A program made the translations under genes and the position numbers. This document shows positions 1 through 64,000 of a DNA stretch of 64,000 nt, one piece after another. The stretch is from Candidatus Moraniibacteriota bacterium (GTDB taxonomy: Bacteria; Patescibacteriota; Minisyncoccia; Moranbacterales; UBA1568). The stretch lies in the NCBI GenBank assembly GCA_963778555.1, contig CAVZUR010000005.1, positions 97,756 to 161,755 on the forward strand. Direction: 5' to 3'. Under the pieces are notes generated by a model, which had not been told where the DNA came from, ran no database searches, and saw nothing but the letters and a program-made list of their open reading frames with translations. Numbering within the stretch: the stretch's first letter is position 1; every line of letters starts with the position of its first letter.

Positions 1-1620
1 GTCACCAATGGTGCAGGGAGTATTACCATCGCTTCGACTCTGGGTGTGGCTGTCGACAGCGCTGAAATCACCGACAATGACCTGGACTTCATCGATTTCC
101 AGAATACGATGGATCTCGATGCCAACCTCACCCTGAATCAGACCACATTTACTTGGGACCCAGTCCTTCACCGGCACCACAACCAATGGCTACACCTACA
201 CCGCCGCCTCCCTCACCACGGGCTACGCTATGGACCTGAACGTCAACGGTGCCGTCCTCACCTCGGTGGCGCCATCAACATCGACGGCCGACTGGCGCGG
301 CAACTACCGGCTCCTTCAAGATTACGACCACGGGGCGGTGATGGCGGGGAGCTTCAAATCTCTGCCACCGCCACGATGCCTCTATATCAATCTCGGATGC
401 CGCGGCAATGACGACCGACTGGTGATCACCCCGCCGCCCTCGCACGGCTACCAGGACTGGTCAACGGCGACGCCACCTCACCCGGGTGCGCCATCGACAT
501 GACGGAACGACCGGAGTACTGCACTGCCGGATCCTCAAGATACGACGACTGGCGCCGCGAACCGGCACTGATCTCGGGACTGCCTCCGATATGCTCGCCC
601 CTCCAGAACGTCGCCTCTACCGTAGCTAGGCACGATGACGACGACGGGCGACTTGCTCACCCTTACTGCAAACTCGGCCACTAGTGCGACGGGACTTCTC
701 ACAATTGATGGCGGTAATGCGATGACAAGTGGTGGGGCCCTCAACATCACCGGCACTACCTATAATCATGGTGCTGATTTTGAAGAAGCCACTCTCGTGG
801 CTGTTGCTTATTCCGATACGACCTCTGGCGCTTTCAACACTACCACCTACGGCCTTGCGTCAACCCGACCATCAACATCACCACCGGTGCCGGCTCCAAA
901 GACAACAGTGCTATCTTCGTTCAACCATACCTCTGTACCGGTGCCACCCATTAATGTCTGTCCGGGACTCACGGATGCTCGGACATGGAACGACCAGGCC
1001 ATAAATGTTGGTTCTGGCTGGGATACGTATTCAACTCCTTTTCGCTCGATATCTCTGGTACTGGCGCCATCACCGGAGCGACGGGGATCACCTCGAGTGG
1101 CTCTATCACCTTTAGTGCCTTTACCAGTAATGGTGGTCCGCTCTACACCAACGGTTCGGGTGTCATCGCTCAAACCACTGCCGGGACAGCGACCCAAGTC
1201 CTCCATGGCGGTACTGCTCCAAGCTTCTCGGCCATTGTTGCTGCGGATATTACCGCTGACTCCCTCGACTTCACCGAATTCCAAGACACCCTCGATCTCG
1301 ATGCGGCCCTCACCCTGAACCAGACCACCAATACCTGGACCCAGTCCTTCACCGGCACCACCACCACCGGCTTCGCCTACACCGCCACTTCCCTCACCAC
1401 TGGCTCCGCCCTCAATGTCACTACCACCAATACCGCCACCGCCAACACCGCCCTCTCACCGGTTCAGTTCAATCTGACCAATGCTCAATCCACCCTCGCG
1501 AATACAGCTGGCATCAATGGAGTGCAAGTCAACTTCACCAACAACCCATCCATTGCGGGAAACACCGAAAATGCGGTTCGGATTCAGAACCAGGTCACGC
1601 GAACGTCACAGACAATGCGG
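1..1620 (+). pseudogene. Degenerate, multiply frameshifted 5' portion (or decayed paralogous copy) of the giant repetitive surface-protein gene; at least five frame switches between frames +1 and +2
   Basis: ORFs 46-411, 230-502, 635-1318 and 985-1818 alternate between two frames but all encode the same repeat modules seen in 1481-5629 (e.g. 'SLDF.EFQDTLDLDA.LTLNQTT.TW', 'MDLNVNGA.LTS', 'GAINIDG'). Alt-frame ORF 3082-3387 inside the clean gene gives the same junk peptide as 46-411, showing region 1-500 is a copy of ~3000-3500. Confidence 0.45.
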
Positions 1621-4600
1621 TCGCTCTCTCCTCCTCCTCGACAACGCCGATACTACCGCCACTGGCACCACCATCGTCACCGATGCCATCGCCATCACGA
1701 ACTCAGGCGGATCCAACTTCACCAACTTCCTCAATACCCCGACCCTCGACATCAGTGCGGCGGGGGCCATCACCGGAGCGACGGGGATCACAAGCTCGGG
1801 GAACATCACGTTCTCTAGCCTCACCGCTGGCTCTGTCCTTTTTGCGGGGACGTCGGGTATTCTCCAGCAAGACAATGCCAACTTCTTCTGGGATGATACG
1901 AACAATAGATTGGGGATCGGCGACACCACGCCCGATGGGCGGTTCGACTTCGACCTAGCCTCCACCTCGACGACGGCCGCGAATGAATACGGCGGTAACT
2001 ATACGTTCACGGATACTGGCGTCGTCACAACCGGTACGGACAATACTATCGGAGAGTCGGTCACAGTCACTCGGACCGGCGCGACCGGCGGGACGATCAG
2101 CACGTATGGAAGCCTCATCACGGCCACCGCCGATACGGCGGGCGCGGGCACGTCTGCCATTATCGGCCAGTATGTGACGGCCTCTGGCGCCGACACCACG
2201 TATGGGTTTTACGCCAATGTGACAGGTACGACCAGCGCGACTTCCTATGGCTATCTGTCGAACGTGACTGATGCCACGACAGGTGCCAATACCAATTATG
2301 CCGAGGCGCTTCAGATAACAGACACTGGTGTCGTGACGGCAGGTACGGATATCACGGTGGGCGACTATATCACCGTCACTCGAACCGGCGCGACCGGCGG
2401 GACGATCAATACCTACGGGGACGAAATCATCATAACGACGGACAATGCTGGTGCGGGCACGAGTACTGCCACTGGTGAGCTTATCGATACCGGTACGGCT
2501 GGAACGACGAATGCCGATACGACCTACGGCCTCTATGTCGCTACTGAAGCCAATGCCGGAACGACAGCGTTTGGCATCTATGTCGATGCGGGTATCCAGG
2601 CTGGAACCGAATACGCAGGCATCTTTATGAATGGCAATGTCGGTGTCGGGGATGCGACACCTCTCTCACTCTTCACTGTCGGCAATGGTGACCTCTTCCA
2701 GGTCAATTCGAGCGGTGCGATCGCCGCTGCCGCTGGTGTCACCTCTTCCGGTACCATCACCTTCTCTGGTCTTTCCACGGCCGGTATCGTCACCAACACT
2801 GCTGGTGGCGTCCTGGGGACGACCACGGCCGTCGCCGCGACCCTCGGCGGCACGGGCTTCTCCTCCTATGCGGTGGGTGATCTCCTCTACGCCAATACCA
2901 CGACAAGTCTCGCCAAACTCGCTGATGTGGCGGCGGGCAGCTGTCTCATCTCGGGGGGTGTCGGTGTAGCACCGACATGGGGAGTGTGTGGCGCGATCTC
3001 GGCTGACTCACTGGATTTTGTCGACTTCCAAGACACCCTCGACCTCGATGCCAATCTCGTCCTCAATCAAACCACCTTTACTTGGGATCAGTCCTTCACG
3101 GGGACGACGACCAATGGTTTCACGTATACGGCGGCGTCTCTGACCTCGGGCTACGCTATGGACCTGAACGTCAACGGTGCCGCCGTCCTCACCTCGGGCG
3201 GGGCTCTGAATATCGACGGCCCGACCGGTGCCGCGGCTCAGGCGGCGGGCTCACTTTTCAAGATCACGACCACGGGAGCAGTGACCGGGACGGACGGGAG
3301 CGGCAATTCATCGCAGATCTCGAGTGCGACGGTGACCGGTACTGTGTCGTCTATCTCGGATGCCGCGGTCATGACGACGACCGGTGACCTCCTCACCCTG
3401 ACCGCCAACGCAGCGACGACCACGACCGGCCTCCAGACGATCAATGCCACTGGTCTCACCACGGGCTATGCCATGGACCTGAACGTCAACGGTGCGGCGG
3501 TGCTCACTAGCGGTGGAGCCATCAATATCGACGGTCCGACGGGCGCGGCGGCTCAGGCCTCTGGTGCGCTCCTCAACATCACGACCACGGGAGCGGTCAC
3601 CGGTACGGCCGGTATCGGCAACTCACTCCAGGTGACGAGCGCTACCGTGACAGGCACGGTCGCCTCTATCACCGATGCGGCCACGATGACCACGACCGGC
3701 AATCTCCTCACTCTCACGGGCAATGCGGCGACGACGGCAACGGGCCTCCTCACGGTGAATGCCAACGGCCTCACGACGGGGAGTGCAGTGAACATCGCAT
3801 CGACCGCGACGGGACTCACGACCGGTGGCGCACTGCAGACCATCACACATTCGGGCTCGAATGCGGCCAACATCGGTTCGCTTCTCTCGCTCCAAAACAC
3901 CGGGACAGCCAGTGGCAACATCAGCCTCCTCATCCAGCACAATGCGACGGGAACAGGTAATCTGGCGTTCCGAGTCAACGATATCGCCGGCGATACGACA
4001 CCCGTGGTCATCGATGGCACGGGCCAGTTCGGTATCGGGACAGCTGCGCCGACGACATTGTTCGAGCTGTACGGCACCGGGTCGGCGGACGCGATCGCGA
4101 CGTTGACCGCGCCGGATGCAACCTTTGATCCGATCCTGAAGTATCGCACTGGCGCCACTCCGGCCGTCCAGTTCTCGCTCGGCATCGACAACACTGACTC
4201 GGACAAGTTCAAGATCTTCTCGGGTGATGGCGTCGGCTCGGGCGATGAATTCGTCATCGATAGTAACGGTGTCACGACAATCGCCAACCTGAACCTGGGT
4301 GCGACGACCTTCGACTCGGACGCCGGCGCGATCGTCTGGACGGATATGCCGGTGACGGCGACGACCGCCGCTGCGACCGTGATGAGCTATAGCGCGCAGA
4401 TTGATGCGACGAATCTCATGACGATGTATTCCGAGAGCAACGGTACGGGCGGCATTCAGAATACGCGTGTCGGTATCCTGACGACTGCCCCGCTTGATGT
4501 GCTGCATGTAGCTGGTGATGTGCGCGTCGGTACGGGCACCACGGGCTGTGTAAAAGACGCAGACGCGACGGTATTGACGGGAACCTGCTCTTCGGACGAA

Positions 4601-5629
4601 CGATTGAAGAAGAATATCATCCCGTTTGATAGTGTCCTGGATAATCTCGCCTCATTGACGCCCGTTACCTACAACTGGAGAAGTGATGAATTTCCGGATA
4701 AGCATTTCGGAGAAGCTGTGCAGCGCGGTCTGATTGCTCAGGATGTACAACGGGTATTTCCAGAGCTTGTGAAACAGGATGACGATGGCTATCTGCAGAT
4801 TGATTTTTCGAGCATTCAGTTCTATCTCTTGCAAGGTATCAAGGAAGAATACGCGTTGATTCAAGACCAATCAAACAGTATCGCCGCATTGTCTCTGGAG
4901 ACGACAGCTAGTATCACGACCTTGTCTGAACTCGAAGCAGCCGTTGAGGGACAGTTGATACTCGCGAGCGCGAACTTCACGACGCTGGCGGAAAAAGATG
5001 CCTTGATTGATACCAAACTGACAGAACATGATACGTACTTCGCCCGCGACCTGGCGCGGCTCGACGCAATTGATGCGCTGACGGCTCAGATGGCGCTCGA
5101 TCAGAACGCAGCCGCGGCCAACCTGGTGACGCTTCAGACTGAAATGACGGTTTTGACCGAGCAAGTCGGCACGCTCATGGAATTCTTCAACACGCTGGAC
5201 CTCGGCAATATGGTCGCGAAAGACGAGCTCGGCAATGTCGACCTGCTCGGCGGCACGCTCCGGGCCACTGCGCTCGCCACTGGCGGTATCACTATCGAAG
5301 TTGCCGATGAAGAGGCTCCGACCATTGGAACAGCGATGATCCTTCCAGTCGAGACGGACGCGGACGGCGATGGCAAAGATGATGAGACTGGTTCGGACGG
5401 CAAGAGTACGAGCGTCCTGACAAAAGCAATGATCCCGATGATCAACGGCTCACGCATCTTCACGAGCTTCAAGGGCAATCCGAACGCGTTTAGCTGGATC
5501 GAAAAGATCGTCACTGATGACGGGGAGTATGTCGGATTCAAGATCCGCGTCTCGGCGCCGGTCACGGAAAAGATCAAGGTCGACTGGTGGCTGATCGAGC
5601 AGAAGGATACGTTCTCGTCGAATCCATAA
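1481..5629 (+). CDS. Giant (>1380 aa) Thr/Gly/Ala-rich repetitive cell-surface protein (β-helix/fibre-like repeats) with peptidase S74-type intramolecular chaperone (auto-processing) domain and a coiled-coil-rich C-terminal region
   Basis: Uninterrupted 1382-aa ORF. Low-complexity T/G/A/S repeats. Tandem ~106-aa repeat (318 bp) at ~3153-3470 and 3471-3788. Motif block 'SSDERLKKNI...YNWRSDEF...GLIAQDVQRVFPELV...YLQIDFSSIQFYLLQGIKEEY' (~4590-4870) matches the tail-fibre/endosialidase C-terminal chaperone (Peptidase_S74) signature. Confidence 0.75.
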   Translation: MLNPPSRIQLASMECKSTSPTTHPLRETPKMRFGFRTRSRERHRQCGRSLLLLDNADTTATGTTIVTDAIAITNSGGSNFTNFLNTPTLDISAAGAITGATGITSSGNITFSSLTAGSVLFAGTSGILQQDNANFFWDDTNNRLGIGDTTPDGRFDFDLASTSTTAANEYGGNYTFTDTGVVTTGTDNTIGESVTVTRTGATGGTISTYGSLITATADTAGAGTSAIIGQYVTASGADTTYGFYANVTGTTSATSYGYLSNVTDATTGANTNYAEALQITDTGVVTAGTDITVGDYITVTRTGATGGTINTYGDEIIITTDNAGAGTSTATGELIDTGTAGTTNADTTYGLYVATEANAGTTAFGIYVDAGIQAGTEYAGIFMNGNVGVGDATPLSLFTVGNGDLFQVNSSGAIAAAAGVTSSGTITFSGLSTAGIVTNTAGGVLGTTTAVAATLGGTGFSSYAVGDLLYANTTTSLAKLADVAAGSCLISGGVGVAPTWGVCGAISADSLDFVDFQDTLDLDANLVLNQTTFTWDQSFTGTTTNGFTYTAASLTSGYAMDLNVNGAAVLTSGGALNIDGPTGAAAQAAGSLFKITTTGAVTGTDGSGNSSQISSATVTGTVSSISDAAVMTTTGDLLTLTANAATTTTGLQTINATGLTTGYAMDLNVNGAAVLTSGGAINIDGPTGAAAQASGALLNITTTGAVTGTAGIGNSLQVTSATVTGTVASITDAATMTTTGNLLTLTGNAATTATGLLTVNANGLTTGSAVNIASTATGLTTGGALQTITHSGSNAANIGSLLSLQNTGTASGNISLLIQHNATGTGNLAFRVNDIAGDTTPVVIDGTGQFGIGTAAPTTLFELYGTGSADAIATLTAPDATFDPILKYRTGATPAVQFSLGIDNTDSDKFKIFSGDGVGSGDEFVIDSNGVTTIANLNLGATTFDSDAGAIVWTDMPVTATTAAATVMSYSAQIDATNLMTMYSESNGTGGIQNTRVGILTTAPLDVLHVAGDVRVGTGTTGCVKDADATVLTGTCSSDERLKKNIIPFDSVLDNLASLTPVTYNWRSDEFPDKHFGEAVQRGLIAQDVQRVFPELVKQDDDGYLQIDFSSIQFYLLQGIKEEYALIQDQSNSIAALSLETTASITTLSELEAAVEGQLILASANFTTLAEKDALIDTKLTEHDTYFARDLARLDAIDALTAQMALDQNAAAANLVTLQTEMTVLTEQVGTLMEFFNTLDLGNMVAKDELGNVDLLGGTLRATALATGGITIEVADEEAPTIGTAMILPVETDADGDGKDDETGSDGKSTSVLTKAMIPMINGSRIFTSFKGNPNAFSWIEKIVTDDGEYVGFKIRVSAPVTEKIKVDWWLIEQKDTFSSNP
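4590..4870 (+). other. Peptidase S74 / intramolecular chaperone auto-processing domain within giant surface protein
   Basis: Conserved S74 chaperone-domain motifs (SDERLK, YNW, GLIAQDVQ, IDFSSIQFYLLQGIKE) read directly from the translation. Confidence 0.6.
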
Positions 5630-5967
5630 CCACTCTGCGTATGTATCAAGCACTGTCGCCATGAATAAAAAAAAGCCGGATGAGCAGTGGAGCGATCCGG
5701 CAGAGCCACGAGGCTGGCAGAAGGAATAGTCATGTCCTGGGAAGGGGCGGAAGCGCGGACACTTCTCCTCTCCCAGGACAGGATCATACCACCTGTCTAA
5801 AACTCAGGAAAAAAACTTTAACCAGTTTCCTGAGGCAGTGACATTCCGCGAAAGGCGCTTTTTCGAGAAGCGCTTTTTGCGTTACTTCTTATCTTAGAGG
5901 AGTTTGTCTCATTCTGGCAAATGAAATCATGCTATTTTCTAACCCGACTACCAACCTTACGACTAAA

Positions 5968-6003
5968 TGTAACATAATTCCACGGCCGTGGAATTATGGT
6001 ACA
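5968..6003. promoter_or_regulatory. 36-bp near-perfect palindrome (core 26-bp perfect: CATAATTCCACGG|CCGTGGAATTATG); candidate operator/hairpin just downstream of the PaaX-like gene stop
   Basis: tgtaacataattccacggccgtggaattatggtaca is its own reverse complement with one outer mismatch. A second copy lies at 6640-6675. Confidence 0.5.
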
Positions 6004-6015
6004 GTGAGAAAAAGG

Positions 6016-6576
6016 CTATTTCTGTTTAAAAAAATGACGCTTCAGGTGTTCTACATCATTGAGAGTGATCACTGTGGCCACTCGGACGTATGGTTCGGCG
6101 CCGTATAAGTGGACTAATTTCAAGATAGCCGACTCATACGGGTATGGGGAAACAAAGACGCTTTGTTGAAGTTTATAAAACTCCAATGTCTGGAGATGTT
6201 CACGCAGGACGTCTCGAAATGCTCGATTGGCTTCCGGAATATCGAAGAGAACCAGGCGCCACTTCTTATCCCACGCTTTCGGCTTTCTCAAATGGATAGA
6301 ATCACCGAAAAGGCTGAGTACTTGAGCTTCACGTTGACCCTCTTTGGTCAGCACTAAGCGGTACGAACCATCCGAAAGCTTCAATTCCCTAAAGAGTTTT
6401 TGGTGCGACAGCCGACGAAGAGAACGATTGAAACTTCGCTGGTCGATCTCCTTCCATCCGGCATGGGCGAGTCTGAGCGCTCTGAAATACTGAGCGGGGG
6501 ATTGAACTGCGCCGAGCGCCACCCCAGTCAAGAGCACAAGAAGAATTTTCTGCTGTACTGGACCGAATTTATACAT
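6016..6576 (-). CDS. PaaX-like winged-helix transcriptional regulator (Cas2-fold C-terminal domain)
   Basis: 186 aa. N-terminal wHTH-like region. C-terminal 'WDKKWRLVLFDIPEANRAFRDVLREHLQTLEFYKLQQSVFVSP' matches the PaaX-family core motif (W..V.FDIPE...R...R..L...GF..LQ.SV). Confidence 0.5.
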   Translation of the reverse strand: MYKFGPVQQKILLVLLTGVALGAVQSPAQYFRALRLAHAGWKEIDQRSFNRSLRRLSHQKLFRELKLSDGSYRLVLTKEGQREAQVLSLFGDSIHLRKPKAWDKKWRLVLFDIPEANRAFRDVLREHLQTLEFYKLQQSVFVSPYPYESAILKLVHLYGAEPYVRVATVITLNDVEHLKRHFFKQK

Positions 6577-6639
6577 CGCTTTCCATGGAATTGAGTATCC
6601 GTACGACCCTTAATTCGCTACCTGTCTTTTGTATCGTAT

Positions 6640-6675
6640 TGTAACATAATTCTACGGCCGTGGAATTATGTTACA
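6640..6675. promoter_or_regulatory. Second copy of the 36-bp palindrome, 64-99 bp upstream of the PaaX-like start; candidate autoregulatory operator
   Basis: tgtaacataattctacggccgtggaattatgttaca has perfect outer arms and one central mismatch. Immediately followed by a C8-N12-G8 hairpin (6681-6707). Confidence 0.5.
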
Positions 6676-6780
6676 TCGAACCCCCCCCACCCTTCCAGAG
6701 GGGGGGGCTATGAACTCACGCACCGATAGAGTAACAGTATCGTCAACACCCCCATCAAAGGCTTTTCAAAGCACCAGCGT

Positions 6781-7879
6781 TTACTGGCCGACTTCTTTCC
6801 AGTTGAAGTCGCACGCCCGAGTACCGGGACAGGTGACAATGGTTCCGCAGCCATCATCGATGGTGAAACTTGCCACTGGGTCATTCGAGCATTTATTGAC
6901 AGAAATCGCGGTGGAACTGGCACTCGCACAGGAATTGGTCGGGACGCAGACCACGTTGGCTATCGCGAAGGCAGAAGCGTGAAGTCCGAGGTACGGCGTG
7001 ACGCTAATAGTGCTTGACCCAGTGGATACGCCTCGAGCCGTCCGTCCTCTAGGACTGCCATCGTTATTTCCCACCCTTGCGACATTTTGATTTGAGCTGA
7101 GCCAGGCGACAGCATCGGTCACATCAGTCGTACCAGTGAGGTTGCTGCAATCAATAGTTCCGCCACCGGCACGGTAATAGGCATTGAACTGGAAGGGCGT
7201 GATGCCTATAATCGCTGAGGCGGGACAAATCTTGAAATCCGCACCACCGAGAACCGTCACGGTGGCCTGTGCCGTGGTGACGCCGCTAGAATTGGTGGCA
7301 ACGAGTGTAAATATCGTGGTACTCGTCAGCAAGGGTGTTGAAATCGAGCCGATCGGTCCCAAAAACGGTCCACCAACCCCATTATCGATGAACACGGAAG
7401 TCGCACCAGGAATATTCCAGTTGAGGGTAGTAGCGGTATTGTTGGGAATGGTAGCTGGAAACGCCCAAAAGGCTCCGGGGGCGATGACGGGGGGGACAAC
7501 AGGCGCGGCGACGCTGCAGACTCCGCCGCATTGGTATGCGCCGGGACAACATTGGCCCAAGACATTGCAACTGGAACAAGGCAGGCCGTAGAGCGGCTCG
7601 ATCATGGAGGTTCAATATCGCACAGGAGGCGGGGACGACGAGTCCGCCGGCTTCGCCCGATGGAGATGTCGCCGCAATCTGGATTTCGGAAGAATACGCT
7701 GCTATGGGGGCCGAGCGGGGAGTTTGATACGAAAAGAAAAACCCACCCGCCAGGAAGGTTACGAGAGCAATTGAAAGGAAGAGAACCTTATTTTGTTTTG
7801 ATGCAATCCGGATTATTTTCCGGATTTTTTTACGCAAAGACATACCTTTTGTTTCGAGGGAATCAACACCAATCCACAA
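6781..7879 (-). CDS. Secreted Cys-rich protein with bacterial Ig-like (Big_2-like) domain(s); N-terminal signal/TM segment encoded in a different frame (apparent frameshift near 7605-7630)
   Basis: ORF 6781-7605 has Ig-like 'SGVTTAQATVTV', 'ARVGNNDGS...TISVTPYLG' and many Cys. Upstream ORF 7382-7879 (other frame) supplies 'MSLRKKIRKIIRIASKQNKVLFLSIALVTFLAGGFFF' signal anchor. Confidence 0.45.
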
Positions 7880-7921
7880 CCATAGTATACATGTTTTTCC
7901 GGCTTTTCTAAACCATGGAGG

Positions 7922-8698
7922 CTATTTGTCAAGTAGCCCGAGATTATGTCGGATGACACTTCGAGTTTCCTCGAGACCGGCCGCGTAGAGGGCTGGATCA
8001 TTTCCCGGATACGCCCGGCCCCAATCAGTTGGGCTCATGTGTTCGCTTGCGAGGAGTGCGGTCTCTAGAGCCTTTCGAGCAGCTTCTTTTTCTCCAAGAT
8101 TGAGGAGCGCGGTACCATAAATGTTGTTCAGCCAGGGATTGCCGTGAGCCTGTCTGAGGCCGGCTGCTGCTGTGTCGCGAGTCTTTTCATACTCACCTAG
8201 CTTGAAGTAAATCCACGCCAAGTCGTTGTAGCCGGCCCAATTGAAGGAATCGCGTTTGATGAATTCGCTGAATCCCCAGATTGCGCTTTCATAGTCGCCT
8301 CTATATCCACTAATGAGCCCCTGCATATAGTAGGCCCGCTTGAATTCAGGATCTATACGGAGTACGGTGTCCATCTCAATCCGCGCCGATTCGAATCTTC
8401 CACTGATGAAATGGATGCGTCCGAGCTGGAAATGCGCTTCCAAAAAATCAGGATGTAATTCAATCGCTCTTGTGTAAGCAGACTCCGCTTTCTTAATGTC
8501 ATATGCTTCTCCATCCCCGAAATAGCTATCGCCGATTTTTAGAAACAGATCTGGATTGCTACGATTAACGAAAGTGGCAACCGTTTCCAACCCAAGACCG
8601 GGCCAGAAGGAATAGAGTTGCGGGATATGGAAACATGCGTAGGTACTGGAGAAAAGGGCAATAACAGTCCCAACCAACAGCACAGTGGAGGGCCTCAT
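7922..8698 (-). CDS. TPR-repeat protein with N-terminal membrane anchor
   Basis: Multiple TPR-like repeats (AYTRAIELHPDFLEAHFQLGRIHF..., RAYYMQGLISGYRGDYESAI..., YNDLAWIYFKLGEYEKT...). N-terminal hydrophobic helix. Confidence 0.7.
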   Translation of the reverse strand: MRPSTVLLVGTVIALFSSTYACFHIPQLYSFWPGLGLETVATFVNRSNPDLFLKIGDSYFGDGEAYDIKKAESAYTRAIELHPDFLEAHFQLGRIHFISGRFESARIEMDTVLRIDPEFKRAYYMQGLISGYRGDYESAIWGFSEFIKRDSFNWAGYNDLAWIYFKLGEYEKTRDTAAAGLRQAHGNPWLNNIYGTALLNLGEKEAARKALETALLASEHMSPTDWGRAYPGNDPALYAAGLEETRSVIRHNLGLLDK

Positions 8699-8807
8699 TT
8701 TGAGAGTCAGAGAAGTGATGGAATCCGTGATTTTATTCATGCATGATTCCAGTATAATATATCATGTTGAGATAGTATTTTTGCAGAAAAAACAGTTGTC
8801 GTTGTGT

Positions 8808-10229
8808 TCATGGGAACATATGCGGCAACGGATTCAGCTTCCACTCGGTGACACCTTTGGAAGCAGCGAATTCCTCCAAACGGTCGCTGTCGAAGGTGCC
8901 CTGGCACTCGAGGAGATAGAGGGGGAAAGCCTTCGGTACATAGACTTGGGCGATGTAGAACCCGAGCTTGGCTTGGATGGGATGCTTGGGGAAATAGGCA
9001 ATCGGGTAGTAGTCAGGGCCTCTTTTTCTCAGAACGGAGAGGCAGGCTTTCAGTTGGGTAGCATCATCGGTCGCTGAGGTGAGATCCTTTTGGCAGAGTT
9101 CCGCGTAGGAAACCTGCTTGCCGGAGAGGAACCACTGGAATTGCTGGATCTTTTCGGGACCGCGCCAGTAGAGTTGCCGTCCGATTTGACCGAGAACAGA
9201 AACGAATGGTTCGGATTGAGCATCCTTTTCCAGCTGCCGCTTATCACCCTCGTAATAAAACATTTCTGAGCTTATCACTATTTCTCTTAGAGAATGCCGT
9301 ATCGCTTGTTCGAATGTTGTCGCACTGGCGCCGCTCAGAACAATCTGAGGAGTCGCGCTCTTTGAGTTTAGGGCAGCAATAACGATAGACGGAATAGAGA
9401 GCGTTGTCACATCTACGATATGTAAAGACAGGCCGCATGATTCCAACGGGCGTATGATTTCCTGCATCTCCTCGGGGAGTGTTTCTACATCAATGATCCG
9501 CGGAGGAATCTGAGTGAGCCAGTGGACCAAGAATGCATCGCGCTCGATTGTTTCGAGGAGCCCACGCAGGAGAGCGCCATTTTTTGTGAAGTACCCGGCT
9601 GATCCGCTGGTCGTGGCGTTGACGAGAGGGGCTTCAGTGGAATAATTTTTGACGCACCATGAGGTCACTTGCCGCGGGATATACGTTTGTTCTTGCGTAA
9701 TGAGATTAATTCCACTCAGCCAATCCATCGGACGGGACGGGTCATGCTGGAGTTCCCGGTAATGCTCTCTTTGGATGTCCAAGAAGCGATGGTATTTCGG
9801 CGGGTAGAGTACTGGAAACTTTTTGAGCAGTTCGTTCGATGAAGCGATTAGTATGTCGGTATCCTTATTATACAAACCAGAAATGATGCGCTCAAGCATT
9901 TCGCCGATCGCTTTGGAAATAGCAGTCGCCCTATCTTTCGCAATCCCATGGCCGCTCACGCTCCGAAGATGTCCACGCACGACTACTTCTTTTTCCAGGG
10001 AATAAAAAAAGTATCCGGGAAAATGGAGACTTCTTTCTGCCATCGCATCGACGAGCCCTTTTTTTTTCAGATAAGTGTAAAGGGTTTCAGAGGCAGAGGT
10101 GACATCATCCGTGTGAGCAATATGCAGACTGTCCGCAAGCCAGGAATATCGGACGAATTGTTTTAATAAGCAAATCCGTATCCGATCGCCGATTCCCAGC
10201 GGTATTCGCCAGGGTCCGAACTTGTCCAT
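8808..10229 (-). CDS. YcaO-domain cyclodehydratase (TOMM/azoline-forming 'D' protein), paralogue 1
   Basis: 'TSGSAGYFTKNGALLRGLLETIERDAFLVHW' YcaO core. C-terminal Pro-rich 'NPLPHMFP' (PxPxP-type) motif typical of YcaO C-termini. ~474 aa from MDKFGPW. Confidence 0.8.
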   Translation of the reverse strand: MDKFGPWRIPLGIGDRIRICLLKQFVRYSWLADSLHIAHTDDVTSASETLYTYLKKKGLVDAMAERSLHFPGYFFYSLEKEVVVRGHLRSVSGHGIAKDRATAISKAIGEMLERIISGLYNKDTDILIASSNELLKKFPVLYPPKYHRFLDIQREHYRELQHDPSRPMDWLSGINLITQEQTYIPRQVTSWCVKNYSTEAPLVNATTSGSAGYFTKNGALLRGLLETIERDAFLVHWLTQIPPRIIDVETLPEEMQEIIRPLESCGLSLHIVDVTTLSIPSIVIAALNSKSATPQIVLSGASATTFEQAIRHSLREIVISSEMFYYEGDKRQLEKDAQSEPFVSVLGQIGRQLYWRGPEKIQQFQWFLSGKQVSYAELCQKDLTSATDDATQLKACLSVLRKRGPDYYPIAYFPKHPIQAKLGFYIAQVYVPKAFPLYLLECQGTFDSDRLEEFAASKGVTEWKLNPLPHMFP

Positions 10230-10349
10230 AATTGGTTTCTTTCGTTTGATTTCGTCTGGTCTAACCGAATGTACCAATATACAGAGTGATGTGGATAGTT
10301 TTACATGGAGATGTCATACAAGTACACCTACGTTTCTCCTGGTGTATTT

Positions 10350-10384
10350 TATCATGCATAAAAAAACAGGAGCCATGTGACAAC
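10350..10384 (-). terminator. Putative rho-independent terminator after secreted-protein gene
   Basis: Minus-strand reading ggagtcgtgttgtcacatggctcc followed by tgttttttt. Confidence 0.35.
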
Positions 10385-10425
10385 ACGACTCCTGGAATTT
10401 GCACCCTCAGCGTTTGAGGGCAGTC

Positions 10426-11241
10426 TCAATTACTTGCAGCGGCAGATTCCTTTTGGAAGACCGTGCTGTTTTGCCCATCACTCCCGCCATAACCGGCCCA
10501 CAGCTCATCGCCATGATTGGTGAAATAACATGTTCCACCCGCTCCCCCGCAGGGGAAAGCGAATTTCCCGTCCTTGATCTCTGCGGACTGGATCTTGCCG
10601 CTTGGTTTTTGCTGTGTGCCGTATATGAATTTGACCACACACTTCGCGTCGATTTCGCCGATCCAGAGCCACCGCTTGCCATAGCCCCAGTTTCCTGTCC
10701 AGCCACCGATGAAGGCGGCACAGGCTACTGGCACGTCGGCAGCCACCGGCTTGACCGAAAAGCCAGCTTCACGCTGAGGTTGCAAAGCCGCCAATTCTGT
10801 TTCGGCAAGTTTTCGGATGCTGACCGCCCGGGACTGTCCATTTGCGTCCGTGATAGTCCCGTTAAACGTGCCGTCTGGGTTTTGGGATGCTACGACCTTG
10901 CCCCCCAATCGGGTAATAAGCGATAACGTACGACCTTGAGCGGTCTCAATCATCTCTGCGCTAATCGGGAGCGGTTGCAGTCTCGGAAGACCGAGAGCAG
11001 CGTTGAGCGCGACTTTTCCAGTGTCGCCTTGTTTCGTTCCGCCAGAAAGCTGCAACGTCAGTGTTCGGTCGCTGCCGACGACCGTAATGAGCCATGAAGA
11101 GTTCAGATCGAATGGCAGCTGACTTGTCAGTGCCGCCAGAGTGATACTGTCGCTAGAGGCCTTCATCTGGGCGAAGCCAATGCTTGGCAGGCTGGAAAAA
11201 ACAGAGAAAAAAACCGAAAAGAGAATCGAAAGTGCCCGCAT
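10426..11241 (-). CDS. Secreted hypothetical protein (signal peptide) with Gly/Cys-rich C-terminal tail, embedded in the TOMM-like locus
   Basis: N-terminal 'MRALSILFSVFFSVFSSLPSIGFAQ' signal peptide. C-terminal '...FPCGGAGGTCYFTNHGDELWAGYGGSDGQ'. Confidence 0.55.
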   Translation of the reverse strand: MRALSILFSVFFSVFSSLPSIGFAQMKASSDSITLAALTSQLPFDLNSSWLITVVGSDRTLTLQLSGGTKQGDTGKVALNAALGLPRLQPLPISAEMIETAQGRTLSLITRLGGKVVASQNPDGTFNGTITDANGQSRAVSIRKLAETELAALQPQREAGFSVKPVAADVPVACAAFIGGWTGNWGYGKRWLWIGEIDAKCVVKFIYGTQQKPSGKIQSAEIKDGKFAFPCGGAGGTCYFTNHGDELWAGYGGSDGQNSTVFQKESAAASN

Positions 11242-11397
11242 GATAAACTACTCCTTGGTTGATTGGTAAGGGACAGCACCGCCACTATACCATATTTGCT
11301 ATATAAGTCAAATAGTAGTATTCCGTTTACGCATTGCTTTAAGTGCCGCTTTTTTTCTGCATTCTTCATTTACGACATATAATGGAAAGACCTCCGT

Positions 11398-12141
11398 ATG
11401 CATACATTTCTCTACAATTTTTTTCATCACGAGACCAATGATCGGACGGAAAAGGGCCTGGTGAGTATTCCGGCAGACAAGGGGCGCTGGCCGGAGTCAT
11501 GGAAAACGATAACGTGCAAACGGTATTCTCTGTTTCCGGAGGTTGAGCTTCCTGAAACGAGCGGGTCTTTGTTTGAGCAGCTCTTGCGAGAACGCAGATC
11601 GAGCGAAGGGCATATCGTGGGGAATATCCTCACTCTGCCCGTACTTGCCTATATCCTGCAGTGTGGGTATGGCCTGCAGGGCGGGAGCGAAGGAGATCAG
11701 AGGAAAGCGAACCGAACCGTTCCTTCCGGCGGGGGACGATATCCGCTCGAAGTGTATGTTTTTCTCTTCAAGCCGATTGGCACTTGCGTTTCGGGAATCT
11801 ATCATTACAGTGTGAAGCATCATTCCTTGGAACCAGTTGCGCTCATGCCATTCACGCTTGAAGATATTGGTTCTTTCGCACCGGAGCAGGCGTGGCTCCA
11901 GGATACGAACGGGATGATTTGCATCACGAGTGTGTTTCAGAGAACGGTTGAAAAATACGGCAGCCGCGGGTATCGCTACATCTTGCTGGAGGCTGGGCAT
12001 GCTGCTCAGAATATGCTGCTCGCCGGAACCGAAAAGGGCGTGAACATCATCCCGATTGGCGGCGTAGAGGCTGATAAAATAGAAAAAAAACTTGGCCTGA
12101 GCGGGGAAGAAGAAGGGGTCGTGTATACGCTCTTTTTATAA
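11398..12141 (+). CDS. SagB-type (McbC-like) FMN-dependent dehydrogenase of the nitroreductase superfamily (TOMM 'B' protein)
   Basis: 'GGRYPLEVYVFLFKP...SGIYHYSVKHHSLEPV...RGYRYILLEAGHAAQNMLLAGTEKGVNIIPIGG' are canonical SagB/nitroreductase motifs. Confidence 0.8.
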   Translation: MHTFLYNFFHHETNDRTEKGLVSIPADKGRWPESWKTITCKRYSLFPEVELPETSGSLFEQLLRERRSSEGHIVGNILTLPVLAYILQCGYGLQGGSEGDQRKANRTVPSGGGRYPLEVYVFLFKPIGTCVSGIYHYSVKHHSLEPVALMPFTLEDIGSFAPEQAWLQDTNGMICITSVFQRTVEKYGSRGYRYILLEAGHAAQNMLLAGTEKGVNIIPIGGVEADKIEKKLGLSGEEEGVVYTLFL

Positions 12142-12233
12142 TAAACCCTAGTATGCGGAGCGACTCCTCTTCAAAATTTTTCCATTGCTCGGGATACCTC
12201 TCCCTTAGGGAGTATGTGGAGGATATCGAGTCG

Positions 12234-13680
12234 ATGAGGCAGCATGGCCCGTGGCGGCTCCCGCTCGGCATCGGCGACCGGGTGCAGATTTTCTTTTTCT
12301 CCCTGATTCTGAAATACTCCTGGTTTTCTGATGCGTTGAGCATACGGTATCCCTATACGTGGAGCCCAGCGTATTCGGTGCTCATCGCCTATCTGAAAAG
12401 GTGTGGCGTAGTCGATGTGGTCCGGGAGCAGAATGCGAATCGCAGCGGATATTCCTTCTTCTCCCTTCAAAGGGGCATTTCCATAAATGAAAATATTCGG
12501 ACCATCGGCGGTCTGGGAGTCGACCAAGAGGTCTCGACGGCGTTTTCCAAAGCGATCGGCGAAATGCTTGAGCGCATCATTTCTGGTTTGTATAATAAGG
12601 ATACCGACATACTAATCGCTTCATCGAACGAACTGCTCAAAAAGTTTCCAGTACTCTACCCGCCGAAATACCATCGCTTCTTGGACATCCAAAGAGAGCA
12701 TTACCGGGAACTCCAGCATGACCCGTCCCGTCCGATGGATTGGCTGAGTGGAATTAATCTCATTACGCAAGAACAAACGTATATCCCGCGGCATATTGTT
12801 TCGTGGTTTGGGTTTGCCGAAGCGCGCGTGTTCAAAGACATTCTCCTGCATCCGACATCCAATGGCTGTGCCGGGTACTTTACGAAGACGGGTGCTGTTT
12901 TGCGAGGGCTGATCGAAGCAGTGCAACGGGACGCTTTTCTCGTCCATTGGCTCACGCAGATCGCCCCTGATCGCATCATCGAGGACACTCTGTCGCTAGA
13001 AATTCAGAAACAAGTCGGGGAATTCAAGGCGCGTGGAATCACCCTGCATATTCTCGATGTCACAGCTCTTTCTATCCCGTCCGTATCCATTGTGGCAATC
13101 AATGCTGAATCGGAAACTCCGCAGATTATTTTGAGCGGCGCAGAGCGGCGACATTTGAGCGGGCGGTGCAGGACGCACTCCGTGAAATGGTGCTGATGTC
13201 AGCGACTATGTTCTACCAAGGAGAAGCTAATAATAGAAAGAAAGAGCCTATGTTAGCAGAGCCGCAGCCATTCGTTTCTGATCTCAATGAGAAAACCAGG
13301 CAACTCTACTGGCGCGGTCCCGAAAAGATCCAGCAATTCCAGTGGTTCCTCTCCGGCAAGCAGGTTTCCTACGCGGAACTCTGCCAAAAGGATCTCACCT
13401 CAGCGACCGATGATGCTACCCAACTGAAAGCCTGCCTCTCCGTTCTGAGAAAAAGAGGCCCTGACTACTACCCGATTGCCTATTTCCCCAAGCATCCCAT
13501 CCAAGCCAAGCTCGGGTTCTACATCGCCCAAGTCTATGTACCGAAGGCTTTCCCCTCTATCTCCTCGAGTGCCAGGGCACCTTCGACAGCGACCGTTTGG
13601 AGGAATTCGCTGCTTCCAAAGGTGTCACCGAGTGGAAGCTGAATCCGTTGCCGCATATGTTTTCTTGATGAGCGATACAG
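12234..13680 (+). CDS. YcaO-domain cyclodehydratase paralogue 2, mosaic relative to paralogue 1, interrupted by two frameshifts (~13145 and C-homopolymer at ~13555-13560)
   Basis: ORFs 12153-13196 and 13166-13642 together align over full length to YcaO 1. Blocks 'KAIGEM...QTYIPR' and 'RQLYWRGPEKIQQ...VPKAFP' are identical in amino acid sequence (near-identical DNA, inverted), while the middle and N-terminal blocks are diverged. Copy 2 has CCCC where copy 1 has CCCCC at the shift site. Confidence 0.7.
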
Positions 13681-13777
13681 GTTGTGGAAAGAGGAGACAT
13701 CGTGTATCGTTTATAGTGTACGCGGTACCGGAGAGTCACGAGACAAATATAAATCATTTCAGGCCGTGTTAGCGAGT

Positions 13778-14470
13778 ATGTTTCAGAAAGTCAGGCGAGT
13801 TGCGAGCAGAAAACTCCTGTTTCTTGTTGGCGTATCTTTGGCCGGTATCCTTGGCATCCTGGGCAGTTATACGCGGACGAACTATTCGAAAAGCGGTTCG
13901 CTGGTTGTCCCAAAGGCGCAGGCGGATACCCCTCCCACTTGTGCTTCGTGCGGTTGCGCCTATACTGAGGACCAATGCGTTACATACTGGTCCTGTTTTC
14001 CGGCCGACACGCCTATCAGCACACCAGCCGGTAAGCGAGTCATACAGGAGCTGGCGGTCGGAGACAGCGTGCTTGGTTTCGACATTGAAACCGGCCGGAC
14101 CGGAGAATACCCGGTGACCAGAACCTTCAAACACGGCCGAAACGATGCGAATACCGTGTATTCTCCGCTGATTCAGATTACGCATGCAAAAGGATCGTTC
14201 CTCGCGACGGATAATCATTGGATCTATCGGCGCAATGGCCGGGTCGGGGAATACGCCAATTTTGACCGTGTCGGAACGCTTCAAGTCGGTGACATGCTGA
14301 CGACAGAAAGCGGCGAAGAGGTGGCGGTGACAGCGATCGAACCGGGGCCCGAGTATGATTTTGTGTACAATCTCGAGGTGGCGGAGGCCCATACGTATTT
14401 CGCTAGCGGTATCCGGGTACACAATAGCGGCAGTGGACCTGGTGGCTGTTGTGGCTCTTCAGGAAAATAA
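13778..14470 (+). CDS. Small secreted Cys/Gly/Ser-rich protein whose Cys-rich core is interrupted by a complete mini-intein-like Hint domain (13994-14425); candidate RiPP/TOMM precursor
   Basis: Signal/TM 'MFQKVRRVASRKLLFLVGVSLAGILGILG'. N-extein '...PPTCASCGCAYTEDQCVTYWS'. Hint blocks: A 'CFPADTPI', B 'GSFLATDNHWIY' (TxxH), F 'VYNLEVAEAHTYFA', G 'SGIRVHN' then +1 Ser. C-extein 'SGSGPGGCCGSSGK' then stop. Confidence 0.7.
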   Translation: MFQKVRRVASRKLLFLVGVSLAGILGILGSYTRTNYSKSGSLVVPKAQADTPPTCASCGCAYTEDQCVTYWSCFPADTPISTPAGKRVIQELAVGDSVLGFDIETGRTGEYPVTRTFKHGRNDANTVYSPLIQITHAKGSFLATDNHWIYRRNGRVGEYANFDRVGTLQVGDMLTTESGEEVAVTAIEPGPEYDFVYNLEVAEAHTYFASGIRVHNSGSGPGGCCGSSGK

Positions 14471-14534
14471 AGCTGCTTTTTCGGATGGGAGTAATTTGCA
14501 GCCAAAATACTTTTAATCACCACGAGTTGTTATT

Positions 14535-15761
14535 ATGGAAACTGAAGCCGATATCCGAACTCCCGCTGGAGACTCGAGGGAGAAAAATAAAAAGATTCGG
14601 TTGACCGGAAAAGTCGTTCTTGTTGTCATGCTAATAGTCGCCCTTGCATATGGGGCGTTGTATTTGTTCGAGAAGAATACCTGGTATAAATTGAGATCCG
14701 ATCGGACAATTTATACACCGGCCAATGATAACGCGTATACCGAAAGTCTCCTAAATAATAATCCGAAGCTATTGCAGGATTCGTTTGTGGCCGATGTCGA
14801 AAGCGGAGTGAATGATAAGTTTACCAAGTCAGATGCCTATTTCCTGACCCACCGGTACTTTGATAACGGCGGAAATGTCTACGAAATCTATGATTATGTA
14901 AACAGCCATCCGAGTCTGGAATTTCTCAAGGAAGCCGAAGAAATTTACCCGGCTATTTTTGATCAGCTACGGACCAAAACGCTTTCCCCGGTGCCATATT
15001 CCAGGCAATCTCTGTATGCAGTTCTGGCATATCTGGAAGTACTTGATAAGCACGGGTATGCGGATATCGCCGCTCTGGGCACGCTCGCTAATCAATATGC
15101 GAAGACGGCCTATTTCATAAAAAAGAGATCAGAAAACGATCCTGCTGGTGGCTTGGATCCGGCTCCAATGATACGGCAAGCGACGGAAAAAGCGATTGTG
15201 TTCGAATTGAAAACCAGAGATGTGATGCTGGGAATGTCTAAGGGTAATCAGTCTCTCGTGAAAAGTATAGCGAGTCGACCGAAATCGCTTGATTCGAGAT
15301 CGCCTCTGCGGAAGAATTTTTCGAAGGAAATAACAGCCCAATCATTGATTACCGGACTTAATCAGTATGCCGCCTGTCTTCGATATTTGGAGGTCACGGG
15401 AATTGCCATCTCGATCATCGATTCACCCGTGCAAGCGAATGATGTTTTTTCCTTCAGCATGTTATTTGCAGAAACCTATGTTCCAGAAATGGAGGTATTT
15501 ACGTCGCTCCTCAATGCCTCGACGCTCGCTTTGGTGAGTCCGGAGAGTGCTGATGCTATCAAGACTGCTCTCCAACCGATTCTGGAGTACGATCTTACTC
15601 AAGAATTGGGGATAATTCGCCTTCTCTTTGAGGCGAAGGACGACAAATTCGGCGGCTGGGATATATATGGAAAAAGGAATGCCATAATGCTGGCCAATAT
15701 CGTTCCTGAGTTCAAGGCATGGCTTATTGCGGGAGGGTGGGAAGAACCTGATTTTCAGTAG
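14535..15761 (+). CDS. Hypothetical membrane-anchored protein (single N-terminal TM)
   Basis: 408-aa ORF. 'VVLVVMLIVALAYGALYLF' TM helix. No recognisable catalytic motifs. Confidence 0.5.
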   Translation: METEADIRTPAGDSREKNKKIRLTGKVVLVVMLIVALAYGALYLFEKNTWYKLRSDRTIYTPANDNAYTESLLNNNPKLLQDSFVADVESGVNDKFTKSDAYFLTHRYFDNGGNVYEIYDYVNSHPSLEFLKEAEEIYPAIFDQLRTKTLSPVPYSRQSLYAVLAYLEVLDKHGYADIAALGTLANQYAKTAYFIKKRSENDPAGGLDPAPMIRQATEKAIVFELKTRDVMLGMSKGNQSLVKSIASRPKSLDSRSPLRKNFSKEITAQSLITGLNQYAACLRYLEVTGIAISIIDSPVQANDVFSFSMLFAETYVPEMEVFTSLLNASTLALVSPESADAIKTALQPILEYDLTQELGIIRLLFEAKDDKFGGWDIYGKRNAIMLANIVPEFKAWLIAGGWEEPDFQ

Positions 15762-15875
15762 ACATTCACTGAGATTGATTGTTGATTCTCAGTCGTTCGG
15801 CGGAGTGGTTTCGTTGTGTTTTTAATGCAGAAAAGTGTAGAATGGGAACACTCTTAATCGATATTTTTCTTTTCT

Positions 15876-16571
15876 ATGAAGACGGTTTTGATTATCGGAG
15901 GGTCTTCGGGGATTGGAAGCGCCTGCGTACGTACTTTCGAACAATCAGGGTGGAATGTTTTTTCCACCTTCTATTCAAATAAAAAAACAACCAGCAAAGG
16001 ATCTTCCGTCACCTGGAGCTTCCTAGACATAAAGAATATTCCAGCTGGTTTTTTTGATACCCTGCCAAAAATCGATGCGGTGCTAATTTGTGCTGCCAAA
16101 AATGTAAGCCAGGACCTGAATAATTTACAGAAGAGTGACACAGAGGAAATTGTAAACACGAATCTCATCGGACAGATTGAGTTCATCAAACTCCTCAAGG
16201 ATAAAAAGGGTGCGGAGCTGTCCTCGATAGTACTTTTCGGCTCGACCGTGCCAATGACAGGTTTTAAAAGAAGAATCGCTTACGGTATAACGAAAGCCGC
16301 GATAGAGGGCCTTACGAAAACGCTGGCAATGGAATTTTCCCCCAATACCCGCGTGAATTGCATTGTACCGGGATATATCAAGACAGGTTTGTATTTCAAA
16401 AATAGCGCTATCAGTGATACGGATAGAGCAAGGAAAATCCTTTTAGGGCGGTTGGGCGACCCGGAAGAGGTTGCAAAACTTGCCTTTTTCCTATCTTCGG
16501 AAAACGCTTCCTATATAAACGGAGAATCGATTGGGATTAATGGCGGTTTTAACTATGAGTATGAAGTCTAG
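15876..16571 (+). CDS. Short-chain dehydrogenase/reductase (SDR family)
   Basis: 'TVLIIGGSSGIGSAC' Rossmann motif and 'NASYINGESIGINGG' SDR C-terminal signature. Confidence 0.75.
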   Translation: MKTVLIIGGSSGIGSACVRTFEQSGWNVFSTFYSNKKTTSKGSSVTWSFLDIKNIPAGFFDTLPKIDAVLICAAKNVSQDLNNLQKSDTEEIVNTNLIGQIEFIKLLKDKKGAELSSIVLFGSTVPMTGFKRRIAYGITKAAIEGLTKTLAMEFSPNTRVNCIVPGYIKTGLYFKNSAISDTDRARKILLGRLGDPEEVAKLAFFLSSENASYINGESIGINGGFNYEYEV

Positions 16572-17247
16572 CAATGGTAAGTTTGCGTGTATAATTCTTG
16601 CTGCAGGCAAGTCCGAAAGGTTTAATGCGAATAAACTCTTTGCGACCCTTACCAAAGGACCCCTTCTTTTTATGGTTGTCGATTCCATTTTATCTTTTAA
16701 GTTGCTTGGTAAGTTAGTGATTGTCGCAGCGAAGGGGGATTTTGATCGAATTCAGAAAAGATATGGACGGAATCAAGAAGTGAACGTCGTTGTCGGTGGA
16801 ATAAACCGAACGGAAAGCACGCTACGGGGCCTGCATGTTGTCGCACAGGGGGGATACGAATATGTCTATGTTCACGACGGATCTCGCCGACTCTTTACGA
16901 GAAATGATTTTATCCGGCTCAAGAGAGAGTTGCTGTCAAAGAATCTGGATGGAGTTGTCCAATATGTCAAGATATACGATTCGCTCATGAGTTTCGATGG
17001 GAGTATTGAAAACAACAATAGTTATCTCGACAAAACGAGGGTAGTGCAATTAAAGACACCCCACGTTTACAAAGTGGGTTCAATCTTAAAATGTCTGACT
17101 CAGTATAAACCTCAAGTCAGGAGAGAATTGGAGAACGTTGAAATCATGTCTTTGTACGGGAAAGAAATAGGATTTATCGATGGTTCTATCGCCAATATAA
17201 AAATTACTTACAAAAGTGATTTACGGGTCATTAAAAAGCTGTTGTGA
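16531..17247 (+). CDS. Nucleotidyltransferase of the IspD/TarI family (CDP-alcohol-forming cytidylyltransferase)
   Basis: 'FACIILAAGKSERF' N-terminal signature of MEP cytidylyltransferase / ribitol-5-P cytidylyltransferase family. Confidence 0.65.
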   Translation: MGLMAVLTMSMKSSNGKFACIILAAGKSERFNANKLFATLTKGPLLFMVVDSILSFKLLGKLVIVAAKGDFDRIQKRYGRNQEVNVVVGGINRTESTLRGLHVVAQGGYEYVYVHDGSRRLFTRNDFIRLKRELLSKNLDGVVQYVKIYDSLMSFDGSIENNNSYLDKTRVVQLKTPHVYKVGSILKCLTQYKPQVRRELENVEIMSLYGKEIGFIDGSIANIKITYKSDLRVIKKLL

Positions 17248-19388
17248 AAAAGATATCTTTCGTCGTCTATTATCCGTATCAGTGGTTTATCTATCGGAAT
17301 ATCTATAGACAGATACCGGCTGACAAGCGGGAAGTCATCGTTGATCTGAGCGATAATCCGGGACTTCAGGATGAGGAAGTAAGGATGAGCATCGCTTCTT
17401 TGCTTCAACGAGAGAGCGTTCCGTTTCGGGTCCTCGAGAAAGTGATTTGTTTCAATCGGAAACTGCTTCAGGATTTTTTCACTGATGTCGAGGTCATCGT
17501 ATCTTGCTGGGAAAACGGTTGCGTGTCGAACAATGCCCTGCGACATATTAAAAAAGTAAACGTGACTTACGGAATAGCCAAAGAATTGACGATGCTCCGG
17601 CCAACGCGTTCGATCTACGATGTCATATTGGCGTATGGCGCGCGTGATCAGCGGTATTTCGAATTGCTCACGAAATCCATAGCCATCGGTAATCCGCGAC
17701 TGGACAATTATTACCGTGGCATAGCTGATGATTCCATTCGGGAAAAACTGTCAAGATATTTCAAAGATAAAAAAAAGAAAACCATACTGTATGTTCCGAC
17801 TCACGGAGATCTCGGGTCATTTCATGAAATGTTACCTACGTTCGCACGGATATCGAGACAATATAATATCATTTTTAAGCCACACTATTATACTTTGAGG
17901 GAGGAGAAAGAGATTATAGAAAAGTACCGGCAGATAGAGTCGCTTTTGGTCATCGATGACACGTGGGACACGATTGAAGTTATGTCCGTAAGCGATATCA
18001 TCGTGAGCGATAACTCGAGCGCTATTTTCGATGCGATGCAGATCGATAAGCCGTTAATCGTATGTGATTTTCTGGATAATCAATTTATAGATACTATTCA
18101 TAAAAAAATCCGTCTTGCAAAAAAAGGAACGGGAATACTTACGGCGCTGACGTATTCAGACAGTTTGGAACAGGAGATAAAAAGAGGAGGTCTAGCAATG
18201 ACCATAAAAAAACCGAATGATATTGATGACCTTCTGGAAAACATAGATGACACAGACGGCCGGTATCGGGACTTTCGGAAAGAAATCGTTGCTGCGAATT
18301 TCAAATATGTTGATGGTCATTCGTCTGAAAGAGCTGTCGAGATCATTCTGCGAATATACGGCACGAAGAGGACGCATGTGCCGGGTATCCTGCACCATGC
18401 ATACCTCGCGTATAATAACCGAGCGTATCAATGGAGTATCGAATCTGAACACAAGGAAACTGTCCTTACGACTGTCCCGAGTACGACCATTGTCTGGATT
18501 TTCTGCGAGTTGCGTCAGAAGAATGATGAGATTATATGCACCATCTACTCAGCATTGAACGAAAAGGAGGTCACCACAGTCTGTGTTTCGGGGAGTGTCG
18601 GAAAAGATGTGCGTGACACTCTTTCACGGAGTGAATTCTCTGACAGGATTATATTTTTTGAAAATCATGCAGACGGGATAAATCTTGTTTATTCGCGGCT
18701 CGGCATCTGCGATAACCTTCTTGTGGTGAAGGCGAATACTATTATCAAAGACTTGAATACGATATGTAACTTCAAAGTATCCTGTAAACGAGACATGATC
18801 TTTTTTTCTGAAAATATTGTTCCTTTTCCAGAAAATTGGGTAAGCCGACTCTTTTATCAGTTGAAATATGAGATGCTTGGCTTTCGGAGTCTGGCAATGA
18901 ATACGCTGCTCTCTATCCCGTATGAGTTGATCTGTGCTTCCGAAAAGTGCGCCGTTCTCATCGATAGTAAGGCCCTGCTTGCTGTTTCACCACGGCCGGT
19001 TGTAGACACTTTTATCTTCGAGTGGGTTCTTTCGTCTTTTATTAACATTGATTCATTGAAAAGTCAGGGTCGCGATTTTTATGGTACGCTCTGCGATGAT
19101 TATATCCTTATGCCGAATTTCTTCATGAATGGTAGCCGGTCGGCCAATGCGGATATTATTAACAAACTTGTGGCAAAAGGACTGATATTGAATGCTTTAG
19201 GTATCCCCATAAAGCGGTGGCCGGATAAAAAAATCGGTAAACTGCTGTGGAAAATCGCGACTGGCGACTTCAGGCGCTATCAACTCTTGAAATTGATACT
19301 GTTGAAGGTGCTCACTGTGAAAAAGCAAGTATTTCTCAGCAAAGCCCGTTCTTTTTTGGAGAAGGTTTACGCAGATGACGCCCCATAG
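17244..19388 (+). CDS. CDP-glycerol/ribitol-phosphate glycerophosphotransferase (TagF/TagB family) with extra C-terminal domain
   Basis: 'IIFKPHYYT...VSDIIVSDNSSAIFDAMQIDKPLIVCDF' are TagF-family catalytic motifs. 714 aa. Confidence 0.65.
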   Translation: MKKISFVVYYPYQWFIYRNIYRQIPADKREVIVDLSDNPGLQDEEVRMSIASLLQRESVPFRVLEKVICFNRKLLQDFFTDVEVIVSCWENGCVSNNALRHIKKVNVTYGIAKELTMLRPTRSIYDVILAYGARDQRYFELLTKSIAIGNPRLDNYYRGIADDSIREKLSRYFKDKKKKTILYVPTHGDLGSFHEMLPTFARISRQYNIIFKPHYYTLREEKEIIEKYRQIESLLVIDDTWDTIEVMSVSDIIVSDNSSAIFDAMQIDKPLIVCDFLDNQFIDTIHKKIRLAKKGTGILTALTYSDSLEQEIKRGGLAMTIKKPNDIDDLLENIDDTDGRYRDFRKEIVAANFKYVDGHSSERAVEIILRIYGTKRTHVPGILHHAYLAYNNRAYQWSIESEHKETVLTTVPSTTIVWIFCELRQKNDEIICTIYSALNEKEVTTVCVSGSVGKDVRDTLSRSEFSDRIIFFENHADGINLVYSRLGICDNLLVVKANTIIKDLNTICNFKVSCKRDMIFFSENIVPFPENWVSRLFYQLKYEMLGFRSLAMNTLLSIPYELICASEKCAVLIDSKALLAVSPRPVVDTFIFEWVLSSFINIDSLKSQGRDFYGTLCDDYILMPNFFMNGSRSANADIINKLVAKGLILNALGIPIKRWPDKKIGKLLWKIATGDFRRYQLLKLILLKVLTVKKQVFLSKARSFLEKVYADDAP

Positions 19389-19454
19389 TTGTTGAAAGGA
19401 TGACCTAAGGCAGGACAACCAGACTTGAGAATTATGTGCTAGAATGGTCGTAAT

Positions 19455-20888
19455 TTGGCTGAAATGCCATCTCAGAATACATCAATTCCCTCAGATACGA
19501 TAACCGCACGCATCCCTATGGAGATGAAAGGAGTGATAAAGGATAATCAAAATCCTCGGGCCTCGATAGGCATTCTTTGCTCCTTCCTTCCGTTTTTTTT
19601 CGTCTTCGAAAAGGTCTATAAGAATTTGGAAAATGTTGAATTTATTCTTGATTTTACGACTCTCCCCATTGGAATTCCCTATCCAGAGTGGTATAAGGAA
19701 CGAATGCGAAAGTATTTTACAAATCAAAATGTTTATTTTCGCGATCTTGAAGCAAGCAATTTTACCCCGGCAGAGTTTTTTTCGAAATACCACACATTGG
19801 TAAGTGGATCTTTTGATGGTCTGATGGCGCATAAGTGCAATCAAACCAAAAAAAAAGTGCGAGTGATGTATGGCCTCGCCAAAGACCTCAATAGTTTTTC
19901 TCTCACAAATACGCATTTCGACCTGGTAGCATGTCCCTCGGAGTATGTCGCTAAGAGAATGCAAGATCTATGCGGTGTTCGTGTCGCGGTGACCGGTGAT
20001 CCCAAATATGATCGCTACATTCTTGATGCCTCGCCAACACCGCCAAGTATAGAGGAAATTCTAAAAGCGAGTCAGGGCAAGAAGATCGTCTTATTTGCTC
20101 CGACATGGGGGAATCTTTCATCTGAGAAAAGAATCCTCCCCGTTCTTGTGGAGCTATCTCAAAAATATACTGTTTTCTACAAGCCGCATCACATGACAAT
20201 GATATCCCAGTCAGAGGTCATTAAAGACTTCGACAGGATTTCGGATATTCACATAATCTGGGACGATGTGAGTTTCATGGATATGTTGAAGAAAGTCGAT
20301 GTGGTAATCACGGACAATAGCAGCGCTATATTTGACACCATCATTGTTAAAAAACCTCTAGTCCTTATTGATATCACGGTTGAGGGAAAATTTCCTTATG
20401 CAAAATCCCCATTCTATTCTTTTCGGGGGGGGAAATTCGGTGGTGTTTCTACATCACTTGAGAGTCTCGAGCAGGTAGTGAAGGTAGAGGGCCGGGAAAT
20501 TGCTCCAGTAGTACGGCTTTCAAAAAAATTGATTGAGGATACGTTGCCACCACTTGCGACTGCTATCGAAGCGGCAATTGAATCAGCCGGGGGGTTAATT
20601 TATTTGGAACGGCAAAAGCAGGTATTGAATGATTATTCGGGAGTGATTGACGGAAAAGCGGGGGAGCGCATTGCAAGTGAAATCCAATATATGGTCGATA
20701 ATTACGTAGAAGATTCCAAAAGCGCGCTTGAACCATATGTGTATGACTTTCAGCATAAAGTACGCGAGGAGGATCGGGACGTATTTGATTGGGAAAACCA
20801 GGATAGGTTGGATGAACAAAAGATATTGAACATACGGCGGTTACCAATGGTTGAAAAGGTTAAAAAAATCATAGAATTATTCTATTAG
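19455..20888 (+). CDS. Second TagF-family CDP-alcohol phosphotransferase
   Basis: 'FYKPHHMT...VDVVITDNSSAIFDTIIVKKPLVLID' TagF signature. Confidence 0.65.
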   Translation: MAEMPSQNTSIPSDTITARIPMEMKGVIKDNQNPRASIGILCSFLPFFFVFEKVYKNLENVEFILDFTTLPIGIPYPEWYKERMRKYFTNQNVYFRDLEASNFTPAEFFSKYHTLVSGSFDGLMAHKCNQTKKKVRVMYGLAKDLNSFSLTNTHFDLVACPSEYVAKRMQDLCGVRVAVTGDPKYDRYILDASPTPPSIEEILKASQGKKIVLFAPTWGNLSSEKRILPVLVELSQKYTVFYKPHHMTMISQSEVIKDFDRISDIHIIWDDVSFMDMLKKVDVVITDNSSAIFDTIIVKKPLVLIDITVEGKFPYAKSPFYSFRGGKFGGVSTSLESLEQVVKVEGREIAPVVRLSKKLIEDTLPPLATAIEAAIESAGGLIYLERQKQVLNDYSGVIDGKAGERIASEIQYMVDNYVEDSKSALEPYVYDFQHKVREEDRDVFDWENQDRLDEQKILNIRRLPMVEKVKKIIELFY

Positions 20889-20891
20889 CAT

Positions 20892-21851
20892 ATGTCGAAG
20901 GGCCTGTCTGTTTCTGTCGTTATCCCTACTCTGAACGGCCTTCTTAAATCAGATATTGTTTTGTACAGTCTGGAAAGACAATCCTATCTCGTGAATATCG
21001 TCGAGGTGATCATCGTTGATGACGCATCGAACGATCCTGAAAAAAAAGTACGGTATGAACTGATACAGGATCGGTTCTCTCGTTTGAATGTCGTGGTGTT
21101 GTTTCATGAAAGGAATACCGGCCCCGCTGGTGCTCGCAATACCGGGGTAAAAAAAGCGAAGGGGGATGTGATTTTTTTTACCGACGATGATTGCGAATTG
21201 CCGTCGAACTGCATCGAAGAACATCTCAAGATATATGCTGCCCACCCCTCCGTCAGTAGTGTCGGCGGATGGTACAAACCGTATGATAACGATATTCGGG
21301 ACAGTCTCTATCAAACATACATGATGATTCATGTTCTGAATTATTCTTCCCTGTTCCATCAGTCGATCTCTTGTTCTCCCGAAGGTTTCGCATTTCCCGC
21401 GGTGAATACCGCCAATCTCTCAGTCCGACGGCACGTATTCAGTCAGGTTCAATTTGATGAAGATTTTACAACCCCCAGTTATGAGGACAGATTTTTCTCC
21501 GAAAGCATCCGGAGGGCTGGATATACCATGTACTACTTCCCCCTCTTCATTTTTCACCGAAAAAAATTGAATCTGAGAGGATTTATTCGACTTGCTATGA
21601 ATAAAGGGATGGGCCGGTATGTTTACTATGGGAAGCACGGAGTACTAGATTCTCAAGCGTTCGATGCCGTTCTGAGAAAGCGCGATTTGATCAGGCGATT
21701 ATCCTTGACTAACTCGCAGATCCGGAAAAGAAAATGGAGACTTTTTGTGTTAGTTTACGCATGGTATTTCCTGGAAAGTTCCCACATTATGAAAGGATAT
21801 TACGAGCGTGCATATGTCAGAAGAATGGGATATTATCCAGGTTCTCTGTAG
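20892..21851 (+). CDS. Family 2 glycosyltransferase (GT2), tandem copy 1
   Basis: 'VSVVIPTLNG...VEVIIVDDASNDP...VIFFTDDDCELP' GT-A fold DxD motifs. Confidence 0.8.
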   Translation: MSKGLSVSVVIPTLNGLLKSDIVLYSLERQSYLVNIVEVIIVDDASNDPEKKVRYELIQDRFSRLNVVVLFHERNTGPAGARNTGVKKAKGDVIFFTDDDCELPSNCIEEHLKIYAAHPSVSSVGGWYKPYDNDIRDSLYQTYMMIHVLNYSSLFHQSISCSPEGFAFPAVNTANLSVRRHVFSQVQFDEDFTTPSYEDRFFSESIRRAGYTMYYFPLFIFHRKKLNLRGFIRLAMNKGMGRYVYYGKHGVLDSQAFDAVLRKRDLIRRLSLTNSQIRKRKWRLFVLVYAWYFLESSHIMKGYYERAYVRRMGYYPGSL

Positions 21852-21906
21852 GTATTGCGATGAGAGCAGCGGAGATAAAAAAATCATAGAATTATTCTAT
21901 TAGCAT

Positions 21907-22875
21907 ATGTCGAAGGGCCTGTCTGTTTCTGTCGTTATCCCTACTCTGAACGGCCTTCTTAAATCAGATATTGTTTTGTACAGTCTGGAAAGACAATCCT
22001 ATCTCGTGAATATCGTCGAGGTGATCATCGTTGATGACGCATCGAACGATCCTGAAAAAAAAGTACGGTATGAACTGATACAGGATCGGTTCTCTCGTTT
22101 GAATGTCGTGGTGTTGTTTCATGAAAGGAATACCGGCCCCGCTGGTGCTCGCAATACCGGGGTAAAAAAAGCGAAGGGGGATGTGATTTTTTTTACCGAC
22201 GATGATTGCGAATTGCCGTCGAACTGCATCGAAGAACATCTCAAGATATATGCTGCCCACCCCTCCGTCAGTAGTGTCGGCGGATGGTACAAACCGTATG
22301 ATAACGATATTCGGGACAGTCTCTATCAAACATACATGATGATTCATGATAGGAGCGCTTACGGAAATCTTCTTTACTACCCGTCCGCCTCTCGTCTCCC
22401 CGAGGAGTCTAAGTTCCCGGCGATAAATACCGCCAATCTCTCAGTCCGACGGCACGTATTCAGTCAGGTTCAATTTGATGAAGGCTTCATAGCACCGGGG
22501 TATGAAGATCTATTTTTCTCCGAAAGCATCCGGAGGGCTGGATATACCATGTACTACTTCCCCCTCTTCATTTTTCACCGAAAAAAATTGAATCTGAGAG
22601 GATTTATTCGACTTGCTATGAATAGAGGGATGGGCCGGTATGTTTACTATGGGAAGCACGGAGTACTAGATTCTCAAGCGTTCGATGCCGTTCTGAGAAA
22701 GCGCGATTTGATCAGGCGATTATCCTTGACTAACTCGCAGATCCGGAAAAGAAAATGGAGACTTTTTGTGTTAGTTTACGCATGGTATTTCCTGGGTAGC
22801 TCCAGCGTTATGAAAGGATATTACGAGCGTGCATATGTCAGAAGAATGGGATATTATCCAAAATTTATTTCGTAA
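21907..22875 (+). CDS. Family 2 glycosyltransferase (GT2), tandem copy 2 (mosaic: identical blocks separated by short copy-specific segments)
   Basis: First ~148 aa identical to copy 1, including 30 bp of upstream sequence. Divergent segment ('DRSAYGNLLYYPSASRLPEESKFPAINT' vs 'VLNYSSLFHQSISCSPEGFAFPAVNT'), then near-identical again. Confidence 0.8.
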   Translation: MSKGLSVSVVIPTLNGLLKSDIVLYSLERQSYLVNIVEVIIVDDASNDPEKKVRYELIQDRFSRLNVVVLFHERNTGPAGARNTGVKKAKGDVIFFTDDDCELPSNCIEEHLKIYAAHPSVSSVGGWYKPYDNDIRDSLYQTYMMIHDRSAYGNLLYYPSASRLPEESKFPAINTANLSVRRHVFSQVQFDEGFIAPGYEDLFFSESIRRAGYTMYYFPLFIFHRKKLNLRGFIRLAMNRGMGRYVYYGKHGVLDSQAFDAVLRKRDLIRRLSLTNSQIRKRKWRLFVLVYAWYFLGSSSVMKGYYERAYVRRMGYYPKFIS

Positions 22876-23065
22876 CAGTAGACTGACAGAAATTACCAGG
22901 AAACAAAGAAATGTACCCTGGGTGCGTCTTTCCCGTCTTAATGATTTGATGTGATATCTTGCCACGGCGCATCATATCTGATAGCTTGGAAACGTCCAAT
23001 TTGAACCATTGGAGACGTTCTTTGAACAATGCCTATTCTCAACCAACGTGCTGGAGGATAACATC

Positions 23066-24034
23066 ATGCACTCGTCTGTCTTTTGCACCTTCTTGGCTTT
23101 CTGCTTGGCGGTTACCCTGGTGTCGCAAGCTCTCGCTCAATCGAATCCGCCTATTCAGGTAGTGGTCCCTGCTCCGGCTGGGGGTCAACCGGACGTATTG
23201 GGACGACAAATAGTTCAGAGAATCAACGAGAAAACTAGCGAGACGTTTTTGGTTCTGAACAAACCGGGGGCAACTGGCATCATTGGAAACAGTTTCGTTG
23301 CGAAATCGCTGCCAGATGGACGCACTCTGCTCATCACACCCAAGAGCTATGTCGTCACTACGCCACATGTACATCTCAAGATGCCTTATGACTCCCTCGA
23401 CGATCTCGTGCCGGTTATCCAGACTGGGACCTATGTGTTTGTACTCGTGAGTCATCCGGGTATTCCGGCAAAAACGGTCAAGGAGTTGATTGCGTTCGCA
23501 AAATCAAAACCTGATGCACTTACCTTCGGTTCGCCGGGGGTGGGGAATTCGCTTCACATTTCTGGCGAGTTGTTCCAGCAGATGGCAAAGGTCAAGATGC
23601 TGCATGTGCCATTTGTCGGGGCTCCCGCCGCCCTCAACGCTCTCGTGGGCGGGCATATTGATCTGGCGTTTTCTAGCGTCTTGGCGGCGAAGCCATTAGC
23701 AGAAGCGGGGAAGATCCGGATTATTGCGGTCACGGGTCTGACGCGTGATTCATTGCTTCCGAATGTTCCGACCATTGATGAATCAGGATTGACGGGCTAT
23801 GAAATGGTCGACTGGAACGGTGTGTTTGTGCCAAAGGGGACGCCATCGAGCATGGTCGATTATTACAACGAGATGATCCACTCCATTCTCGTCACCCAGG
23901 AGATGAGGGACTTGTGGGGAAGTCAAGGAATACGGTTTACCCCAAACACGCCGGCACAGTTCAAAACCATCGTCAAAAATGACTATGACTATGTGGGTCA
24001 ACTGATACGAATAATCGGAATCAAGCCCGAGTAA
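23066..24034 (+). CDS. Bug/TctC-family periplasmic solute-binding protein (tripartite tricarboxylate transporter receptor family)
   Basis: Signal peptide, then 'PIQVVVPAPAGGQPDVLGRQIVQRINEKTSETFLVLNKPGATGIIGN...LPDGRTLLI' typical Bug-family N-terminus. Confidence 0.7.
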   Translation: MHSSVFCTFLAFCLAVTLVSQALAQSNPPIQVVVPAPAGGQPDVLGRQIVQRINEKTSETFLVLNKPGATGIIGNSFVAKSLPDGRTLLITPKSYVVTTPHVHLKMPYDSLDDLVPVIQTGTYVFVLVSHPGIPAKTVKELIAFAKSKPDALTFGSPGVGNSLHISGELFQQMAKVKMLHVPFVGAPAALNALVGGHIDLAFSSVLAAKPLAEAGKIRIIAVTGLTRDSLLPNVPTIDESGLTGYEMVDWNGVFVPKGTPSSMVDYYNEMIHSILVTQEMRDLWGSQGIRFTPNTPAQFKTIVKNDYDYVGQLIRIIGIKPE

Positions 24035-24116
24035 ATTGCCAGTTGGGAAGCGGTAGCGGGTCACTGCAGAAGATGCGGTGACCCATTTTATTTTAAGGCG
24101 GGAGTATTATATTCCG

Positions 24117-25430
24117 CTAATCTTCGATGAGTGACTCAAAAACAACATGCTTTCCATTCCTGATGCTATCTAGTGTTGGCACCTGGCGGACTTCAATTGA
24201 AAATTCTGGGAAGGTCTGAAAATGATATTTTACCCGGTCAAGAATTTCTTTGTCATGGAAGGGGCGGTAACTTGGACCAGGGATAAACTTCAGCAGAATT
24301 TTATTTACTGACTCCTGAATGATTTGTTGTTTAGCTACAATATTTGCAAATTTAAGATTGATACTATGTATAAGGGCAATGGCGGGGAATTTGCTTCCAT
24401 CAGGGAGCTTAATATTCTGTATTTCTCGTCCTTCGAAAAAGAGTCGGCGCGTGTCTAGGCCGCATGTACATATCTCAGTTGTCCATTTGCCGATATCTCC
24501 GATATCAAATCTGATGAGGGGCATGATTCGATTATTCAGAGTGGTGATGATAATTCTTCCTGTGACATTATTTTTGACGGGACGACCTTCGTCGTCGACT
24601 ATTTCTACATAGCAGCCCGCTGGATCGATATGAAAGCCACCACGTTCCGGGCACTCCAGTCCCAAGATTCCGACCTCAGCACAGACATACTTATTATAAA
24701 TCGCACACTGAAAAACCCTCTCTAAATGTCCTCTATCCACTGTGGTCAAATACTCTGACCCACTGAGTAGGAACTTTGGTTTGAATCGTAATTTCCCAGA
24801 CTCTATTTTTTCCGCCAGAGAAAGTAAGCGGTACAGAGTTCCACCTATTGAAGAGACGCGATCTAATAATTTTTGTAGCGTTGCGATGTCCGCATCTGCG
24901 GGAAAATATGTCACAAGATCTTCGAGATGAGGTTTTCCAGTGGCATAACCATACCGTCTGAAATCCCTGACGCCGCAAAAATTCACGTAAAATTCTTCAG
25001 CGGCCATCATTTTTTGAAAGTAGACTTTTTTAGCAAAGAATTTTTTCGGGATGCCTGTGGAGCCTGATGTCACAAAAGCTCTCAGTTTATACCTCCCGGC
25101 ATTTCGTGTGACCAATTCAGGTCCGTGTTTTAACAAAATTTCGCGCGTCAAGATGGGAAAACGCTCGAATTTATTTATGTCAAAGGTATCCTTTCGGGTG
25201 AGATGTTTTTCAACGCGTTTCCAATATGGAATGTCATGGCGTGCAGAACGAAGAAGGTGTTGTAATCTGTAGCGTTGGTATTCAGATATGTCCTCGGGAG
25301 TGAGCCGATGGAGCATAAAGAACGCCTTCATATACAAAGGATGAATGAAGAACTCAGAAGCCAGTATCCTAAAGATGACGCCCTTTTGAATTTGACGAAG
25401 TAGTTTGACCTTATTCAGGATTTTTTCCAT
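24117..25430 (-). CDS. Adenylate-forming enzyme of the PaaK/CapK (phenylacetate-CoA ligase-like) family
   Basis: 'FVTSGSTGIPKKF' AMP-binding motif. Overall PaaK/CapK/F390-synthetase-like architecture, 437 aa. Confidence 0.65.
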   Translation of the reverse strand: MEKILNKVKLLRQIQKGVIFRILASEFFIHPLYMKAFFMLHRLTPEDISEYQRYRLQHLLRSARHDIPYWKRVEKHLTRKDTFDINKFERFPILTREILLKHGPELVTRNAGRYKLRAFVTSGSTGIPKKFFAKKVYFQKMMAAEEFYVNFCGVRDFRRYGYATGKPHLEDLVTYFPADADIATLQKLLDRVSSIGGTLYRLLSLAEKIESGKLRFKPKFLLSGSEYLTTVDRGHLERVFQCAIYNKYVCAEVGILGLECPERGGFHIDPAGCYVEIVDDEGRPVKNNVTGRIIITTLNNRIMPLIRFDIGDIGKWTTEICTCGLDTRRLFFEGREIQNIKLPDGSKFPAIALIHSINLKFANIVAKQQIIQESVNKILLKFIPGPSYRPFHDKEILDRVKYHFQTFPEFSIEVRQVPTLDSIRNGKHVVFESLIED

Positions 25431-25472
25431 TCGATATTTTTCAAAAAAAACCAGATTCTATAGCACCGACCG

Positions 25473-26210
25473 TTATTTAGGTGTGTCTGGTTTTTGGTCG
25501 TATCCACGAGATATAGAACTGCCGCCGTCTACCGAATAGGCGGCTCCGGTGACATAAGAGCATTTATCCGAGGCCAAAAAAAATACTACATTGGCCACTT
25601 CTTCGGGCGTACCGAGTCGCTTCATCGGTAATCTGCCTACCGGAAAATTTTTTCGCAAAAAAGGAGTATCTGTCGGACCCGGACAAACGCAGTTTATCCT
25701 GACACCGTCAGCTGCATAGCGTGCCGCCATAGACTTGGTGAACATGACAACAGCTGCCTTTGACGCGCAGTACACTGGGAATTTTAAGTCTGGAACGAGT
25801 CCGAGTTGCGAAGCGATATTGATGATTGATCCCTTAGTTTTTTTGAGATGGGACAGCGTATGCTTCGTCACAAGGAAAGTGCCCGTCATGTTGATGTCAA
25901 AGATATCACGGTATTCTTCGAGAGAAAAATCAGGGATGTCGATTTGACCTTTATAGTTTACGCCAGCGCTGTTGATAACAATATCTATTTTCCCAAATTT
26001 TCTGTGCGTCGCGTCAACCATTTTTTTTACTGAGCCCTCATCTCGTATATCAGTCTCTATAAAAGTAATGATATTACTTTCTGGTTGTTCTCTGTTACGT
26101 TTGGACGCGATAACGACATTGGCTCCTGCATTCGTGAAAAGCTGAGTAATCGCCTCACCGATACCAGTGCCTCCGCCCACTATGATGACTGTTTTTTCAA
26201 ACATGTCCAT
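25473..26210 (-). CDS. Short-chain dehydrogenase/reductase (SDR family)
   Basis: 'TVIIVGGGTGIGEAI', 'NSAG', 'YCASKAAV' catalytic YxxxK motif. Confidence 0.8.
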   Translation of the reverse strand: MDMFEKTVIIVGGGTGIGEAITQLFTNAGANVVIASKRNREQPESNIITFIETDIRDEGSVKKMVDATHRKFGKIDIVINSAGVNYKGQIDIPDFSLEEYRDIFDINMTGTFLVTKHTLSHLKKTKGSIINIASQLGLVPDLKFPVYCASKAAVVMFTKSMAARYAADGVRINCVCPGPTDTPFLRKNFPVGRLPMKRLGTPEEVANVVFFLASDKCSYVTGAAYSVDGGSSISRGYDQKPDTPK

Positions 26211-26400
26211 AGTCCGTGTGCAAAATCTTTTAGCTTAATAAAGCCATTCTTGATTCAGTATATATCAATTCGATTTTGAAAATCAATCGTTCGGGTAAAC
26301 ACCTAGATTAAGTGCTCCGTATCTCCAGCATCGTGTGCAAATCCCGAGTATAGAATCATGGGAGGTTCATCTGCGCATGTATATCTTTGGGTGTAAGTTC

Positions 26401-26414
26401 GGGGGGGGGGGGGG
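26401..26414. repeat. G14 homopolymeric tract in divergent promoter region (~75-90 bp upstream of 26490/26505 start)
   Basis: Read directly: ttc gggggggggggggg tagcc. Confidence 0.9.
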
Positions 26415-26504
26415 TAGCCTCGCATGATTTGAATCCTACTTGGTGTGGTCAACCGCCAATCATAGCCCATTTCAGTCTGATTTGGTAGGGTGAGGATAGT
26501 TAAT

Positions 26505-27869
26505 ATGGATCGTCGACTAGCCATTTTCATCGCTATCCTCGTCCTCACGAGCGCTCTCGTGGGCAGTTTTTTGTGGCATGGGGTAAAAGAGAGATCAATG
26601 GTTGTCGTGTCGAATGAAATGCCCCAGTCTGATTACCAGATAGTTTATACTGCCGAAGGCTACCAACCTGATCAGCTTGACATCCCGATCGGTTCACGCG
26701 TCGAGTTCAAAAATACCACTGAGATTCCGATGTGGACGGCTTCGGATCCACATCCAGTACACTCAGACTTCGCTTCTTTTGATGCCCAGAAGGCCTATTA
26801 TTTAGGCGAGACATTCGTTTTTCAATTCAAGGATGCTGGAACGTTCGGTTTCCACAATCATGAGAAGTCGATTCACCGTGGAATCATTCACGTGATAGAT
26901 CCCGATCACCCTTTGCAGACAATTGATAAAACGAAAGAGAGTCAGCGGTCGATGCGTGACAAGTACTTAGCCATGCTCGATCCGAATGATCCGAATTCAA
27001 TTTTTATTCTTTTAGATACCATTAAGTCCGATAGTATTCTTTCTCAGGATTATTGTCACGATATGGCACACGATCTTGGGCATCGGGCGTATGAAATGTT
27101 TGGATTTTCTGGCGCAATGACATTCAGCAACCCAGAGCATCTCCGCCATGCACCAGTAGATGATGTGTGCGGGGGTGGTTATATGCACGGGATCTTAGAG
27201 GAGATCTTTCTTCGTCGGCCAGCGTTGAAAAAGGATCCAGGCACGGTTTGTTCATCAGTACCTGATGATAGTAAACATCGCTGCTTCCATGGCGTGGGAC
27301 ACGGACTTATGTTTGTGAACAAGAGAGACTATCCCGCCTCCCTGTTGGGATGTCGACAGCTTGAACAGATCAAAAATAAAAAGCAATGTTTTGAAGGTGC
27401 TAGCATGGAACTTTTCTGGGGGAATACCGAACACACTGGAGCAGACTCACTTGGTTGGACGAAAGAGTCGATACTCCTTCCCTGTATGAACGCGAAAATG
27501 GACGAGAAGCCGTTTTGCTTTCTCTATGCGCATCTCGGATATCTGCGGACAAATCCGAAAGATTTCAATGGAGTGGTAAAGCTCTGTACACAAAACGGAC
27601 TCGAAAATAGAGATATAGACTTCTGTCTTAAGGGGGTTGGTGTCACAATGATTAAGCATTTTACTGAGCAGCATTTAGAGCAAACCGAGAAACTCGTTGA
27701 AGAACTAGACGCTGAAAAAAAATACTCCTACTATAGTGGCGTGATTGCTCATGCGAATCTCATGAAAGTGAGTGGGGTCAGGCTGAGTACTTTTTGCGAT
27801 GCCCTCAGGCACGATGCAGTGCTTTGTAGAAATGCTCTACGCGATGCCCCGAGTGTTCAAGATAATTAA
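26505..27869 (+). CDS. Secreted/membrane-anchored protein with N-terminal cupredoxin-like domain and Cys-rich C-terminal domain
   Basis: Signal anchor 'RLAIFIAILVLTSALVG'. 'IPIGSRVEFKNTTEIPMWTASDPHPVH...TFGFHNHEKSIHRGIIHV' β-sandwich/cupredoxin-like. Many conserved Cys in C-terminal half. Confidence 0.45.
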   Translation: MDRRLAIFIAILVLTSALVGSFLWHGVKERSMVVVSNEMPQSDYQIVYTAEGYQPDQLDIPIGSRVEFKNTTEIPMWTASDPHPVHSDFASFDAQKAYYLGETFVFQFKDAGTFGFHNHEKSIHRGIIHVIDPDHPLQTIDKTKESQRSMRDKYLAMLDPNDPNSIFILLDTIKSDSILSQDYCHDMAHDLGHRAYEMFGFSGAMTFSNPEHLRHAPVDDVCGGGYMHGILEEIFLRRPALKKDPGTVCSSVPDDSKHRCFHGVGHGLMFVNKRDYPASLLGCRQLEQIKNKKQCFEGASMELFWGNTEHTGADSLGWTKESILLPCMNAKMDEKPFCFLYAHLGYLRTNPKDFNGVVKLCTQNGLENRDIDFCLKGVGVTMIKHFTEQHLEQTEKLVEELDAEKKYSYYSGVIAHANLMKVSGVRLSTFCDALRHDAVLCRNALRDAPSVQDN

Positions 27870-27903
27870 TATTTGATATTTTATGCTAAATTTTGAACTA
27901 TCA

Positions 27904-29163
27904 ATGAAGCAACGCAAAGTGTTGGTGCTTTTTGCCACCTCGATTACTATTGCTTTTGGAGTATATTATTACTTTAATTTCAATTATTGTCGGACGCATG
28001 TTCCGGCGCGGAGCGAATTTGGTAAATTGCCAGTCTTGGATCCAGAAAAAGTAGATGGGAGTTATACGTTGCTTTCCCCCTTTACAGCTGGTAACAACCT
28101 TACGGATGAGGGAAACGTATATCTCGTCGATCTCTTCGGATTTCCGGTACATATCTGGAATACGAAATATCAGACCCTGTATGCTCAATTGCAAAAGAAC
28201 GGAAGCATCATTGTTTCGATGATTACTCCGTCTGATCTCAATAGCGCTCCGGGCGGAGGGAAAACGGGCTTGATACAGGAGCTGAATTGGAATGGCGAAG
28301 TACTCTGGGAGTACAGGAATGATTTTATCCACCATGATTTCGAGATTCTTCCTAACGGAAATGTCGCCTTATTGGTATGGGAAAGGGCGCCCGGCTCCTT
28401 TGCTGAGAAAGTACAAGGTGGTCGTCTAGAAGAAGGGAAAAACTTGGATGAGGTCTGGGTTGACGGCATCATCGAGGTCGATAGGGATGGCCAGGTGGTG
28501 TGGGGCTGGCATGCCTATGATCATCTACGTCCCGAGGCCTATGTGCTTAGTCCATACACCCCGAGAAGCGAGTGGACGCACGCAAATTCTGTGCGCTATT
28601 TTGAACGTAACGCATTGAATGGTCAGGCTGGATACCTACTGAGTCTGCGGCATTTGAATGAAGTTATCATGATTAGCCGGGAATCAGGAGATGTTTTTTG
28701 GGAAAGTCCGAAAGGTGCCTTTACGTATCAGCATGACGCGACGATTTTGCCCAATGGAAACATACTGGGATTTGACAATGGACTGTTCCGTTCCCAGGAC
28801 CGGCCTCTGTTGTGGAGTCGCGTCATTGAGATTGACCCGCTTTCGAATAAAATCATCTGGGAATTTAACGGTGGGAAAACTGGTCCGGAGAAAGCTCGGT
28901 TTGCCGCAAGTATCATGAGCGGCGCGCAGAGATTATCGAATGGCAATACACTCATAGTTGATGGGCCAAAAGGGCATCTCATTGAGGTGCGTCCAGATGG
29001 CCGTCGGGTATGGGATTTCATAAACCCTCACACGTCGATCAATACGGGATCCTTTGAAAATAACAGTATTTTCAAAGCCCGGCGTTACTTGCCTGAAGAG
29101 ATAGAGTGGCCGGAAAACATTTCAGCTCCGTTACCACAAGGCGCTCTTTTTTGCAGAGTATAG
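27904..29163 (+). CDS. Arylsulfotransferase (ASST)-like β-propeller protein with N-terminal membrane anchor
   Basis: Repeated 'NGN' propeller blades ('ILPNGNVALLVWE', 'ILPNGNILGFDNG', 'LSNGNTLIVDG') resembling the ASST family. Confidence 0.45.
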   Translation: MKQRKVLVLFATSITIAFGVYYYFNFNYCRTHVPARSEFGKLPVLDPEKVDGSYTLLSPFTAGNNLTDEGNVYLVDLFGFPVHIWNTKYQTLYAQLQKNGSIIVSMITPSDLNSAPGGGKTGLIQELNWNGEVLWEYRNDFIHHDFEILPNGNVALLVWERAPGSFAEKVQGGRLEEGKNLDEVWVDGIIEVDRDGQVVWGWHAYDHLRPEAYVLSPYTPRSEWTHANSVRYFERNALNGQAGYLLSLRHLNEVIMISRESGDVFWESPKGAFTYQHDATILPNGNILGFDNGLFRSQDRPLLWSRVIEIDPLSNKIIWEFNGGKTGPEKARFAASIMSGAQRLSNGNTLIVDGPKGHLIEVRPDGRRVWDFINPHTSINTGSFENNSIFKARRYLPEEIEWPENISAPLPQGALFCRV

Positions 29164-29279
29164 TCGGAATTCCATAAGTATAGTGTCAATATTTCCATTG
29201 TAATCTCATGGAGGATAATCTTCCGTCATTGCACCTGTGTGGTATCTTACTGGTAGAGTAAAGCACTTGATTCGTTAGT

Positions 29280-30245
29280 GTGCCTATGGGAAATACAGGA
29301 AAAAAGAAGATTCTGGTAACGGGTGGAGCAGGATTTCTGGGATCGCATCTCTGCCGGAGACTTCTCAGTGAGGGGCATGAAGTCCTGTGCGTGGACAACT
29401 TCTTCACGGGGAATAAGGACAATGTCTTGGATCTGCTCTCCCATCCGCGCTTTGAGCTCTTGCGGCATGACGTGACATTTCCTTTGTATGTGGAAGTGGA
29501 CCAGATTTATAATCTCGCCTGCCCCGCTTCGCCGATCCATTATCAGTTTGATCCGGTCCAGACGACAAAAACCTCGGTTCACGGTGCGATCAATATGCTG
29601 GGCCTCGCCAAACGGACCAAGGCGCGTATCCTCCAGGCCTCCACATCAGAAGTCTATGGCGACCCTGAGGTACATCCGCAGACCGAAAGCTATTGGGGGC
29701 ATGTGAATCCGATTGGCTTTCGCTCCTGCTATGACGAGGGCAAGCGCTGTGCTGAAACGCTCTTTTTCGATTACTATCGCCAGCATCAGCTCGACATTCG
29801 GGTTGTCCGTATTTTCAATACCTATGGACCAGGCATGCTCCCGAATGACGGCCGGGTTGTCTCGAACTTTATCGTCCAAGCCCTCCAGAACAAAGACATC
29901 ACCATCCATGGCGACGGGTCGCAGACGCGCAGCTTCCAGTATGTCGACGACTTGATCGAGGGCATGATTCGGATGATGAATCAGGATGGCTTTGTCGGTC
30001 CAGTGAATATAGGGAATCCGGGCGAGTTCACGATCAAGCAGCTTGCTCAAATGGTGCTCCGATTCATCCCGGAAAGCACCAGCCAGATCACTTACAAACT
30101 ATTGCCGGCCGATGACCCGCTCCAGCGCCAGCCGGACATTTCGCTCGCCAAGGAAAAACTGGGAGGCTGGGAACCACAGGTGAGACTTGAAGTAGGACTG
30201 AAGAGCACAATCGATTACTTTCGGCAGAAACTGCCTCTTTTGTAA
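29280..30245 (+). CDS. uxs: UDP-glucuronate decarboxylase (UDP-xylose synthase), NAD-dependent epimerase/dehydratase family
   Basis: '[20 protein letters not shown]...[12 protein letters not shown]...[45 protein letters not shown]' near-textbook UXS. Confidence 0.85.
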
Positions 30246-30310
30246 TCTCGCCGGCTCATTTTATACACATTTTGGCTTTCTTGCGTCCCGATTTGGCCTA
30301 GCGTATAATA

Positions 30311-32911
30311 GTGGCATTACCGAATAACATAATTTATTGCGCTATGGAGTCGTCCGAAAAGCCATCGTTTGCACGTTTTGGGAGTCAGGCTAATTTTGCA
30401 TCGAGTGACCGGGTGAATGGGGGAGTGGTCCGAACCGAGACGCCGCTTCGAACCGGTACCGGGACAGCCGCACCGTCCCGCGTGCAGACCGCCAAGGTAT
30501 TTGATCTCATCATCACCAGCGTGCTCGTCGTGCTCTTCGCAGGTATCCCAGTCTTTTTTACGGGACTCACATTTCAAGGTATTGCATTTGAAAAACAGAT
30601 CTTCTTCTACTGCTGTCTTCTGATCGGGTTCGTCGCGTGGGTCTCGAAGGGGGTCATGACGGGTGAGATGCGTATCCGCCGGACGCCACTGGATATCCCC
30701 ATCGTTCTCTTTTGGCTGTTCTCGATCGCAGCGACGGTTTTCTCAGTTGACCGATGGCACAGTTTCTGGGGATTCTTCGGCGACCCATCGCGCGGTTTCA
30801 TCAGTCTGACGGCTTTGGTCCTGGCCTACTTCTTCATCATGAGCCATTTCACCGAACGGCGGAGGAATCTCATGCTCGGATCATTCCTCGTGTCGGGAGT
30901 ACTTGTTATCCTGTGGAGTTTCTTGGTAGTGATGAAACTTCGCTTTCTCCCCGCGAGCTGGGAATCGATGGCACCCTTGTCCTTGGTCGGTTCGATGTCG
31001 ACGCTGAGCCTCTTCTTGGCCCTCCTCATCCCGCTCATGGTGACTGCCTTGTTCCTCTTGTTTCGTGAAGGATCAGGGGCCTCATTGATGTTGCGTCGGA
31101 GCGGGGCAGCTGTCCTCGGTGTCGCTTTGCTGCTCGATTTATTCTTGCTCCTCGCGCTCTATCCGTTCGTGTCGTGGCCGGTCGTTCTGGGTGGATTGGG
31201 ATTTTTCCTCATCTACATCCTCGCGCAGATTGTCCGTCCAGCCAGCGAATTGACCTGGATGCCGATGGTGATTTTCGTCGTCGTCCTCGCCTTTCTCATG
31301 ATCGGCCAAAACCAGCTCGTCCGGGCGACGCTGCCAATCGAGGTGACCCCGAACATGAAATTGTCCTGGCAGATTGCCAAGGAAGCACTGAGCGCCAATT
31401 TCCTCTCTGGCACTGGCTTGGGGACATACGGCTATGATTTCTCACTCTTCCGTCCGCAGGAGTTCAATGGCAATGCGCTTTACACGCTGCGCTTCTATCA
31501 GGGGACGGGTCTCGTCTTTGAAGCGCTGTCGACCGTTGGCATTGTCGGAACTATTCTGATGCTCGTTATCTGGTTCTCCTTCTTGTCGGTCGGACTCTAT
31601 CTCCTCACCATGGATAAGGCCAAGAACAAAGTCGCTTCGCTCGGCTTGTGGTCGGTCGCGGTTATGCTGTTCATCTCCGGCTTCGTGTCGCCCATCAATT
31701 CCACGATTCTCATTCTGAGCGTCCTGCTCTCGGCACTTGCACTCGCGACCCTCTTGCAGGAAAGCGGATCCGAAGAGCGGCATTGGGAACTTTCGTTCCG
31801 GGCGACACCAAAGTTCGCACTGGCCCTAGCGTTCGTATTCATGGTGGTCTCCGCAGGCGTGGCATTCCTCTTCGTCTTCATGGGTAAGGTGTTTCTGGCC
31901 GATATTTCGGCGGGCCGGGCGTCAAGGCTTCCGGCATCAGTCGAGGAGACCGTTCCCAAGTACTTGAAAGCCATTCAGCTCTATCCGCAGGAGGGTCGGT
32001 ATTTCACCCGTGTTGCCCAAGAATACATGGCGATCGCCAATGCCGAGGGTGGCAAGAGCGCTGAAGAAAGAGATGTGAACAAGATCGCCTTCGCGGTCCG
32101 TGAAGGCGTGGCCGCTGGTGTCCGCGCCCGTGACCTGATGCCGAACGATGTGCTCGCGACGGAGGCCCTCGGATTGGTCTATGAGAACGCGAGTATTTAC
32201 GCGACAGACGCGTTGCCCAAGGCGGAAGAGATGTATGCGCGTGCCCTGGAACTCGAGCCGCAGAATCCGCTGTTCTCCATCAAGCTCGGTCAGATCAGCC
32301 GGCTCAACGCGGATGGGAAGCAGGATCCAACTGAGAAGGCAGCACTCTTTGCAGCGGCCAAAGCCTCTTTCGAGAAGGCCATTGAGCAGAAAGCTGATCT
32401 CGCGGTCGCGCATTACAATCTCGCAGTCGTCAATTCCCGATTGAAGGACTATGACGCGGCCATCCGCTCCACCTCTCAAGCGATCCGTCTCGCGCCGTCG
32501 AACCTCTCCTTCCGCTATAATCTCGGGCTGCTCTATCAGGAGCGCAATGGCGAGGGTGATCGCAACCAAGCCGAAGCACTGTTCAAGAACGTGCTTGAAG
32601 CTAATGACCGGCTCATCGATGTTCGGCTCTCGCTCGGTCTTCTGTACGAGTCCGAAAGCAAGCGCGACCTGGCGATGGAGCAGTACGAAAAGATCCTCGT
32701 TCTCATCCCAGAGGATGAAAAAGTTTCGGCCAATGTGAAGCAGACCAGGACTCAGATTACACAGATCATCGAGAATCTTCGCTCTGGCAAAGGTAATATC
32801 CCGGCGGGGAGCAGCCTCGCTGAACCGGGTCCGACCACGCCAACGACCGTCGCACCGTCCGTTCCGACGACGAGTCAAAGCGAGTCACTCCTGAATGGGC
32901 CGACGCGGTAG
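30311..32911 (+). CDS. Polytopic membrane protein (O-antigen ligase/Wzy-like) with C-terminal TPR-repeat domain
   Basis: About 12 predicted TM helices in first ~520 aa. C-terminal TPR repeats ('AIQLYPQEGRYFTRVAQEYM', 'AVAHYNLAVVNSRLKDYDAAI', 'LSFRYNLGLLYQERNGEGD'). Confidence 0.6.
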   Translation: MALPNNIIYCAMESSEKPSFARFGSQANFASSDRVNGGVVRTETPLRTGTGTAAPSRVQTAKVFDLIITSVLVVLFAGIPVFFTGLTFQGIAFEKQIFFYCCLLIGFVAWVSKGVMTGEMRIRRTPLDIPIVLFWLFSIAATVFSVDRWHSFWGFFGDPSRGFISLTALVLAYFFIMSHFTERRRNLMLGSFLVSGVLVILWSFLVVMKLRFLPASWESMAPLSLVGSMSTLSLFLALLIPLMVTALFLLFREGSGASLMLRRSGAAVLGVALLLDLFLLLALYPFVSWPVVLGGLGFFLIYILAQIVRPASELTWMPMVIFVVVLAFLMIGQNQLVRATLPIEVTPNMKLSWQIAKEALSANFLSGTGLGTYGYDFSLFRPQEFNGNALYTLRFYQGTGLVFEALSTVGIVGTILMLVIWFSFLSVGLYLLTMDKAKNKVASLGLWSVAVMLFISGFVSPINSTILILSVLLSALALATLLQESGSEERHWELSFRATPKFALALAFVFMVVSAGVAFLFVFMGKVFLADISAGRASRLPASVEETVPKYLKAIQLYPQEGRYFTRVAQEYMAIANAEGGKSAEERDVNKIAFAVREGVAAGVRARDLMPNDVLATEALGLVYENASIYATDALPKAEEMYARALELEPQNPLFSIKLGQISRLNADGKQDPTEKAALFAAAKASFEKAIEQKADLAVAHYNLAVVNSRLKDYDAAIRSTSQAIRLAPSNLSFRYNLGLLYQERNGEGDRNQAEALFKNVLEANDRLIDVRLSLGLLYESESKRDLAMEQYEKILVLIPEDEKVSANVKQTRTQITQIIENLRSGKGNIPAGSSLAEPGPTTPTTVAPSVPTTSQSESLLNGPTR

Positions 32912-33007
32912 AGTCAGGGAAATTACCGGTTGCAGTCTCTCGTCTGTTCGCTGCGAAGTGCAAAAATTTCCAGTTGTAGCAGCAGGTCAGCTCCGAAAAC
33001 AAATACC

Positions 33008-33352
33008 ATGCGCAATATGCATCGCTTCGGTTCAGCCGTTCTGAAACGTCTTACCTTTGTCTTTGTTGTGGTGGTGATGCTCGTACCATTCGCAGCCTTC
33101 GCGGGTGTGATAGATGAAGCACAGCCGCTCACTGTCGGTCTGACGAATATCCTTGACTTTTTATTGTCGATTGTGGGCGTGGTTGGTATAATTGGGCTAG
33201 TGATTGCGGGTATCCTGTATTTCTCCGCTGCCGGCGACATGCGACAACTCGCTCTCGCCAAAAAAGCAACGCTCGGATCAATCACTGGCATTATCATCGC
33301 ACTCGGCGGATATGCCCTCATTCGGACCATTGGCGTGCTCTTCGCTACTTGA
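33008..33352 (+). CDS. VirB2/TrbC-pilin-like small secreted double-TM protein, array member A
   Basis: Signal peptide, hydrophobic helix, 'GILYFSAAGDMRQLALAKKA' loop, second helix. Confidence 0.55.
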   Translation: MRNMHRFGSAVLKRLTFVFVVVVMLVPFAAFAGVIDEAQPLTVGLTNILDFLLSIVGVVGIIGLVIAGILYFSAAGDMRQLALAKKATLGSITGIIIALGGYALIRTIGVLFAT

Positions 33353-33416
33353 AACACACATAAACATTCGCCTCAGCTACTGAATGTGGCTGAGCACTGA
33401 AAGGAGGTGAGAGGTT

Positions 33417-33788
33417 ATGCAAAAATTCAAAAAAGTTGCCTTCGGTGCTCTGAACGGGCTGCTCTTGCTCGCGCCGGCTGTGGCTCATGGTCAGTCTTGG
33501 GATGCTTCTATCGGCGCCGCACAGGCCAATTCGGGTCTGCCGACGGGATCGATATCGGGTATCATCATAGCGACCCTGACCTGGCTCCTGGGAATTCTCG
33601 GCTTTCTCGCGATGATTGGGTTTATCATCTCGGGTATTCTCTATCTCACCGCCGCTGGCAATGAGACGCAGATCGAAAAGGCCAAGAACGCTATGACATA
33701 CTCCATCATTGGTGTCATCGTAGCGCTCATGGGCTTTGTGATCATTCAAGCGGTTGATCTGTGGTTGGGGACGTCAACGACTTTCTAG
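33417..33788 (+). CDS. VirB2/TrbC-pilin-like protein, array member B
   Basis: 'MQKFKKVAFGALNGLLLLAPAVAHGQ' signal peptide; '...FIISGILYLTAAGNETQIEKAKNAMTYSIIGVIVALMGFVIIQAV'. Strong SD 'aaaggaggtgagaggtt' before ATG. Confidence 0.6.
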   Translation: MQKFKKVAFGALNGLLLLAPAVAHGQSWDASIGAAQANSGLPTGSISGIIIATLTWLLGILGFLAMIGFIISGILYLTAAGNETQIEKAKNAMTYSIIGVIVALMGFVIIQAVDLWLGTSTTF

Positions 33789-33794
33789 TTCGTC

Positions 33795-33850
33795 CTTTCC
33801 GATCGAAAAGGGAACACGACTCGCATCAGCGGGTCGTTTTCTTCGGACAG
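33795..33850 (+). terminator. Hairpin plus T-run after array member B (repeated after member C at ~34435-34490)
   Basis: 'gaacacgactcgcatcagcgggtcgttttcttc'; identical element downstream of member C. Confidence 0.4.
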
Positions 33851-34056
33851 AAACTGATTAGTCTCATGTCTTGAGTGTCTCAGACTGGGTAATGAAAAAG
33901 AATGTTGACAGTTGTGTTCAGATGTTTTAGACAGGCTTTTTAAGAAGGGATATACTAGAAGCATGTAAAAGTGCGTTGATTGTCTGGTAACGAAATATCT
34001 ATTCACATTCGCCTCAGTCACGTCGGTGACTGAGCACTGAAAGGAGGTGAGAGGTT

Positions 34057-34428
34057 ATGCAAAAATTCAAAAAAGTTGCCTTCGGTGCTCTGAACGGGCT
34101 GCTCTTGCTCGCGCCGGCTGTGGCTCATGGCCAAGCGTGGGACGCTTCTATCGGCGCCGCGCAGGCCAACTCGGGTCTTCCGACGGGATCGATATCGGGT
34201 ATCATTATATCGACCCTAACGTGGCTCCTGGGAATTCTCGGCTTTCTCGCGATGATTGCATTCATCATCGCGGGTATTCTCTATCTCACCGCGGCTGGTG
34301 ACGAGTCCCAGATCGAAAAGGCCAAGACGGCCATGACATACTCCATCATTGGTGTCATCGTGGCGCTCATGGGCTTTATCATCATTCAAGCGGTTGATCT
34401 GTGGTTGGGGACGTCAACGACTTTCTAG
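34057..34428 (+). CDS. VirB2/TrbC-pilin-like protein, array member C (recent tandem duplicate of B)
   Basis: About 90% identical to B including 5' UTR/SD and 3' terminator. Confidence 0.6.
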   Translation: MQKFKKVAFGALNGLLLLAPAVAHGQAWDASIGAAQANSGLPTGSISGIIISTLTWLLGILGFLAMIAFIIAGILYLTAAGDESQIEKAKTAMTYSIIGVIVALMGFIIIQAVDLWLGTSTTF

Positions 34429-34672
34429 TTCGTCCTTTCCGATTCGATTAGGGAACACGACTCGCATCAGCGGGTCGTTTTCTTTTGGGATGGGGCCAGT
34501 TTGCCCTTCGAGCACGAACGAGATTGACGGTGAAAAAAACCATTGACAGGATCGCTAACATGCTTTGGACAGGCGCAGTAGGAGGGGGTATACCACTACA
34601 CCAATATATTGGTGTAGTGGTATACTGAAACCATACAAAACTGGGTAAATTGTCTAACTCGCTGCGTGGAGT

Positions 34673-35053
34673 ATGTTTATAGAGAAAAATACAGGAACCG
34701 TGTTTATGACAGCCACGTTCGTGGCGCTAGTTGTGTTCGCTGCTTTCGGATTGACCTCGGAAGTCTGGGCTCAGTGGAATATGGCCGACCCGAACCTTGC
34801 CGACTCGGGCCTTTCGGATTCGACGGCCTATGACATCCTCGTGACGCTCATGAATTGGCTTCTCGCCATATTGGGCTTCATCGCCATTATCGCCTTTGTG
34901 ATCTCCGGCATGCAGTACTTGACGGCGGCGGGAGACGAGGGGTTGGCGGAGCGGGCCAAGAGCAATTTGAAATACTCCATCATCGGCATCATCGTCGCGC
35001 TCTCGGGCTATATTATCATCGTGACGATCAGTGACGTGTTCCTGTCGGCCTAA
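34673..35053 (+). CDS. VirB2/TrbC-pilin-like protein, array member D
   Basis: '...FVISGMQYLTAAGDEGLAERAKSNLKYSIIGIIVALSGYIII'. Confidence 0.55.
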   Translation: MFIEKNTGTVFMTATFVALVVFAAFGLTSEVWAQWNMADPNLADSGLSDSTAYDILVTLMNWLLAILGFIAIIAFVISGMQYLTAAGDEGLAERAKSNLKYSIIGIIVALSGYIIIVTISDVFLSA

Positions 35054-35093
35054 ACCTAACAGTGGGAGGCCAGTATCAAAGGCAGGATCAGTT

Positions 35094-35528
35094 ATGAGCG
35101 GCCGGAACAGTATGCACACAAAAACGAACACCCCCCAGCGAATACAGGTTTTTCCGAAGATTTTTTATTTCGGGGTTTTTCTTTTGTTTGGGGTATTGTT
35201 TCTCGGACCAACAGAGCTCTTTGCACAAACGTGTCCGGCTGGATTTAGTGCGGAGAATGGCACGTGTTGGCCTACCAATACAGGTCTCTCAGAGGCGTCG
35301 CTCTATGATATTATCGTGGCGGTCATGAACTGGATTCTCGCGATTGTCGGTTTCATCGCTATCATTGCCTTCACCATCTCAGGTGTCCAATATATGACCG
35401 CGGCCGGGGATGATTCGCAGATTGAAACCGCCAAGCGCAACATGAAGTATTCCGTCGTCGGTGTTATCGTCGCGCTTTCGGGCTATATCGTCATCGCGAC
35501 AATCGATAATTTGTTCCTGTCAGCCTAA
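35094..35528 (+). CDS. VirB2/TrbC-pilin-like protein, array member E, with short Cys-containing ectodomain
   Basis: 'QTCPAGFSAENGTCWP' then '...FTISGVQYMTAAGDDSQIETAKRNMKYSVVGVIVALSGYIVI'. Confidence 0.55.
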   Translation: MSGRNSMHTKTNTPQRIQVFPKIFYFGVFLLFGVLFLGPTELFAQTCPAGFSAENGTCWPTNTGLSEASLYDIIVAVMNWILAIVGFIAIIAFTISGVQYMTAAGDDSQIETAKRNMKYSVVGVIVALSGYIVIATIDNLFLSA

Positions 35529-35590
35529 GTGGCTCAGGTGTCAGTGCACCCAGAGAAAGTCTCAAAAAAACAGCCAGTCACTCGGATAGC

Positions 35591-36400
35591 ATGAACACAA
35601 AAAGAAACCGGCGACCCCATACTGAAATCTTCCCAAAAATGATTGTTTTTGGTGTTGTTCTGTTGTTCGGAGCATTGTTTCTCACGCCTTCTCCGGCGTC
35701 GGCCCAGAGCTGCGTCGGGACCTGTGTGCCGAACTCTATCGGCTGCCAGGGTACGCTGATTCCGGGTCCCGGTACTTGCCCAGATCCGGCGAATGAAGAA
35801 TGTTGTTGGGGCGGTGCGATCCCTGATCCAGTACCGACTGGGGGTGGTCCAGCAGCTTCAGCTGGTGGCGGACCGGTCTCTATGACGTCTACAGACGTCT
35901 CCAATCCGCTCAGCTTCACCACAGTGGATACGCTTTTGACGAACGTTCTCGGTTTCGTCCAGAGCTTCATGGTCATCCTCTCCCTCATCTTCATCGTCAT
36001 CGGCGCAATCATGTATATCACCTCGGGTGGGGACTCGGGCCGTATCGAGACGGCCAAGAAGGCCATCGCCGCGGCTCTCATCGGCCTGGCCATCGGTATT
36101 GCGGCCCCGGCCTTCCTGAAAGAGATCGCCCAGATCCTCGGCTGGACCGATGTCCCGAGCAATGTGAGCGGTGCCAAGTCCCTCCTCGAAATCGCCGGCG
36201 GCGTTCTGAACTTCCTCCTCTCTGTCGTCGGCATCATCGCCCTCATCATGCTCGTCGTCGGTGCCCTCATGTATCTGACCGCGGCCGGGGATGAAGATCG
36301 GATCGATACCGGCAAGAAGATCGTGAAGTACTCCATTATCGGCATTACGATTGCTTTGGCCGCCATGGTCTTGGTGCGGCAAGTCGCGGGGTTTTTCTAA
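35591..36400 (+). CDS. Pilin-like array member F: Cys-rich ectodomain plus two tandem pilin-like double-TM modules
   Basis: 'CVGTCVPNSIGCQGTLIPGPGTCPDPANEECCWGG'. Module 1 'GAIMYITSGGDSGRIETAKKAIAAALIGLAIG'; module 2 'GALMYLTAAGDEDRIDTGKKIVKYSIIGITIALAAM'. Confidence 0.55.
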   Translation: MNTKRNRRPHTEIFPKMIVFGVVLLFGALFLTPSPASAQSCVGTCVPNSIGCQGTLIPGPGTCPDPANEECCWGGAIPDPVPTGGGPAASAGGGPVSMTSTDVSNPLSFTTVDTLLTNVLGFVQSFMVILSLIFIVIGAIMYITSGGDSGRIETAKKAIAAALIGLAIGIAAPAFLKEIAQILGWTDVPSNVSGAKSLLEIAGGVLNFLLSVVGIIALIMLVVGALMYLTAAGDEDRIDTGKKIVKYSIIGITIALAAMVLVRQVAGFF

Positions 36401-36414
36401 ACTGATACGAGGCT

Positions 36415-38241
36415 ATGCCATTTCGAAATCTTTTGGTCATCATCTTCCTCTCCGCTGTCTTCGGACTGTTCATTCCGGGCTTGACCCAGGCGCAGACCTG
36501 CCAGGAAAATGGCGGTGCCTGCCGTCCGGGCTGGGTATCGGGTTGCGCTAACCCAGAGACGCCTGTGTCTGGAACTTGTCCGGCTGCCCCTTCAAATGCT
36601 CCTCCGGGTGGTGTGCTCATCTGTTGCCGCGCGAGCCAGTCAGGAGTGATGAATGCACGGATAGCGGAGGAGTCTGTCGAAGCGCTTACTATTCGACGGA
36701 GTTTCCGAACGCTGAATGGCCCGCTCAACCTGCCTGTGGATATAGCACTGCAGAAGTCACATCATCGGCACGCTGCAGCAACTTTTTTGCGCTCTGTTGC
36801 GTCCCGCCGCCGAATCTCGGCGCCAGCTGCAATGGTGGATCCGGCACTTGTCTGTCGGCTGGGAGCTGTGCGAGTCCGGTCGCGTCGGCTGACTGCGTTG
36901 GGGGGGCTGTGTGCTGTCCACCGCTCTCGCCGAATGTTGGAACTTCGTGCGGTGGTACCGCCACGTGCCAGTTGACCTGTAGCGGCACACCGTCATCCTC
37001 GCCAACATGCGTCGGTGGAACCATGTGTTGTACACCGACTCCGCCCCCTCCTCCCCCCCGCCGCCGCCGGTGGACAATGTTGGAACTGCCTGTGGTGGGA
37101 CGGCCACCTGCCAATTTGCTTCGAGTTGCGCTGGGACGCAAGCTCCCTCCGCCATTTGCACGGGATCGACCGTGTGCTGCACGCCGACTCCCCACCGCCA
37201 GGCGCGAATGTCGGGACCGCCGTGCGTGGGGGATACTGACCGGCGGTGCGGGTGTCTGCGAATTTACGTCGCTCTGCAGCAATACGGAAACCTCGGGGAC
37301 CTGCACAGGGGGGACGGAATGCTGTATCTTTTCTGCTCCGCCTCCGCCGCCGCCTGTCTCGACCTGCGCTTCAGTCGGTGGTACCTGCGCGCGGGCCGTC
37401 GATGGCTGTCCGGATGGCGAGGTGCCTGGCGGCACGTGCAGCGCCAATCAGCTCTGCTGTGCAGCGGCTTCCTGTGCTGCCATCGGCGGTACGTGTACCC
37501 GGATCGATGCGGGTTGTAGTGCTGGTGAGCGGACGGGGATCTGCAGCGCGGGCCAGATGTGCTGCGCGCCGACGAGTACGGCTGTCTGTGAACCGCTCGG
37601 TACCTGTGTGCCTGCCGGGGGCTGCCTCACTGGGGAAGTGCCAGGCGGCATCCTGTGCCGATCCCGGCCGGATGTGTTGCGCTGTGTCCGCACCGGCTGG
37701 TGGTGGGCCGCTCAATGTTCCCGGGAGCGCGCTCAATCTCCCCAATCCACTCCTCTTCAATGACTTCAATGGGCTTTTCATCGCAGCTTTGAGTTCGCTC
37801 CAGAATCTCCTCGTCATCCTCTCCCTCATCTTCATCGTCATCGGCGCAATCATGTATATCACCTCGGGTGGGGACTCGGGCCGTATCGAGACGGCCAAGA
37901 AGGCCATCGCCGCAGCTTTGATCGGCCTGGCCATCGGTATCGCGGCTCCGGCCTTCCTGAAAGAGATCGCTCAGATCCTCGGCTGGAGCGATGTCCCGAG
38001 CAATGTGAGCGGTGCCAAGTCCCTCCTCGAGATCGCCGGCGGCGTTCTGAACTTCCTCCTCTCTGTCGTCGGCATCATCGCCCTCATCATGCTCGTCGTC
38101 GGTGCCCTCATGTATCTGACCGCGGCCGGGGATGAAGATCGGATCGATACCGGCAAGAAGATCGTGAAGTACTCTATTATCGGCATTACGATTGCTTTGG
38201 CCGCCATGGTCTTGGTGCGGCAGGTTGCGGGGTTTTTCTAG
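36415..38241 (+). CDS. Pilin-like array member G: long Cys/Pro-rich repetitive ectodomain (CxxGGxC...GEVPGGxC...CCA repeats, poly-Pro linkers) fused to the same double pilin-like C-terminal module as F; reading frame switches ≥4 times (36640, 37060, 37200, 37650)
   Basis: ORFs 36415-36975, 36576-37763, 37007-37519 and 37246-38241 each carry the same Cys-repeat pattern in different frames. Last ~426 bp (37815-38241) nearly identical to 35975-36400. Confidence 0.5.
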
Positions 38242-38299
38242 CGCAAGTGCATATTTGAGAAATTGAGAAAACCACCACACCAATCATTCTTCACCGTGT

Positions 38300-38557
38300 A
38301 TGTTTTATGTTTATGTGTTGAAGAGTCAGAAAGATGGTAAAGGATACATCGGTTCCACGAATGATCTCAAAAGAAGACTTTCCGAACATCAAGGAGGACA
38401 AGTGACTTCGACAAAGTCTCGCCGTCCTTTCAAACTAGTCTATTACGAGGCTTATTCAGCCGAGACTGATGCCAGGAAACGGGAGGAAAATCTCAAGTTA
38501 AAGAGTCGCGCCTATGCCCAACTACTGAAAAGGATTTCAGAAAGTCTCAAAGTATGA
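38300..38557 (+). CDS. GIY-YIG nuclease-family small protein
   Basis: 'MFYVYVLKSQKDGKGYIGSTNDLKRRLSEHQ' is a canonical GIY-YIG motif. Confidence 0.8.
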   Translation: MFYVYVLKSQKDGKGYIGSTNDLKRRLSEHQGGQVTSTKSRRPFKLVYYEAYSAETDARKREENLKLKSRAYAQLLKRISESLKV

Positions 38558-38640
38558 TTGGTGTGGTGGAAAAGAAAAAACGGGCTTCACATTGCTGTGT
38601 TGCCCGTTTTGATCGCGTTCCGCGCGCTGGCGAAAGTGAC

Positions 38641-40107
38641 CTAAGTGCACTGCTCGATCATGACCTGGAGACTGCCGGGTCCTTGGCGGTGGAGATCCGG
38701 CGCCGCGTAGATGTTTCGGCCCAGGGTGATGGTCAACGGCTGCGACGTCTCGATGCGGCCCTGTTCGCCGATGAAGAGGGGCTTGTATCCCCACTCCTTG
38801 GCGAGGACGAAGAAGCGTCCATAGGGCTGCGTCTCCCGGGCGATTACCTCGCTCGGGAGCGGGGCTCCCGGTACTGGTTGCGGTCTCCAGTATCCGCCGC
38901 CATAGCCGGTAAAGGCTTGCCCTTTGTTGTAGCAGGTATTGATCCTGCCCAGGGCATCCATGTCGCAGGAGTAGTCCAGTGACATGTCGGTTTTTTTCAG
39001 GAAGTGCTGCTGCACTGTCCCACTCACCTGGAATTTGTATTTCCCAGGCGGCAATGGCGCATCGAGTGTCAACCGGCCATTGGTCGACTCACTTGGCACA
39101 TAGTCCACTTCCAGATAGGGGGAGCAGACCGAGGCCATGGCGACGGGTGTCGCCGGAGCCGGTGCAGTTGCCTGCCCCATGCTCGTTGACGCCGTACTCG
39201 GTGCCGTCGTGACCGTGGTCGCGTCAGCACCGATCTTGGCGCATTCTTCGAACTCGGCCGCGGTCGGGATGACCGGGGCGATCTTCTTGGCTGGGTCGCC
39301 CTTAGCTTTTGCCTCGAGCTTCGCGTAGCAAGCATTGCGCTCGCCTTGCTTGGCGGTTTCGGCTGCCATTTCGGCTTGGACTCGGGCGGCTGCGGTGGCC
39401 GCTTCGGCACGCCGCTTGGCATCCGTCGACCGATCATCGATCGACTTCAGGCCCAGCTTGTGCTGAGTCCAGGCGACCAGATCCTTCTGATATTCGCGAA
39501 TACCAGGAGTCCAGCTGCCCAGGGTCCAGACGATCACAGCGATCAGGATAGTCGCCGAAAAGTTCAGGACGAACTTGCCGCTCCGATTGGTGTACATGCA
39601 CCAGACGGTGAGGAACACCGATGCCGCGAGCATGACGATGGCACCGACGGGATTGCTCCCGATGGGCCAGAGCGCCAGGACGAAGAAGGGGAGTGAACCA
39701 TAGAGCGCCACCATTGCGGCGAATCGGCCGAGCGCGTAGATCCACGTTTCTGCCCACTTCTTGCCGTCCGTTACGCTCAGTCCAACTTCGCCCCCCGGTT
39801 GCGCAGCGACGAAAGCCACACCCGCTGGTCCGAAGATGTTCAGCGGCGTCAGAATGAACGCCACGGCGGTGAGCAGGAACGCCATTGCGGCGATCCAGTT
39901 GAGGTGGCGGAGAGAGTCGGGGAACCAGACGTTCACCACGGCGCCCACGATGAGGGCGGCGAAGTACGCGAGGACGAAGAGTCGGGTGACCCTGAACCAG
40001 CCACGGTGGAAAGAGAACCACCGACCAGTCCAGTCCGCATTCACGAGAGGACCGAAGTACTCCAAGGGTGAAACATTGGGAACAGGGGGAACAGGTTGCG
40101 TTGCCAT
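38641..40107 (-). CDS. Hypothetical polytopic membrane protein with Ala/Pro-rich linker and C-terminal extracytoplasmic domain
   Basis: 488-aa ORF. About 6 TM helices in N-terminal 230 aa. Low-complexity 'KRRAEAATAAARVQAEMAAETAK'. Confidence 0.5.
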   Translation of the reverse strand: MATQPVPPVPNVSPLEYFGPLVNADWTGRWFSFHRGWFRVTRLFVLAYFAALIVGAVVNVWFPDSLRHLNWIAAMAFLLTAVAFILTPLNIFGPAGVAFVAAQPGGEVGLSVTDGKKWAETWIYALGRFAAMVALYGSLPFFVLALWPIGSNPVGAIVMLAASVFLTVWCMYTNRSGKFVLNFSATILIAVIVWTLGSWTPGIREYQKDLVAWTQHKLGLKSIDDRSTDAKRRAEAATAAARVQAEMAAETAKQGERNACYAKLEAKAKGDPAKKIAPVIPTAAEFEECAKIGADATTVTTAPSTASTSMGQATAPAPATPVAMASVCSPYLEVDYVPSESTNGRLTLDAPLPPGKYKFQVSGTVQQHFLKKTDMSLDYSCDMDALGRINTCYNKGQAFTGYGGGYWRPQPVPGAPLPSEVIARETQPYGRFFVLAKEWGYKPLFIGEQGRIETSQPLTITLGRNIYAAPDLHRQGPGSLQVMIEQCT

Positions 40108-40120
40108 TTCTGACTACTCC

Positions 40121-41155
40121 TTAGTTGAACTTGGCGGCGACACCGAGGATGATGACGCCGACCACGATTGTGATGACGAAAATCCTCGTTAACCGCTTGT
40201 CTTTCTCTTCGGCGGTCATCCGGCCGGCTTCGCGCGCCTCATGACGTTTGATGGCCGGGTCTTGATGCTGCTTCACGAGTGCGAGGAGAAAGGCTTGGAA
40301 CGCATTGCGGCGTCCTTGCTTTTCTGTCTCAGGTGCGGCGTCGATCGCTGCCAGGAGCTCTTGAGCCGGACGGCCCGCGAGTATTCTGGCGACGTTTTCC
40401 TTACCGATGGCGACTTCCGCCAGTCCGATATGGATTCCCGTTTCGTGATCGTTGCACCACCCTACCACCTTGGTCCCGAATGCACTGGCCTTGTCCGCGG
40501 CCGCTTTAGCAGCCACCGCAGCCTTGTCCTCGAGGTTGTCGAGGATATGGAGGCTTTGCAGGGTCTCGGCGACGGCCTTGATCCGCTTCGCTTCCGCGCC
40601 CTTGCCGCTCGTGACGAGCCAGGTGAGGGCGCTGATGACTTGTGCGCCCTTCTGATTCAGCTTTTCGTCCCACTCCGAGACGATCGGCGTTTCGCGCGTC
40701 CTCTGGCCAGTCGGATCTTTGGGATCCTTGTGCTGGGTGAAGCCGGTCGTCTTTTTGCGCTTGATCGTCGTCACTTCGACGGCGACTGTTTGCATGAGGC
40801 GTTTGATGGCCCCAGGCGGCAGCGCAGCGACGACTTTGGGAAAGATGTGCGCTTCAGTAGCTGCGACCTTGTACTCGAGAGCACAAGTGCCATCGGCCAT
40901 ATAGAGTGTCGAGAGCCACGCGAGAAGCGCGTAGAGCTCGCCTTCCTGTTCCCGGTTCTCACTGATGACCTGGGGGCCGGGCGGAGAAGACGGAATCTTT
41001 GCCGATTCGGCTTTTACGTTTTTGCTTCCAGCAATCCATCGGTAGAGCTTCATGGCGTACTCGGCCATATCGCCCCCAGAGAGGAGGCCGCTCTCCATAA
41101 TCGCTTTGACATACTTCGTGGGCATGATTGAGTCCCTTTCTGATCTTTCGATCAA
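40121..41155 (-). CDS. Hypothetical protein with C-terminal tail anchor (TM)
   Basis: 344 aa. C-terminal 'IFVITIVVGVIILGVAAKFN'. Confidence 0.45.
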   Translation of the reverse strand: MIERSERDSIMPTKYVKAIMESGLLSGGDMAEYAMKLYRWIAGSKNVKAESAKIPSSPPGPQVISENREQEGELYALLAWLSTLYMADGTCALEYKVAATEAHIFPKVVAALPPGAIKRLMQTVAVEVTTIKRKKTTGFTQHKDPKDPTGQRTRETPIVSEWDEKLNQKGAQVISALTWLVTSGKGAEAKRIKAVAETLQSLHILDNLEDKAAVAAKAAADKASAFGTKVVGWCNDHETGIHIGLAEVAIGKENVARILAGRPAQELLAAIDAAPETEKQGRRNAFQAFLLALVKQHQDPAIKRHEAREAGRMTAEEKDKRLTRIFVITIVVGVIILGVAAKFN

Positions 41156-41479
41156 GTAGTGTTGATTGTAAAAGTACCCGCGGGTGACGTACTGTCTCCC
41201 GGTTGTGCGCGGGTACCGACCCGAATTTCACAACAGTCTATTTTAGCATAAAATCATGAAAAAGTCAATCCTGAAGTGGGATCGATTCATCCCTTGAATA
41301 CGCCCTAAAATAGGTGGCTTTTGGACCCAGTTCGTCCTGACCATTCCCGCATTGACAAGACGGAGCAAGCTCGGTACACTGGTCTTGTACGGTTCTGGGC
41401 AGTGGAAGTTCGCGGAAGCGGGCTTTTTTTGTCGGAAATCGGCATCCATGAGAAATAATTGGTTTAAACCAGAGACAGT

Positions 41480-42769
41480 ATGCCAAAGCGTAAAGTCGAA
41501 GAAGCGAGCGAGCCTGAGAGTCTTTCCGGTCGCCTCGGGGAGTTCGGGAGCGCCGTGATGCAGATCGCCGAGGAGAAGAATCTGCCGCGCGAAAAAGTGT
41601 TCGAAATCGTCGAAGCCGCACTGGCCGCCGCCTACAAGAAGGACTATGGCAAGAAAGGACAAGTTATCAAGGCACGGTTCGACGAAGTGACGAAGTCGGC
41701 GGACTTCTTCCTCGTGAAGGAAGTCGTCGATGAAACGCTGCGGGACTTTACCGTGGTGGAAGAGAATGAGGATGGCGCTCCGGAGAAAGAGTCTACCCGT
41801 TTTGCACCAGTCGCCGCTTTGGCCGAAACCGACGAGGAACGACTCCCGCGGTTCAATTCCGAGCGTGATCTGACGCTCGACGAGGCAAAACTCATCAAGA
41901 AAGACGCGGCAGTCGGGGAGAGCATCGAGATCGCCTTGGAAAGCCATGAGGATTTCGGCCGGGTTGCCGCCCAGACCGCCAAACAAGTGATCATCCAGCG
42001 CATCCGCGAGGCGGAGCGCGAGACGATGTTTACGGAGTACAAAGAGAAAGAAGGCCAGGCCGTAAACGGTATCGTTCAGCGGATCGAGGGCCGCAATGTC
42101 TTCGTTGACTTGGGCAAGTCCACCGGCATCCTCTTTCCGTCGGAACAGATCCCGGGTGAGAACTACCGCATCGGCCAGCACGTGAAGGTGTTCCTCACAC
42201 GCGTCGAGTCCGATCCAAAAGGTCCGGGACTTATCCTCTCACGCACCCATCCGGAGATGGTGCGCCACTTGTTTACGCTCGAAGTGCCGGAAATTTTCAC
42301 CGGTACCGTCCAGATCAAGGCAATTGCCCGTGAGGCTGGTTCTCGGACCAAGATCGCGGTGACGGCGAGCGAGGAAGGCGTCGATCCCATCGGTTCCTGC
42401 GTTGGTCAGAAAGGGACGCGCGTCCAGACTGTTATCGATGAGTTGGGCGGGGAGAAAGTCGATATCATCGAATGGAACGAGGATGTGCAGAAATTTATTA
42501 GCGCTGCTTTATCGCCGGCGAAAGTGTTGGCGGTCGAGCTCAGGCCTGATGATCAGCAAGCGATCGTGACGGTCCCGAATGATCAGCTGTCGCTCGCGAT
42601 CGGGAAGCGCGGCCAGAACGTCCGTCTCGCAGCCAAGCTCACGGGATGGCGTATCGATGTCAAGAGCCCGGAGGAGGAAGCTGTCGTCGAAGCCGTCGAA
42701 CCAGTATCTGAAGCGACGCCTGAATCGACTGAAGTCGTGCCGGTAACGGCGACCGAGGAAAAAGAGTAG
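41480..42769 (+). CDS. nusA: Transcription termination/antitermination factor NusA
   Basis: S1 and tandem KH domains: '...VNGIVQRIEGRNVFVDLGK...', 'DPIGSCVGQKGTRVQTVIDELGGEKVDII'. Confidence 0.9.
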   Translation: MPKRKVEEASEPESLSGRLGEFGSAVMQIAEEKNLPREKVFEIVEAALAAAYKKDYGKKGQVIKARFDEVTKSADFFLVKEVVDETLRDFTVVEENEDGAPEKESTRFAPVAALAETDEERLPRFNSERDLTLDEAKLIKKDAAVGESIEIALESHEDFGRVAAQTAKQVIIQRIREAERETMFTEYKEKEGQAVNGIVQRIEGRNVFVDLGKSTGILFPSEQIPGENYRIGQHVKVFLTRVESDPKGPGLILSRTHPEMVRHLFTLEVPEIFTGTVQIKAIAREAGSRTKIAVTASEEGVDPIGSCVGQKGTRVQTVIDELGGEKVDIIEWNEDVQKFISAALSPAKVLAVELRPDDQQAIVTVPNDQLSLAIGKRGQNVRLAAKLTGWRIDVKSPEEEAVVEAVEPVSEATPESTEVVPVTATEEKE

Positions 42770-42806
42770 CCGTCTTCTATCGCTCTAATCGCTAAAACCT
42801 ATTCCT

Positions 42807-43349
42807 ATGAACTTGTGGCATGATGTAACGCTCGGTGACCAGGCTCCAGAAGAGATCAATGTCATTATTGAGATCCCCAAGGGTTCGCTGAACAAGTATG
42901 AGATCGATAAAGAGACCGGTCTCATCAAGCTCGACCGCGCGAACTATTCTGCGGCCGCGTACCCGGTGGATTACGGCTTTTCCCCGCAGACGCTCTGGGA
43001 TGACGGTGATGCACTCGATGTCATCGTGCTTTCGACGTTCCCGCTCGCTCCTGGCATCCTCGTGAACGCCCGGCCCGTCGCCCTCATGGAGATGATCGAT
43101 GGTGGAGACTCGGACTTCAAAGTGATCGCCGTGCCGGTGGATGATAAGCGCTGGGATGATGTGAGAGATCTGAAAGACATCAATAAGCACAATTTGAAAG
43201 AATATCAGCATTTTTTCGAGACGTACAAGGTGCTGAAGGGCAAAAAGAACGAAGTCATTGTTCTTGGTTTCAAGGGCCGGAAGGATGCACTGGCAGCCGT
43301 AAAACGTTCCGTAAAGCTCTATGCGAAGGAGTTCGGAAAGAAAGCGTAA
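42807..43349 (+). CDS. ppa: Inorganic pyrophosphatase
   Basis: 'NVIIEIPKGSLNKYEID...DGDALDVIVLS' family I PPase motifs. Confidence 0.9.
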   Translation: MNLWHDVTLGDQAPEEINVIIEIPKGSLNKYEIDKETGLIKLDRANYSAAAYPVDYGFSPQTLWDDGDALDVIVLSTFPLAPGILVNARPVALMEMIDGGDSDFKVIAVPVDDKRWDDVRDLKDINKHNLKEYQHFFETYKVLKGKKNEVIVLGFKGRKDALAAVKRSVKLYAKEFGKKA

Positions 43350-43377
43350 TCAAGATCGAATCGAAAGCCCAACGCAT

Positions 43378-44676
43378 ATGGACGTTCAAGTGAAGAAATT
43401 GCCCGCTTCAAAACGCGAGATTACCGTGACGTTGCCATGGGAGGAATGGCAGAGTCATCGGGAGCACGCCGTTGCGCATATGGCAGAGAATATAAATCTA
43501 GCAGGCTTTCGCCAAGGCAAAGTGCCGGAGGCCGTGCTGGAGCAGCGTTTCGGCCATGAAGCTATCTTGATCGAGACCGCAGAGCATGCGGTCCATCACA
43601 CATATCCGAAGGCGCTCGTGGACGCCAAAGCGGAGGCGATCGGTCGTCCAGAGATCAAATTTGACGCGGTGAAGGAGGGGGAGCCCCTCGTTTATACCGT
43701 CGTGACCGATGTACTTCCGGAGATCGTCCTTCGGGAATGGAAGAAAACCGTGGCGAAGCTGAATGCGGCTGAACAGGCGAAAAGCGTCACGATATCGGAT
43801 GAGGAAATTGATAAGGAAATCGCTGGTGTTGCCAAGATGCGGGCCGCTTTTGTTCCGGTGGAACGGCCCGCGATCAGTGGGGACACCGTCAAAGTAGACT
43901 TTACGGTGATGGTGGATGGCGTCATCATTGAAGGCGGAAAGAGCACGGACCATGCACTGGTGCTCGGCTCAGGCGCCTTCATCCCCGGATTTGAGGAGCA
44001 GATCATCGGTATGGAAAAAGCCGGGGAGAAATCCTTTGAACTGTCCTTTCCGGCCGAATACCATGCCAAGCATCTCGCCGGGAAGCTCGCGACTTTTGCA
44101 GTGAAACTCAAGTCAGTCGAAGAGCAAAACATTCCCATGATCGACGATGCCTTCGCGCAGTCTTTGGGCAAGTTCGAAAGTCTGGTGGCACTCAAAGAAA
44201 ATGTCCGAAAGGGGATGCGGGAGGAGAAAGTGAGGGCAGCCAAAGAAGGGCGGCGGGCAGCGATTCTCGATACCTTGATCGCCGCCGCCGATATGGAATT
44301 TCCGGCGGTGCTCGTCGCGGAAGAAGCCAAGCGCATGCTCTCGCAGTTTCGTTCTCAGGTGGAGTCAATGGGATTCGAATGGGAGAAATACCTCATAGAG
44401 ACCAAAAAAACCGAAGCCGAGTTCGTCACGGAGTGGGAGCCACAGGCGAAGAAGCGCGTCGCCGCTGAGCTGATCTTGCAGAAACTCGCGGCGGACGAAT
44501 CTCTCGAGGCCGATACGGAAGCGGTGGAGGCGGAGATGAACAAAGTGTTCCAATATTATAAGAACGTAAAAGGAGCGGAGAAGAACGTCGATATGGGGAA
44601 GCTCTATACCTCAGTGAGGGGGCAGCTCGTGAACGAGAAGGTGCTCGTTTGGCTTGAAGGACTTTCCGGCGAGTGA
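43378..44676 (+). CDS. tig: Trigger factor (ribosome-associated peptidyl-prolyl isomerase chaperone)
   Basis: '[24 protein letters not shown]' trigger-factor N-terminus. Conserved tig-clpP synteny. Confidence 0.85.
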
Positions 44677-44702
44677 TAGACGAGCTGGACTTCATAATAA
44701 CC

Positions 44703-45302
44703 ATGCCTATGTCATCGATACAGAACAACTATCTCGTGCCGATGGTAATCGAGAAGACCGCCATGGGTGAGCGGGCCTATGATATCTATTCCCGGCTCCT
44801 AAAAGACCGGATTATCTTCATCGGTTCGCCGATCGACGATGGGGTAGCGAATACAGTCATCGCGCAACTGCTTTTTCTCCAGTCCCAAAGCACGAAGGAA
44901 GACATCAAAATCTATATCAACTCGCCGGGCGGGTCGGTAACGTCGGCGATGGCGATCTATGACACCATGCAGCACGTGAAGCCGGATGTCGAAACGATCT
45001 GCATCGGCCTAGCCGCTTCTGCCGCGTCTGTGCTGTTGGCAGCAGGCGCCAAGGGCAAGCGTTTTGCACTCCCAAATGCCGAAGTGATGATTCACCAGGT
45101 GCTGGGCGGCGTGGAGGGACAGGCGACCGATATCGATATCCATGCGCGGCATATCCTGAAAGTGCGCGATCGTCTGAATCGGATCCTCGTCAAGCATACC
45201 GGTCAGAAGCTGGCAAAAATTGAGCAGGATACTGACCGCGACTACTTTATGACCGCGGAGGAGGCCAGGACCTATGGCATTGTGGATAAGATACTCGCGT
45301 AG
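44703..45302 (+). CDS. clpP: ATP-dependent Clp protease proteolytic subunit
   Basis: '[19 protein letters not shown]...[17 protein letters not shown]...MIHQ' with catalytic Ser/His context. Confidence 0.9.
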
Positions 45303-45330
45303 TCAGGCGAGAACCCATGGCATCACGAAC

Positions 45331-45360
45331 GAAAAACTGCCCTCCGAGGGCAGTTTTTCA
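45331..45360. terminator. Bidirectional rho-independent terminator between clpP and convergent DoxX gene
   Basis: gaaaaa-ctgccctc-cg-agggcag-tttttca: GC stem flanked by A-run and T-run. Confidence 0.65.
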
Positions 45361-45397
45361 TAATGTTCAAGCGCTGGGGAAAGAGGTGCCGCTTCTG

Positions 45398-45817
45398 CTA
45401 GTCGAGGCTTTCCTCAAGCGAAGTTTCACGGCAGACCAAACGGGCCATTAAAAGAAGCCCGCCGATAATTGCTAGGTTCTTCAGAATGGCGGTGTATTGC
45501 GCCTGATCTTTCATCGCATCACCCGTAAAGGTGGTATGCGCGAGTATAGTCGCGACGACCGTGAACGCTATGAGCATGTCTACGGCCAGGGCTGTTTTCC
45601 AGTTGAAGAGGAGCATCAGCCCGCCGCCGAACTCGAAGAGAATTGCAAGGACCGTGAGCACAGGTGCTACTGATTCATTCGTGAGTGATCCGATATAACC
45701 AACGGTTGCATCGAACCCGGTGAGTTTGCTGAAACCGGCCATTACGAACACTAATGCCAGGAACACGCGGGCGGCAGTCGGGGTCCAGGGCGCGGTCGCA
45801 CAGGTCTTGGAGAACAT
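45398..45817 (-). CDS. DoxX-family membrane protein
   Basis: 139 aa, four TM helices. 'RVFLALVFVMAGFSKL' DoxX-like start. Confidence 0.6.
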   Translation of the reverse strand: MFSKTCATAPWTPTAARVFLALVFVMAGFSKLTGFDATVGYIGSLTNESVAPVLTVLAILFEFGGGLMLLFNWKTALAVDMLIAFTVVATILAHTTFTGDAMKDQAQYTAILKNLAIIGGLLLMARLVCRETSLEESLD

Positions 45818-46061
45818 AGCCTATTCCTTAGGGATTATGCTTCTCATTATAGCGCTTTTCGCTGGATGCCAGTGTGCACGGCTGTCAACCCCGCGAGAAA
45901 GCTGTAGACTGGACAGCGGCGGAACGAAATGCGAAGATCCTCGGAAAAGAGCTATTCTCAAGGGGTCTAGCTATGAAAGTTGTCCTGAGCGGGGGTGTTC
46001 CGAGAACAAGGGACCGCCTCCGTTTATGAGCGGACGGAAACTTCGGCGAGCCCGATATGCC

Positions 46062-46136
46062 TGGTGCCCCGAGAGAGAATCGAACTCCCATCCAGACCTT
46101 AGAAGAGTCCTGCTTTATCCATTAAGCTATCGGGGC
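46062..46136 (-). tRNA. tRNA-Arg (anticodon TCT), CCA-encoded
   Basis: rc: GCCCCGATAGCTTAATGGATAAAGCAGGACTCTTCTAAGGTCTGGATGGGAGTTCGATTCTCTCTCGGGGCACCA. Cloverleaf folds by eye; anticodon loop CTTCTAA. Confidence 0.8.
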
Positions 46137-46226
46137 GTATTCTTGTGGAAAAGAATCCTGAGAAAATTCTTGCTCCATCCATTGAGCCGGAGGGATATGA
46201 CACGAAAGAGTATCAAATATCCACAG

Positions 46227-46299
46227 GGGTGACTAGAGGGAATCGGACCCTCGTTCACGGTACCACAAACCGTTGTCTTACCATTAGACGATAGCCACC
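46227..46299 (-). tRNA. tRNA-His (anticodon GTG)
   Basis: rc: GGTGGCTATCGTCTAATGGTAAGACAACGGTTTGTGGTACCGTGAACGAGGGTCCGATTCCCTCTAGTCACCC. Anticodon stem ACGGT/ACCGT, loop TTGTGGT. Confidence 0.75.
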
Positions 46300-46341
46300 A
46301 CTCTAGATACTTGATGGTCGTGAAACTTGGAAATTGGGAGG

Positions 46342-46414
46342 TGGGTGCGGGGGGAATCGAACCCTCGACCGTTGGCTTAAGAGGCCACTGCTCTACCAAC
46401 TGAGCTACGCACCC
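46342..46414 (-). tRNA. tRNA-Lys (anticodon CTT)
   Basis: rc: GGGTGCGTAGCTCAGTTGGTAGAGCAGTGGCCTCTTAAGCCAACGGTCGAGGGTTCGATTCCCCCCGCACCCA. Perfect 7-bp acceptor. Confidence 0.8.
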
Positions 46415-46497
46415 AAATAAAAAACACTGTCAAACAGTGGCTCTAGCTTAGCGAAAAACCAAGCAAGCGTCAATGAAACCCCACCAGCTACAAAGGC

Positions 46498-47781
46498 CTA
46501 CGGATGGATCTTCCGATATTCCCGCCACTGCTTTTCAGACCAACCCTTCGGCTTTGAGGTGTAAATTGGGTCGTCTCCAGGATGCGGGAAGAGGCTGGGG
46601 GACTTGTAATTGCTCCAAAAGGTGTCGTTGATGAACGTCTTGCCAGAACTATTGGCGACGGAATGGGTAAACACGGTCCGCATGCTTCCATCCGGGTTAC
46701 TTTCGAGGATATGTGGTCCATCGATTGAGACGGTCCGCCCGTCCCTTGTCCCATACATGGAGAAGGTGAGGAGTGTCCCTGTGATTTCAGGTATGAGCAG
46801 GATGGCACCGGGCGTATTATTCACGAATTGGAGATCAGGCTTGGGGATATAGACGGTCGCATCCATGCCGTACGGTTTATAGTATTGGACTGGATAGGCG
46901 TGGTTGCGCCGCTCGGTAATTTTCAGACCTGACTGGAGTGCGGCGCGGAAGACGGTCGTTGAGACTTGGCAGATACCTCCGCCGAATTCTGGCTCAGTCT
47001 TGTTATTCTTGATGACAAGCTCGGGCAGGTAGCCGTGCTCGCCATCGACTTCGCCGAGATAGTCGACGAAAGAGAATGTCGCGCCCGGCTCAATGACGAC
47101 ACCATTGAAATCCTGAATCGCGCGCTGGATATTGTAGACTCGATTCTTCGGCGATCCTCGAAAATTCGTGGTGGCGGTCCCAATCAGCTCGGTAATCCCG
47201 AACTGGGAAAGCGTCTGGGACGAGAGGGCAGCTGGGACGGTGGTGCTCGAGAGTGCGACTGTCAGGCGGCCACCCGTTGTCTCCCTGAGAGCGCTTTCCA
47301 GAAGCACAGCACTTTTTTCGGTGTCGACTGTAAAACCATCCGTGGCCGGGGTCGCCACGATAATCTTCGCATCCTGAGCTGTCAATCGGGCGTTCACTGG
47401 GTCGCGGTCAGCCTTTTCAGCTAAAGCAATAATACTTTGCTTGAGCGCCGCGGGAACTAGTTCGAGCGTGCGCGAAAGAACGATATGGCTCTGCGTCGCG
47501 CGCGACAAGAAGCTGGTGCAGAACAATGGGAGTGGATCGCAAGCACGCTGCGTGTCCTCAAATTCAGGAAGTGCGTCTGGCAGGAAAACAAAACGTTTAT
47601 TTTCTCGATACCAGGAATCAATATCCTCTACGCTCATGATCTGAAGAAAGGACCCTGCTGAAAGCGTGACATCACTCGGTGGGACGAGAGCCTGGGTAGT
47701 ATTCGGCAACATGAAAACAACGGCGCCAAAAAAAGCCGCACATAAAGGGGCGAAACGCAATCGAACAAATCGGTACAGCAT
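46498..47781 (-). CDS. VanW-family protein
   Basis: 'EFGGGICQVSTTVFRAALQSGLKITERRNHAYPVQYY...GMDATV' VanW core motif. N-terminal signal anchor. Confidence 0.75.
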   Translation of the reverse strand: MLYRFVRLRFAPLCAAFFGAVVFMLPNTTQALVPPSDVTLSAGSFLQIMSVEDIDSWYRENKRFVFLPDALPEFEDTQRACDPLPLFCTSFLSRATQSHIVLSRTLELVPAALKQSIIALAEKADRDPVNARLTAQDAKIIVATPATDGFTVDTEKSAVLLESALRETTGGRLTVALSSTTVPAALSSQTLSQFGITELIGTATTNFRGSPKNRVYNIQRAIQDFNGVVIEPGATFSFVDYLGEVDGEHGYLPELVIKNNKTEPEFGGGICQVSTTVFRAALQSGLKITERRNHAYPVQYYKPYGMDATVYIPKPDLQFVNNTPGAILLIPEITGTLLTFSMYGTRDGRTVSIDGPHILESNPDGSMRTVFTHSVANSSGKTFINDTFWSNYKSPSLFPHPGDDPIYTSKPKGWSEKQWREYRKIHP

Positions 47782-47787
47782 GCGAAC

Positions 47788-48345
47788 TTAAAAACCTCTC
47801 ACCTGGATCTTTTTGGTTTTGGTGGTATCGGCTTTGGGGAGTCGGATAGTCAGAATGCCATTCTTCAGTGCGGCGTCGGCTTTTTCGGGAATAACATCGA
47901 CCGGAAGAAGAACGGAGCGGGAAAAAGAGCCCCAATAACATTCCTGGTAGTAGTAGTTTCCATTCTCGACAATCTCCTCGTTTTTTCGCTCACCCTTGAC
48001 GGTCACCATGTCATTGTTGATGGAAACGTCAAGATCTTCTGGTTTTACGCCAGCGATGGTAGATTTGATGACGATATCGTTTTCGGTCTGGTAGACATCA
48101 ATCGTGAGCTGTCCCTCAGCGTTATCGTCAGCCATGCTACCTTGCCCGCCAGACGCGTAAGAAGGGGTGCTCCATGTCGGTTCGCTTACGGTTTCTCGAG
48201 CATAGCTTGGCTCGGTATTCATCTGAAGGGGAGTCTCCTCCTCCTGGGCATAAACGCTCACGCTCTCCTCTTGATATGTGGGGGATTGATCGAGCTCTCG
48301 GGCGCCGGTTAGCCGCTCAAAGAAGGAACGTTTCTGTTTCATCAT
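47788..48345 (-). CDS. Hsp20/α-crystallin family small heat-shock protein
   Basis: 'QLTIDVYQTENDIVIKSTIAGVKPEDLDVSINNDMVTVKGERK...GSFSRSVLLP...KNGILTIRLPK'. Confidence 0.8.
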   Translation of the reverse strand: MMKQKRSFFERLTGARELDQSPTYQEESVSVYAQEEETPLQMNTEPSYARETVSEPTWSTPSYASGGQGSMADDNAEGQLTIDVYQTENDIVIKSTIAGVKPEDLDVSINNDMVTVKGERKNEEIVENGNYYYQECYWGSFSRSVLLPVDVIPEKADAALKNGILTIRLPKADTTKTKKIQVRGF

Positions 48346-48415
48346 AGTGCAGGTTAGTTGATGCTGATAGTACTCTCAGTATAGAGGAATTTCAGGGATT
48401 GAGGCAAGCGCACAC

Positions 48416-48853
48416 TCAGAGCGAGACATTATAGAGCGTGTGCAGAAGTATCGCACCGAGAAGGGCGACCAATGGGCTGAAACGGAAGCTTTCACGGAGG
48501 CAAAAACCACTGTAGAGAATGAGGGTGCTCGCTATGTGGAGGACGGCTATGGTTCCAAGGGTCAGAATTCCTGGGAGAGCGGTTGCAGAAGCGAAAAGCA
48601 GCGCCATTTCAGCCGAAACAAAACCAGCCCCGAAAAAGAGGGCATGGGGAGTGGAGACCCCTTTCGGTGAGCGTTTTCTCAACTGGACAAAAAAGGAGAA
48701 TTTCGCACCTTCCTCAATTGCCGCGGCGCAAATAAGGACGACCAATGAAGGGGAATCAGTTAGCGAAACGTTGAAGATCAGGGAGATAAAAACCTGTGCG
48801 AGAAGCGCGGCTGACGCGGCGAGGAATCCAAAAATGATCGCGATGCCGGTCAT
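48416..48853 (-). CDS. Small polytopic membrane protein, CPBP (CAAX/Abi)-family intramembrane-protease-like
   Basis: 145 aa. 'EEGAKF' (EExxxR-like), 'HIAS', 'HTLYN' (HxxxN) motifs in TM helices. Confidence 0.35.
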   Translation of the reverse strand: MTGIAIIFGFLAASAALLAQVFISLIFNVSLTDSPSLVVLICAAAIEEGAKFSFFVQLRKRSPKGVSTPHALFFGAGFVSAEMALLFASATALPGILTLGTIAVLHIASTLILYSGFCLRESFRFSPLVALLGAILLHTLYNVSL

Positions 48854-51525
48854 CAGGAAGCAATTTCTTGGATGGATTGGACGATGACGCCCAGTTTCAT
48901 TTCTGCTCCGTCTAGCGTGTGCCGCTGAGCCTCGATGATGTTCGCCGGTGCCTTTTCAGTGAAACGAGCATCCGCGAGACGCGTTTTTAATCCGGTGATG
49001 TATTTCGTAAGTTCGACCATTTCTTTTTCGAGCCGTGCTTTCTCAGCCACGACATCGATTGTCTCGCCGAGATGGACGAAGGCGTGCAGCGTTCCAGCAG
49101 TGATGTTGGCACTGGCTGTTGGACGGGCTGAAGAGGCGTCCGTGATGAGAACTTCGGAAATCCGTCCGAGCCGTTCGATGATGGGCGAGAAAGATGAGAG
49201 CGCTGACTCATCGCCGACGAGCGTGAGTGACAGTGCCTCTTTCGGATCGATATGATAGATAGCGCGGATGTTACGGATTTTCTGAATCAACGCCATAACA
49301 TCCCTGAACGTATTGTTGTGCTTCCCAATTCGTTCATCGGGTTCATCTTTTTTCTCCCATGGCTTAGCCATGAGCAATCCATTTTCGTTCGGATAGAGCG
49401 AAGTGAAAATGGATTCAGTCACAAAAGGCATGAAAGGATGCCAAAGCTTGAGGAGTTCGTTGTAAATCGTGATGAGTACAGCGTCGTGCTTTTCAATCTT
49501 GTGGATTTCAATATACCAATCGGCAAACTCGTTCCAGGTAAAGTCACGCAATGTTTCGGCCGCAATAGAAAGGTTATAATTTTCAAGGTGCTGACTCACC
49601 GCTCGTTGTGTTTTTTGGAGCTGGCCAATTATCCAGCTATCAGCATCGGAAATGTCGTCTTGTTTTGGCCATTGGTCACGCCGGTCCCAAATGATAATAT
49701 CAGGCTGAATGGAAGTAGCAATATAGCGTCCCATGTTCCAGAGTTTGTTCACGAAATTGCGTGAAGCGGTGATTTTCTCGCGGCCGATTTTGACATCGTT
49801 GCCAGGGGTCGATCCGACGATGAGGGCGAGGCGGAGCGCATCGGCGCCGAACTCATCGGCGATGTCGAGCGGATCGATGGTGTTGCCGAGGGATTTCGAC
49901 ATCTTGCGACCCTGCTCGTCGCGGACGAGGCCGTGGAGGTAGACGGTTTTGAAAGGGATCTCGTCTAGGAGGAATCCTGACATGAGTATCATGCGTGCCA
50001 CCCAGGGGAAGAGGATATCATAGCCGGTCTCGAGGAGCGTCGTTGGATGGTAGGCCCTGAAATCAGGGGCAGTTTCGTCTGGCCAACCGAGGGTCGAGAA
50101 GGTCCACAGACCGGAGGAGAACCACGTGTCGAGTGAGTCGGGATCCTGCTGCCAACCTTCGCCGCTGGGCGCGTCGATCCCGCAGTAGGTTTCATTGCCA
50201 CGGTACCAGACAGGAATCTGGTGGCCGAACCAGATCTGGCGGCTGATGCACCAGTCGCGGAGATTGTCGATCCAATGGAAATAGGTCTTCTCAAATCGCT
50301 CAGGGAGGATAGTCACTCGCTTTGATTGTACGGCATCTTGCATGAGGGACTTGAGGGTTACCTTTTTCCCCCTGCGTTCAAATTCATGGGTGACGCTAAC
50401 GAACCACTGGCGCATGACTTGCGGTTCGACCGTGGCACCGGTGCGTTCGGCAGTCGCGATTTGGTGGGTATACGGCTCGTCGATCTTTATCACGAGACCC
50501 TTTCCTTTCAGCTTGGCTATGATCTTCTCCCGAGCTTCGACGATAGATAGTCCGGCGAATTCTCCAGCGACGGGCAGGAGTGCTCCGTGAAGATCGATAA
50601 TCGGCTCCATATCGAGACCGTGGCGTTCAGCCAGTTCGAAGTCGACGGCACTGTGCCAGGGTGTGATGGTCATGACACCAGTACCGAATTCCATATCGAT
50701 CGCCGCGTCTTTCACGATGGTTGCCTCGATCGAGCCATTGATCCATTCGACGGTGAGCTTTTGACCGTCCGTATACTCAGCATAGCGTGCGTCATCGGGA
50801 TGCATGACGACATACTTGTCACCAAATTTCGTTTCAGGGCGGGCGGTCGCGATCTCGAACGGACCGTATTTCAGGTAGTAGAGTTTGGCGGATTCTTCAC
50901 GATAGACGATCTCATCATCAGAAATGGTGGTCTGTCCGATTGGGTCCCAGTTCACAATACGGTTGCCACGGTAGATGATGCCAGCATCGTACATGCGCTT
51001 GAATGCCGTCCGGACAGCGAAACTTCGCTTGTCATCGAGGGTGTAGGCTTCGCGCGACCAGTCGACGGAGGAGCCCATCCGTTTCACTTGGTTTGCGATG
51101 GTATCATGGCTGTCTTGGGCGAATTGGGTGACACGCTTCAAGAATTCTTCTCGGCCGAGATCCGCCCGGCTTTTTCCTTCCGTTTCCTGGAGGATTTTCC
51201 GCATTTTGCTTTCGGTGGCGATGGCGGCGTGGTCAGTACCCGGGAGCCAGAGTGTGCGGTACCCAGACATGCGTTTGTAGCGGACAATTGTGTCCTCGAT
51301 CGCGAGCATCGCCGCATGGCCGATATGGAGCGTCCCAGTGACATTCGGTGGTGGAAGGACGATTGAAAATGGTTCGGCGTCAGGCTTCGTTAGGCCTTTG
51401 GCAATACTTGTGTCGGGATTCGAAAAATCAGCCTCGACCCAGCGGGCAAGAATATCGGATTCCCATTGTTTCGGGTCGTAGGCTTTGGGGAATTCAGTTG
51501 CGACTGGCTCATTAGACATATTCAA
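48853..51525 (-). CDS. valS: Valine--tRNA ligase
   Basis: 'PPNVTGTLHIGHA' HIGH and 'KMSKSLGN' KMSKS motifs. 890 aa, class I aaRS architecture with C-terminal coiled coil. Confidence 0.9.
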   Translation of the reverse strand: MNMSNEPVATEFPKAYDPKQWESDILARWVEADFSNPDTSIAKGLTKPDAEPFSIVLPPPNVTGTLHIGHAAMLAIEDTIVRYKRMSGYRTLWLPGTDHAAIATESKMRKILQETEGKSRADLGREEFLKRVTQFAQDSHDTIANQVKRMGSSVDWSREAYTLDDKRSFAVRTAFKRMYDAGIIYRGNRIVNWDPIGQTTISDDEIVYREESAKLYYLKYGPFEIATARPETKFGDKYVVMHPDDARYAEYTDGQKLTVEWINGSIEATIVKDAAIDMEFGTGVMTITPWHSAVDFELAERHGLDMEPIIDLHGALLPVAGEFAGLSIVEAREKIIAKLKGKGLVIKIDEPYTHQIATAERTGATVEPQVMRQWFVSVTHEFERRGKKVTLKSLMQDAVQSKRVTILPERFEKTYFHWIDNLRDWCISRQIWFGHQIPVWYRGNETYCGIDAPSGEGWQQDPDSLDTWFSSGLWTFSTLGWPDETAPDFRAYHPTTLLETGYDILFPWVARMILMSGFLLDEIPFKTVYLHGLVRDEQGRKMSKSLGNTIDPLDIADEFGADALRLALIVGSTPGNDVKIGREKITASRNFVNKLWNMGRYIATSIQPDIIIWDRRDQWPKQDDISDADSWIIGQLQKTQRAVSQHLENYNLSIAAETLRDFTWNEFADWYIEIHKIEKHDAVLITIYNELLKLWHPFMPFVTESIFTSLYPNENGLLMAKPWEKKDEPDERIGKHNNTFRDVMALIQKIRNIRAIYHIDPKEALSLTLVGDESALSSFSPIIERLGRISEVLITDASSARPTASANITAGTLHAFVHLGETIDVVAEKARLEKEMVELTKYITGLKTRLADARFTEKAPANIIEAQRHTLDGAEMKLGVIVQSIQEIAS

Positions 51526-51564
51526 AAAATACCACAGAAAAGGCTTGGATTCAAGGAAAACAGG

Positions 51565-52308
51565 CTATTTCCGCCGCCCTTTGCACAATTTCTGGTAGTT
51601 CATGAGGGGAGCGAAGAGGTCTTCTTCGAGCGAGGGCTTGAAAAAAGCGAGTTCGTCCGCTGTCGGAGAATCGGGATTGAACGCAACGAATGGAATCTCC
51701 GTGATGGTGGCAAGGGGCGTCTGTTCTGCACCCTCGCCCATTGAGAGAACCGCGGCCGTGGCAAGCGCATCAACGATATTCGTATGGGTCGTAAACCGAT
51801 GTCCAAAAATATCCGGCGTGTCCTGATACGCTTTCATCCCAATAAAACCGCTCCAACCGATCGCGACTCCAGTGACACCGCGTCGGAGCGGGGCTGAGTG
51901 GCTATCGGAAATGATGACGCCGATATTTTTCAAACTGAAACGCTGCACCAGATATGACCGGACAACTTGCGCCGTCGAATAGCTGTCGGTTGGAAGGAGG
52001 GCATACACTCCGTCCGTGTTCGATCCGTCAATGCCAGCCCGGGCAATGAAGGCGTTGTCTCGGATGGCGAGCGGAACACCAAAGAGACTCTCTCGCTTCG
52101 GGAGGTAGTAATCGGCTTCAGCCGCTACAGCATCTTCTCTAAGCCCTGCTTCCTTCGAGATGAAGCGACCTTCGGACAGCGCGACAATCTTCGAAGTGAT
52201 AATGAGTATCGATCGTTCCACTATCGACGGGAGTGAGCGGTCGAGAAAAGCGAGGAGTGGTTCTTTGCCTGGCCGGACTCGGTCAGTTTTGATGGCATTG
52301 ACTAACAT
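51565..52308 (-). CDS. CofE-like protein (F420-0:γ-glutamyl ligase family)
   Basis: 'ILIITSKIVALSEGR', 'GIDGSN' motifs of the CofE family. Confidence 0.55.
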   Translation of the reverse strand: MLVNAIKTDRVRPGKEPLLAFLDRSLPSIVERSILIITSKIVALSEGRFISKEAGLREDAVAAEADYYLPKRESLFGVPLAIRDNAFIARAGIDGSNTDGVYALLPTDSYSTAQVVRSYLVQRFSLKNIGVIISDSHSAPLRRGVTGVAIGWSGFIGMKAYQDTPDIFGHRFTTHTNIVDALATAAVLSMGEGAEQTPLATITEIPFVAFNPDSPTADELAFFKPSLEEDLFAPLMNYQKLCKGRRK

Positions 52309-53369
52309 GTGAGTGGGAAGTGGGCGGCTGGCTCAAGCGAGAGTGCGTTCGTCCTGAGATTGGCTCGTTCGGTTTCGCTCATCTGGGAGTATCGTAGCAT
52401 CCCAGCCGCGCCGATCATGGCGGCATTGTCGAGCGAGAATTGGAATGGCGGCATGAGGAATTGGCACTCCGAATAGCCAGCGACCATCGTCCCCATCCGT
52501 TCGCGGAGCCGGCTATTGGCCGAGACACCACCCGCGATGACGAGCGATTTGGGTTGATATTCCTGAAGTGCACGCTCTGTTTTTCCGACGAGCGTGTCGA
52601 CGACGGCTTCCTGGAATTCATGGGCAACCATTGCGATAAAGTTGGGATCAGCAAGCCTCTCAGCTGGTTCTTTCTTGAGTGAGTACAGGACGGATGTCTT
52701 GAGGCCAGAAAAAGAGAAATGGTAATTGTCGGCATTGAGCATGGGGCGGGGGAATCTTTTCGCCGATGCTCTTTCGGCTGAGGTTCGGTACACATCGGCG
52801 CGTTTTCCAATCTCCGGGCCGCCAGGATAGGGGAGGCTGAGCATTTTCGCAACTTTGTCAAAGGCCTCGCCGGCTGCGTCATCTTCCGTCTCGCCGAGGA
52901 GTTGGTACTGGAAGTGGTCCAGCATGAGGATGAGCTGAGTATGGCCGCCAGAAACGATCAGCGCGAGGAGTGGGAAGCGGAGTTCGGCACCGGGGGCAAG
53001 CAGATTCGCGTAGATGTGCCCTTCCAGATGGTTCACGCCGAGGAGCGGCTTCTGCCAGGCGAGAGCCAGCGTTTTGGCAGCTGACACGCCGACGAGGAGT
53101 GCTGGGATGAGGCCCGGTCCTTGGGTTACCGCCAGGCAATCGATATCATCTGGTATAAGTGATGCTTCTCGAAGCGCGGACTCGACGACGGGAAGGATAT
53201 TCTTCACATGCTCCCTCGCGGCCAAGTTGGGGATGACGCCACCCCACTTCGCATGGAGTTCAGCCTGGGATGAGACAATATTCGACAAGACGGAAAGAGA
53301 AACGCCATCGTAGCCAATGACGGCCGCGGCAGTTTCATCACAGGAAGTTTCGATGGCGAGGAGTTTCAT
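52302..53369 (-). CDS. tsaD: tRNA N6-adenosine threonylcarbamoyltransferase TsaD (Kae1/Gcp family)
   Basis: 'MKLLAIETSCDETAAAVI...HMEGHIYANL...' are TsaD hallmarks. Confidence 0.85.
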   Translation of the reverse strand: MKLLAIETSCDETAAAVIGYDGVSLSVLSNIVSSQAELHAKWGGVIPNLAAREHVKNILPVVESALREASLIPDDIDCLAVTQGPGLIPALLVGVSAAKTLALAWQKPLLGVNHLEGHIYANLLAPGAELRFPLLALIVSGGHTQLILMLDHFQYQLLGETEDDAAGEAFDKVAKMLSLPYPGGPEIGKRADVYRTSAERASAKRFPRPMLNADNYHFSFSGLKTSVLYSLKKEPAERLADPNFIAMVAHEFQEAVVDTLVGKTERALQEYQPKSLVIAGGVSANSRLRERMGTMVAGYSECQFLMPPFQFSLDNAAMIGAAGMLRYSQMSETERANLRTNALSLEPAAHFPLTC

Positions 53370-53431
53370 AGTGGGTCCCTTTGAGGGCCACCCTACTCTA
53401 GCTGTCAGCGCTTGGATAGACAAGCAGAGAA

Positions 53432-54019
53432 TCAGAGATTCGAAGCCGGAAGCAGGGTCGCAAGAGCGCCGATGCCAATGAGCATTAAAAGAAGTTTTAA
53501 GAGAATAGATAGCCGATGCGCATACATGTAGTGGAGTTCCTCTCGGATCCAATTGTCATTGCCTCTTTGGGCGACCAAATCCCGCATTTCCTCTGGTGAC
53601 CAAGACATAACGAGGTGATCGAAATCATAATGAATCGCACCTTCTTGGTTGGAAAAGAATTTGTACCAGCGTTCCGAGAATGGCCAGAAGAGCCGAATGC
53701 CATAGCCCATGCCTGAGAGATCGTGGACGAAGTGACTGAAGGCCCCGAGAGCGAAGAGCAGCATCCATTCCGGACCGAAAAGCGTGCCGATAAATAGCGC
53801 GACGGGGATGTAGGGGAGAGGATTGTGAAACAAGGTCCGATGGGCGCCGATAACTTTGCCGCCGACCGTCCCGCGTTGCATGTATTCGATCCAGAAATCG
53901 GTGTCGGGAAGTAAGGCAAAGAGGACTCCGGCGAGGAGCCACAGCGGCGTGAGAGGTTGTTCGAAGAAGAGCCCAATCAGGAGGGCCCAGAGGAGACCGA
54001 GTTTGATATCGAGAAACAT
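53432..54019 (-). CDS. Membrane-bound metal-dependent hydrolase (DUF457/YdjM-like)
   Basis: 195 aa. TM helices with conserved His/Asp ('LLPDTDF', 'SHFVHDL'). Confidence 0.5.
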   Translation of the reverse strand: MFLDIKLGLLWALLIGLFFEQPLTPLWLLAGVLFALLPDTDFWIEYMQRGTVGGKVIGAHRTLFHNPLPYIPVALFIGTLFGPEWMLLFALGAFSHFVHDLSGMGYGIRLFWPFSERWYKFFSNQEGAIHYDFDHLVMSWSPEEMRDLVAQRGNDNWIREELHYMYAHRLSILLKLLLMLIGIGALATLLPASNL

Positions 54020-54279
54020 AGCGCGACCAGTGTAGCAGGGAAAAAGAAAACTCTCCAGTCAGGAGAGATTCCAGTTCTTGGTAGCCCCAAGGGGAATTTA
54101 TCGCCTCACTTTCTGCTGAAAGCTCGTTGTCCTGGGCAGCGCTGAATGCTGCGTTCGCTCGCATTCATCGACACTCGCCATGCCTTCACGGCAGGGCTCG
54201 CACCTGCCCGTTCGATTCCCCTTGGAGAGCAAAATAATAAAAACCCTCTCACTAAAAAGCGAAAGGATTTTTATTATGC

Positions 54280-54354
54280 TGGTAGCCCCAAGGGGAGTCG
54301 AACCCCTCTTACCAGGATGAAAACCTGGCGTCCTAACCGATAGACGATGGGGCC
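54280..54354 (-). tRNA. tRNA-Glu (anticodon TTC), CCA-encoded
   Basis: rc: GGCCCCATCGTCTATCGGTTAGGACGCCAGGTTTTCATCCTGGTAAGAGGGGTTCGACTCCCCTTGGGGCTACCA. Confidence 0.8.
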
Positions 54355-54622
54355 TTGTAATGAGTGCTTAGGGGATAGGGGCGAGGTTTAGTCGAGACAG
54401 CCAAAACCTAAGTCCTAGTGCCTAAGTGAGAGACGAAAAAAGCCTTGAGCAGGCACCGCTACTGTATCATACGGGATGAATTTAGCAAACAAATTCAGCG
54501 TGAAATGAACCCATACAAAGAATAAAAGTGGCATAATTGACAGAATGGGAAAATTGTGCTATTCTGTGGAGGTGTCAATTTTTTTTGTTCCTGCCCACAA
54601 CTGAAACTTCGAAGGAGAAAAC

Positions 54623-54865
54623 ATGACTGGATATCTCATAGTCCTGCACGCCCTGGCCGTACTTGGCCTCATCCTCGGCGCCCATGCCCTATGGAAACAT
54701 CTGCCGGGAGGGTGCCAGCGCTGGAGGGCGAAACGTCGTACCCTCCTCGAGCAACGGAAAGTGCAACGATCCGTTGCAGAAAATGAGCAGAAGCGCATGT
54801 TGGAGCCGGACTACGGCTACGAATCCGCTGCCATCTGGCCGCTTCCGAACAAGACCAAGACCTGA
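54623..54865 (+). CDS. Small hypothetical membrane protein (80 aa)
   Basis: 'MTGYLIVLHALAVLGLILGAHALW' TM helix, basic stretch following. No homolog recognised. Confidence 0.3.
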   Translation: MTGYLIVLHALAVLGLILGAHALWKHLPGGCQRWRAKRRTLLEQRKVQRSVAENEQKRMLEPDYGYESAAIWPLPNKTKT

Positions 54866-54931
54866 GCGATCAGTTCCGAAAAAAGAGTCCCTATCACGCA
54901 AACGCGCGGTAGGGACTTTCAATTTTCCAGT

Positions 54932-56174
<1,243 letters not shown>

Positions 56175-56253
56175 AATGGACGATTGCCCAGATTGATTAT
56201 TGCTGCTATCATACCACGCTTGTCAGAGTGAAATGTCGTATACTAACAGCATG

Positions 56254-57972
56254 CGAGAGCGAGTCGATCCAGACGTTTTTTCTTTTCCTAATCCGAAGAC
56301 GACCGTTTTTCCCGGACGGTTGGTTCAGCGCGTGTTGGAAATGGTTCCTGGCACACTGACGTGGGGGACGCTCATTGGCATGGTGCTACTTTCGTTCCTA
56401 GAACCGTTGTATGCGGCTGTTTTCATCATCGTATTTGATACCTACTGGATTTACCGCGCGATCTATATCTCGCTCTTCTCGCTCCAGGCCCAGTGGAACA
56501 TTGCCGAGGGCAAGCGGATTGATTGGAAAGAACGTTACGAAGAGTCGGCTCATCCGGCTGAGTACATCGAAAAGCTGAGAGCGCGGATTATCGCACTCAA
56601 GACCGAAGCCAAAGCCTCCCGCGGTTTCGGCGAATGGAGGAAGCGTCGCGGTTTGCGGCAAGCCATCCGCCGCGCCAAACGCATTATTCACGAAACTGAG
56701 CGGCTTGTTCCAATGGAAAACGTTATCATGGATTGGCGTGACATCATTCATGTCGTACTGCTGCCGACCGCGGGCGAACCAGTTGAAGTGATCGAGCCAG
56801 CCATCGAGTCGCTCGTGAAGTCACGTTTCCCGCTCGATCAGATGATCGTCCTCCTCGCGACGGAAGAGCGAGAAGACCCAGCGACACGCTTACCGAAAGT
56901 TGAGGCGCTCCGAGAGAAATTCGGACATCACTTCAGGGATTTTCTCGTCACGACGCATATCGTGGAGACGGGCGAGATGAAATGCAAGGCATCCAACGCG
57001 ACCTTTGCGGCGAAAGAGCTCGTCAGTTATCTCGATGAGAATGGGATCGACTATAAACGCGTCGTCTTCTCCAATTTTGATTGCGACTCGGTCATCCATC
57101 CCGAGTATTTTCCGGCACTGACATACTACTATACGACGAGTCCAAATCGTCTCCGGCGGGCATATCAGCCGTTGCCCATGTACCATAACAATCTCTGGGA
57201 TACGAACGCGCTCGTCCGCGTGGTCGTGACGGGTTCGTCATTCTGGCACCTATACCAGTCGACGCGGCGCGAGATGGTGACGTTTTCCTCACATTCGGAA
57301 CCATTCGACACGCTGGTGAAGGTCGGTTTCTGGCCGAAAAACATGATCAGCGAGGACTCGATCATCTATTGGAAATGCCTCTCGTATTTCCATGGGGACT
57401 ACGAAGTGCAACCGATTCATCTGCCTGTTTCACTCGATGCCGTACTCGCTCCGACCTACTGGCGGACCATTGTCAATCAGTATAAGCAAAAAAGACGCTG
57501 GGCCTACGGCATCGAGAATTTTCCCGTGACGATGCGCGCGATCTGGCCGGACGCTGGCATCCGCCTTCGTACCAAACTCCGCATCATGTTCGAAATGCTC
57601 GAGGGGCACTACTCATGGGCAACGACGTCATTTCTCCTGACGTTTCTCGGCTGGCTGCCGCTCTTTCTCGGCGGCGAGGTGTTCAAGGAAAGTGTCCTCG
57701 CGCACAACCTGCCGTTCTTCACCCGCACGCTCATGACGCTGGGTATGGCGGGACTTCTGGTCACTATTCCGATGTCGCTGCTTACGTTGCCGCCGCGGCC
57801 CAAGCGCTATCACTGGTCGCGGACGCTGCTCATGTTCTTCCAGTGGTTCCTGGTGCCCATCGTCGCTTTTCTCTCAGCGATTCCGGCAATCGACTCGCAG
57901 ACACGCCTCCTCACGAAGCGCTATTTCGGCGAATTCTGGGTGACCGAGAAGATGCGGAAGATTGACGAGTGA
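56254..57972 (+). CDS. Polytopic membrane protein, GT2/cellulose-synthase-like glycosyltransferase (tentative)
   Basis: N-terminal and C-terminal TM bundles flanking a cytoplasmic domain ('VVLLPTAGEPVEVIEPAIESLV...FDCDSVIHPEYF'), reminiscent of processive GT2 synthases. Confidence 0.4.
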   Translation, partial: RERVDPDVFSFPNPKTTVFPGRLVQRVLEMVPGTLTWGTLIGMVLLSFLEPLYAAVFIIVFDTYWIYRAIYISLFSLQAQWNIAEGKRIDWKERYEESAHPAEYIEKLRARIIALKTEAKASRGFGEWRKRRGLRQAIRRAKRIIHETERLVPMENVIMDWRDIIHVVLLPTAGEPVEVIEPAIESLVKSRFPLDQMIVLLATEEREDPATRLPKVEALREKFGHHFRDFLVTTHIVETGEMKCKASNATFAAKELVSYLDENGIDYKRVVFSNFDCDSVIHPEYFPALTYYYTTSPNRLRRAYQPLPMYHNNLWDTNALVRVVVTGSSFWHLYQSTRREMVTFSSHSEPFDTLVKVGFWPKNMISEDSIIYWKCLSYFHGDYEVQPIHLPVSLDAVLAPTYWRTIVNQYKQKRRWAYGIENFPVTMRAIWPDAGIRLRTKLRIMFEMLEGHYSWATTSFLLTFLGWLPLFLGGEVFKESVLAHNLPFFTRTLMTLGMAGLLVTIPMSLLTLPPRPKRYHWSRTLLMFFQWFLVPIVAFLSAIPAIDSQTRLLTKRYFGEFWVTEKMRKIDE

Positions 57973-58028
57973 GTTCAATTCGGAACCATGCCGTTCAATG
58001 ACGAAACAGTTTTAGTAATGGCGTATTT

Positions 58029-59768
58029 ATGAAGAAGAAGCTCGGATACATCTGGCAGCCGATTTGGCAGTATCATCGTGGCATCGCTTTCCTCGCGTTC
58101 GCCTGTTTCACGCTGGAAGCCATCCTCCAATACTCGCAGCCATATCTCATCGCTCGTCTGTTCCATCGCTCTCTGCTTGGAGAGTTTTCCTGGAGTACGC
58201 TCGGGAATGAGAGTTTACTCCTGCTTCTCGTCATTGTTTTAGGGGTCAGTTTGCATACGCTTGCCATCCGCTTCGATATCGATTTCCTGGCGCGTTTCGC
58301 CAAAACACTCATGTTCACGGTGTACCAGAAACTCCTTTATTTCGATATCACGCTCCATGAGAACGAATCGTCCGGGAAGTATCTGGGGAAGACGCGACGG
58401 GCAGTGGACAAGATCACGACGGGCGTGGACCAACTCCTCTATCAGTTCCTACCAGCAACAGTAGAAATCATCTTCGTACATGGAGTTTTCTTGTGGTACT
58501 CGCTCGAGGGTGGCTTATGGTTTTCGCTTAGCCTCGTACTGCTCCTCTCCTTCGCGTTCTTTGTCTGCGTGTATCTGAGCCGTATCTTCACGACGGCTTT
58601 CGAACAAGAAACGAAGATCAGCACATACTTTGTCGAAAGCCTGAGTCTGGTCCGTACCATCCGGTTCTTCTCGAAAGAAGACCACTACCGTGAACGCGGT
58701 GATCAGGAATTTAGCGCCATGGCGGCTATTTGGCAGGAAAAGCTGCCGCGCCTGACGCTTTTGCTCGGCTTGAAAGATATGCTGCTCTGGCTCCAGGGTT
58801 TCGTTTTCGCTGTACTGATTATCTGGCAACATCGGATCGGGGCGTTTCCGGATGAAGCTGGACTCTTCCTCCTCATCCTGGTGCCGCTGTATGTCCGTTC
58901 GCTCGCAAGTTTTTCTCGCCTCGTTGACCGGATGGCAGAGTTCTATGCAGCCTTGTCGCAATATGCCTCGGTACTCGACCAAAAGGAGCAAGTCGTCGAT
59001 CAAACGGTCACGCGGCCATTGCCGGAATCTATTCGAGGAGAGGTTTCTTTCGACCAGGTGACTTTTTCCTATGCGGGGACCGAGAGTAACCAGTATGAGA
59101 ATTTTTCTGTAGCCTTCCTACCGCGGCAAGTGACGGCGTTAGTCGGGGCGTCAGGTTCGGGAAAATCCACACTGGTGAAGCTTTTGTTCCGACTCTACGA
59201 TGTGAATAGCGGCTCCGTGAGACTTGACGGCATCGATATCCGCGAGTTTGCTCAGCGCGAATACCGTAAACTGCTCGCCATCGTTCCCCAGGATGTAGAG
59301 CTTTTCAATGCAAGCATCCGGGACAATATTTTGATGGGGGATTCTTTTACAGATGAGGCAGTCTGGAAGGCACTGCGCTTGGCAGTGCTCGATGATCGTG
59401 TGCACCAAATGCCAGAGGCATTGGATACTGAAGTGGGAGAACGCGGAGTGAAACTTTCGGGCGGCGAAAAACAGCGTCTCGGCATCGCTCGAGCGCTGAT
59501 CCGGAAGCCGAAAATCCTTGTCCTCGATGAGGCCACCTCAAGTCTGGATACGCTTTCGGAACGCCAGGTCAAAGAGGCTATCTACAATCTGGAACATCTT
59601 AATATCACCGTAATTGTCATCGCGCATCGACTTTCGACGATTCGGGATGCAGATGAGATCCTTGTCTTTGAAAACGGAACCATCGTGGAACGAGGGACAC
59701 ATCGGGTGCTCATCGATCAAAAAGGAAAGTACTTCGCGCTCCAAGGAGAGCAGATCATCGACTTGTAG
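58029..59768 (+). CDS. ABC transporter, fused permease/ATP-binding protein (type I exporter, MsbA-like)
   Basis: 6-TM domain plus NBD with Walker A 'GASGSGKST', signature 'LSGGEKQRLGIARAL', Walker B 'ILVLDEATS'. Confidence 0.85.
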   Translation: MKKKLGYIWQPIWQYHRGIAFLAFACFTLEAILQYSQPYLIARLFHRSLLGEFSWSTLGNESLLLLLVIVLGVSLHTLAIRFDIDFLARFAKTLMFTVYQKLLYFDITLHENESSGKYLGKTRRAVDKITTGVDQLLYQFLPATVEIIFVHGVFLWYSLEGGLWFSLSLVLLLSFAFFVCVYLSRIFTTAFEQETKISTYFVESLSLVRTIRFFSKEDHYRERGDQEFSAMAAIWQEKLPRLTLLLGLKDMLLWLQGFVFAVLIIWQHRIGAFPDEAGLFLLILVPLYVRSLASFSRLVDRMAEFYAALSQYASVLDQKEQVVDQTVTRPLPESIRGEVSFDQVTFSYAGTESNQYENFSVAFLPRQVTALVGASGSGKSTLVKLLFRLYDVNSGSVRLDGIDIREFAQREYRKLLAIVPQDVELFNASIRDNILMGDSFTDEAVWKALRLAVLDDRVHQMPEALDTEVGERGVKLSGGEKQRLGIARALIRKPKILVLDEATSSLDTLSERQVKEAIYNLEHLNITVIVIAHRLSTIRDADEILVFENGTIVERGTHRVLIDQKGKYFALQGEQIIDL

Positions 59769-59771
59769 CTT

Positions 59772-61860
59772 TTATTCCAAGTGGATGCGTTCTTCGAACG
59801 TCTGCAGCGCTTGGCGGAGAAGGGGATGGTTCGTGAGCGTTGGATCAGATTGTAAGACAGTGGCGGCTTTCTCGCGTGCAATCTGGATGAGTTTCACATT
59901 GGAGAGGTGCTCCATGGCGATATCCGGCAGACCTGACTGACGGGTGCCGAGAAAGGCGCCCGGACCGCGAAGTTTCAGGTCGATCTCGGCCAATTCGAAG
60001 CCGCTCGTGGTTTTCTCCAGCGCCTGAAGACGTGTACTTTCTGGACTTTTTCCGTCGCTTGGGAAAAGAAAGCAGTAACTCTGATCTACTCCGCGCCCGA
60101 CGCGTCCACGGAATTGATGGAGCTGGGAAAGGCCGAAGCGTTCCGCGCCCTCGATGAGCATGACTGTTGCGTTGGGAATGTCGATGCCAACTTCGACAAC
60201 CGCGGTCGCGACAAGGATGTCGAGTTTCCCAGTTTTGAAAGCCTGCATAACTGCTTCTTTTTCTCTCGTTTTCATCCGTCCATGGAGGAGGCCAATGGAG
60301 CGTTCGGGAAAGACTATTGCCGAGAGGCGCTCATATTCCGCTGTCGCTGCCTTCACATCCTCCAGAGTCTTGCTGACTTCAACGAGCGGAAGGATGACGA
60401 ACGCCTGGTGTCCTTTCCGTACTTCTTGCTCGATGAAGGCGTAGACTTTTCCTCTGGCTGCTTCACTGGCTGCGACGCGGGTGATAATTGCCTTCCGGAA
60501 TTTCGGCATCTCGTCGAGGAGCGACAGATCAAGATTGCCGAAGAGTGTAAGAGCGAGCGTCCGGGGTATCGGCGTGGCCGTCATAGTGAGGAAGTGCGGA
60601 ATAGTCGAATCCGACCCGTCCTCGCTGTCGAATGCTTTCTCTTGGAGTTTGGCACGCTGGGCGACGCCAAAGCGGTGCTGTTCGTCGACGACGATGAGCG
60701 CAAGCGATTGGAAACGGACGGCGTCTTCGAGGATGGCATGCGTGCCGATGATGATATCCGGTATCCCGGCCCCGATTGCCTGGAGAAGCGCCGGCCGGCG
60801 AATCGGTTTTCCGGACAGCGTCGAGAGGCTACCCGTGAGGAGGGCGACATTTTTCCCGAGCGGCGCAAAGAGCCGTTCGAATGTGGCGGCGTGCTGTGTC
60901 GCCAACACTTCTGTCGGTGCGAGCAAAGCCGACTGATAGCCCGTGAGTGCCGTTGCGTACATGGCGGTTGCGGCGACAACGGTTTTGCCGCTTCCGACAT
61001 CGCCGTTCAAGAGCCGGTTCATGGGATGCGTCCCGCGGATGTCGGTGAGGATTTCATCGGTCGCTTTCTGTTGGGCAGTCGTGAGCTCAAAGCCAAGCGC
61101 CCCGAAGAAGTGGTTGCGGTCACTCTCACTGAGAGTAAGCGGATGAGATTGTCCGTTCGTGGCCTTTTGGCGTACCTCGAGACTTTTGAGCTGGAGAAAA
61201 AACATCTCCTCGAACGCAAAACGCTTCTCGGCGAGCAACACTTGTTTCTCGGTCTTGGGGAAATGGAGATAGGCGAGCGCGGTTCGGAGATCGGGGAGAT
61301 GGAGATCGCCGATGATTTCGGCATCAAACGGGTCGGGGATGGCTTTCAATTTTTCAAAAAGCGTCGCAATCTGCCAGCGGAGGAATTTCGAAGTGAGTCC
61401 AGTCGTTTCGGGATAGACGGGGACGAGACGGCCGGTATGCGTCGCGCTGCGTTCGGCGCGCTCGAAAGCGCGGGATCTGCATGACGAGCCCGTCCCGGTC
61501 ACGCGAGACTTTGCCTGAAAGTCGGACGGATTGTCCCTCGCGCAATACAGTCTGAACGAAACGCTGATTGAACCAAATGACGCGCAGCGTCCCAGTCGAA
61601 TCTTCGATGTGCGCCTCAGTCAGGAGCATTTTTCGTTTCCATGTCCGGGTGGCCGAGAGTTTCGTCACCGTCCCCTCGACGGTCACTCGAGCTTCGGGCG
61701 TGAGCGCTGCGATGGGCGTGATGACGGAATAGTCTTCGTAGCGATGCGGAAAGTGATAGAACAAGTCACGAACGGTCTCTACGCCGAGGCGCTTTAGCGC
61801 ATACCAGTGAGTCTTTTTGACGGCGGGGAGGGTATCGAGGCGGGTAGTGAAATCGAGCAT
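59772..61860 (-). CDS. recG: ATP-dependent DNA helicase RecG, frameshifted near ~61450-61500
   Basis: N-terminal wedge domain in ORF 61354-61860. Helicase core 'DVGSGKTVVAATAM', 'TATPIPRTLALT' in ORF 59772-61502. The two ORFs overlap in different frames. Confidence 0.8.
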
Positions 61861-61993
61861 ATTCAGGAGCGTCAGTGGCTCTAGTATAGCGTATGAAAAA
61901 AAGAGACCCCGGAACGCATTGGCGGTCCAGGGTCATGAAGTCTCGGTTGTACAGCCGAGCGGGCAAGAGCGTAAAGAGTGATAGGACTCGGAC

Positions 61994-62434
61994 CTAGGTT
62001 CTGGTCCAGGGGCCGGTGAGCGAAGCAGGCGGCCCGTCAGTCGGCGAGATCGGGAGTTCAGCCAGTCCTTCGGGGGCGAGGTGAATCGCCTTCAGAAGAG
62101 CGAGGAGCTCAGATCGCACCAGCTGATCGTCGCTGCAGTCGCACACAAACCGTAACCGGTAAGGGTCTTCCTGGGCGTTGAAGCGGATGCCGAACTTGAT
62201 TTGTGGTTTTTGCTGCTTATAGTGCAGACCTTGGATGCGGTCATGCGCTCTGAGAATGCCGGCTTCGAATGCCGTGGTGAAGATGACCTCATACCCTTGG
62301 TTATCGGGTAGAGGGGCGATGGATTCAATTTGTCGAACAGTTGTCATGGGTTGCCCTCTCAAGATACGTGGAAGTGTTCTTCTTTCCTCTTGCCTTATTG
62401 TTAAGTAACCCATCCAGCGTACTGAAGAGTTCAC
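61994..62434 (-). CDS. Hypothetical protein
   Basis: 146-aa ORF with protein-like composition. No motif recognised. Confidence 0.3.
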   Translation of the reverse strand: MNSSVRWMGYLTIRQEERRTLPRILRGQPMTTVRQIESIAPLPDNQGYEVIFTTAFEAGILRAHDRIQGLHYKQQKPQIKFGIRFNAQEDPYRLRFVCDCSDDQLVRSELLALLKAIHLAPEGLAELPISPTDGPPASLTGPWTRT

Positions 62435-63033
62435 ACTTTGTCAATAAAAAACCCACCGCAGACACGAGCCGTGTCAGGGTGGGAGTGAATGGGAAGTCAA
62501 TGGGTCATTGGACCCAATGGGAGCCGGCGACGACGAAGGATTCCCCATTGTCTTCGGGGGAGCCAGTCTGTCCCGTCCCAAAAATGGGAAGATCATCGCT
62601 CGGTTCGAAACCGAAGTGCCGGACAACGGCCTTGAAGTCGGTCTGACCGAAGAGGCCTTGTTTGGGGGCGGGCTGGAGCAGGACGATGTCGTCCCGATCT
62701 TGGGGGAATTCAGGTTCGTACACCTGATTGCTGGCGACGATGAATTCGGCCACTCCGCCCATCATGATGCCCTGCTGTCGTCGCGACAGCGGTCCCTTGA
62801 AGTGGATACGGAGCGCCAAGTTTTCTTCGCCCCGACGGTATACGAGCGCCGCTTGGCGCACTGGAGGGAGCAGAGAAGTCATTGGGATCTCCTTTCGCAT
62901 TAAAAGGGGTTTGAGGGAGGTAAAACATCTTCTTTTTTTAACGAGCGACATCACTATAGCCAAAAAAATCCACTCCGTCAAGAGGGATTCTCAAGCTGTG
63001 TACATGGCGGTTGTCTCTAGAGTAGCAAATGTG

Positions 63034-63105
63034 TGCGCTCGGCAGGAATCGAACCTGCATTTCCGCCTTCGGAGGGCGATGTCTTATCCATTATACGACG
63101 AGCGC
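63034..63105 (-). tRNA. tRNA-Arg (anticodon CCG)
   Basis: rc: GCGCTCGTCGTATAATGGATAAGACATCGCCCTCCGAAGGCGGAAATGCAGGTTCGATTCCTGCCGAGCGCA. Anticodon loop CTCCGAA. Confidence 0.65.
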
Positions 63106-63284
63106 TGACGGGATAGAGAGGATCTTCTCCTTATCCCATAGTATTTGTTAAAAGTTGCAACGCGTCCATTATGCAACAATGTTGAAATATGACAGTTATG
63201 AGCCTAGTGCAATTCTGTCTTCTAAACAAATAAAAAATCCAAAACAAAAACTACACCCTACTTCTCGTAATCACAAAGCGAAGT

Positions 63285-63473
63285 TTAGACTGAGGCTGTT
63301 TCGTCAACGAGGAACTTGCGAACTTCCTCCCGCAGCTCCGGAGTGTCCTGATGCCCATGGGAGCCTATAGCGTGCTGGACGGCGGCCTCGAGGACATGCT
63401 CCTCGCTTCCTGACATGTAGACATCGCAGTTCTTCTCACTTGGAAATTTTCGACAATCAGCTACTTTCCGCAT
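63285..63473 (-). CDS. DUF1059-family small metal-binding protein
   Basis: 'MRKVADCRKFPSEKNCDVYMSGSEEHVLEAAVQHAIGSHGH' matches the DUF1059 pattern (M..C...G..C.....G.....E.....HA...HG). Confidence 0.6.
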   Translation of the reverse strand: MRKVADCRKFPSEKNCDVYMSGSEEHVLEAAVQHAIGSHGHQDTPELREEVRKFLVDETASV

Positions 63474-63656
63474 AGTTATAATGCCGGCCTTTTATAAGTG
63501 GATTATATCGACCTATGACTAAATTATACACCTGTTTTAAAAGAAAGACGCAGGGCATGTCCTTCGAAAGGCTCCAGCATGTCTTGTGCGCGATCGACAA
63601 GCACTTTCTAATAGAGGGGGACCTTTTCTTTGCCACCCTGTTGTGACTGTACCAAA

Positions 63657-63729
63657 TGTGCGCTCGGCAGGAATCGAACCTGCGACCCTCTGGACCGCAA
63701 CCAGATGCTCTATCCACTGAGCTACGAGC
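63657..63729 (-). tRNA. tRNA-Arg (anticodon reads GCG; atypical for bacteria, possibly equivalent to ACG/ICG decoder)
   Basis: rc: GCGCTCGTAGCTCAGTGGATAGAGCATCTGGTTGCGGTCCAGAGGGTCGCAGGTTCGATTCCTGCCGAGCGCA. Anticodon stem TCTGG/CCAGA, loop TTGCGGT. Confidence 0.65.
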
Positions 63730-64000
63730 GCGTTTGAGAATTGATGCTTGCAATTCCTAACCTACAGCATTGGCCTGGATATTCCAAATGAAAAACCCTC
63801 GAATGAGAGTCTTCTCCTGTGTATTGGTATTGAAGCGAACTAAATATGTAGCATTTTCTCCAACGTGTCAATCACGGTCGGATGGTGCTTTTCCTCAGGA
63901 ACGTAGGCCAGCAGCACGTCGCGCAGCCTTGCTTCGGGGAGGTCGCCGAGCGGAATGTGAATGAAGGGCGAAAGAATGCCGTTCGAATGGAGACTGAGGA

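Follow-up and report, generated by a model that had tools for sequence, protein, structure and literature searches.

Cell-encoded fibres that carry the S74 intramolecular chaperone are already known from Bdellovibrio bacteriovorus, whose mosaic adhesive trimer (MAT) fibres include Bd3182, and work on Bd3182 and its S782A substitution provides an experimental precedent for the self-cleavage of such a fibre (PMC10769870). MAT fibres begin with a signal peptide followed by a conserved, beta-rich N-terminal domain of ~130 aa, and the capping loop V-G-G/N-pi-x-x-P-x-x-x-L has been defined for the MAT/MyRF group of S74 proteins (PMC10769870). In phages, S74 chaperones such as those of K1F endosialidase (3GW6), T5 pb1 (4UW8/8HQZ), GA-1 gp12 (3GUD) and S16 gp37 (6F45) sit at the extreme C-terminus of proteins without a signal peptide. 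The eukaryotic myelin regulatory factor (MYRF ICA, 7DC3) has its S74-type domain at an internal position, with a transmembrane ER anchor downstream, and cleavage parts the N-terminal trimer from the C-terminal part. K1-lyase_C (PF24146), finally, is the C-terminal beta-sandwich that follows the beta-helix enzyme in phage capsule depolymerases and tailspikes (7W1C, 9K4A, 7EEA) and ends the trimeric fibre or spike.

Against this background, we analysed a fibre locus in a 64,000-nt stretch of DNA (hereafter the window) from a Moranbacteria (Patescibacteria) chromosome. Our preferred reading, to which we assign a probability of roughly 60%, is that nt 1-5629 form the 3' end of a giant gene for a Sec-secreted surface fibre, whose product we infer to be trimeric, self-cleaving and adhesive, and that nt 1481-5629 hold its last intact ~1330 codons. 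The features of the locus are collected in Table 1.

Table 1. Features of the fibre locus, with positions numbered from the first base of the window.
Feature	Position (nt)	Strand	Residues (aa)	Basis and remarks
Upstream fibre-coding continuation, in many frames	1..1624	+		tblastn; codon-usage Viterbi path
Spurious 5' extension of the mechanical ORF	1481..1639	+		out-of-frame reading; no signal peptide
Fibre body, uninterrupted, Thr/Gly/Ala-rich	1625..4591	+	49-1037	homologs in Moranbacteria giant proteins
Tandem pair of diverged 315-bp (105-aa) units	3139..3780	+		TRF: period 315, 2.0 copies, 76% matches; repeat search family D1, 75% identity
Capping-loop motif VGILTTAPLDVL	4469..4504	+		regex on translation; 41 aa ahead of catalytic Ser
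Conserved Cys pair	4547..4588	+	C1023...C1036	directly ahead of predicted cleavage site
S74 intramolecular chaperone	4592..4885	+	1038 to ~1135	Pfam and profile matches
Catalytic Ser	4592-4594	+	Ser1038
Catalytic Lys	4607-4609	+	Lys1043
Coiled-coil stalk, 91-residue continuous helix	4922..5194	+	1148-1238	AF2 helix 148-238, pLDDT up to 93
Terminal beta-sandwich, distant K1-lyase_C-like	5237..5596	+	1253-1372	end ...KVDWWLIEQK; AF2 strands pLDDT ~88-95
Asp-rich loop VETDADGDGKDDETGSDGKSTSV within beta-sandwich	5348..5416	+		candidate Ca2+ site, DxDxDGxDD pattern
Terminator-like hairpin, 3' of stop codon	5847..5881	+		consensus scan: 16-pair stem then T-rich tail; pattern match only

On the + strand, nt 1481-5629 translate as an ORF of 1382 codons, and every motif quoted in the initial annotation is present in this translation. 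The proposed Peptidase_S74 domain was recovered by Pfam PF13884 at aa 1038-1098, with a score of 61.6 bits (cut-off 22; E=8.5e-17) over the full length of the profile (positions 1-58 of 58). Alignment placed the Ser-Lys dyad in the S-D-x-x-x-K motif S1038-D-E-R-L-K1043, whose S, D and K never vary in alignment A3, with Ser1038 opposite the first residue of 3gud_A (SDERHK), the chaperone that GA-1 releases. The S74 profile also matched 6f45, 8jov, T5 8hqz_d and MYRF 7dc3 (7dc3_A at E=1.1e-10). Like the phage chaperones, which share its domain and dyad, the Moranbacteria domain has a terminal helix: in a 382-aa AF2 model, the S74 secondary structure closes with helix 109-135. The SDxxxK dyad is kept in all eight S74-bearing genome loci and in 65 of 77 cluster representatives that combine S74 with the C-terminal module described below, most of the exceptions being fragments that start inside the domain. 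Judged by its sequence, then, the S74 chaperone is genuine and its dyad is intact, and autocleavage would take place just before Ser1038.

What sets the domain apart from its phage counterparts is its internal position in a giant cellular protein. S74 domains usually lie at the extreme C-terminus, and in phage PHROG tail-fibre profiles the S74 match stops only 6-20 positions short of the profile end. Here, as had been proposed, the domain is near the end of the protein but not at it, with 345 residues from the catalytic Ser to the stop versus ~110-175 for the canonical domain. Because the S74 domain cleaves the chain at its own N-terminal residue, it would set free aa 1038-1382 (nt 4592-5626) with the post-S74 region still fused to the chaperone, contrary to the suggestion that a residual piece (~4870-5629) could form a separate polypeptide. 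Known S74 domains are terminal, which might argue against activity with 250 more residues behind the domain, but MYRF shows that cleavage can occur at an internal position. The likeness to MYRF, where further polypeptide likewise follows the domain, goes no further than this arrangement; the downstream part here is a predicted soluble coiled coil plus beta-sandwich, and the organisms and their biology differ.

Ahead of the predicted cut lies a fibre body rich in Thr (19.7%), Gly (14.1%) and Ala (13.7%). It contains four matches to the capping-loop motif, at aa 144, 387, 850 and 997, the first three beginning at nt 1910, 2639 and 4028. The Cys pair between the last of these loops and Ser1038 is well conserved, with C16 nearly invariant in alignment A3 and C3 in A2. 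An 'exact' 318-bp tandem repeat had been reported within the body at 3153-3788; it proved to be the pair of diverged 315-bp copies listed in Table 1.

Behind the chaperone, the coiled coil anticipated in the initial annotation was modelled by AF2 as a single helix, and its hydrophobic heptad periodicity (Fourier power at period 3.5) was exceeded by none of 2000 shuffles. The beta-sandwich that follows, here called the knob, has no match in Pfam, NCBIfam or PHROG, and PF24146 gave no hit to it at E<=1. Its best fold matches in BFVD were K1-lyase_C-domain and tail-fibre proteins (E=1.9e-3 to 3.8e-3, probability 0.98-1.0, TM 0.34-0.40), followed in the PDB by 9k4a, 7eea and 7w1c (E=0.02-0.2), all of them weaker than E=1e-3. 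A PF24146 search of 25 family members yielded one that scores E=0.093. The homolog P0131, however, exceeds the Pfam cut-off (29.7 bits versus 27) and aligns to the window's module at E=9e-28. Because P0131 passes PF24146 and the window domain does not, membership in K1-lyase_C follows only by transitive homology. The knob and K1-lyase_C are both beta-sandwiches of similar size that end a trimeric fibre or spike, and the top BFVD and PDB fold matches come from K1-lyase_C; the window sequence differs in falling below every Pfam threshold, in following a long coiled coil and S74 rather than a beta-helix enzyme, and in carrying an Asp-rich insertion. The D306/G307 positions (...DG) of this loop are invariant in alignment A1, and the loop is missing from P0131, P0081 and P0084. 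Its DxDxDGxDD pattern suggests that it may bind Ca2+.

Together, the coil and beta-sandwich terminate the proteins of at least 124 clusters (defined at 50% identity, counting those confirmed to carry the module), with representatives of up to 4,205 aa and, in most of the 124, 0-3 residues between the module and the protein end. S74 is present in 77 of these representatives and clearly absent from 32. As the module also ends many relatives that lack S74, it is an independent, family-defining C-terminal module and not an appendage of the chaperone. The closest syntenic ortholog has homologous flanks and, where S74 would be, an unrelated cassette of ~150 aa. S74 is an internal, swappable cassette ahead of a conserved terminal module, and it is this arrangement that is new here, cell-encoded S74 fibres as such being already known.

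MAT fibres share several features with this family. Both kinds of protein are long, secreted and chromosomally encoded, both combine an S74 chaperone/protease bearing SDxxxK with V-G-x-x-x-x-P-x-x-x-L capping loops upstream, and in both families some members have S74 and others do not, the C-terminal domains being alternatives to one another. In MATs, however, S74 is the end of the protein, whereas the Moranbacteria fibres continue for ~250 residues that are conserved in their non-S74 members too. The Moranbacteria proteins are also 2-5 times longer and belong to another phylum. When the N-domain of the full-length relatives was used as query in a word-index search of limited sensitivity, it found only Patescibacteria proteins and no homology to Bdellovibrio proteins.

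With 39 PHROG tail-fibre or baseplate families matching the S74 region and phage proteins as the fold matches of the knob, one might suppose that this is a prophage or phage-remnant tail-fibre gene rather than a cellular one. The surroundings argue otherwise: ValRS, NusA, trigger factor, TsaD, RecG and tRNAs lie within the window, no flanking phage genes were found, and the locus is syntenic across several Moranbacteria MAGs, where it adjoins a membrane/TPR protein, a pilin array and NusA. Moreover, the fibre body and module have no PHROG match, a search of 2.9 M IMG/VR contigs did not recover the module (two loci matched, in the S74 part only), and full-length relatives of 2-5.6 kaa have Sec signal peptides. 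We therefore regard a phage origin as highly improbable; the fibre is host-encoded, as had been claimed.

The other end of the ORF is less straightforward. With the ORF, same-contig paralogs and intact relatives as queries, tblastn gave frame-switching HSPs over nt 1..1624 at 50-90% identity, the successive frames being F1 (1-156), F2 (157-264), F1 (265-288), a scrambled stretch (289-1032) and F1 again (1033-1624). Codons 1 to ~53 of the ORF are an out-of-frame reading over real coding sequence of another frame. Their translation (MLNPPSRIQL...RERHRQCGRS) has no homologs. The intact paralog sequence IQNQLTANVTDNAVSALLLLDNADSTATG crosses the junction and implies the loss of one nucleotide each near 1597 and near 1626; in the database, gene call P0107 begins at nt 1571. 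As fibre-coding sequence reaches base 1 and the ATG at 1481 is no start, the ORF is the 3' part of a larger gene. Thus the giant Thr/Gly-rich protein of >1380 aa described in the initial annotation stands as to ORF and composition, not as a complete 1382-aa product. The recommended look upstream for the true N-terminus did reveal more fibre; the start and signal peptide lie outside the window. For annotation, the lesson is that frame breaks have split a much longer repetitive gene, of which the 1352/1382-aa database 'protein' is one piece.

The interruption upstream of nt 1625 may reflect either sequencing or assembly error or real decay. If the frameshifts are real, the 1330-codon ORF would be the unexpressed remnant of a decaying fibre gene, and the gene as assembled, which lacks its own start and signal peptide and has ~17 frame breaks upstream, may indeed be unexpressed. 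The codon-usage Viterbi path changes frame ~17 times in 1-1640, with 15 of these changes within 150-1030, versus 2 in 1640-5626; nt 157-847 are only 46-62% identical in-frame to other copies; the same-contig paralog fragments likewise terminate in out-of-frame sequence; and a locus from an independent MAG (L023) is in at least five frame pieces. Yet the last 1330 codons are open, with all conserved S74 and module residues intact, as are the housekeeping genes of the window, and intact relatives are open throughout their 2,168 to >3,600 codons, from signal peptide and conserved N-terminal domain onwards. Alignment of the upstream part to an intact internal copy further showed 1-nt indels at short (2-3-nt) homopolymers inside near-identical 1.4-kb repeats. 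Single-base indels of this kind, at homopolymers within near-identical repeats, are typical of unpolished long-read consensus. We consider decay the less probable explanation, if one to be taken seriously. The question bears on expression in the source organism, not on what the sequence encodes.

Under our preferred reading of a giant, self-processing surface fibre, the protein would leave the cell unfolded, and its C-terminal region (S74, the ~13-nm coiled coil and the K1-lyase_C-like beta-sandwich) would nucleate trimerisation. The preceding beta-structured fibre would then fold on the S74 template, after which the Ser1038/Lys1043 dyad would cut the chain directly ahead of Ser1038. This would release a 345-aa fragment of chaperone, coil and knob and expose a new fibre tip. 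Relatives with another cassette in place of S74 would keep the coil and knob as a permanent fibre terminus. Probably the fibre would attach the cell to a host, a partner cell or a surface; it is solely the analogy with the Bdellovibrio MAT fibres that suggests such an attachment organelle.

The coil and beta-sandwich may also be more than a discarded folding aid. They are the most conserved part of the family, above the fibre body, and are retained by members without S74, a pattern at least as easily reconciled with a role in anchoring or assembly as with that of a discarded cap. The module could then be the functional fibre end, either anchoring it in the envelope or serving as a distal knob that binds receptors, with S74 acting as a MYRF-like release or unmasking switch or with the cut piece staying non-covalently bound. 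The resemblance of the knob to tailspike C-terminal domains and lectin-like sandwiches (Helix pomatia agglutinin, K1 lyase), the putative Ca2+ site, and the precedent of MYRF ICA, whose internal S74 sets free an N-terminal trimer, all point in this direction. On the other hand, no TM segment, LPXTG, SLH or other known anchor motif, nor any family match, was found in the module, and should the signal peptide at the N-terminus be removed, anchoring would fall more obviously to the conserved N-domain, as in MAT fibres (PMC10769870). On balance, we find a functional terminal module of this kind unlikely. Still more speculative is the specific case of a MYRF-like S74 switch joined to a coil and putative Ca2+-binding knob as the real anchoring or capping element, with S74-bearing strains detaching their multi-thousand-residue fibre from it, or unmasking the fibre, by autoproteolysis and strains with alternative cassettes keeping the two fused. 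If true, episymbiotic CPR cells would have attachment fibres that are genetically switchable between tethered and released, or capped and uncapped, forms.

Returning to the self-processing surface fibre that we favour, the Moranbacteria protein offers a bacterial example of an internal S74 domain, an arrangement otherwise known from eukaryotic MYRF. Apart from type IV pili, few structures have, to our knowledge, been linked to the way in which CPR/Patescibacteria recognize and hold their partners. The giant secreted fibres described here, a large family in this group with at least 124 clusters and members of up to 4.2 kaa, provide concrete candidates for such attachment structures.

The 1382-codon ORF carries an intramolecular-chaperone domain of the S74 type, as proposed in the initial annotation: all the motifs quoted there were found in the translation, both an HMM match and the Ser/Lys dyad are present, and the identification clearly stands. 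The sole Pfam match in the ORF was to PF13884 Peptidase_S74 (E=8.5e-17; score 61.6 bits, cut-off 22 bits), and Ser, Asp and Lys(+5) are all invariant in an alignment of this domain with its relatives (A3). With the profile built from that alignment, matches were obtained to five proteins of known structure: the chaperone of the S16 long tail fibre (6f45, E=6e-17), the MYRF ICA domain (7dc3, E=1e-10), a tail fibre of a phage (8jov), the L-shaped fibre of T5 (8hqz_d) and the released form of the GA-1 neck-appendage chaperone (3gud_A). S74-type domains cut themselves at the position equivalent to residue 1 of 3gud_A, and in the profile alignment this residue ('SDERHK') pairs with Ser1038. PHROG tail-fibre profiles extend over the chaperone to ~aa 1158; as these alignments always stop near the profiles' own C-terminal end, the canonical chaperone ends there. 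Directly before the catalytic Ser lies a Cys pair (TGC...x10-12...C-SSD) that is nearly invariant among aligned bacterial S74 relatives and may form a disulfide loop outside the cell, at the site of cleavage.

The ~225-250 residues after the chaperone had no match in Pfam, NCBIfam or PHROG. An AF2 structure model of aa 1001-1382 (20-sequence alignment, mean pLDDT 71) closes the S74 alpha/beta unit with a helix, which a short linker separates from a single unbroken helix of 91 residues (pLDDT up to 93) and, at its end, an eight-strand beta-sandwich, or knob, that reached pLDDT ~88-95 in a separate model of aa 1224-1382. The long helix is a coiled coil, its hydrophobic residues recurring with a strong 3.5-residue period that none of 2000 shuffles reached. 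A fold search with the sandwich gave no match at E<=1e-3; its best BFVD matches were K1-lyase_C-domain proteins and tail fibres (E ~2-4e-3, probability 0.98-1.0), and its best PDB matches were tailspike/depolymerase C-terminal domains (9k4a, 7eea, 7w1c). The database protein P0131, in which S74 (463-519) is likewise followed by a coil and a terminal domain and which aligns with the coil-plus-knob module of the window at E=9e-28, scores above the Pfam cut-off for PF24146 K1-lyase_C. Given the consistent fold matches and this transitive Pfam link, we take the knob to be a divergent, K1-lyase_C-like version of the tailspike C-terminal domain. It carries an Asp-rich insertion (DADGDGKDD) that may bind Ca2+. 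S74 with an extra terminal beta-domain was also seen outside Moranbacteria, in P0189 (Candidatus Nomurabacteria, 1321 aa, ending ...FDWWIL) and P0062 (Dormibacteraeota, 561 aa, ending ...LDWLIVH); on the basis of such sequences, the post-S74 knob may be more widely spread than the Moranbacteria family.

Several comparisons indicate that the C-terminal module is independent of S74. Among 31 genome loci with the module, S74 lies just upstream in eight and most of the others are without it. The 124 cluster representatives that carry the module include 77 with S74 and 32 clearly without it, in a search whose profile contained S74 columns and whose ranking was thus biased toward S74. The module ends 0-3 residues from the C-terminus in most representatives, and S[DNE]xxxK is kept in 65 of the 77 proteins with S74 and module. 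The closest syntenic ortholog (locus L001) is ~70% identical to the window in nucleotide sequence on both flanks (window 4207-4456 and 4880-5608), with the ~420 nt encoding the S74 cassette exchanged for an unrelated ~150-aa cassette ('...GRIYYRYGGAWHY...LIPYVDEYLEDGAVHGLYARF...') in which no similarity to S74 was detected (hhalign probability 0.3%). A third, larger cassette type occurs in locus L016 and protein P0001. A search of IMG/VR for the module found none.

Relatives with intact genes encode 2,168 aa (L003) and 2,358 aa (L016), and open frames exceed 3,545 codons in L022 and 3,601 codons in L015. The longest cluster representative with a confirmed C-terminal module has 4,205 aa; a 5,603-aa protein, the longest in the match list, failed the C-terminal module filter. 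Full-length relatives start with a Sec-type signal peptide (e.g., MPIYVKNKNRKTAYKSLISALAVGVLVLGWFDLRPSFAQ) and a conserved N-terminal domain of ~100-130 aa, after which the family order is long Thr/Gly/Ala-rich repeat cassettes, a conserved 'neck', a variable cassette and the conserved C-terminal module. The internal tandem repeat of the ORF, previously described as exact, has copies only 75-76% alike (TRF: period 315, 2.0 copies, 76% matches; separate repeat search: 75% identity).

The ATG taken as the start of the ORF proved to be an artefact, opening an out-of-frame leader while fibre coding runs on upstream. Residues 1 to ~53 (MLNPPSRIQL...RERHRQCGRS) are rich in Arg, and neither a signal peptide nor homologs were found for them. 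Upstream fibre-coding sequence lies in frame 1 (1033-1624) and, still further upstream, reaches base 1 through ever-changing frames. At the junction, which the paralogs P0110, P0114, P0126 and P0172 cross in one reading ('...IQNQLTANVTDNAVSALLLLDNADSTATG...'), the window passes from RIQNQVT (frame 1) through ANVTDNAVAL (frame 3) to LLLLDNADTTATG (frame 2), implying two single-base deletions. Along a codon-usage Viterbi path, the frame switches ~17 times in 1-1640 (15 times within 150-1030) and only twice in 1640-5626, where the two switches cancel each other and are probably spurious.

These breaks could reflect failed polishing within near-identical 1.4-kb repeats or genuine gene decay. DNA alignment with an intact internal copy revealed single-nucleotide indels at homopolymers of 2-3 nt (ACCC vs A-TC, GG vs GGG, CC vs CCC), which resemble consensus errors, yet could be real. 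In the rest of the window the genes for ValRS, NusA, trigger factor, TsaD and RecG are all intact. Paralog fragments of the fibre on the same contig also finish in out-of-frame sequence. An independent Moraniibacteriota MAG (L023:1-11044; JBBCGM010000002.1, contig s11024.ctg011046l) has its S74-plus-module fibre gene in at least five frame pieces, the N-terminal one annotated as a separate 254-aa protein (P0370); such breaks are therefore not peculiar to the window's assembly. Under either error or decay, what the database lists as a 1352/1382-aa 'protein' (P0107) is a fragment, and the window's copy of the fibre gene is broken or mis-assembled. Outside the window, the 228,612-bp source contig holds the four paralogs as further fibre fragments of 619-1657 aa, with near-identical cassettes of ~460 aa and, in several, out-of-frame ends; the genome thus has at least one much larger repetitive fibre gene, split in assembly.

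The window is bacterial chromosome, with six tRNAs, housekeeping genes and PF18895 T4SS_pilin gene arrays; no phage genes were found near the fibre gene, and its close homologs all come from Candidatus Moranbacteria/Moraniibacteriota MAGs. In three syntenic MAG loci (L001, L014, L002), the ortholog of the window's membrane/TPR gene comes immediately after the 3' end of the fibre gene, with the pilin array and NusA beyond it. The membrane/TPR gene is the immediate downstream neighbour in nine related loci, and together with the pilin array it is a conserved cell-surface locus. A ~24.3-kb segment of the window, missing from the three syntenic loci and of lower GC (42-51%), looks like a genomic island. 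In eleven related loci (L004, L007, L011, L013, L015, L017, L020-L023, L026), the next gene downstream of the fibre gene codes for a ~2000-aa protein whose N-terminus carries a signal/TM segment; this protein is absent from the window. Many MAGs with a module of the Moranbacteria type (L002, L003-L008, L011, L013, L015, L026 and others) are labelled 'uncultured Bdellovibrionales bacterium', which looks doubtful; L002 shares synteny with the window and with Moraniibacteriota loci at ~66-81% nucleotide identity (most segments 70-76%), the NusA region included.

Features of the fibre gene and its surroundings (window coordinates; aa counted from ATG 1481)
Feature	Position	Strand	Remarks
ORF	1481-5629	+	1382 codons
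Tandem repeat	3139-3780
Cys pair	4547-4588		aa 1023-1036
PF13884 Peptidase_S74	aa 1038-1098
Coiled-coil helix	aa 1148-1238
Beta-sandwich (knob)	aa ~1253-1372
Island-like segment	5922-30270		includes PaaX_M-like, Big_2 and TPR proteins
Two YcaO genes and nitroreductase	8808-13196		azoline-RiPP-like cluster
PT-HINT protein	13682-14470
Two CDP-glycerol glycerophosphotransferase-like genes	17244-20888
Multipass-membrane/TPR protein	30311-32911	+	866 aa; TPRs C-terminal; 77% aa identity to L001
PF18895 T4SS_pilin gene array	35031-38241		after the membrane/TPR gene

From what is established for the S74 domains of endoNF, T5 pb1 and MYRF, and for Bd3182 and its mutant S782A (PMC10769870), the domain would be expected to promote trimerisation of the fibre ahead of Ser1038, and a cut would then be expected N-terminal to that residue. 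The ORF contains four MAT/MyRF-type capping-loop motifs, the last of which lies 41 aa N-terminal to Ser1038. The predicted cleavage would free aa 1038-1382 as a single 345-aa fragment comprising chaperone, coil and knob, instead of the separate piece (4870-5629) first envisaged. Because S74-less paralogs retain coil and knob, we think that the common role of the module is C-terminal trimer nucleation and capping, to which the S74 cassette would add cap removal. Alternatively, the module could be an anchor or binding tip and S74 a MYRF-like release switch.

Cell-encoded S74 fibres are already known from 13 Bdellovibrio MAT proteins (PMC10769870), and the annotation 'tail fiber domain-containing protein' is common across bacteria. 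Unlike in those known fibres, S74 here is internal, acts as a discrete, swappable cassette and precedes a conserved coil and K1-lyase_C-like knob; our literature searches found no description of a family combining an internal swappable S74 cassette with coil and knob. The coil and K1-lyase_C-like knob define a large family of giant proteins of inferred function; Patescibacteria account for the close relatives and for nearly all genome loci.

Follow-up and report, generated by a model that had tools for sequence, protein, structure and literature searches.

The window, that is, the whole 64-kb stretch of DNA analysed here, carries on its minus strand a gene for a 186-aa PaaX-like regulator (6016–6576), a truncated form with a predicted N-terminal winged helix and a central Cas2-like domain (PaaX_M) and without the C-terminal effector domain. 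Two 36-bp palindromic sites bracket this gene. Copy A, the downstream site (TGTAACATAATTCCACGGCCGTGGAATTATGGTACA; 5968–6003), lies 13–48 nt past the regulator stop in a gap between convergent genes, the facing gene being one of 1382 aa on the plus strand (1481–5629); it is terminator-like on the minus strand and is a putative second operator, serving as a loop anchor or a roadblock. Copy B, the upstream site (TGTAACATAATTCTACGGCCGTGGAATTATGTTACA; 6640–6675), lies 64–99 nt before the regulator ATG and is a putative autoregulatory operator, with outer hexamers GTAACA/TGTTAC and the centre ACGGCCGT. The coordinates and sequences of both palindromes, and the two differences between them, are exactly those given by a first-pass annotation of this DNA, and measuring from the open reading frame recovers the same distances from start and stop. 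Among the neighbouring genes in the window, Pfam identifies a giant Peptidase_S74 protein and Big_2-like, TPR and YcaO proteins.

The two copies differ at 5981 (C) vs 6653 (T) and at 5999 (G) vs 6671 (T), and each has one mismatch between its own arms (5972 A opposite 5999 G in copy A, 6653 T opposite 6662 G in copy B). Because of these single mismatches the 26-nt core, previously described as a perfect palindrome in both, is so in copy A but not in copy B. A repeat search of the window recovers the copies as one pair, both direct and inverted. Neither the 26-nt core nor a 20-nt core has a further match in the window at up to three mismatches, and there were none in 100 shuffles. With a half-site weight matrix derived from related loci, copy A scores 47 bits and copy B 48 bits; the rest of the window stays below 8 bits everywhere, and the top score of five shuffles was 8.2. 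The window therefore holds two sites among its ~60 genes.

Copy B overlaps an extended −10-like box, TGTTACAAT (6638–6646, minus strand), which consists of the proximal outer arm of the palindrome and two flanking bases, so that the check for promoter elements proposed in the first-pass annotation finds one at the proximal edge of the site. The box would imply a transcript start ~55 nt before the ATG. The −35 region is poor, and a Shine-Dalgarno-like GGAAAG, inferred from the sequence, stands 3–8 nt before the ATG (6579–6584, minus strand). Between copy B and the upstream 274-aa gene lies a C8/G8 hairpin (6681–6707, minus strand), with the fold of 6630–6720 on that strand reaching −20.9 kcal/mol (z = −4.5). 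The hairpin is probably the terminator of the 274-aa gene, in which case the regulator would be a separate transcription unit. Across related loci the pattern TGnTAnWWT occurs at the gene-proximal edge of 17 of 30 proximal upstream sites vs 7 of 31 downstream sites (p = 0.009), and at nine loci the distance from the end of the site to the ATG is exactly 9 nt. In a simple terminator scan of the minus strand copy A passes and copy B fails; lineages whose spacers are asymmetric, or whose sites have T6...A6 flanks, do not conserve this terminator-like feature.

The central domain of the regulator matches Pfam PF20803 (PaaX_M) over residues 100–168 (E = 3.8e-22, 78.6 bits vs a cut-off of 24). In the AlphaFold (AF2) model three helices and a beta wing occupy residues 6–76 (pLDDT 56–80), the order of elements being H-H-H-wing and then beta-alpha-beta-beta-alpha-beta, and the top solved structure in Foldseek is E. 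coli PaaX (8a39, E = 3.3e-4), with Cas2 proteins next. The N-terminal part gives a weak profile match to QsrR/MarR winged helices (E = 0.03); the Pfam N-terminal PaaX model does not match the 186-aa protein at E ≤ 0.01, and a PDB sequence search with this single protein returned no match. There is no Pfam match to PaaX_C in the protein, which ends at residue 186, and the PaaX equivalog model TIGR02277 scores 33.2 bits vs a cut-off of 264.55, aligning to model positions 32–152 of 279 only. The likeness to Cas2 and VapD lies in a ferredoxin-like fold, an FDIPE...LQxSVF signature and Foldseek matches to many Cas2 proteins and to VapD, and D112, an Asp that corresponds to the metal-binding one of Cas2, does not vary in the alignment. 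The domain differs from Cas2, however, in being fused to a winged helix and in scoring below the family cut-offs (PF09827, 18.2 vs 23.8; TIGR01573, 21.7 vs 24.5). No CRISPR-like repeat array was found in the window, nor a cas1 domain in the neighbouring ORFs scanned against Pfam. The short PaaX-like family as a whole comprises ~3,000 clusters at 50% identity, with most members 180–195 aa long, and is chromosomal, with one match in 2.9 million viral contigs; a phage or CRISPR link was rejected on this count and on the lack of an array in the window.

The sequence bound by E. coli PaaX is TGATTC-N27-GAATCA, and the protein keeps its own promoter, Px, repressed by occlusion (PMC9493321). The PaaX systems of E. 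coli and Pseudomonas (Px, Pa, Pz, pac) share with the present protein a Cas2-like dimerisation domain preceded by an N-terminal winged helix, which is predicted here, and the operator there, TGATTC-N27-GAATCA, and the site here, GTAYCA-N22-TGRTAC, are both inverted hexamers set far apart. The PaaX-type layout of spaced inverted hexamers overlapping the regulator's own promoter is thus matched, and binding is predicted. In contrast to PaaX, the protein is 186 aa rather than ~305 aa long and lacks the C-terminal phenylacetyl-CoA effector domain, the site has an extra invariant central 8-mer, and a downstream copy of the site is the rule. Nor are there paa catabolic genes among the scanned neighbours in the window or the neighbours in related loci.

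The site accompanies the gene well beyond this locus. In 28 of 36 homologous loci, a set that takes in paralogs and subfamilies at 32–45% identity, the best alignment of the upstream with the downstream flank is a ~35–45-bp site (scores 18–50 vs 6–10 in controls), and with weaker matches counted the bracketed loci rise to 33. The same arrangement is seen around the regulators of the nearest relatives, at 76% and 65% identity, and in L017 and L023 each paralog has a distinct site of its own on either side. Several loci have 2–4 tandem upstream copies at a spacing of ~55–67 bp. Copies within a genome are near-identical, asymmetric positions included, and their orientation is always direct; wherever a lineage has asymmetric sites, the copies on the two sides of the gene form a direct repeat. 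Hundreds of uncultured Patescibacteria share this bracketing, with one site over the promoter and one past the stop, and the arrangement is apparently undescribed, a literature search on PaaX with Cas2, CPR or Patescibacteria, and on the motif itself, having returned nothing relevant. The near-universal downstream copy often falls where two genes converge and there is no promoter. In L033, L052, L045 and L046, arrays close to the regulator mark off single genes. Synteny around the regulator is low, with the same neighbours kept in some clades, and the synteny comparison of related loci revealed no empty site or target-site duplication.

Comparison of the sites gives a common plan, GTAYCA-N7-ACGG|CCGT-N7-TGRTAC, which is lineage-specific in detail and spans ~36–44 bp; the half-site logo reads aaaatGTATCATnWTnnsACGG. 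On this alignment the true site would be bipartite and reach ~44 bp. Both the central 8-mer and the outer hexamers differ between protein subfamilies: the centre is ACGGCCGT in the main family, ACGATCGT in a subfamily at 40–45% identity (L059–L062), and different again in subfamilies at 32–33% identity (L065, L066). The putative recognition helix varies in parallel with the site centre. The symmetry of the sites is itself variable. Perfect palindromes with arms of 12–32 nt make up 50 of the 84 collected sites, the arm sequence differing from site to site, and in about one-third of sites the palindrome is perfect over 36–64 bp, extending even to positions without sequence information. Of the regulator-flanking sites (n = 73), on the other hand, more than half have asymmetric spacers (1–4 of 7 positions symmetric) and yet keep the centre and hexamers. 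Compensated differences between sites within one genome were also counted, but the count was set aside as circular, the sites having been chosen as palindromes.

Taken together, the association of the site with the gene, the co-variation of site and protein, the overlap with the promoter, the small number of copies and the fold of the protein suggest that both palindromes are probably the cognate DNA-binding sites of the PaaX-like protein encoded between them. Comparison thus favours the earlier proposal of an autoregulatory operator for a dimeric winged-helix protein, since site and gene co-occur in nearly all homologs, the site changes with the subfamily and the upstream copy carries a −10 box. 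The most likely mechanism, judged from these sequence comparisons, is ordinary autoregulation. A symmetric dimer or higher oligomer would read the bipartite site, that is, the GTAACA...TGTTAC hexamers 22 bp apart together with the central ACGGCCGT; when bound to copy B it would cover the extended −10 box TGTTACAAT and so repress its own transcription. Copy A would act as a second operator and could also fold as a minus-strand hairpin terminator. Its most likely role would be to form a ~670-bp repression loop with copy B and/or to shield the regulator from the giant gene that converges on it, by acting as a protein roadblock or a terminator. The terminator hairpin or roadblock suggested earlier for copy A accordingly keeps some plausibility, the site being terminator-like on the minus strand, while the suggestion that it is an operator for a neighbour is unlikely in the window, where the neighbouring gene runs towards the regulator.

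A further parallel for such an arrangement may be phage lambda, in which the CI gene lies between the OR and OL operator clusters and a long-range loop is formed. The likeness, which is one of layout, would consist of a repressor gene bracketed by its own operators, tandem promoter-side copies and a plausible loop; the lambda system differs in that the fold is unrelated, and here the interval is 0.67 kb with a single gene and the family is chromosomal.

Some observations sit less comfortably with an operator. The gap that holds copy A separates convergent genes and would not be expected to contain a promoter; the symmetry of the sites exceeds what the footprint of a dimer needs; the near-identity and direct orientation of copies within a genome fit homogenisation or duplication of a repeat equally well; and the 186-aa protein has no recognisable effector domain. 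Palindromy of the spacers is evidently not required for binding, given the many lineages that do without it, and where it is perfect it may be a product of template-switch correction of quasi-palindromes or serve a further role as a hairpin.

Patescibacteria (CPR) have tiny genomes with few recognisable transcription factors, and to our knowledge almost nothing is known of gene regulation in them. Short PaaX-like proteins, a very large family, are now paired with a predicted DNA site and its anatomy, which provides a testable protein–DNA pair, a route to regulon prediction in uncultured bacteria and a natural series of co-varying site and protein specificities. Were plain autoregulation the whole of it, the result would be useful but unsurprising; two features that merit experiment are the conserved downstream operator and the upkeep of long perfect palindromes.

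Beyond the regulator, related genomes hold 1–3 exact-core copies each. Sites occur in nearly every type of intergenic gap, and solo sites also in convergent gaps and in one case inside a gene; the genes adjoining solo sites have no common theme, hence no coherent regulon is seen. Neighbours include a type ISP restriction enzyme and KilA-N and RhuM-Fic proteins. The internal site lies in a Wzy_C gene; syntenic orthologs ~48% identical carry it at an unchanged position, a sign of selection acting on the DNA, and orthologous Wzy_C sites keep their symmetry despite changes on both arms. The peptide encoded by the palindrome, IIPRPWNY, is old and widely kept in an alignment of 40 Wzy_C homologs. 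A recent in-frame insertion like the Rickettsia RPE was ruled out by the age of this peptide and the persistence of the DNA palindrome in orthologs.

An alternative that we regard as unlikely is that the sites are structural, forming hairpin or cruciform terminators or insulators, as RNA or as extruded DNA, that act independently of the encoded protein; the link to the regulator gene would then be incidental, or would reflect insulation of a dosage-sensitive gene. This would account for the many perfect palindromes of variable arm sequence, for the terminator-like copy A, for the symmetry maintained through two-arm changes in the Wzy_C orthologs and for the presence of sites in almost all types of intergenic gap, convergent ones too. 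Single-strand folds of the sites are also stable (z = −4.7 to −6.3), and many sites of the Moranbacteria type are flanked by AAAA...TTTT. However, the asymmetric majority of the regulator-flanking sites cannot form a long hairpin and has still kept centre and hexamers, and L033-type sites have T6 before the stem and A6 after it, with no U-tract. Two sites per ~60 genes in the window are few for such a function, and a structural role would not explain why the invariant centre shifts with the protein subfamily. Mismatches on the sense strand show no wobble bias (13 G-T vs 14 A-C) and Rfam 15 has no match at the sites at gathering or E ≤ 1 thresholds, so that the site is not an RNA motif; on these grounds an RNA hairpin or riboswitch was rejected as the main function, and the lineages with asymmetric spacers rule out a hairpin as an obligatory feature.

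It is less probable still that palindrome, gene and palindrome form a recombination or mobility cassette, with lox/FRT-like (14-bp inverted arms, 8-bp core) or attC/REP-like sites. The direct repeats would bound an excisable or transposable unit on whose DNA the Cas2-like domain or a host enzyme acts, and solo sites would be footprints or targets. A plan of 14 + 8 + 14 bp recalls tyrosine-recombinase sites, and loxP, FRT and attC offer further parallels in their inverted arms, 8-bp core, length of 34–36 bp, direct repeats flanking a gene and arrays delimiting genes. The homogenised copies within a genome, the low synteny around the regulator, the invariant D112 and the restriction-enzyme, KilA-N and RhuM-Fic neighbours all fit as well. 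In contrast to those systems, no tyrosine or serine recombinase was found among the neighbouring proteins examined, and no recombinase, transposase or HUH domain in the 186-aa protein or the adjoining proteins examined; the core is itself palindromic and gives no directionality, and the arms are conserved in sequence (GTAYCA, T at −11), varying with the adjacent winged-helix protein. No empty site or target-site duplication was found, the Wzy_C site is old and holds its position in syntenic orthologs, some clades retain the same neighbours, viral contigs yield the single match given above, and regulation explains the promoter overlap of the upstream copy more simply. The mobile element carrying the regulator that the first-pass annotation had offered as an alternative is without positive support. 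We give very little credence to a related idea, that of a self-contained DNA-processing cassette whose lox-like sites are cleaved, hairpinned or recombined with the help of the winged-helix/Cas2-like protein; if true, it would also explain the mechanical perfection and variable length of the palindromes and the solo copies.

That the sites are a selfish, dispersed REP/MITE-like repeat with two copies flanking the regulator by chance is scarcely credible: extra copies stand by unrelated genes in related genomes, one of them in frame in a gene as in the Rickettsia palindromic elements, and breaks in MAG contigs tend to fall at the sites (L006/L008), but the in-frame copy is ancient and conserved rather than a recent insertion, flanking of one gene family in ~90% of loci cannot be chance, and with two copies in 64 kb, none weaker, and so few exact-core copies per related genome, the idea fails the copy-number test set for it in the first-pass annotation, the pattern and weight-matrix scans excluding a high-copy element. 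REP/RAYT systems (REPtrons) do resemble the locus in that palindromes flank a gene whose product is presumed to recognise them, with solo copies in other intergenic DNA; they differ in their tens to hundreds of copies per genome, whereas here copy number is low, there is no HUH/Y1 (RAYT) transposase and no GTAG motif, and the upstream copy lies over a promoter.

The two palindromes reported by the first-pass annotation at 5968–6003 (copy A) and 6640–6675 (copy B) were confirmed by direct readout of the sequence, as was the claim that they differ at only two positions (C at 5981 against T at 6653, and G at 5999 against T at 6671). Each is 36 nt long and, apart from one arm mismatch per copy, self-complementary, and a repeat search pairs them both as a direct and as an inverted repeat with a spacing of 672 nt. 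Between them lies the gene for a 186-aa PaaX-like regulator (6016–6576, minus strand); copy B is 64–99 nt upstream of its ATG, and copy A is 13–48 nt beyond its stop codon, in the intergenic stretch towards the convergent giant gene of 1382 aa (1481–5629). Allowing up to three mismatches, the 26-nt and 20-nt cores have no third match across the 64-kb window, and core searches in 100 shuffles of the sequence gave zero matches. With a half-site weight matrix derived from related loci, the copies score 47 and 48 bits, and the rest of the window stays below 8 bits, the level of shuffled sequence. The palindrome pair is real and far beyond chance. Copies A and B probably serve as operators for the short PaaX-like repressor encoded between them, their cognate protein, which would regulate its own gene; we infer binding, repression and looping.

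Residues 100–168 of the regulator match PaaX_M, the central Cas2-like domain of PaaX, in Pfam (78.6 bits against a cut-off of 24). The Pfam Cas2 and NCBIfam cas2 models both score under their cut-offs, and the NCBIfam PaaX equivalog reaches 33 bits against a cut-off of 264, with the alignment confined to the first half of the model. An AlphaFold model with 42 homologs as input (mean pLDDT 73) places three helices with a beta wing ahead of a domain of beta-alpha-beta-beta-alpha-beta order. Among solved structures the model matches E. coli PaaX (8a39) best, and many Cas2 proteins and VapD come next. For residues 13–87, a profile search of PDB sequences gave weak winged-helix matches only (QsrR and MarR). 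Taken together, these results suggest a truncated two-domain relative of PaaX, with a winged helix and a Cas2-like dimerisation domain and without the C-terminal domain, which in PaaX senses phenylacetyl-CoA (PMC9493321). The shared central domain places the regulator in the PaaX superfamily, yet it is not PaaX proper, as it has neither the effector domain nor nearby paa genes and falls far under the equivalog cut-off. With each 50%-identity cluster represented once, an exhaustive search found 3,017 family representatives at E <= 0.001, of which 1,026 also pass E <= 1e-10; nearly all of the 150 members listed have a length of 180–195 aa, and the named homologs come from Moranbacteria, Parcubacteria and other Patescibacteria.

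A DNA scan with the pattern TAATTCNACGGCCGTNGAATTA, covering one genome per species, recovered 24 stretches, every one from Patescibacteria-type MAGs, with one to three sites per genome and a palindrome of ~44 nt (AAAATGTAYCATAATTCCACGGCCGTGGAATTATGRTACATTTT). A regulator homolog adjoins the site at L001, L006, L013 and L019 (L numbers denote loci from related genomes), and L001 is bracketed as in the window. Choosing loci by the protein removes the bias of the DNA pattern, and 45 were gathered by protein homology in this way, of which 36 were usable. When 220 nt upstream of the gene were compared with 180 nt downstream, a site of ~35–45 bp was the best direct local alignment in 28 of the 36 loci (scores of 18–50 at the site against 6–10 in control segments), rising to 33 when weaker matches centred on the same 8-mer are included. 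The closest relatives of the window regulator (76% and 65% identity) are also bracketed, as are two paralogs (38–39% identity), each with its own distinct site on both sides. These comparisons argue that bracketing is a property of the regulator family and not an accident of the window. Some of the site-bearing MAGs were deposited as ‘uncultured Bdellovibrionales’ (L002, L006–L008, L012, L014–L016, L019, L022); they carry the site as in Moranbacteria MAGs, with the same regulator wherever visible, and the label looks doubtful. L056 has two regulator genes (1640–2203 and 4853–5413) 2.6 kb apart, and separate sites flank each of them.

A centre-based alignment of 45 non-redundant sites, taken from the loci selected by protein, yields the half-site consensus aaaatGTATCATnWTnnsACGG, in which the outer hexamer (−17 to −12), a T at −11 and an A at −4 are the informative positions; C-G at −3 and −2 was fixed by the search pattern. 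The whole site is GTAYCA-N7-ACGG|CCGT-N7-TGRTAC, i.e. inverted hexamers 22 bp apart around a central 8-mer. PaaX of E. coli, a repressor of its own promoter, has the site TGATTC-N27-GAATCA (PMC9493321). The widely spaced bipartite form is common to both, and the likeness lies in layout and promoter overlap, with binding presumed here. The centre differs by protein subfamily, being ACGGCCGT in the main family, ACGATCGT in the 40–45% subfamily (L059–L062), a GCGGCCGC or CGCGGCCG variant for the L017 and L023 paralogs, and different again in the 32–33% subfamilies. The putative recognition helix shifts in step with it, e.g. NFNRSIRRL versus AVARAIKNL. Genome MFRV01 has main-type sites at L018, L021 and L023:7518–7561, and its paralog is bracketed by sites with GCACTC outer hexamers in place of GTAACA. 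Such co-variation is what cognate protein–DNA pairs should show.

The gene-proximal outer arm of copy B, with two further bases, reads TGTTACAAT on the minus strand (6646–6638), a putative extended −10 box. The distal side of copy B has TGTTACATC. When the most proximal upstream site is compared across loci, its edge facing the gene carries TGnTAnWWT in 17 of 30; 7 of 31 downstream sites have the motif (Fisher p = 0.009), and of 44 upstream sites 9 have it on the side away from the gene. In nine loci the site stops exactly 9 nt short of the start codon, a spacing expected for leaderless transcripts, and several loci have 2–4 tandem upstream copies spaced about 55–67 bp. A C8/G8 hairpin (6681–6707) between the upstream 274-aa gene (6781–7605) and copy B, immediately upstream of the latter in minus-strand terms, probably terminates the 274-aa gene, so that the regulator is likely its own transcription unit. 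Occupancy of copy B by the protein would mask the −10 box and amount to ordinary autorepression.

Use of copy A as an operator for a neighbour, proposed in the first-pass annotation, is unlikely because the flanking genes in the window are convergent; the downstream site also lies in a convergent gap at L019, L045 and L046. A terminator had been proposed as well, and the minus-strand stem, followed by TTACATTT, does pass a simple terminator scan, but lineages with non-palindromic sites or T6...A6 flanks could not use the site in this way. This suggests that the conserved property is a second copy of the putative binding site just past the stop codon. Copy A may form a loop with the upstream operator(s), act as a protein roadblock, or both. 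The lambda cI gene lies between OR and OL, and would be the closest textbook analogy for a regulator between its sites.

Perfect palindromes make up 50 of 84 sites gathered by centre and symmetry (arms of 12–32 nt), and L013:943–1006, upstream of a regulator homolog, is a perfect 64-nt palindrome (32-nt arms, ACGGCCGT centre), unusually long for a stable bacterial palindrome. A protein-independent hairpin, terminator or insulator would account for this perfection, but we consider it unlikely, since it leaves the asymmetric lineages, the invariant subfamily-specific centre and the rarity of the sites unexplained. Across 73 regulator-flanking sites, spacer symmetry over seven positions (−11 to −5) is bimodal: complete in 21, at six of seven positions in 5, and near chance in most others. 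Asymmetric-spacer lineages keep one shared asymmetric sequence per locus, with all copies in direct orientation, which argues that the long hairpin is dispensable for the conserved function. Palindromic sites hold their symmetry even at positions without sequence information. An in-frame site in Wzy_C (O-antigen-ligase) genes (L011:2285–2328; L016:1891–1934; L070 in gene 1353–3104; L071 in gene 3001–4461) is kept in syntenic orthologs of ~48% identity, where the arms differ and are still symmetric (AAAATGTATC... in L011, CAGGGGTAC... in L070, GTGTC...CCGCGGCCGCGG... in L071). It translates as IIPRPWNYDTF, and peptide and DNA palindrome are kept while the surrounding loop varies; the site is intragenic and position-conserved, with symmetry kept over long time spans. 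Sense-strand arm mismatches (13 G-T versus 14 A-C) point to symmetry at the DNA level and not to wobble-tolerant RNA pairing; compensated differences were left out of the evidence because the sites had been chosen as palindromes. The symmetry may stem from a symmetric oligomer that contacts the whole site, from template switching that corrects quasi-palindromes, which is a known mutational process, or from a secondary hairpin or cruciform role. The operator model accounts for neither this maintenance nor the downstream copy.

A recombination or mobility cassette is less probable than a protein-independent hairpin. The lox-like 14 + 8 + 14 layout, the constant direct orientation of the homogenised copies and an invariant Cas2-type Asp in the regulator would suit one, but no recombinase was found in the regulator or the neighbouring proteins examined, no empty site was seen among the compared loci, the Wzy_C site is ancient and fixed, and viral contigs have almost no members of the family (1 match in 2.9 million). 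The REP/MITE-like repeat raised by the first-pass annotation is very improbable, as copy number is too low (two sites in the window, 1–3 per related genome).

Solo sites in related genomes neighbour mutually unrelated genes (type ISP restriction enzyme, KilA-N protein, DUF2238, YfiH-like protein, PAS-sigma factor, HAD hydrolase, MFS transporter and others). No functional theme emerged among genes at sites in related-genome loci, and synteny around the regulator is low. At L033, L052, L045 and L046, arrays near the regulator have a site in every intergenic gap. Some sites look solo because an assembly break has cut them off from the regulator that they flank: comparison of L006/L008 (MAG CAZHDL01) with L028 shows contigs ending in or beside the regulator gene and palindromes. 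The palindromic repeats thus appear to break short-read assemblies, with some solo sites being artefactual.

Full-text literature searches on PaaX with Cas2, CPR or Patescibacteria, and on the motif itself, found nothing. What is new is that the truncated PaaX architecture forms a very large family in Patescibacteria, that the site has an additional invariant centre, that a second copy almost universally follows the gene, and that long palindromes are maintained. The proposed mechanism, autoregulation by a PaaX-like repressor, is ordinary, but the protein–site pairing is clean, testable and found family-wide, in bacteria whose regulation is essentially unknown.

Other features of the window were also recorded. 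The giant ORF is internally repetitive and has a Peptidase_S74 intramolecular-chaperone domain (residues 1038–1098), of the type known from phage tail fibres and endosialidases; modules resembling its repeats are also present in upstream ORFs 61–259 and 1243–1440 (region 46–5629). After it, on the plus strand, is a terminator-like hairpin with a T-rich tail (5847–5881), which includes a 15-nt tandem repeat (CGAAAGGCGCTTTTT / CGAGAAGCGCTTTTT). Upstream of the regulator, a minus-strand cluster (6781–10277) encodes a YcaO cyclodehydratase (8808–10277), a TPR protein (7922–8740) and the Big_2-like 274-aa protein, and may be a RiPP-type or surface-protein locus. At 20861–22671, two adjacent ~320-aa genes (20892–21851 and 21907–22875) have a common 300-nt stretch at 100% identity, suggesting that a tandem duplication or gene conversion took place very recently. 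At 33386–38188, a conserved 76-nt coding motif in six copies, together with 300-nt repeats of 92–96% identity, indicates a small tandem family of paralogous genes.

Follow-up and report, generated by a model that had tools for sequence, protein, structure and literature searches.

Azoline-forming YcaO enzymes typically end in a Pro-rich (PxPxP-like) extreme C-terminus and normally require an E1-like or Ocin-ThiF partner. The passages of Sharrar et al (2020, mBio; PMC7298704) that deal with linear azol(in)e peptide (LAP) clusters report them, with an adjacent nitroreductase, from 93 further CPR genomes, the nitroreductase being present in 89 of 110 clusters. Here, we establish for a 64,000-nucleotide stretch of a Candidatus Moraniibacteriota genome (the window) the gene content, homology and synteny of a related locus, the family and anatomy of its precursor, and the repeat structure of its YcaO genes. 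There is good reason to regard the locus as a Patescibacteria-type LAP/TOMM-like gene cluster that works by the pathway proposed below; its product is probably a microcin-B17-like azole peptide, for which we infer all of the chemistry. New here are the identification of the precursor, the rejection of the other substrate candidate, and the paralogue and repeat structure of the YcaO genes. The cluster is unusual in having an intein-like domain of the self-processing type in its precursor and two YcaO genes arranged as an inverted repeat.

YcaO-1 (8808-10229, minus strand) is an intact protein of 473 residues, identical to database protein P0001 and 72% identical to its orthologue P0002. Its probable start is the ATG at 10229; the mechanical open reading frame (8808-10277, minus strand) opens at the TTG at 10277. 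It matches the Pfam YcaO family (PF02624) with 131.9 bits (E = 4e-38, profile positions 2-323 of 325, gathering score 25.7), and its best NCBIfam match is SagD (TIGR03604), covered end to end (2-377 of 377) with 150.5 bits, which does not reach the cut-off of 219.25. The motifs from which the two enzymes were originally recognised are in place, 'ETIERDAFLVHW' and the terminal NPLPHMFP in YcaO-1 and 'EAVQRDAFLVHW' in YcaO-2. YcaO-1 also has the acidic motifs ExxER (GEMLER) and ExxERD (LETIERD), which we take to bind ATP and Mg, as in E. coli YcaO and BalhD. On alignment of 19 family sequences E110, E113, R114, E226, R230, and D231 of these motifs are invariant. The fourth acidic position, the second Glu of the Mg/ATP motif, is Gln in YcaO-2 and most family members (LEvvQRD). 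The family consensus ends in LNPxPHMF[SP], with P469, H470, and F472 invariant. An AlphaFold2 model of YcaO-1 (pTM 0.87) has LynD, MusD, an archaeal YcaO, and McbD as its best PDB folds. The suggestion that the YcaO N-terminus carries the peptide-recognition function is neither backed nor refuted: residues 1-60 of the model form a pair of helices predicted with low to moderate confidence, its N-terminus shows no fold of the RRE or E1-like kind, and in eight family members the first 130 residues have no Pfam match even at E = 10.

The SagB-type FMN dehydrogenase (11398-12141, plus strand; 247 residues) matches 'SagB family peptide dehydrogenase' (TIGR03605) with 108.1 bits against a cut-off of 78.4, as had been anticipated, and also matches PF00881. 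In the alignment, its conserved Lys-Tyr pair falls on the equivalent pair of CyaGox, and its PDB sequence matches are 3eo7, CyaGox, McbC, and BmdC. A search of about 50 proteins of the window against Pfam, ten of them also against NCBIfam, found no E1-like/ThiF, RRE, TfuA, or peptidase domain, and the sole ABC transporter found in the window (58029-59768) lies about 44 kb away. The original prediction of a YcaO plus SagB-type azole locus lacking an E1-like, TfuA, or peptidase partner is thus upheld by the Pfam and NCBIfam matches. Since no E1-like or Ocin-ThiF partner is present in the window, we assume stand-alone YcaO activity, although such a partner may be encoded beyond these 64 kb.

That there are two YcaO cyclodehydratases is correct insofar as both match the YcaO family, but the second is frameshifted in the assembly and readable only after two 1-nt repairs. 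YcaO-2 (12153-13668, plus strand) is a paralogue with the long N-terminus of the family. Two single bases of YcaO-1 are missing from it, the first near 13140 and the second at 13551 (C5 to C4), and these deletions distribute its coding sequence among three frames: ORF 12153-13196, ORF 13166-13642, and the final 39 codons. The first of these ORFs matches the first 203 of the 325 positions of PF02624 with 95.7 bits. With both sites repaired, YcaO-2 is a protein of 505 residues that keeps the conserved residues of the family and ends in NPLPHMFS. One of the frameshifts lies within an otherwise 100%-identical tract, so it either arose very recently or is an error. The gene may be a pseudogene, the deletions being either genuine or consensus errors. 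Elsewhere in the window, another repeat-containing gene (36415-38241) needs at least four frame hops to be read, and the long housekeeping genes are intact.

A search for the YcaO family gave 139 matches and 22 loci among GTDB species representatives, almost restricted to Patescibacteria MAGs. The expectation that such a cluster would be unusual in a CPR-like context is therefore not borne out, the more so as CPR LAP clusters have been known since 2020 (PMC7298704). The cassette runs in the order TPR protein, SagB, YcaO, small precursor, and p408. SagB lies directly upstream of YcaO in all 19 closer loci, homologues of the TPR protein adjoin SagB/YcaO in 18 of 22 related loci, and p408 is present in 15, as a single gene or as up to three in tandem. 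A small ORF adjoins the SagB-YcaO pair, usually directly 3' of YcaO, in 16-17 loci from divergent CPR lineages. The TPR-repeat protein of the window (7922-8740, minus strand) has an N-terminal hydrophobic helix and matches multiple TPR Pfam families, and p408 (14535-15761, plus strand) is an uncharacterised membrane-anchored all-alpha protein. A further accessory protein (10426-11241, minus strand; 271 residues) has a signal peptide, no Pfam match, and a conserved C-terminal domain of about 110 residues; between its gene and YcaO-1, a consensus scan places a terminator-like hairpin (10367-10394, minus strand; 12-bp stem followed by T7). All non-enzyme members of the cassette begin with a membrane helix or a signal peptide. 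Teichoic-acid-type genes adjoin the cassette in the window and in the related loci L027-L029.

Two secreted proteins had been put forward as candidate substrates. The 271-residue protein is rejected as such: its homologues are conserved in 11 related loci (L004, L006, L007, L010, L015, L017-L021, and L026), it is not hypervariable, and it has no Cys/Ser/Gly-rich tract, which makes it a conserved accessory secreted protein. The other, the 230-residue product of 13778-14470 (plus strand), stands as our candidate precursor, but 'secreted protein' is too simple a description, as its core contains a Hint domain. By sequence it is a homologue of the small precursor peptides found 3' of YcaO elsewhere, with the Hint domain inserted in the core: a leader HMM built from Hint-less small precursors alone matches it with 54 bits (E = 2e-15) and, among 3627 ORFs, has no unrelated match below E = 0.03. 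The small ORFs combine a conserved leader with hypervariable Gly/Cys/Ser/Asp cores (e.g. GDGCGGCSG) that resemble microcin B17, as expected of TOMM/LAP precursors, which are encoded next to the enzymes and pair a conserved leader with a variable core rich in Cys/Ser/Thr.

The precursor leader (13778-13927, plus strand; residues 1-50) consists of a basic N-terminus, a 19-residue hydrophobic helix, and a conserved motif that reads TNYSKSGSLVVPKAQA↓D in this protein. The helix has a mean hydropathy of about 2.0, and in nearly all of 26 sequences its N-terminal flank carries 3-5 Lys/Arg and is free of acidic residues. Overall, the leader resembles a signal anchor of the Sec type; its conserved A-x-A↓D site (AQA↓D in the window) lies about 20 residues past the hydrophobic helix, farther from it than in typical signal peptides. 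The core consists of an N-terminal half (13928-13993, plus strand; TPPTCASCGCAYTEDQCVTYWS) and a C-terminal half with the stop codon (14426-14470, plus strand; SGSGPGGCCGSSGK), the +1 residue being Ser. Against the core of the Hint-less relative L022, which is uninterrupted, the N-terminal half has an alignment score of 69 (shuffles 25 +/- 5, 0 of 2000 as high), and the joined exteins, aligned to the same core across the junction, score 88 (shuffles 35 +/- 6, 0 of 2000); the C-extein alone has no significant similarity to L022.

What is the nature of the domain that splits this core? The Hint/bacterial intein-like domain (13994-14425, plus strand; 144 residues, Cys73 to Asn216) matches PT-HINT (PF07591) with 54.8 bits (cut-off 27.7) and the intein C-terminal region (TIGR01443) with 25.1 bits (cut-off 15.6), and the nearest solved sequences are 8w20, 6y75, and the BIL 2lwy. 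Its signature residues in the window are C73, T144/H147 (T-x-x-H), and H215-N216, with S217 at +1; Cys1, the block B Thr/His, and His-Asn are invariant in 17 aligned Hint precursors. About 30 relatives share this precursor design, with Hint-bearing precursors in 13 close relatives and at least six further 50%-identity clusters. Of the 23 full-length Hint precursors among the relatives, 10 have Ser or Thr at +1. Many have no +1 nucleophile, with Arg, Asp, Gly, Lys, or Tyr instead, and splicing is therefore not the conserved function. Depending on the lineage, the domain lies after the core, within it, or before it, beside a duplicated leader-end motif. An intein occupies a conserved site in a conserved host; here the host peptide is hypervariable and the insertion point varies among lineages, and the 144 residues include no homing endonuclease insert. 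A literature search of incomplete coverage turned up no RiPP precursor with a Hint domain.

The Hint domain might be a selfish or neutral intein-like insertion that is tolerated through self-removal and adds nothing, in a locus that is partly decayed and has YcaO-2 as a pseudogene. The two frameshifts of YcaO-2, the canonical splicing residues of the window protein, and the similar contiguous core of Hint-less L022 would be compatible with this. We consider it unlikely, however, given that a homing endonuclease is absent and that, depending on the lineage, the domain lies in any of three places with respect to the core. Moreover, many copies without the +1 nucleophile, which are unable to splice cleanly, retain Cys1, TxxH, and His-Asn (all but one), which indicates selection for cleavage, and the repaired YcaO-2 keeps its conserved residues, with one frameshift that is recent or erroneous.

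In the pathway that we favour, a stand-alone YcaO would use ATP to cyclodehydrate Cys/Ser of the Gly-rich core of the 230-residue precursor to azolines, which the SagB-type flavoprotein would convert to azoles. The candidate cyclodehydratase is YcaO-1, and also YcaO-2 if its two frameshifts are not real. The core-embedded Hint domain would process itself. The window subclade has all splicing residues (Cys1, TxxH, His-Asn, and the +1 Ser), so that its Hint domain could join the core halves, and the joined halves would resemble the peptide of the Hint-less relatives. Family-wide, only the residues of the N-terminal acyl shift are invariant, which makes self-cleavage via a thioester, at the junction of core and Hint domain, the likelier common activity of the wider family. 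A Sec-type signal-anchor leader with its A-x-A↓D site would explain why the locus has neither an exporter nor a leader peptidase of its own; for a Sec-exported core, modification by the cytoplasmic enzymes would have to precede export. The p408, TPR, and 271-residue proteins may have extracellular or membrane roles in maturation, retention, or immunity.

Alternatively, the YcaO/SagB pair might make no RiPP at all and modify another protein, or the small ORFs might be ordinary membrane-anchored surface peptides that have nothing to do with the enzymes. The missing E1-like or RRE partner, the TIGR03604 score under its cut-off, the membrane helices and signal peptides of the non-enzyme members, and the adjoining teichoic-acid-type genes could be read in this way. 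This seems very improbable to us in view of the recurrence of the small ORF beside SagB-YcaO in divergent CPR lineages and of its conserved leader with a hypervariable Gly-Cys-Ser core, which is typical of azole precursors; in addition, SagB-type dehydrogenases are, to our knowledge, known solely as azoline oxidisers.

The two YcaO genes of this putative azole-peptide cluster share their 3' ends as an inverted repeat. The left arm (8815-9178), the 3' 364 nt of YcaO-1, equals the right arm (13299-13661) at the 3' end of YcaO-2 save for one C, the exact blocks being 8815-8920 = 13556-13661 and 8922-9178 = 13299-13555. The 4.1 kb between the arms would be able to flip; the related locus L026 has the flipped orientation. 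An internal tract of 250 nt in YcaO-1 (9670-9919) is 100% identical to its inverted partner in YcaO-2 (12544-12793), with flanks that are merely about 35-78% identical, and we interpret it as a gene-conversion tract. Each paralogue has a separate orthologue elsewhere: YcaO-2 is orthologous to P0003/L027, with 97% identity in a 30-column block in which YcaO-1 has 32%. The two genes thus appear to be old paralogues kept partly identical through gene conversion. Independent assemblies break at the repeat: the Logan contig L031, assembled independently from run ERR11593397 with k=31, equals window positions 13632-14669 (100% identity over 1038 nt) and begins exactly 30 nt inside the end of the right arm; L017, from a different species, has the same inverted layout with two YcaO genes and both of its contig ends at the start of the shared 3' block; and contigs of three further relatives begin at the YcaO 3' end. 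That the mosaic identity is an assembly artefact, from a chimeric consensus or a collapsed repeat, is hardly credible even though the window comes from a metagenome assembly with frameshifts concentrated in repeat-containing genes, as the k=31 break lies k-1 = 30 nt inside the repeat end, where a true repeat predicts it, L017 has both paralogues in the same layout with its contig ends at the same boundary, and the contigs of the three further relatives begin at the YcaO 3' end.

Compared with the CPR clusters of Sharrar et al (PMC7298704), the locus shares a YcaO that has a nitroreductase-type dehydrogenase and a small precursor rich in Ser/Cys beside it, but the described cluster includes a peptidase; the passages of that study on these clusters are silent on Hint-bearing precursors, the p408/TPR/secreted set, signal-anchor-like leaders, and paired YcaO genes. 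With McbBCD (microcin B17) and SagBCD it has in common the YcaO cyclodehydratase (McbD being the fold match 6gos_D), a SagB/McbC-type dehydrogenase with Lys-Tyr, the Gly/Cys/Ser-rich core, and the Pro-rich YcaO C-terminus. Unlike these systems, it has no E1-like McbB/SagC, ABC exporter, immunity gene, or dedicated leader peptidase, and its precursor has a membrane-type hydrophobic helix in the leader and a Hint domain. By structure, the YcaO-1 model comes closest to the cyanobactin heterocyclases LynD/TruD and MusD, with a Foldseek E value of 3e-21 and a TM-score (query) of about 0.7, and these are also the best PDB profile matches; they have about 750-780 residues with fused E1-like/RRE domains, which the 473-residue YcaO-1 lacks. 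In bottromycin-type pathways the YcaOs stand alone, with no E1-like partner, and two paralogues occur per cluster, as here, but no SagB acts with these YcaOs, which lack the Pro-rich C-terminus, and the precursor has a follower instead of a leader peptide. The Hint signatures Cys1, TxxH, and terminal His-Asn are shared with BIL/PT-HINT domains, mini-inteins, and the Hedgehog C-terminal autoprocessing domain. BIL and intein hosts are large toxins, adhesins, or housekeeping enzymes, whereas here a RiPP precursor of about 70-90 residues serves as host and there is no homing endonuclease. Like BIL and PT-HINT domains, the domain is housed in secreted proteins that are hypervariable, and it is often without a +1 nucleophile; in many of the precursor relatives it lies C-terminal to its cargo, in a Hedgehog-like arrangement.

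The locus is a member of a LAP-type (linear azol(in)e peptide) cassette that occurs across the CPR (Patescibacteria) and whose outline has been noted before. The interval flagged in the original prediction holds five genes, and two flanking genes count as part of the same set: a TPR protein (7922–8740, minus strand) and p408, a 408-aa all-alpha membrane-anchored protein with no family match (14535–15761, plus strand). Between them lie YcaO-1 (8808–10229, minus), a 271-aa secreted protein (10426–11241, minus), a SagB-type dehydrogenase (11398–12141, plus), the frame-interrupted YcaO-2 (12153–13668, plus), and a protein with an intein-like Hint domain (PT-HINT; 13778–14470, plus). The original enzyme calls, YcaO and SagB, are borne out by HMM matches. 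YcaO-1 covers the Pfam YcaO profile entirely (131.9 bits), and its best NCBIfam model, TIGR03604 (SagD family), aligns end to end with a score of 150.5 bits, short of the cut-off of 219. The dehydrogenase passes TIGR03605 (SagB; 108.1 bits, cut-off 78.4) and keeps the Lys-Tyr pair in an alignment with CyaGox, McbC, and BmdC.

Database homologues of YcaO number 139, are about 500 aa long and come, where a source is named, from Kaiserbacteria, Moranbacteria, Pacebacteria or Gracilibacteria. Scanning a single genome from each GTDB species yielded 22 related loci, all in MAGs and mostly labelled as Patescibacteria groups, and the cassette was defined by comparing their ORFs with the window proteins. 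SagB lies directly upstream of YcaO in 19 of the 19 closer loci; a TPR protein is present in 18 loci, p408 in 15 (often with two or three paralogues in tandem), a protein related to the 271-aa one in 11, and a small ORF, mostly directly 3′ of YcaO, in 16–17. About 13 loci also encode, upstream of SagB, a cytoplasmic fusion of ~550 aa between a phosphoribosyltransferase and a PQQ-like beta-propeller (L004, 4610–6271; L010, 5503–7155; L020, 4400–6124; ~10 further loci). In most cassettes with one YcaO this gene directly precedes SagB-YcaO, a search of the window found none, and its product could be an alternative YcaO partner. One locus, L006, has two SagB paralogues (2923–3669 and 7143–7898) and a single YcaO. 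The locus had been thought unusual in a CPR context, but it is typical of CPR: PMC7298704 already reports LAP clusters there (110 in 93 genomes), in which YcaO is accompanied by a neighbouring nitroreductase and a small precursor, so the basic idea was already known.

Which gene encodes the substrate? Two adjacent secreted proteins had been proposed. The 271-aa protein is ruled out, being conserved and not Cys/Ser-rich; the 13778–14470 product, in turn, is the right gene. The small ORFs of the related loci share a basic N-terminus, a ~19-residue hydrophobic helix, and the leader motif SNYSKxxS(L/F)xxPxAxA↓D, and have hypervariable Gly/Cys/Ser/Asp cores reminiscent of microcin B17 (e.g. GDGCGGCSGDASADGCADSGSDSDGCCCY). 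An HMM built only from Hint-less leaders matched the window Hint protein with 54 bits (E 2e-15), and gave no unrelated match below E 0.03 among 3627 ORFs. The precursor divides into a leader (residues 1–50, ending AQA↓D), an N-terminal core half (51–72, TPPTCASCGCAYTEDQCVTYWS), the Hint domain (73–216, CFPAD...VHN), and a C-terminal core half (217–230, SGSGPGGCCGSSGK).

The Hint domain passes the PT-HINT and intein C-terminal models, and among proteins of solved structure those closest to it are Hint domains from large toxins and one bacterial intein-like domain. Its closest non-precursor relatives, 42–51% identical (P0255, P0261, P0271, P0278, P0284, and others), carry the domain at the extreme N-terminus (~10–180) of 1500–2300-aa proteins. 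Across 17 aligned precursors with a Hint, Cys1, the Thr and His of block B, and the His-Asn at the end of the domain do not vary; P0258, an additional cluster representative, ends in His-Ala in place of His-Asn. The leader-plus-Hint design recurs in 13 close homologues and at least 6 more 50%-identity clusters. The domain lies behind the whole core, followed by only 0–3 residues; inside the core, as in the window's subclade; or ahead of the core, beside a second copy of the leader-end motif (L011–L014). In L015 the Hint-bearing precursor gene is present twice in tandem. At +1, members of the window's subclade have Ser or Thr, and other precursors have Arg, Asp, Gly, Lys or Tyr. When the window exteins (the core halves flanking Hint) are joined, their alignment with the continuous core of the Hint-less L022 precursor (PTCSACGCAWTSVQCDNFQNGSGDACCGDA) runs through the junction and scores 88 against 35 ± 6 for shuffles (0 of 2000 reach it); the C-extein alone shows no significant match to L022. 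In our reading, the conserved activity would be self-cleavage at the core–Hint junction via a Cys1 thioester, and members of the window's subclade could splice in the true sense.

The original prediction saw no E1-like/ThiF protein, TfuA or peptidase at the locus, and we likewise find no E1-like/ThiF, Ocin-ThiF, TfuA or peptidase domain in the ~50 window proteins scanned. An E1-like partner is thought necessary for azoline-forming YcaOs, and we assume that a stand-alone YcaO works here without it. The suggestion that the YcaO N-terminus acts as a peptide-recognition (RRE/E1-like) fold finds no support: the AF2 model of YcaO-1 (pTM 0.87) resembles LynD, MusD, archaeal YcaOs, and McbD; its residues 1–60 form two helices only, at low to moderate confidence, and residues 1–130 of eight members of the family gave no Pfam match at E ≤ 10.

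YcaO-1 and YcaO-2 are divergently transcribed and mosaic in identity. Two inverted matches connect them, an exact one of 250 nt (9670–9919 with 12544–12793) and one of 364 nt that is exact except for a single C (8815–9178 with 13299–13661), and between these tracts the identity is only ~35–78%. Each has its own orthologue elsewhere: P0002 is 72% identical to YcaO-1, and P0003 is the orthologue of YcaO-2, to which it is 97% identical in one 30-column block, versus 32% for YcaO-1. This pattern indicates that the two genes are old paralogues between which tracts were exchanged recently by gene conversion, the shared 3′ tract being of YcaO-1 type.

The inverted repeat is not an assembly artefact, given four observations. 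Run ERR11593397, assembled independently at k=31, gave a contig 100% identical to window 13632–14669, which starts exactly 30 nt inside the repeat end. L017, a 4029-nt contig of a different species, holds the two paralogues arranged as in the window (YcaO-2 type ← SagB / secreted protein → YcaO), and both of its ends halt within ~1 codon of 'RQLYWRG', the start of the window's identical 3′ block; since a search for terminal inverted k-mers on this contig found none, its argument for a repeat boundary is only that both ends halt at the same codon position. The contigs of three other relatives start at the YcaO 3′ end. Finally, the close relative L026 reads secreted protein → YcaO-1 type → Hint precursor → p408, which is the window's arrangement once the segment between the repeat arms is inverted. 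Set against the layout of the window and L017, this order indicates that both orientations occur among relatives. The window showed no recombinase gene.

YcaO-2 is not a single reading frame, because it carries two 1-nt deletions relative to YcaO-1 in the DNA alignment, near 13140 and at 13551 (C5 to C4), which spread it over three frames. Repair of both sites gives a 505-aa protein with the conserved residues of the family. The deletions may be real or may be consensus errors. The long housekeeping genes of the window (ValRS, RecG, NusA, trigger factor) are uninterrupted, and the repeat-containing gene 36415–38241 needs at least 4 frame hops, one at a C7 run (37053). This GC-rich (~62%) gene encodes a Cys/Pro-rich pilin-like protein and is either decaying or phase-variable, or carries consensus errors in a repeat; its last ~170 aa are a near copy of the C-terminus of the 35591–36400 product, which has an extra Cys-rich N-terminal part and belongs to a row of five or six small paralogues (32930–36400) matching T4SS_pilin/TrbC-VirB2 pilin (PF18895, PF04956). 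An intergenic run of 14 G lies at 26401, between 25473–26210 (minus) and 26490–27869 (plus).

Around the cassette, 15876–22875, directly downstream of p408, holds teichoic-acid-like genes: a short-chain dehydrogenase, an IspD-type cytidylyltransferase, two CDP-glycerol/ribitol glycerophosphotransferases, and two GT2 enzymes. The adjacent GT2 genes (20892–21851 and 21907–22875), in which homopolymer runs recur at a 1015-nt offset, look like a tandem duplication. The dehydrogenase–IspD–Glyphos_transf trio is also cassette-linked in L027, L028, and L029, and a functional link of these genes with the cassette is possible. Just upstream of the TPR gene are a PaaX-like regulator with a Cas2-like middle domain (6016–6576) and a Cys-rich secreted Big_2 protein (6781–7605), a relative of which adjoins the TPR gene in L012. 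Further out, 1481–5629 encodes a repetitive surface protein of 1382 aa, rich in Thr, Gly, and Ala, that ends in a Peptidase_S74 domain (endosialidase intramolecular chaperone), as in phage tail fibres.

How might the cassette work? The YcaO(s) and SagB would put azoles on core Cys/Ser in the cytoplasm, Hint would process the precursor, and the signal-anchor-like leader would take the product to the general secretion route and be cut at A-x-A↓D. The 271-aa protein, the TPR protein, and p408 may work extracellularly or at the membrane. A Sec-type leader with such cleavage would explain why the locus has neither exporter nor peptidase; a weak point of this scheme is that the A-x-A↓D site is unusually distant from the hydrophobic helix.

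The genomes of CPR bacteria are minimal and encode very few natural-product pathways. Conserved across this radiation, the cassette is likely important for surface biology or host interactions, and it would be a compact two-enzyme azole system, apparently working without an E1-like partner. Three features appear undescribed in the literature searched, in which we found no natural RiPP precursor with an autoprocessing Hint: the Hint-interrupted precursor family, the conserved accessory set, and the pair of partly homogenised YcaO genes that make up an invertible repeat. This pair cleanly exemplifies concerted evolution and inversion in a biosynthetic cluster. A bolder reading, which we think unlikely, is that the Hint precursors form a self-processing RiPP class and that the YcaO 3′ inverted repeat is a recombination switch. 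Through Hint, the azole-modified core would gain a C-terminal thioester serving to splice the two core halves (window) or to transfer or release the peptide, in place of the usual protease and exporter logic, and the repeat would change the YcaO operon from which the precursor and p408 genes are driven. If Hint does yield a peptide thioester or splice the core, this would be a new RiPP maturation logic and possibly a peptide-engineering tool. Transfer of the peptide onto a cell-envelope acceptor could be Hedgehog-like, the cargo of Hedgehog being transferred to cholesterol.

Follow-up and report, generated by a model that had tools for sequence, protein, structure and literature searches.

Probable gene conversion between old inverted YcaO paralogues in a TOMM-like gene cluster of Patescibacteria

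Two YcaO genes, Y1 and Y2, lie head to head as inverted paralogues ~2–4 kb apart in the 64-kb window (the whole stretch of DNA that was analysed). They share 613 nt of identical sequence, divided between two blocks, and are deeply diverged elsewhere. This mosaic is best explained by recurrent homologous recombination, comprising gene conversion and occasional inversion, between old inverted YcaO paralogues in a TOMM-like cluster, an account that we consider probable. As an instance of gene conversion between adjacent paralogues it is clear-cut but unexceptional, and it involves no new mechanism. The features of the locus are listed in Table 1.

Table 1. Features of the YcaO locus, with positions in the window.
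Feature	Position	Strand	Description
TPR protein	7922..8740	-	Downstream neighbour of Y1; conserved cluster member
YcaO copy 1 (Y1)	8808..10229	-	ORF, PF02624 E=4e-38; intact, 473 aa
Block B, copy 1	8815..9178	-	364 nt; covers aa 351-472, the last third of the enzyme
Segment between inverted block-B repeats	9179..13298	.	Holds both YcaO bodies, p271 and the SagB-like gene
Block A, copy 1	9670..9919	-	Exact repeat of 250 nt over aa ~104-186, with SKAIGEMLER and TYIPR
Terminator-like hairpin	10367..10394	-	Between p271 and Y1; 12-bp stem + T7
p271	10426-11241	-	271 aa, hydrophobic N-terminus, no family match
SagB-family peptide dehydrogenase (nitroreductase fold)	11398..12141	+	PF00881; TIGR03605
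YcaO copy 2 (Y2)	12153..13668	+	Two ORFs, 12153..13196 and 13166..13642; synteny with L001-L012
Block A, copy 2 (donor lineage)	12544..12793	+	250-nt exact repeat
Frameshift 1, Y2	13140..13142	+	C missing at 13141; GGCGCCAG in Y1 vs GGCGCAG in Y2; diverged part
Block B, copy 2	13299..13661	+	363 nt; one missing C is the sole difference from copy 1
Frameshift 2, Y2	13552..13555	+	C4 run vs C5 in Y1 (8921-8925)
HINT: putative Cys/Gly/Ser-rich precursor with Hint/intein-like domain	13682..14470	+	PF07591, TIGR01443, comparison with intein-less homologues
p408	14535..15761	+	Conserved 408-aa cluster protein, no family match

The Y1 protein is identical to database protein P0001 and does not have the ~27-aa N-terminal extension typical of the family. 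Y2 occupies the canonical position directly 3′ of the SagB-like gene, with HINT as its downstream neighbour. Its start is probably the ATG at 12153, which gives the extension typical of the family, and not position 12234 as proposed in a preliminary description of the locus. The same description had the two copies flanking a dehydrogenase gene; the SagB-like gene does lie between them, but so does a second gene, p271, the conserved partner upstream of Y1-type genes. A promoter and terminator scan yielded a total number of sites not above shuffle expectation, and the hairpin between p271 and Y1 was the strongest.

Y2 is broken by two 1-nt deletions, which had been overlooked when it was taken for an intact ORF. 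Restoring one C at the first deletion gives the reading ‘SGARAATFE’, as in orthologues, and restoring both produces an intact, family-typical protein of 505 aa, including the N-terminal extension and a PHMFS C-terminus. The second deletion is the only difference within block B. It is also the reason why this block had appeared to end at ‘...KAFP’ after ~95 aa; at the DNA level, it spans ~121 codons. The breaks reflect either a pseudogene or sequencing error. Comparable breaks affect other genes of the window, such as a GH1 gene (~55.07 kb), and at least four genes have frame breaks.

Nucleotide alignment bore out the presence of identical blocks in the inverted paralogues. Block A is exact throughout (9919 to 9670 in Y1 against 12544 to 12793 in Y2), while block B comprises exact runs of 253 and 110 nt (9178 to 8926 and 8924 to 8815 in Y1 against 13299 to 13551 and 13552 to 13661 in Y2) and its DNA identity ends only 7 nt short of the stop codon. 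The two perfect tracts are separated by a diverged stretch of 505 nt. In a gapped alignment, the N-terminal part (N block) and the central part (C block) are 58 and 59% identical in nucleotide sequence and the flanks are unalignable; over ungapped codons, the respective values are 53 and 57%. At a per-site match rate of 0.59, a 250-nt exact run has a probability of ~1e-57. The structure is therefore not the continuous ~1.2-kb inverted repeat that had been envisaged, but two short perfect inverted repeats inside diverged homologous sequence. Protein identity is 37% in the N block, 100% in block A, 48% in the C block and 99% in block B. The dS value is 0 for block A and 0.026 for block B, as against 2.4 for the N block and saturation, which precludes computation, for the C block. 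Identity at third codon positions reaches 1.00 in block A and 0.99 in block B, against 0.40 in the N block and 0.32 in the C block.

Trees built for each block separately place Y1 with L021, L013a and L022a, and Y2 with L013b, L022b and L024, when the N and C blocks are used. In blocks A and B, both window copies group with the copy-2 lineage. For block A, both copies share 0.65–0.71 identity with Y2-type sequences vs 0.55–0.57 with Y1-type sequences (bootstrap 1.0). For block B, the corresponding values are 0.74–0.77 with Y2-type sequences vs 0.60–0.63 with single-copy Y1-like genes, a comparison made without a Y1-type reference that has an unconverted C-terminus, since L013a and L022a are truncated. 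As both blocks are of the copy-2 type in both window genes, the canonical copy 2 is the likely donor to copy 1, and Y1 appears from its sequence to be a chimera of the form N1-A2-C1-B2. The hallmarks of gene conversion are thus present: tracts are near-identical within the genome, orthologues differ, flanks track orthology and synonymous divergence has collapsed inside the tracts. The earlier proposal of recent gene conversion or recombination is supported by the combination of saturated surroundings, synonymously uniform blocks and block-specific trees. Of the two copies, it is the seemingly broken Y2 that appears to have been the donor.

Scans for related loci returned 20 loci in genomes and 29 in metagenomes, amongst which the only further two-copy loci were L013 and L022 (equivalent to L025), both inverted. 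Both paralogue lineages are present in related genomes (L013, L022, and L021), and a SagB-type dehydrogenase adjoins YcaO in all relatives. In L022, the tract that is identical in the two copies lies elsewhere, inside the C block; it is at least 118 nt long, and the contig ends within it. Block A is diverged in both L022 and L013. L013 is a 4,029-nt contig that equals the window’s segment between the block-B repeats and ends at codon 350 on both sides. The gene order in L021 and L023 is p271, Y1-type body, block B, HINT and p408, the last two being the genes that flank copy 2 in the window. L021 thus has the junction opposite to the window’s across block B, as a block-B inversion would give, which lends indirect support to the suggestion that the repeats can mediate inversion. 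The species that show the opposite junctions are ~25% diverged. The possibility that L023 is a recombinant of L021 was rejected, as its sequence is the same (99.8%) but for a 2-nt deletion. Searching for proteins similar to the repaired Y2 brought up neither closer Y2-type relatives nor the reciprocal inversion product, in which a Y2-type body would be followed by TPR. P0004 and P0042 each lie in a canonical locus with a single copy. Elsewhere in the window, a tandem pair of GT2 glycosyltransferase genes has a 473-nt exact block beside a diverged patch, and T4SS-pilin paralogues are 92–96% identical over 300 nt.

In the history that we favour, a SagD-like YcaO has probably given rise to Y1 and Y2 as old paralogues (alternatively, the two are xenologues), and the general homologous recombination machinery of the host has probably copied two segments of Y2 into Y1 recently and in a non-reciprocal manner. 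The tracts end at the family-invariant motifs SKAxGEMxER, TYIPR and RQLYWRG, where even diverged copies probably keep enough nucleotide identity for recombination to start and be resolved. Two perfect tracts around a diverged stretch need either two events or one discontinuous event. We infer the RecA-type enzymology and the timing of the conversion. The same process probably recurs at other positions in related genomes, and an occasional crossover would invert the ~4.1-kb segment between the block-B repeats, so that the two YcaO bodies trade places in front of TPR and of HINT-p408. The similar mosaic in the tandem glycosyltransferase pair suggests that the process is generic. Concerted evolution of prokaryotic paralogues is established (PMC6053082), and gene conversion between duplicated bacterial genes is treated as a general phenomenon in PMC6053082 and PMC8022953.

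Programmed or frequent reversible inversion, comparable to shufflons, phase-variable hsdS or the flip-flop of plastid inverted repeats, would instead make blocks A and B recombination sites kept identical by constant exchange, giving alternative YcaO chimeras and operon wiring within a population. Identical inverted blocks do alternate with variable ones, and the window and L021 do have opposite junctions across block B. These junctions, however, are seen between diverged species and not within a population, the positions of the tracts vary between genomes, L013 and L022 have a diverged block A, and a Pfam scan of 54 ORFs across the window yielded no recombinase of the tyrosine or serine type. 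Contigs of independent assemblies break where the three block boundaries lie: at aa 105 in L054, at aa 183 in L056/L057, and twice at aa 350 in L013. In all, 4 of 11 truncations fall within ±4 aa of a boundary vs ~6% expected per truncation. This coincidence was noticed post hoc, though, and the boundaries are the most conserved motifs, which makes them likely places for any exchange between homologues or any branching of an assembly graph. With similar mosaics in other paralogue pairs of the window, we regard programmed inversion as unlikely. In this clade of Patescibacteria, YcaO could also be pictured as a recombination-modular enzyme, with recurrent exchange at three fixed junctions (aa ~105, ~186, and ~351) between an intact gene and a sometimes silent inverted copy, and with a flip-flop inversion over the C-terminal block that re-pairs the bodies with TPR or with precursor-Hint-p408. 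This seems to us similarly doubtful; if true, populations would be mixtures of YcaO chimeras, and the locus would be a RiPP-maturase shufflon without a dedicated recombinase.

An assembly or polishing artefact, in which similar copies were merged by a reused graph node or cross-mapped short-read polishing, or a wrong path was taken through the repeats, is decidedly improbable. The window is part of a MAG contig (228,612 bp) whose consensus may be imperfect, as the frame breaks suggest, and 150-nt reads cannot resolve repeats of 250–363 nt, where related short-read contigs break. Nevertheless, the N1-C1 and N2-C2 linkages are the same in independent assemblies of relatives (L021, L013, L022, and L024), the same phenomenon recurs in L022, which is itself an independent assembly, and the lone C-run difference in block B argues for a separate consensus for each copy. 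Homogenization by polishing would, moreover, need copies already ~90% or more identical beside saturated flanks, which itself implies conversion. Purifying selection alone, keeping catalytic blocks identical while the rest drifts, would fit the conserved SKAxGEMxER in block A and the rank of block B as the best-conserved part of the family (0.6–0.9 identity to homologues), but has practically no chance of being correct, being refuted as the cause of block identity by dS = 0, by third positions with 100 and 99% identity inside the blocks vs 32–40% outside, and by orthologues that differ by 24–45% in the same blocks, as protein-level selection cannot remove synonymous differences.

The PF02624 profile scores 131.9 bits for Y1 and 95.7 bits for the first ORF of Y2 (gathering cut-off 25.7). 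Y1 gives a full-length alignment (96-473) with TIGR03604 (SagD-like) at 150.7 bits, below the cut-off of 219.25, and is related to, yet outside, the curated SagD family. The SagB-like protein exceeds the TIGR03605 cut-off (108.1 vs 78.4 bits). An AlphaFold model has a pLDDT of 86.7, with lower confidence confined to residues ~1-50. Foldseek matched it to LynD (E=8e-21), MusD (2e-20) and MJ1094 (8e-19) with TMq of 0.6–0.7, and it superimposes almost whole-length on the single YcaO domain of each (~470–490 aligned columns for LynD and MusD). It follows that the blocks belong to a single fold and are no separate modules, and a separate leader-recognition domain in the N-terminal block was accordingly rejected. 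The diverged C block also has conserved motifs (GYFTK..., and ERDAFLVHW, which is family-invariant). On these grounds, together with the different placement of converted tracts in L022 and L013 and the glycosyltransferase mosaic, the earlier suggestion of diversifying recognition regions beside homogenized catalytic or partner-interaction blocks is not supported.

The cluster, which comprises TPR, p271, the SagB-like dehydrogenase, YcaO, a Gly/Ser/Cys-rich precursor and p408, is predicted to be a TOMM-like cluster of Patescibacteria. The family of the ORF downstream of Y2 has Gly/Ser/Asp/Cys-rich tails, and both YcaO enzymes may make azol(in)es on this neighbouring putative Cys-rich precursor. 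The SagB-family dehydrogenase and the YcaO cyclodehydratase fold, which matches LynD, TruD and McbD, are shared with TOMM synthetases such as those of microcin B17 (McbBCD) and streptolysin S (SagBCD), and the Gly/Ser/Cys-rich tail in an adjacent gene may be a further parallel. Unlike in these systems, YcaO falls below the SagD cut-off, two YcaO paralogues are present, and the putative precursor contains a Hint domain. No E1-like/Ocin-ThiF or RRE partner (SagC/McbB) or fused domain was recognized in p271, p408, TPR or the YcaO N-terminus with Pfam and NCBIfam profiles, although p408 or p271 may be a remote homologue. Two YcaO paralogues also occur together in RiPP clusters such as that of bottromycin, presumably with different sites or substrates. 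We know of no sequence exchange between the paralogues of such clusters, in contrast to the long identical tracts reported here.

The inverted tufA/tufB pair of enterobacteria and the rRNA operons are examples of gene conversion between duplicated bacterial genes. The YcaO pair resembles them in being intrachromosomal paralogues with segments more alike within the genome than between orthologues, and in that general homologous recombination may act on them, with reciprocal resolution leading to inversions. It differs in its deep divergence (dS saturated), its conversion in short patches only, the spacing of only 2–4 kb, the variation of converted patches between related genomes, and the possibility that one partner is a pseudogene. 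With hsdS inversion systems and shufflons, it shares inverted copies in which identical and variable blocks alternate, so that recombination at either block would make new chimeras. In such systems, a dedicated recombinase is usually present and a single culture contains both orientations, whereas here no recombinase gene was found in the window and the orientation difference, between the window and L021, is inter-specific.

The locus, from an uncultivated CPR bacterium, is a clean example, with well-defined limits, of patchy conversion acting on inverted paralogues that have diverged deeply. The donor direction can be inferred, and recurrence is visible in related genomes. Copy 2 should be flagged as frameshifted in annotations. 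Short-read assemblies of the cluster break at the converted blocks, and YcaO phylogenies of the cluster need to be built block by block. A literature search found nothing combining YcaO with ‘Hint domain’, and none of the titles listed for YcaO with ‘candidate phyla radiation’ seemed to point to work on this cluster. The conserved cluster, and above all the Hint/intein-like domain within its putative precursor, is probably of greater interest than the mosaic itself.

The two YcaO genes, Y1 and Y2, point away from each other in the ORF listing and repeat search. Between them lie a gene for a 271-aa protein (p271) and a SagB-like gene that passes the NCBIfam cut-off for SagB-family peptide dehydrogenases. 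Global nucleotide alignment of both YcaO genes recovered three exact runs, which make up blocks A and B in a gene with the block order N, A, C, B. The sole interruption of block B is one C absent from a C-run of Y2. Outside these blocks, the N-terminal (N) and central (C) parts are 58% and 59% identical in the gapped nucleotide alignment, and the gene flanks are without alignable sequence. By codons, dS is 2.4 in block N (third-position identity 40%), 0 in block A (100%), not computable in block C (saturated; 32%) and 0.026 in block B (99%). The block identity is therefore real and far beyond chance, and the mosaic seen in the preliminary description is confirmed with corrections (exact runs of 250 nt in block A and of 253 and 110 nt in block B). 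A strong terminator-like hairpin lies between p271 and Y1, so that Y1 may be transcribed separately or by read-through only.

Coordinates of window features mentioned in the text
Feature	Position	Strand	Remarks
Giant surface protein gene	1-5629		several frame switches inside first ~1.5 kb
PaaX-like gene	6016-6576	minus	
Y1	8808-10229	minus	YcaO, 473 aa
Hairpin	10367-10394	minus	12-bp stem, T7 tail
p271 gene	10426-11241	minus	no family match
SagB-like gene	11398-12141	plus	nitroreductase fold
Y2	12153..13196 and 13166..13642	plus	two ORFs
Block A	Y1 9919 to 9670 = Y2 12544 to 12793		exact run
Block B, run 1	Y1 9178 to 8926 = Y2 13299 to 13551		exact run
Block B, run 2	Y1 8924 to 8815 = Y2 13552 to 13661		exact run
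Hint-domain gene	13682-14470	plus	
Glycosyltransferase genes	20892-21851 and 21907-22875		mosaic region 20861-22875
T4SS-pilin family	33417-38241	plus	
T4SS-pilin similar pairs	33386-33685/34026-34325; 35958-36257/37799-38098		
Cys-rich T4SS-pilin-like gene	36415-38241	plus	last family member
GH1 glycosidase gene	54200-56174		one frame switch at ~55.07 kb, at A-run just before ITENG motif

Y2 had been taken as an intact gene, and two 1-nt C deletions were overlooked: one C is absent at 13141 and a second from the C4 run at 13552-13555. With both restored, Y2 encodes a 505-aa protein that has the N-terminal extension of the family (ATG at 12153, 11 nt past the SagB-like stop) and ends in the consensus C-terminus PHMFS. 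Block B was first described as ending at 'KAFP' because the second deletion shifts the Y2 frame; at the DNA level it reaches almost to the stop codon. The frame breaks could be homopolymer errors left over in a long-read assembly, a reading that fits the frame switches in three other window genes: the repeat-rich giant surface protein gene, which bears an endosialidase-chaperone (Peptidase_S74) domain, the Cys-rich T4SS-pilin-like gene and the single-copy GH1 gene. The housekeeping genes for ValRS, NusA, trigger factor, ClpP, TsaD and RecG are unbroken. Roughly as probable is that the breaks are real alleles. The relative locus L023, an independent JGI assembly from the same population as L021, itself from another JGI sample (99.8% nt identity), has lost 2 nt from a CTCTCT repeat in block A, so that its Y1-type YcaO gene is broken (L023 ~310 versus L021 ~832); frameshift alleles of these YcaO genes may therefore be real too.

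The closest proteins in the protein search all come from Patescibacteria/CPR MAGs and metagenomes. The window belongs to an NCBI/ENA contig of 228,612 bp. Mapping of the window proteins onto 20 genome loci gave a conserved cluster order of a divergent TPR protein gene, p271 (sometimes), SagB-like, YcaO, a short ORF or Hint-domain protein and at least one paralogue of a 408-aa protein (p408), and metagenome loci agree with it (16 of 29 mapped). The cluster YcaO is SagD-like, and its neighbour protein is Gly/Ser/Cys-rich, with or without Hint. As the order SagB-like to YcaO is conserved across loci, Y2 occupies the canonical position; Y1 is the extra copy, behind p271 and ahead of TPR. Neither p271 nor p408 had a Pfam or NCBIfam match, and these profiles recognised no E1-like partner in the cluster. 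The cluster spans 7922-15761 in the window and occurs at loci L001-L017 and L026-L039, in Patescibacteria, with one to three p408 paralogues. Its order and orientation vary: in L014-L016, p408, p271, SagB, YcaO and TPR lie on a single strand. A gene for a PaaX-like protein, whose middle domain is Cas2-like (PF20803, E=4e-22), lies two genes from the cluster in the window.

The gene that follows YcaO in relatives specifies a protein of 70-110 aa that resembles a microcin-B17-type precursor: its hydrophobic N-terminus is conserved, and its tail is rich in Gly, Ser, Asp and Cys. The window gene encodes the same protein plus a Hint/intein-like domain (PF07591; intein C-terminal motif) with the borders 'C|FPADTPIS...VHN|SGSG', inserted between 'CASCGCAYTEDQCVTYWS' and 'SGSGPGGCCGSSGK'. 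Hint-carrying forms occur in the window and in L008, L009, L012, L021, L024, L027 and L061; intein-less forms occur in L004, L005, L007, L010, L014, L016, L017, L028, L029, L036, L038 and L039. After predicted splicing, the product lines up colinearly with the intein-less homologues, and the insertion may be an intein inside a putative RiPP precursor. A literature search found nothing combining 'YcaO' and 'Hint domain'.

The direction of transfer was read from identities to reference genes computed per block, with per-block trees and bootstrap. In blocks N and C the opposite grouping has a bootstrap of at most 0.04, and in block A the Y2-type grouping has a bootstrap of 1.0.

Per-block identity of Y1 and Y2 to reference genes (suffix a, Y1-type copy of a locus)
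Block	Query	Y1-type references	Y2-type references
N	Y1	L021 0.59; L013a, L022a 0.45-0.47	0.35-0.37
N	Y2	0.35-0.36	0.52-0.54
C	Y1	L021 0.68; L013a 0.55	0.49
C	Y2	L021 0.51; L013a 0.52	0.67-0.71
A	both	L013a 0.57; L022a 0.55	0.65-0.71
B	both	single-copy Y1-like 0.60-0.63	0.74-0.77

L022a was omitted from block C, of which it covers the first 56 aa only; these include its own converted tract, and it consequently scores 0.71 to both window copies. The identical blocks are thus both of Y2 type. By these comparisons Y2 is the apparent donor and Y1 an apparent chimera, N1-A2-C1-B2, less firmly for block B, which has no unconverted Y1-type C-terminus as a reference. In some other genomes the single canonical YcaO copy is a Y1-like gene, in others a Y2-like one (database proteins P0004 and P0042), which marks the extra copy as either old in its duplication or laterally acquired.

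Similar exchanges are found in relatives. Locus L022 (Y1-type(-), p271(-), four other genes, SagB(+), Y2-type(+)) has copies ~60% identical to each other save for one tract, in which at least 118 nt from 'CACCCCACCTCCAACGG...' on show 100% identity, with the contig end inside the tract. Its position is that of the window's diverged C block; in block A the L022 copies are merely 54% identical at the protein level. Over nearly its whole length, the AlphaFold model of Y1 (pLDDT 86.7, pTM 0.88) fits the YcaO domains of LynD, MusD, TruD, MJ1094 and McbD, so that all four blocks belong to a single domain. This and the L022 tract inside block C lend no support to the proposal that recognition regions diversify while catalytic and partner blocks are homogenised. 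In L013 (YcaO(-), SagB(-), p271(+), YcaO(+)), the copies are 61% identical in block A and ~88% identical in a C-block stretch, which, from an alignment judged by eye, is probably an older tract. Both ends of this 4029-nt contig lie at codon 350, the exact start of block B in the window, as a collapsed inverted repeat would cause. In L021 and L023 (p271, Y1-type, Hint-domain gene, p408), the Y1-type gene of L021 has a Y2-like block A (bootstrap 0.88) and a 3' flank orthologous to that of the window's Y2. Relative to the window, the L021 arrangement points to one inversion that broke within block B, in either lineage; the inversion potential ascribed to the repeats is thereby seen in a relative. 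Contigs also start at block A edges (L054 at aa 105; L056 and L057, from two assemblers, at aa 183), and 4 of 11 contig truncations fall within 4 aa of one of three block boundaries, a suggestive coincidence spotted post hoc at boundaries that are the family's most conserved motifs. The breaks in L054, L056/L057, L013 and L022, all contigs of independent metagenome assemblies, suggest that other populations have repeats or common segments bounded at the same positions. The proposed recombination between paralogues is thus supported and refined, with Y2 as likely donor and a recurrent process (L022, L013, L021).

Other paralogues in the window are also patchy. The tandem family-2 glycosyltransferase genes form a second mosaic, in which a 473-nt exact block gives way to a ~150-nt diverged patch and then to two more exact runs (113 and 170 nt). 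The T4SS-pilin (PF18895) family has at least six paralogues, with pairs 92-96% identical over 300 nt; its last member has a long Cys/Pro-rich insert in which the reading frame changes several times. Neighbouring paralogues are thus generally homogenised in patches in this genome. A programmed, shufflon-like system is improbable: the window encodes no tyrosine or serine recombinase, and fixed sites and within-population evidence are lacking. An assembly or polishing artefact is slightly less probable still, since relatives assembled independently show the window's N-C linkages too, a single base separates the two copies of block B and L022 independently shows the same phenomenon. Purifying selection alone is refuted, as protein-level selection cannot produce the contrast in dS and third positions. 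The evidence points to general homologous recombination, its enzymology being inferred: most exchanges would be non-reciprocal conversions, and a few would be crossovers inverting the ~4.1-kb segment between the block-B repeats. The YcaO mosaic is a new instance of an event type already known.
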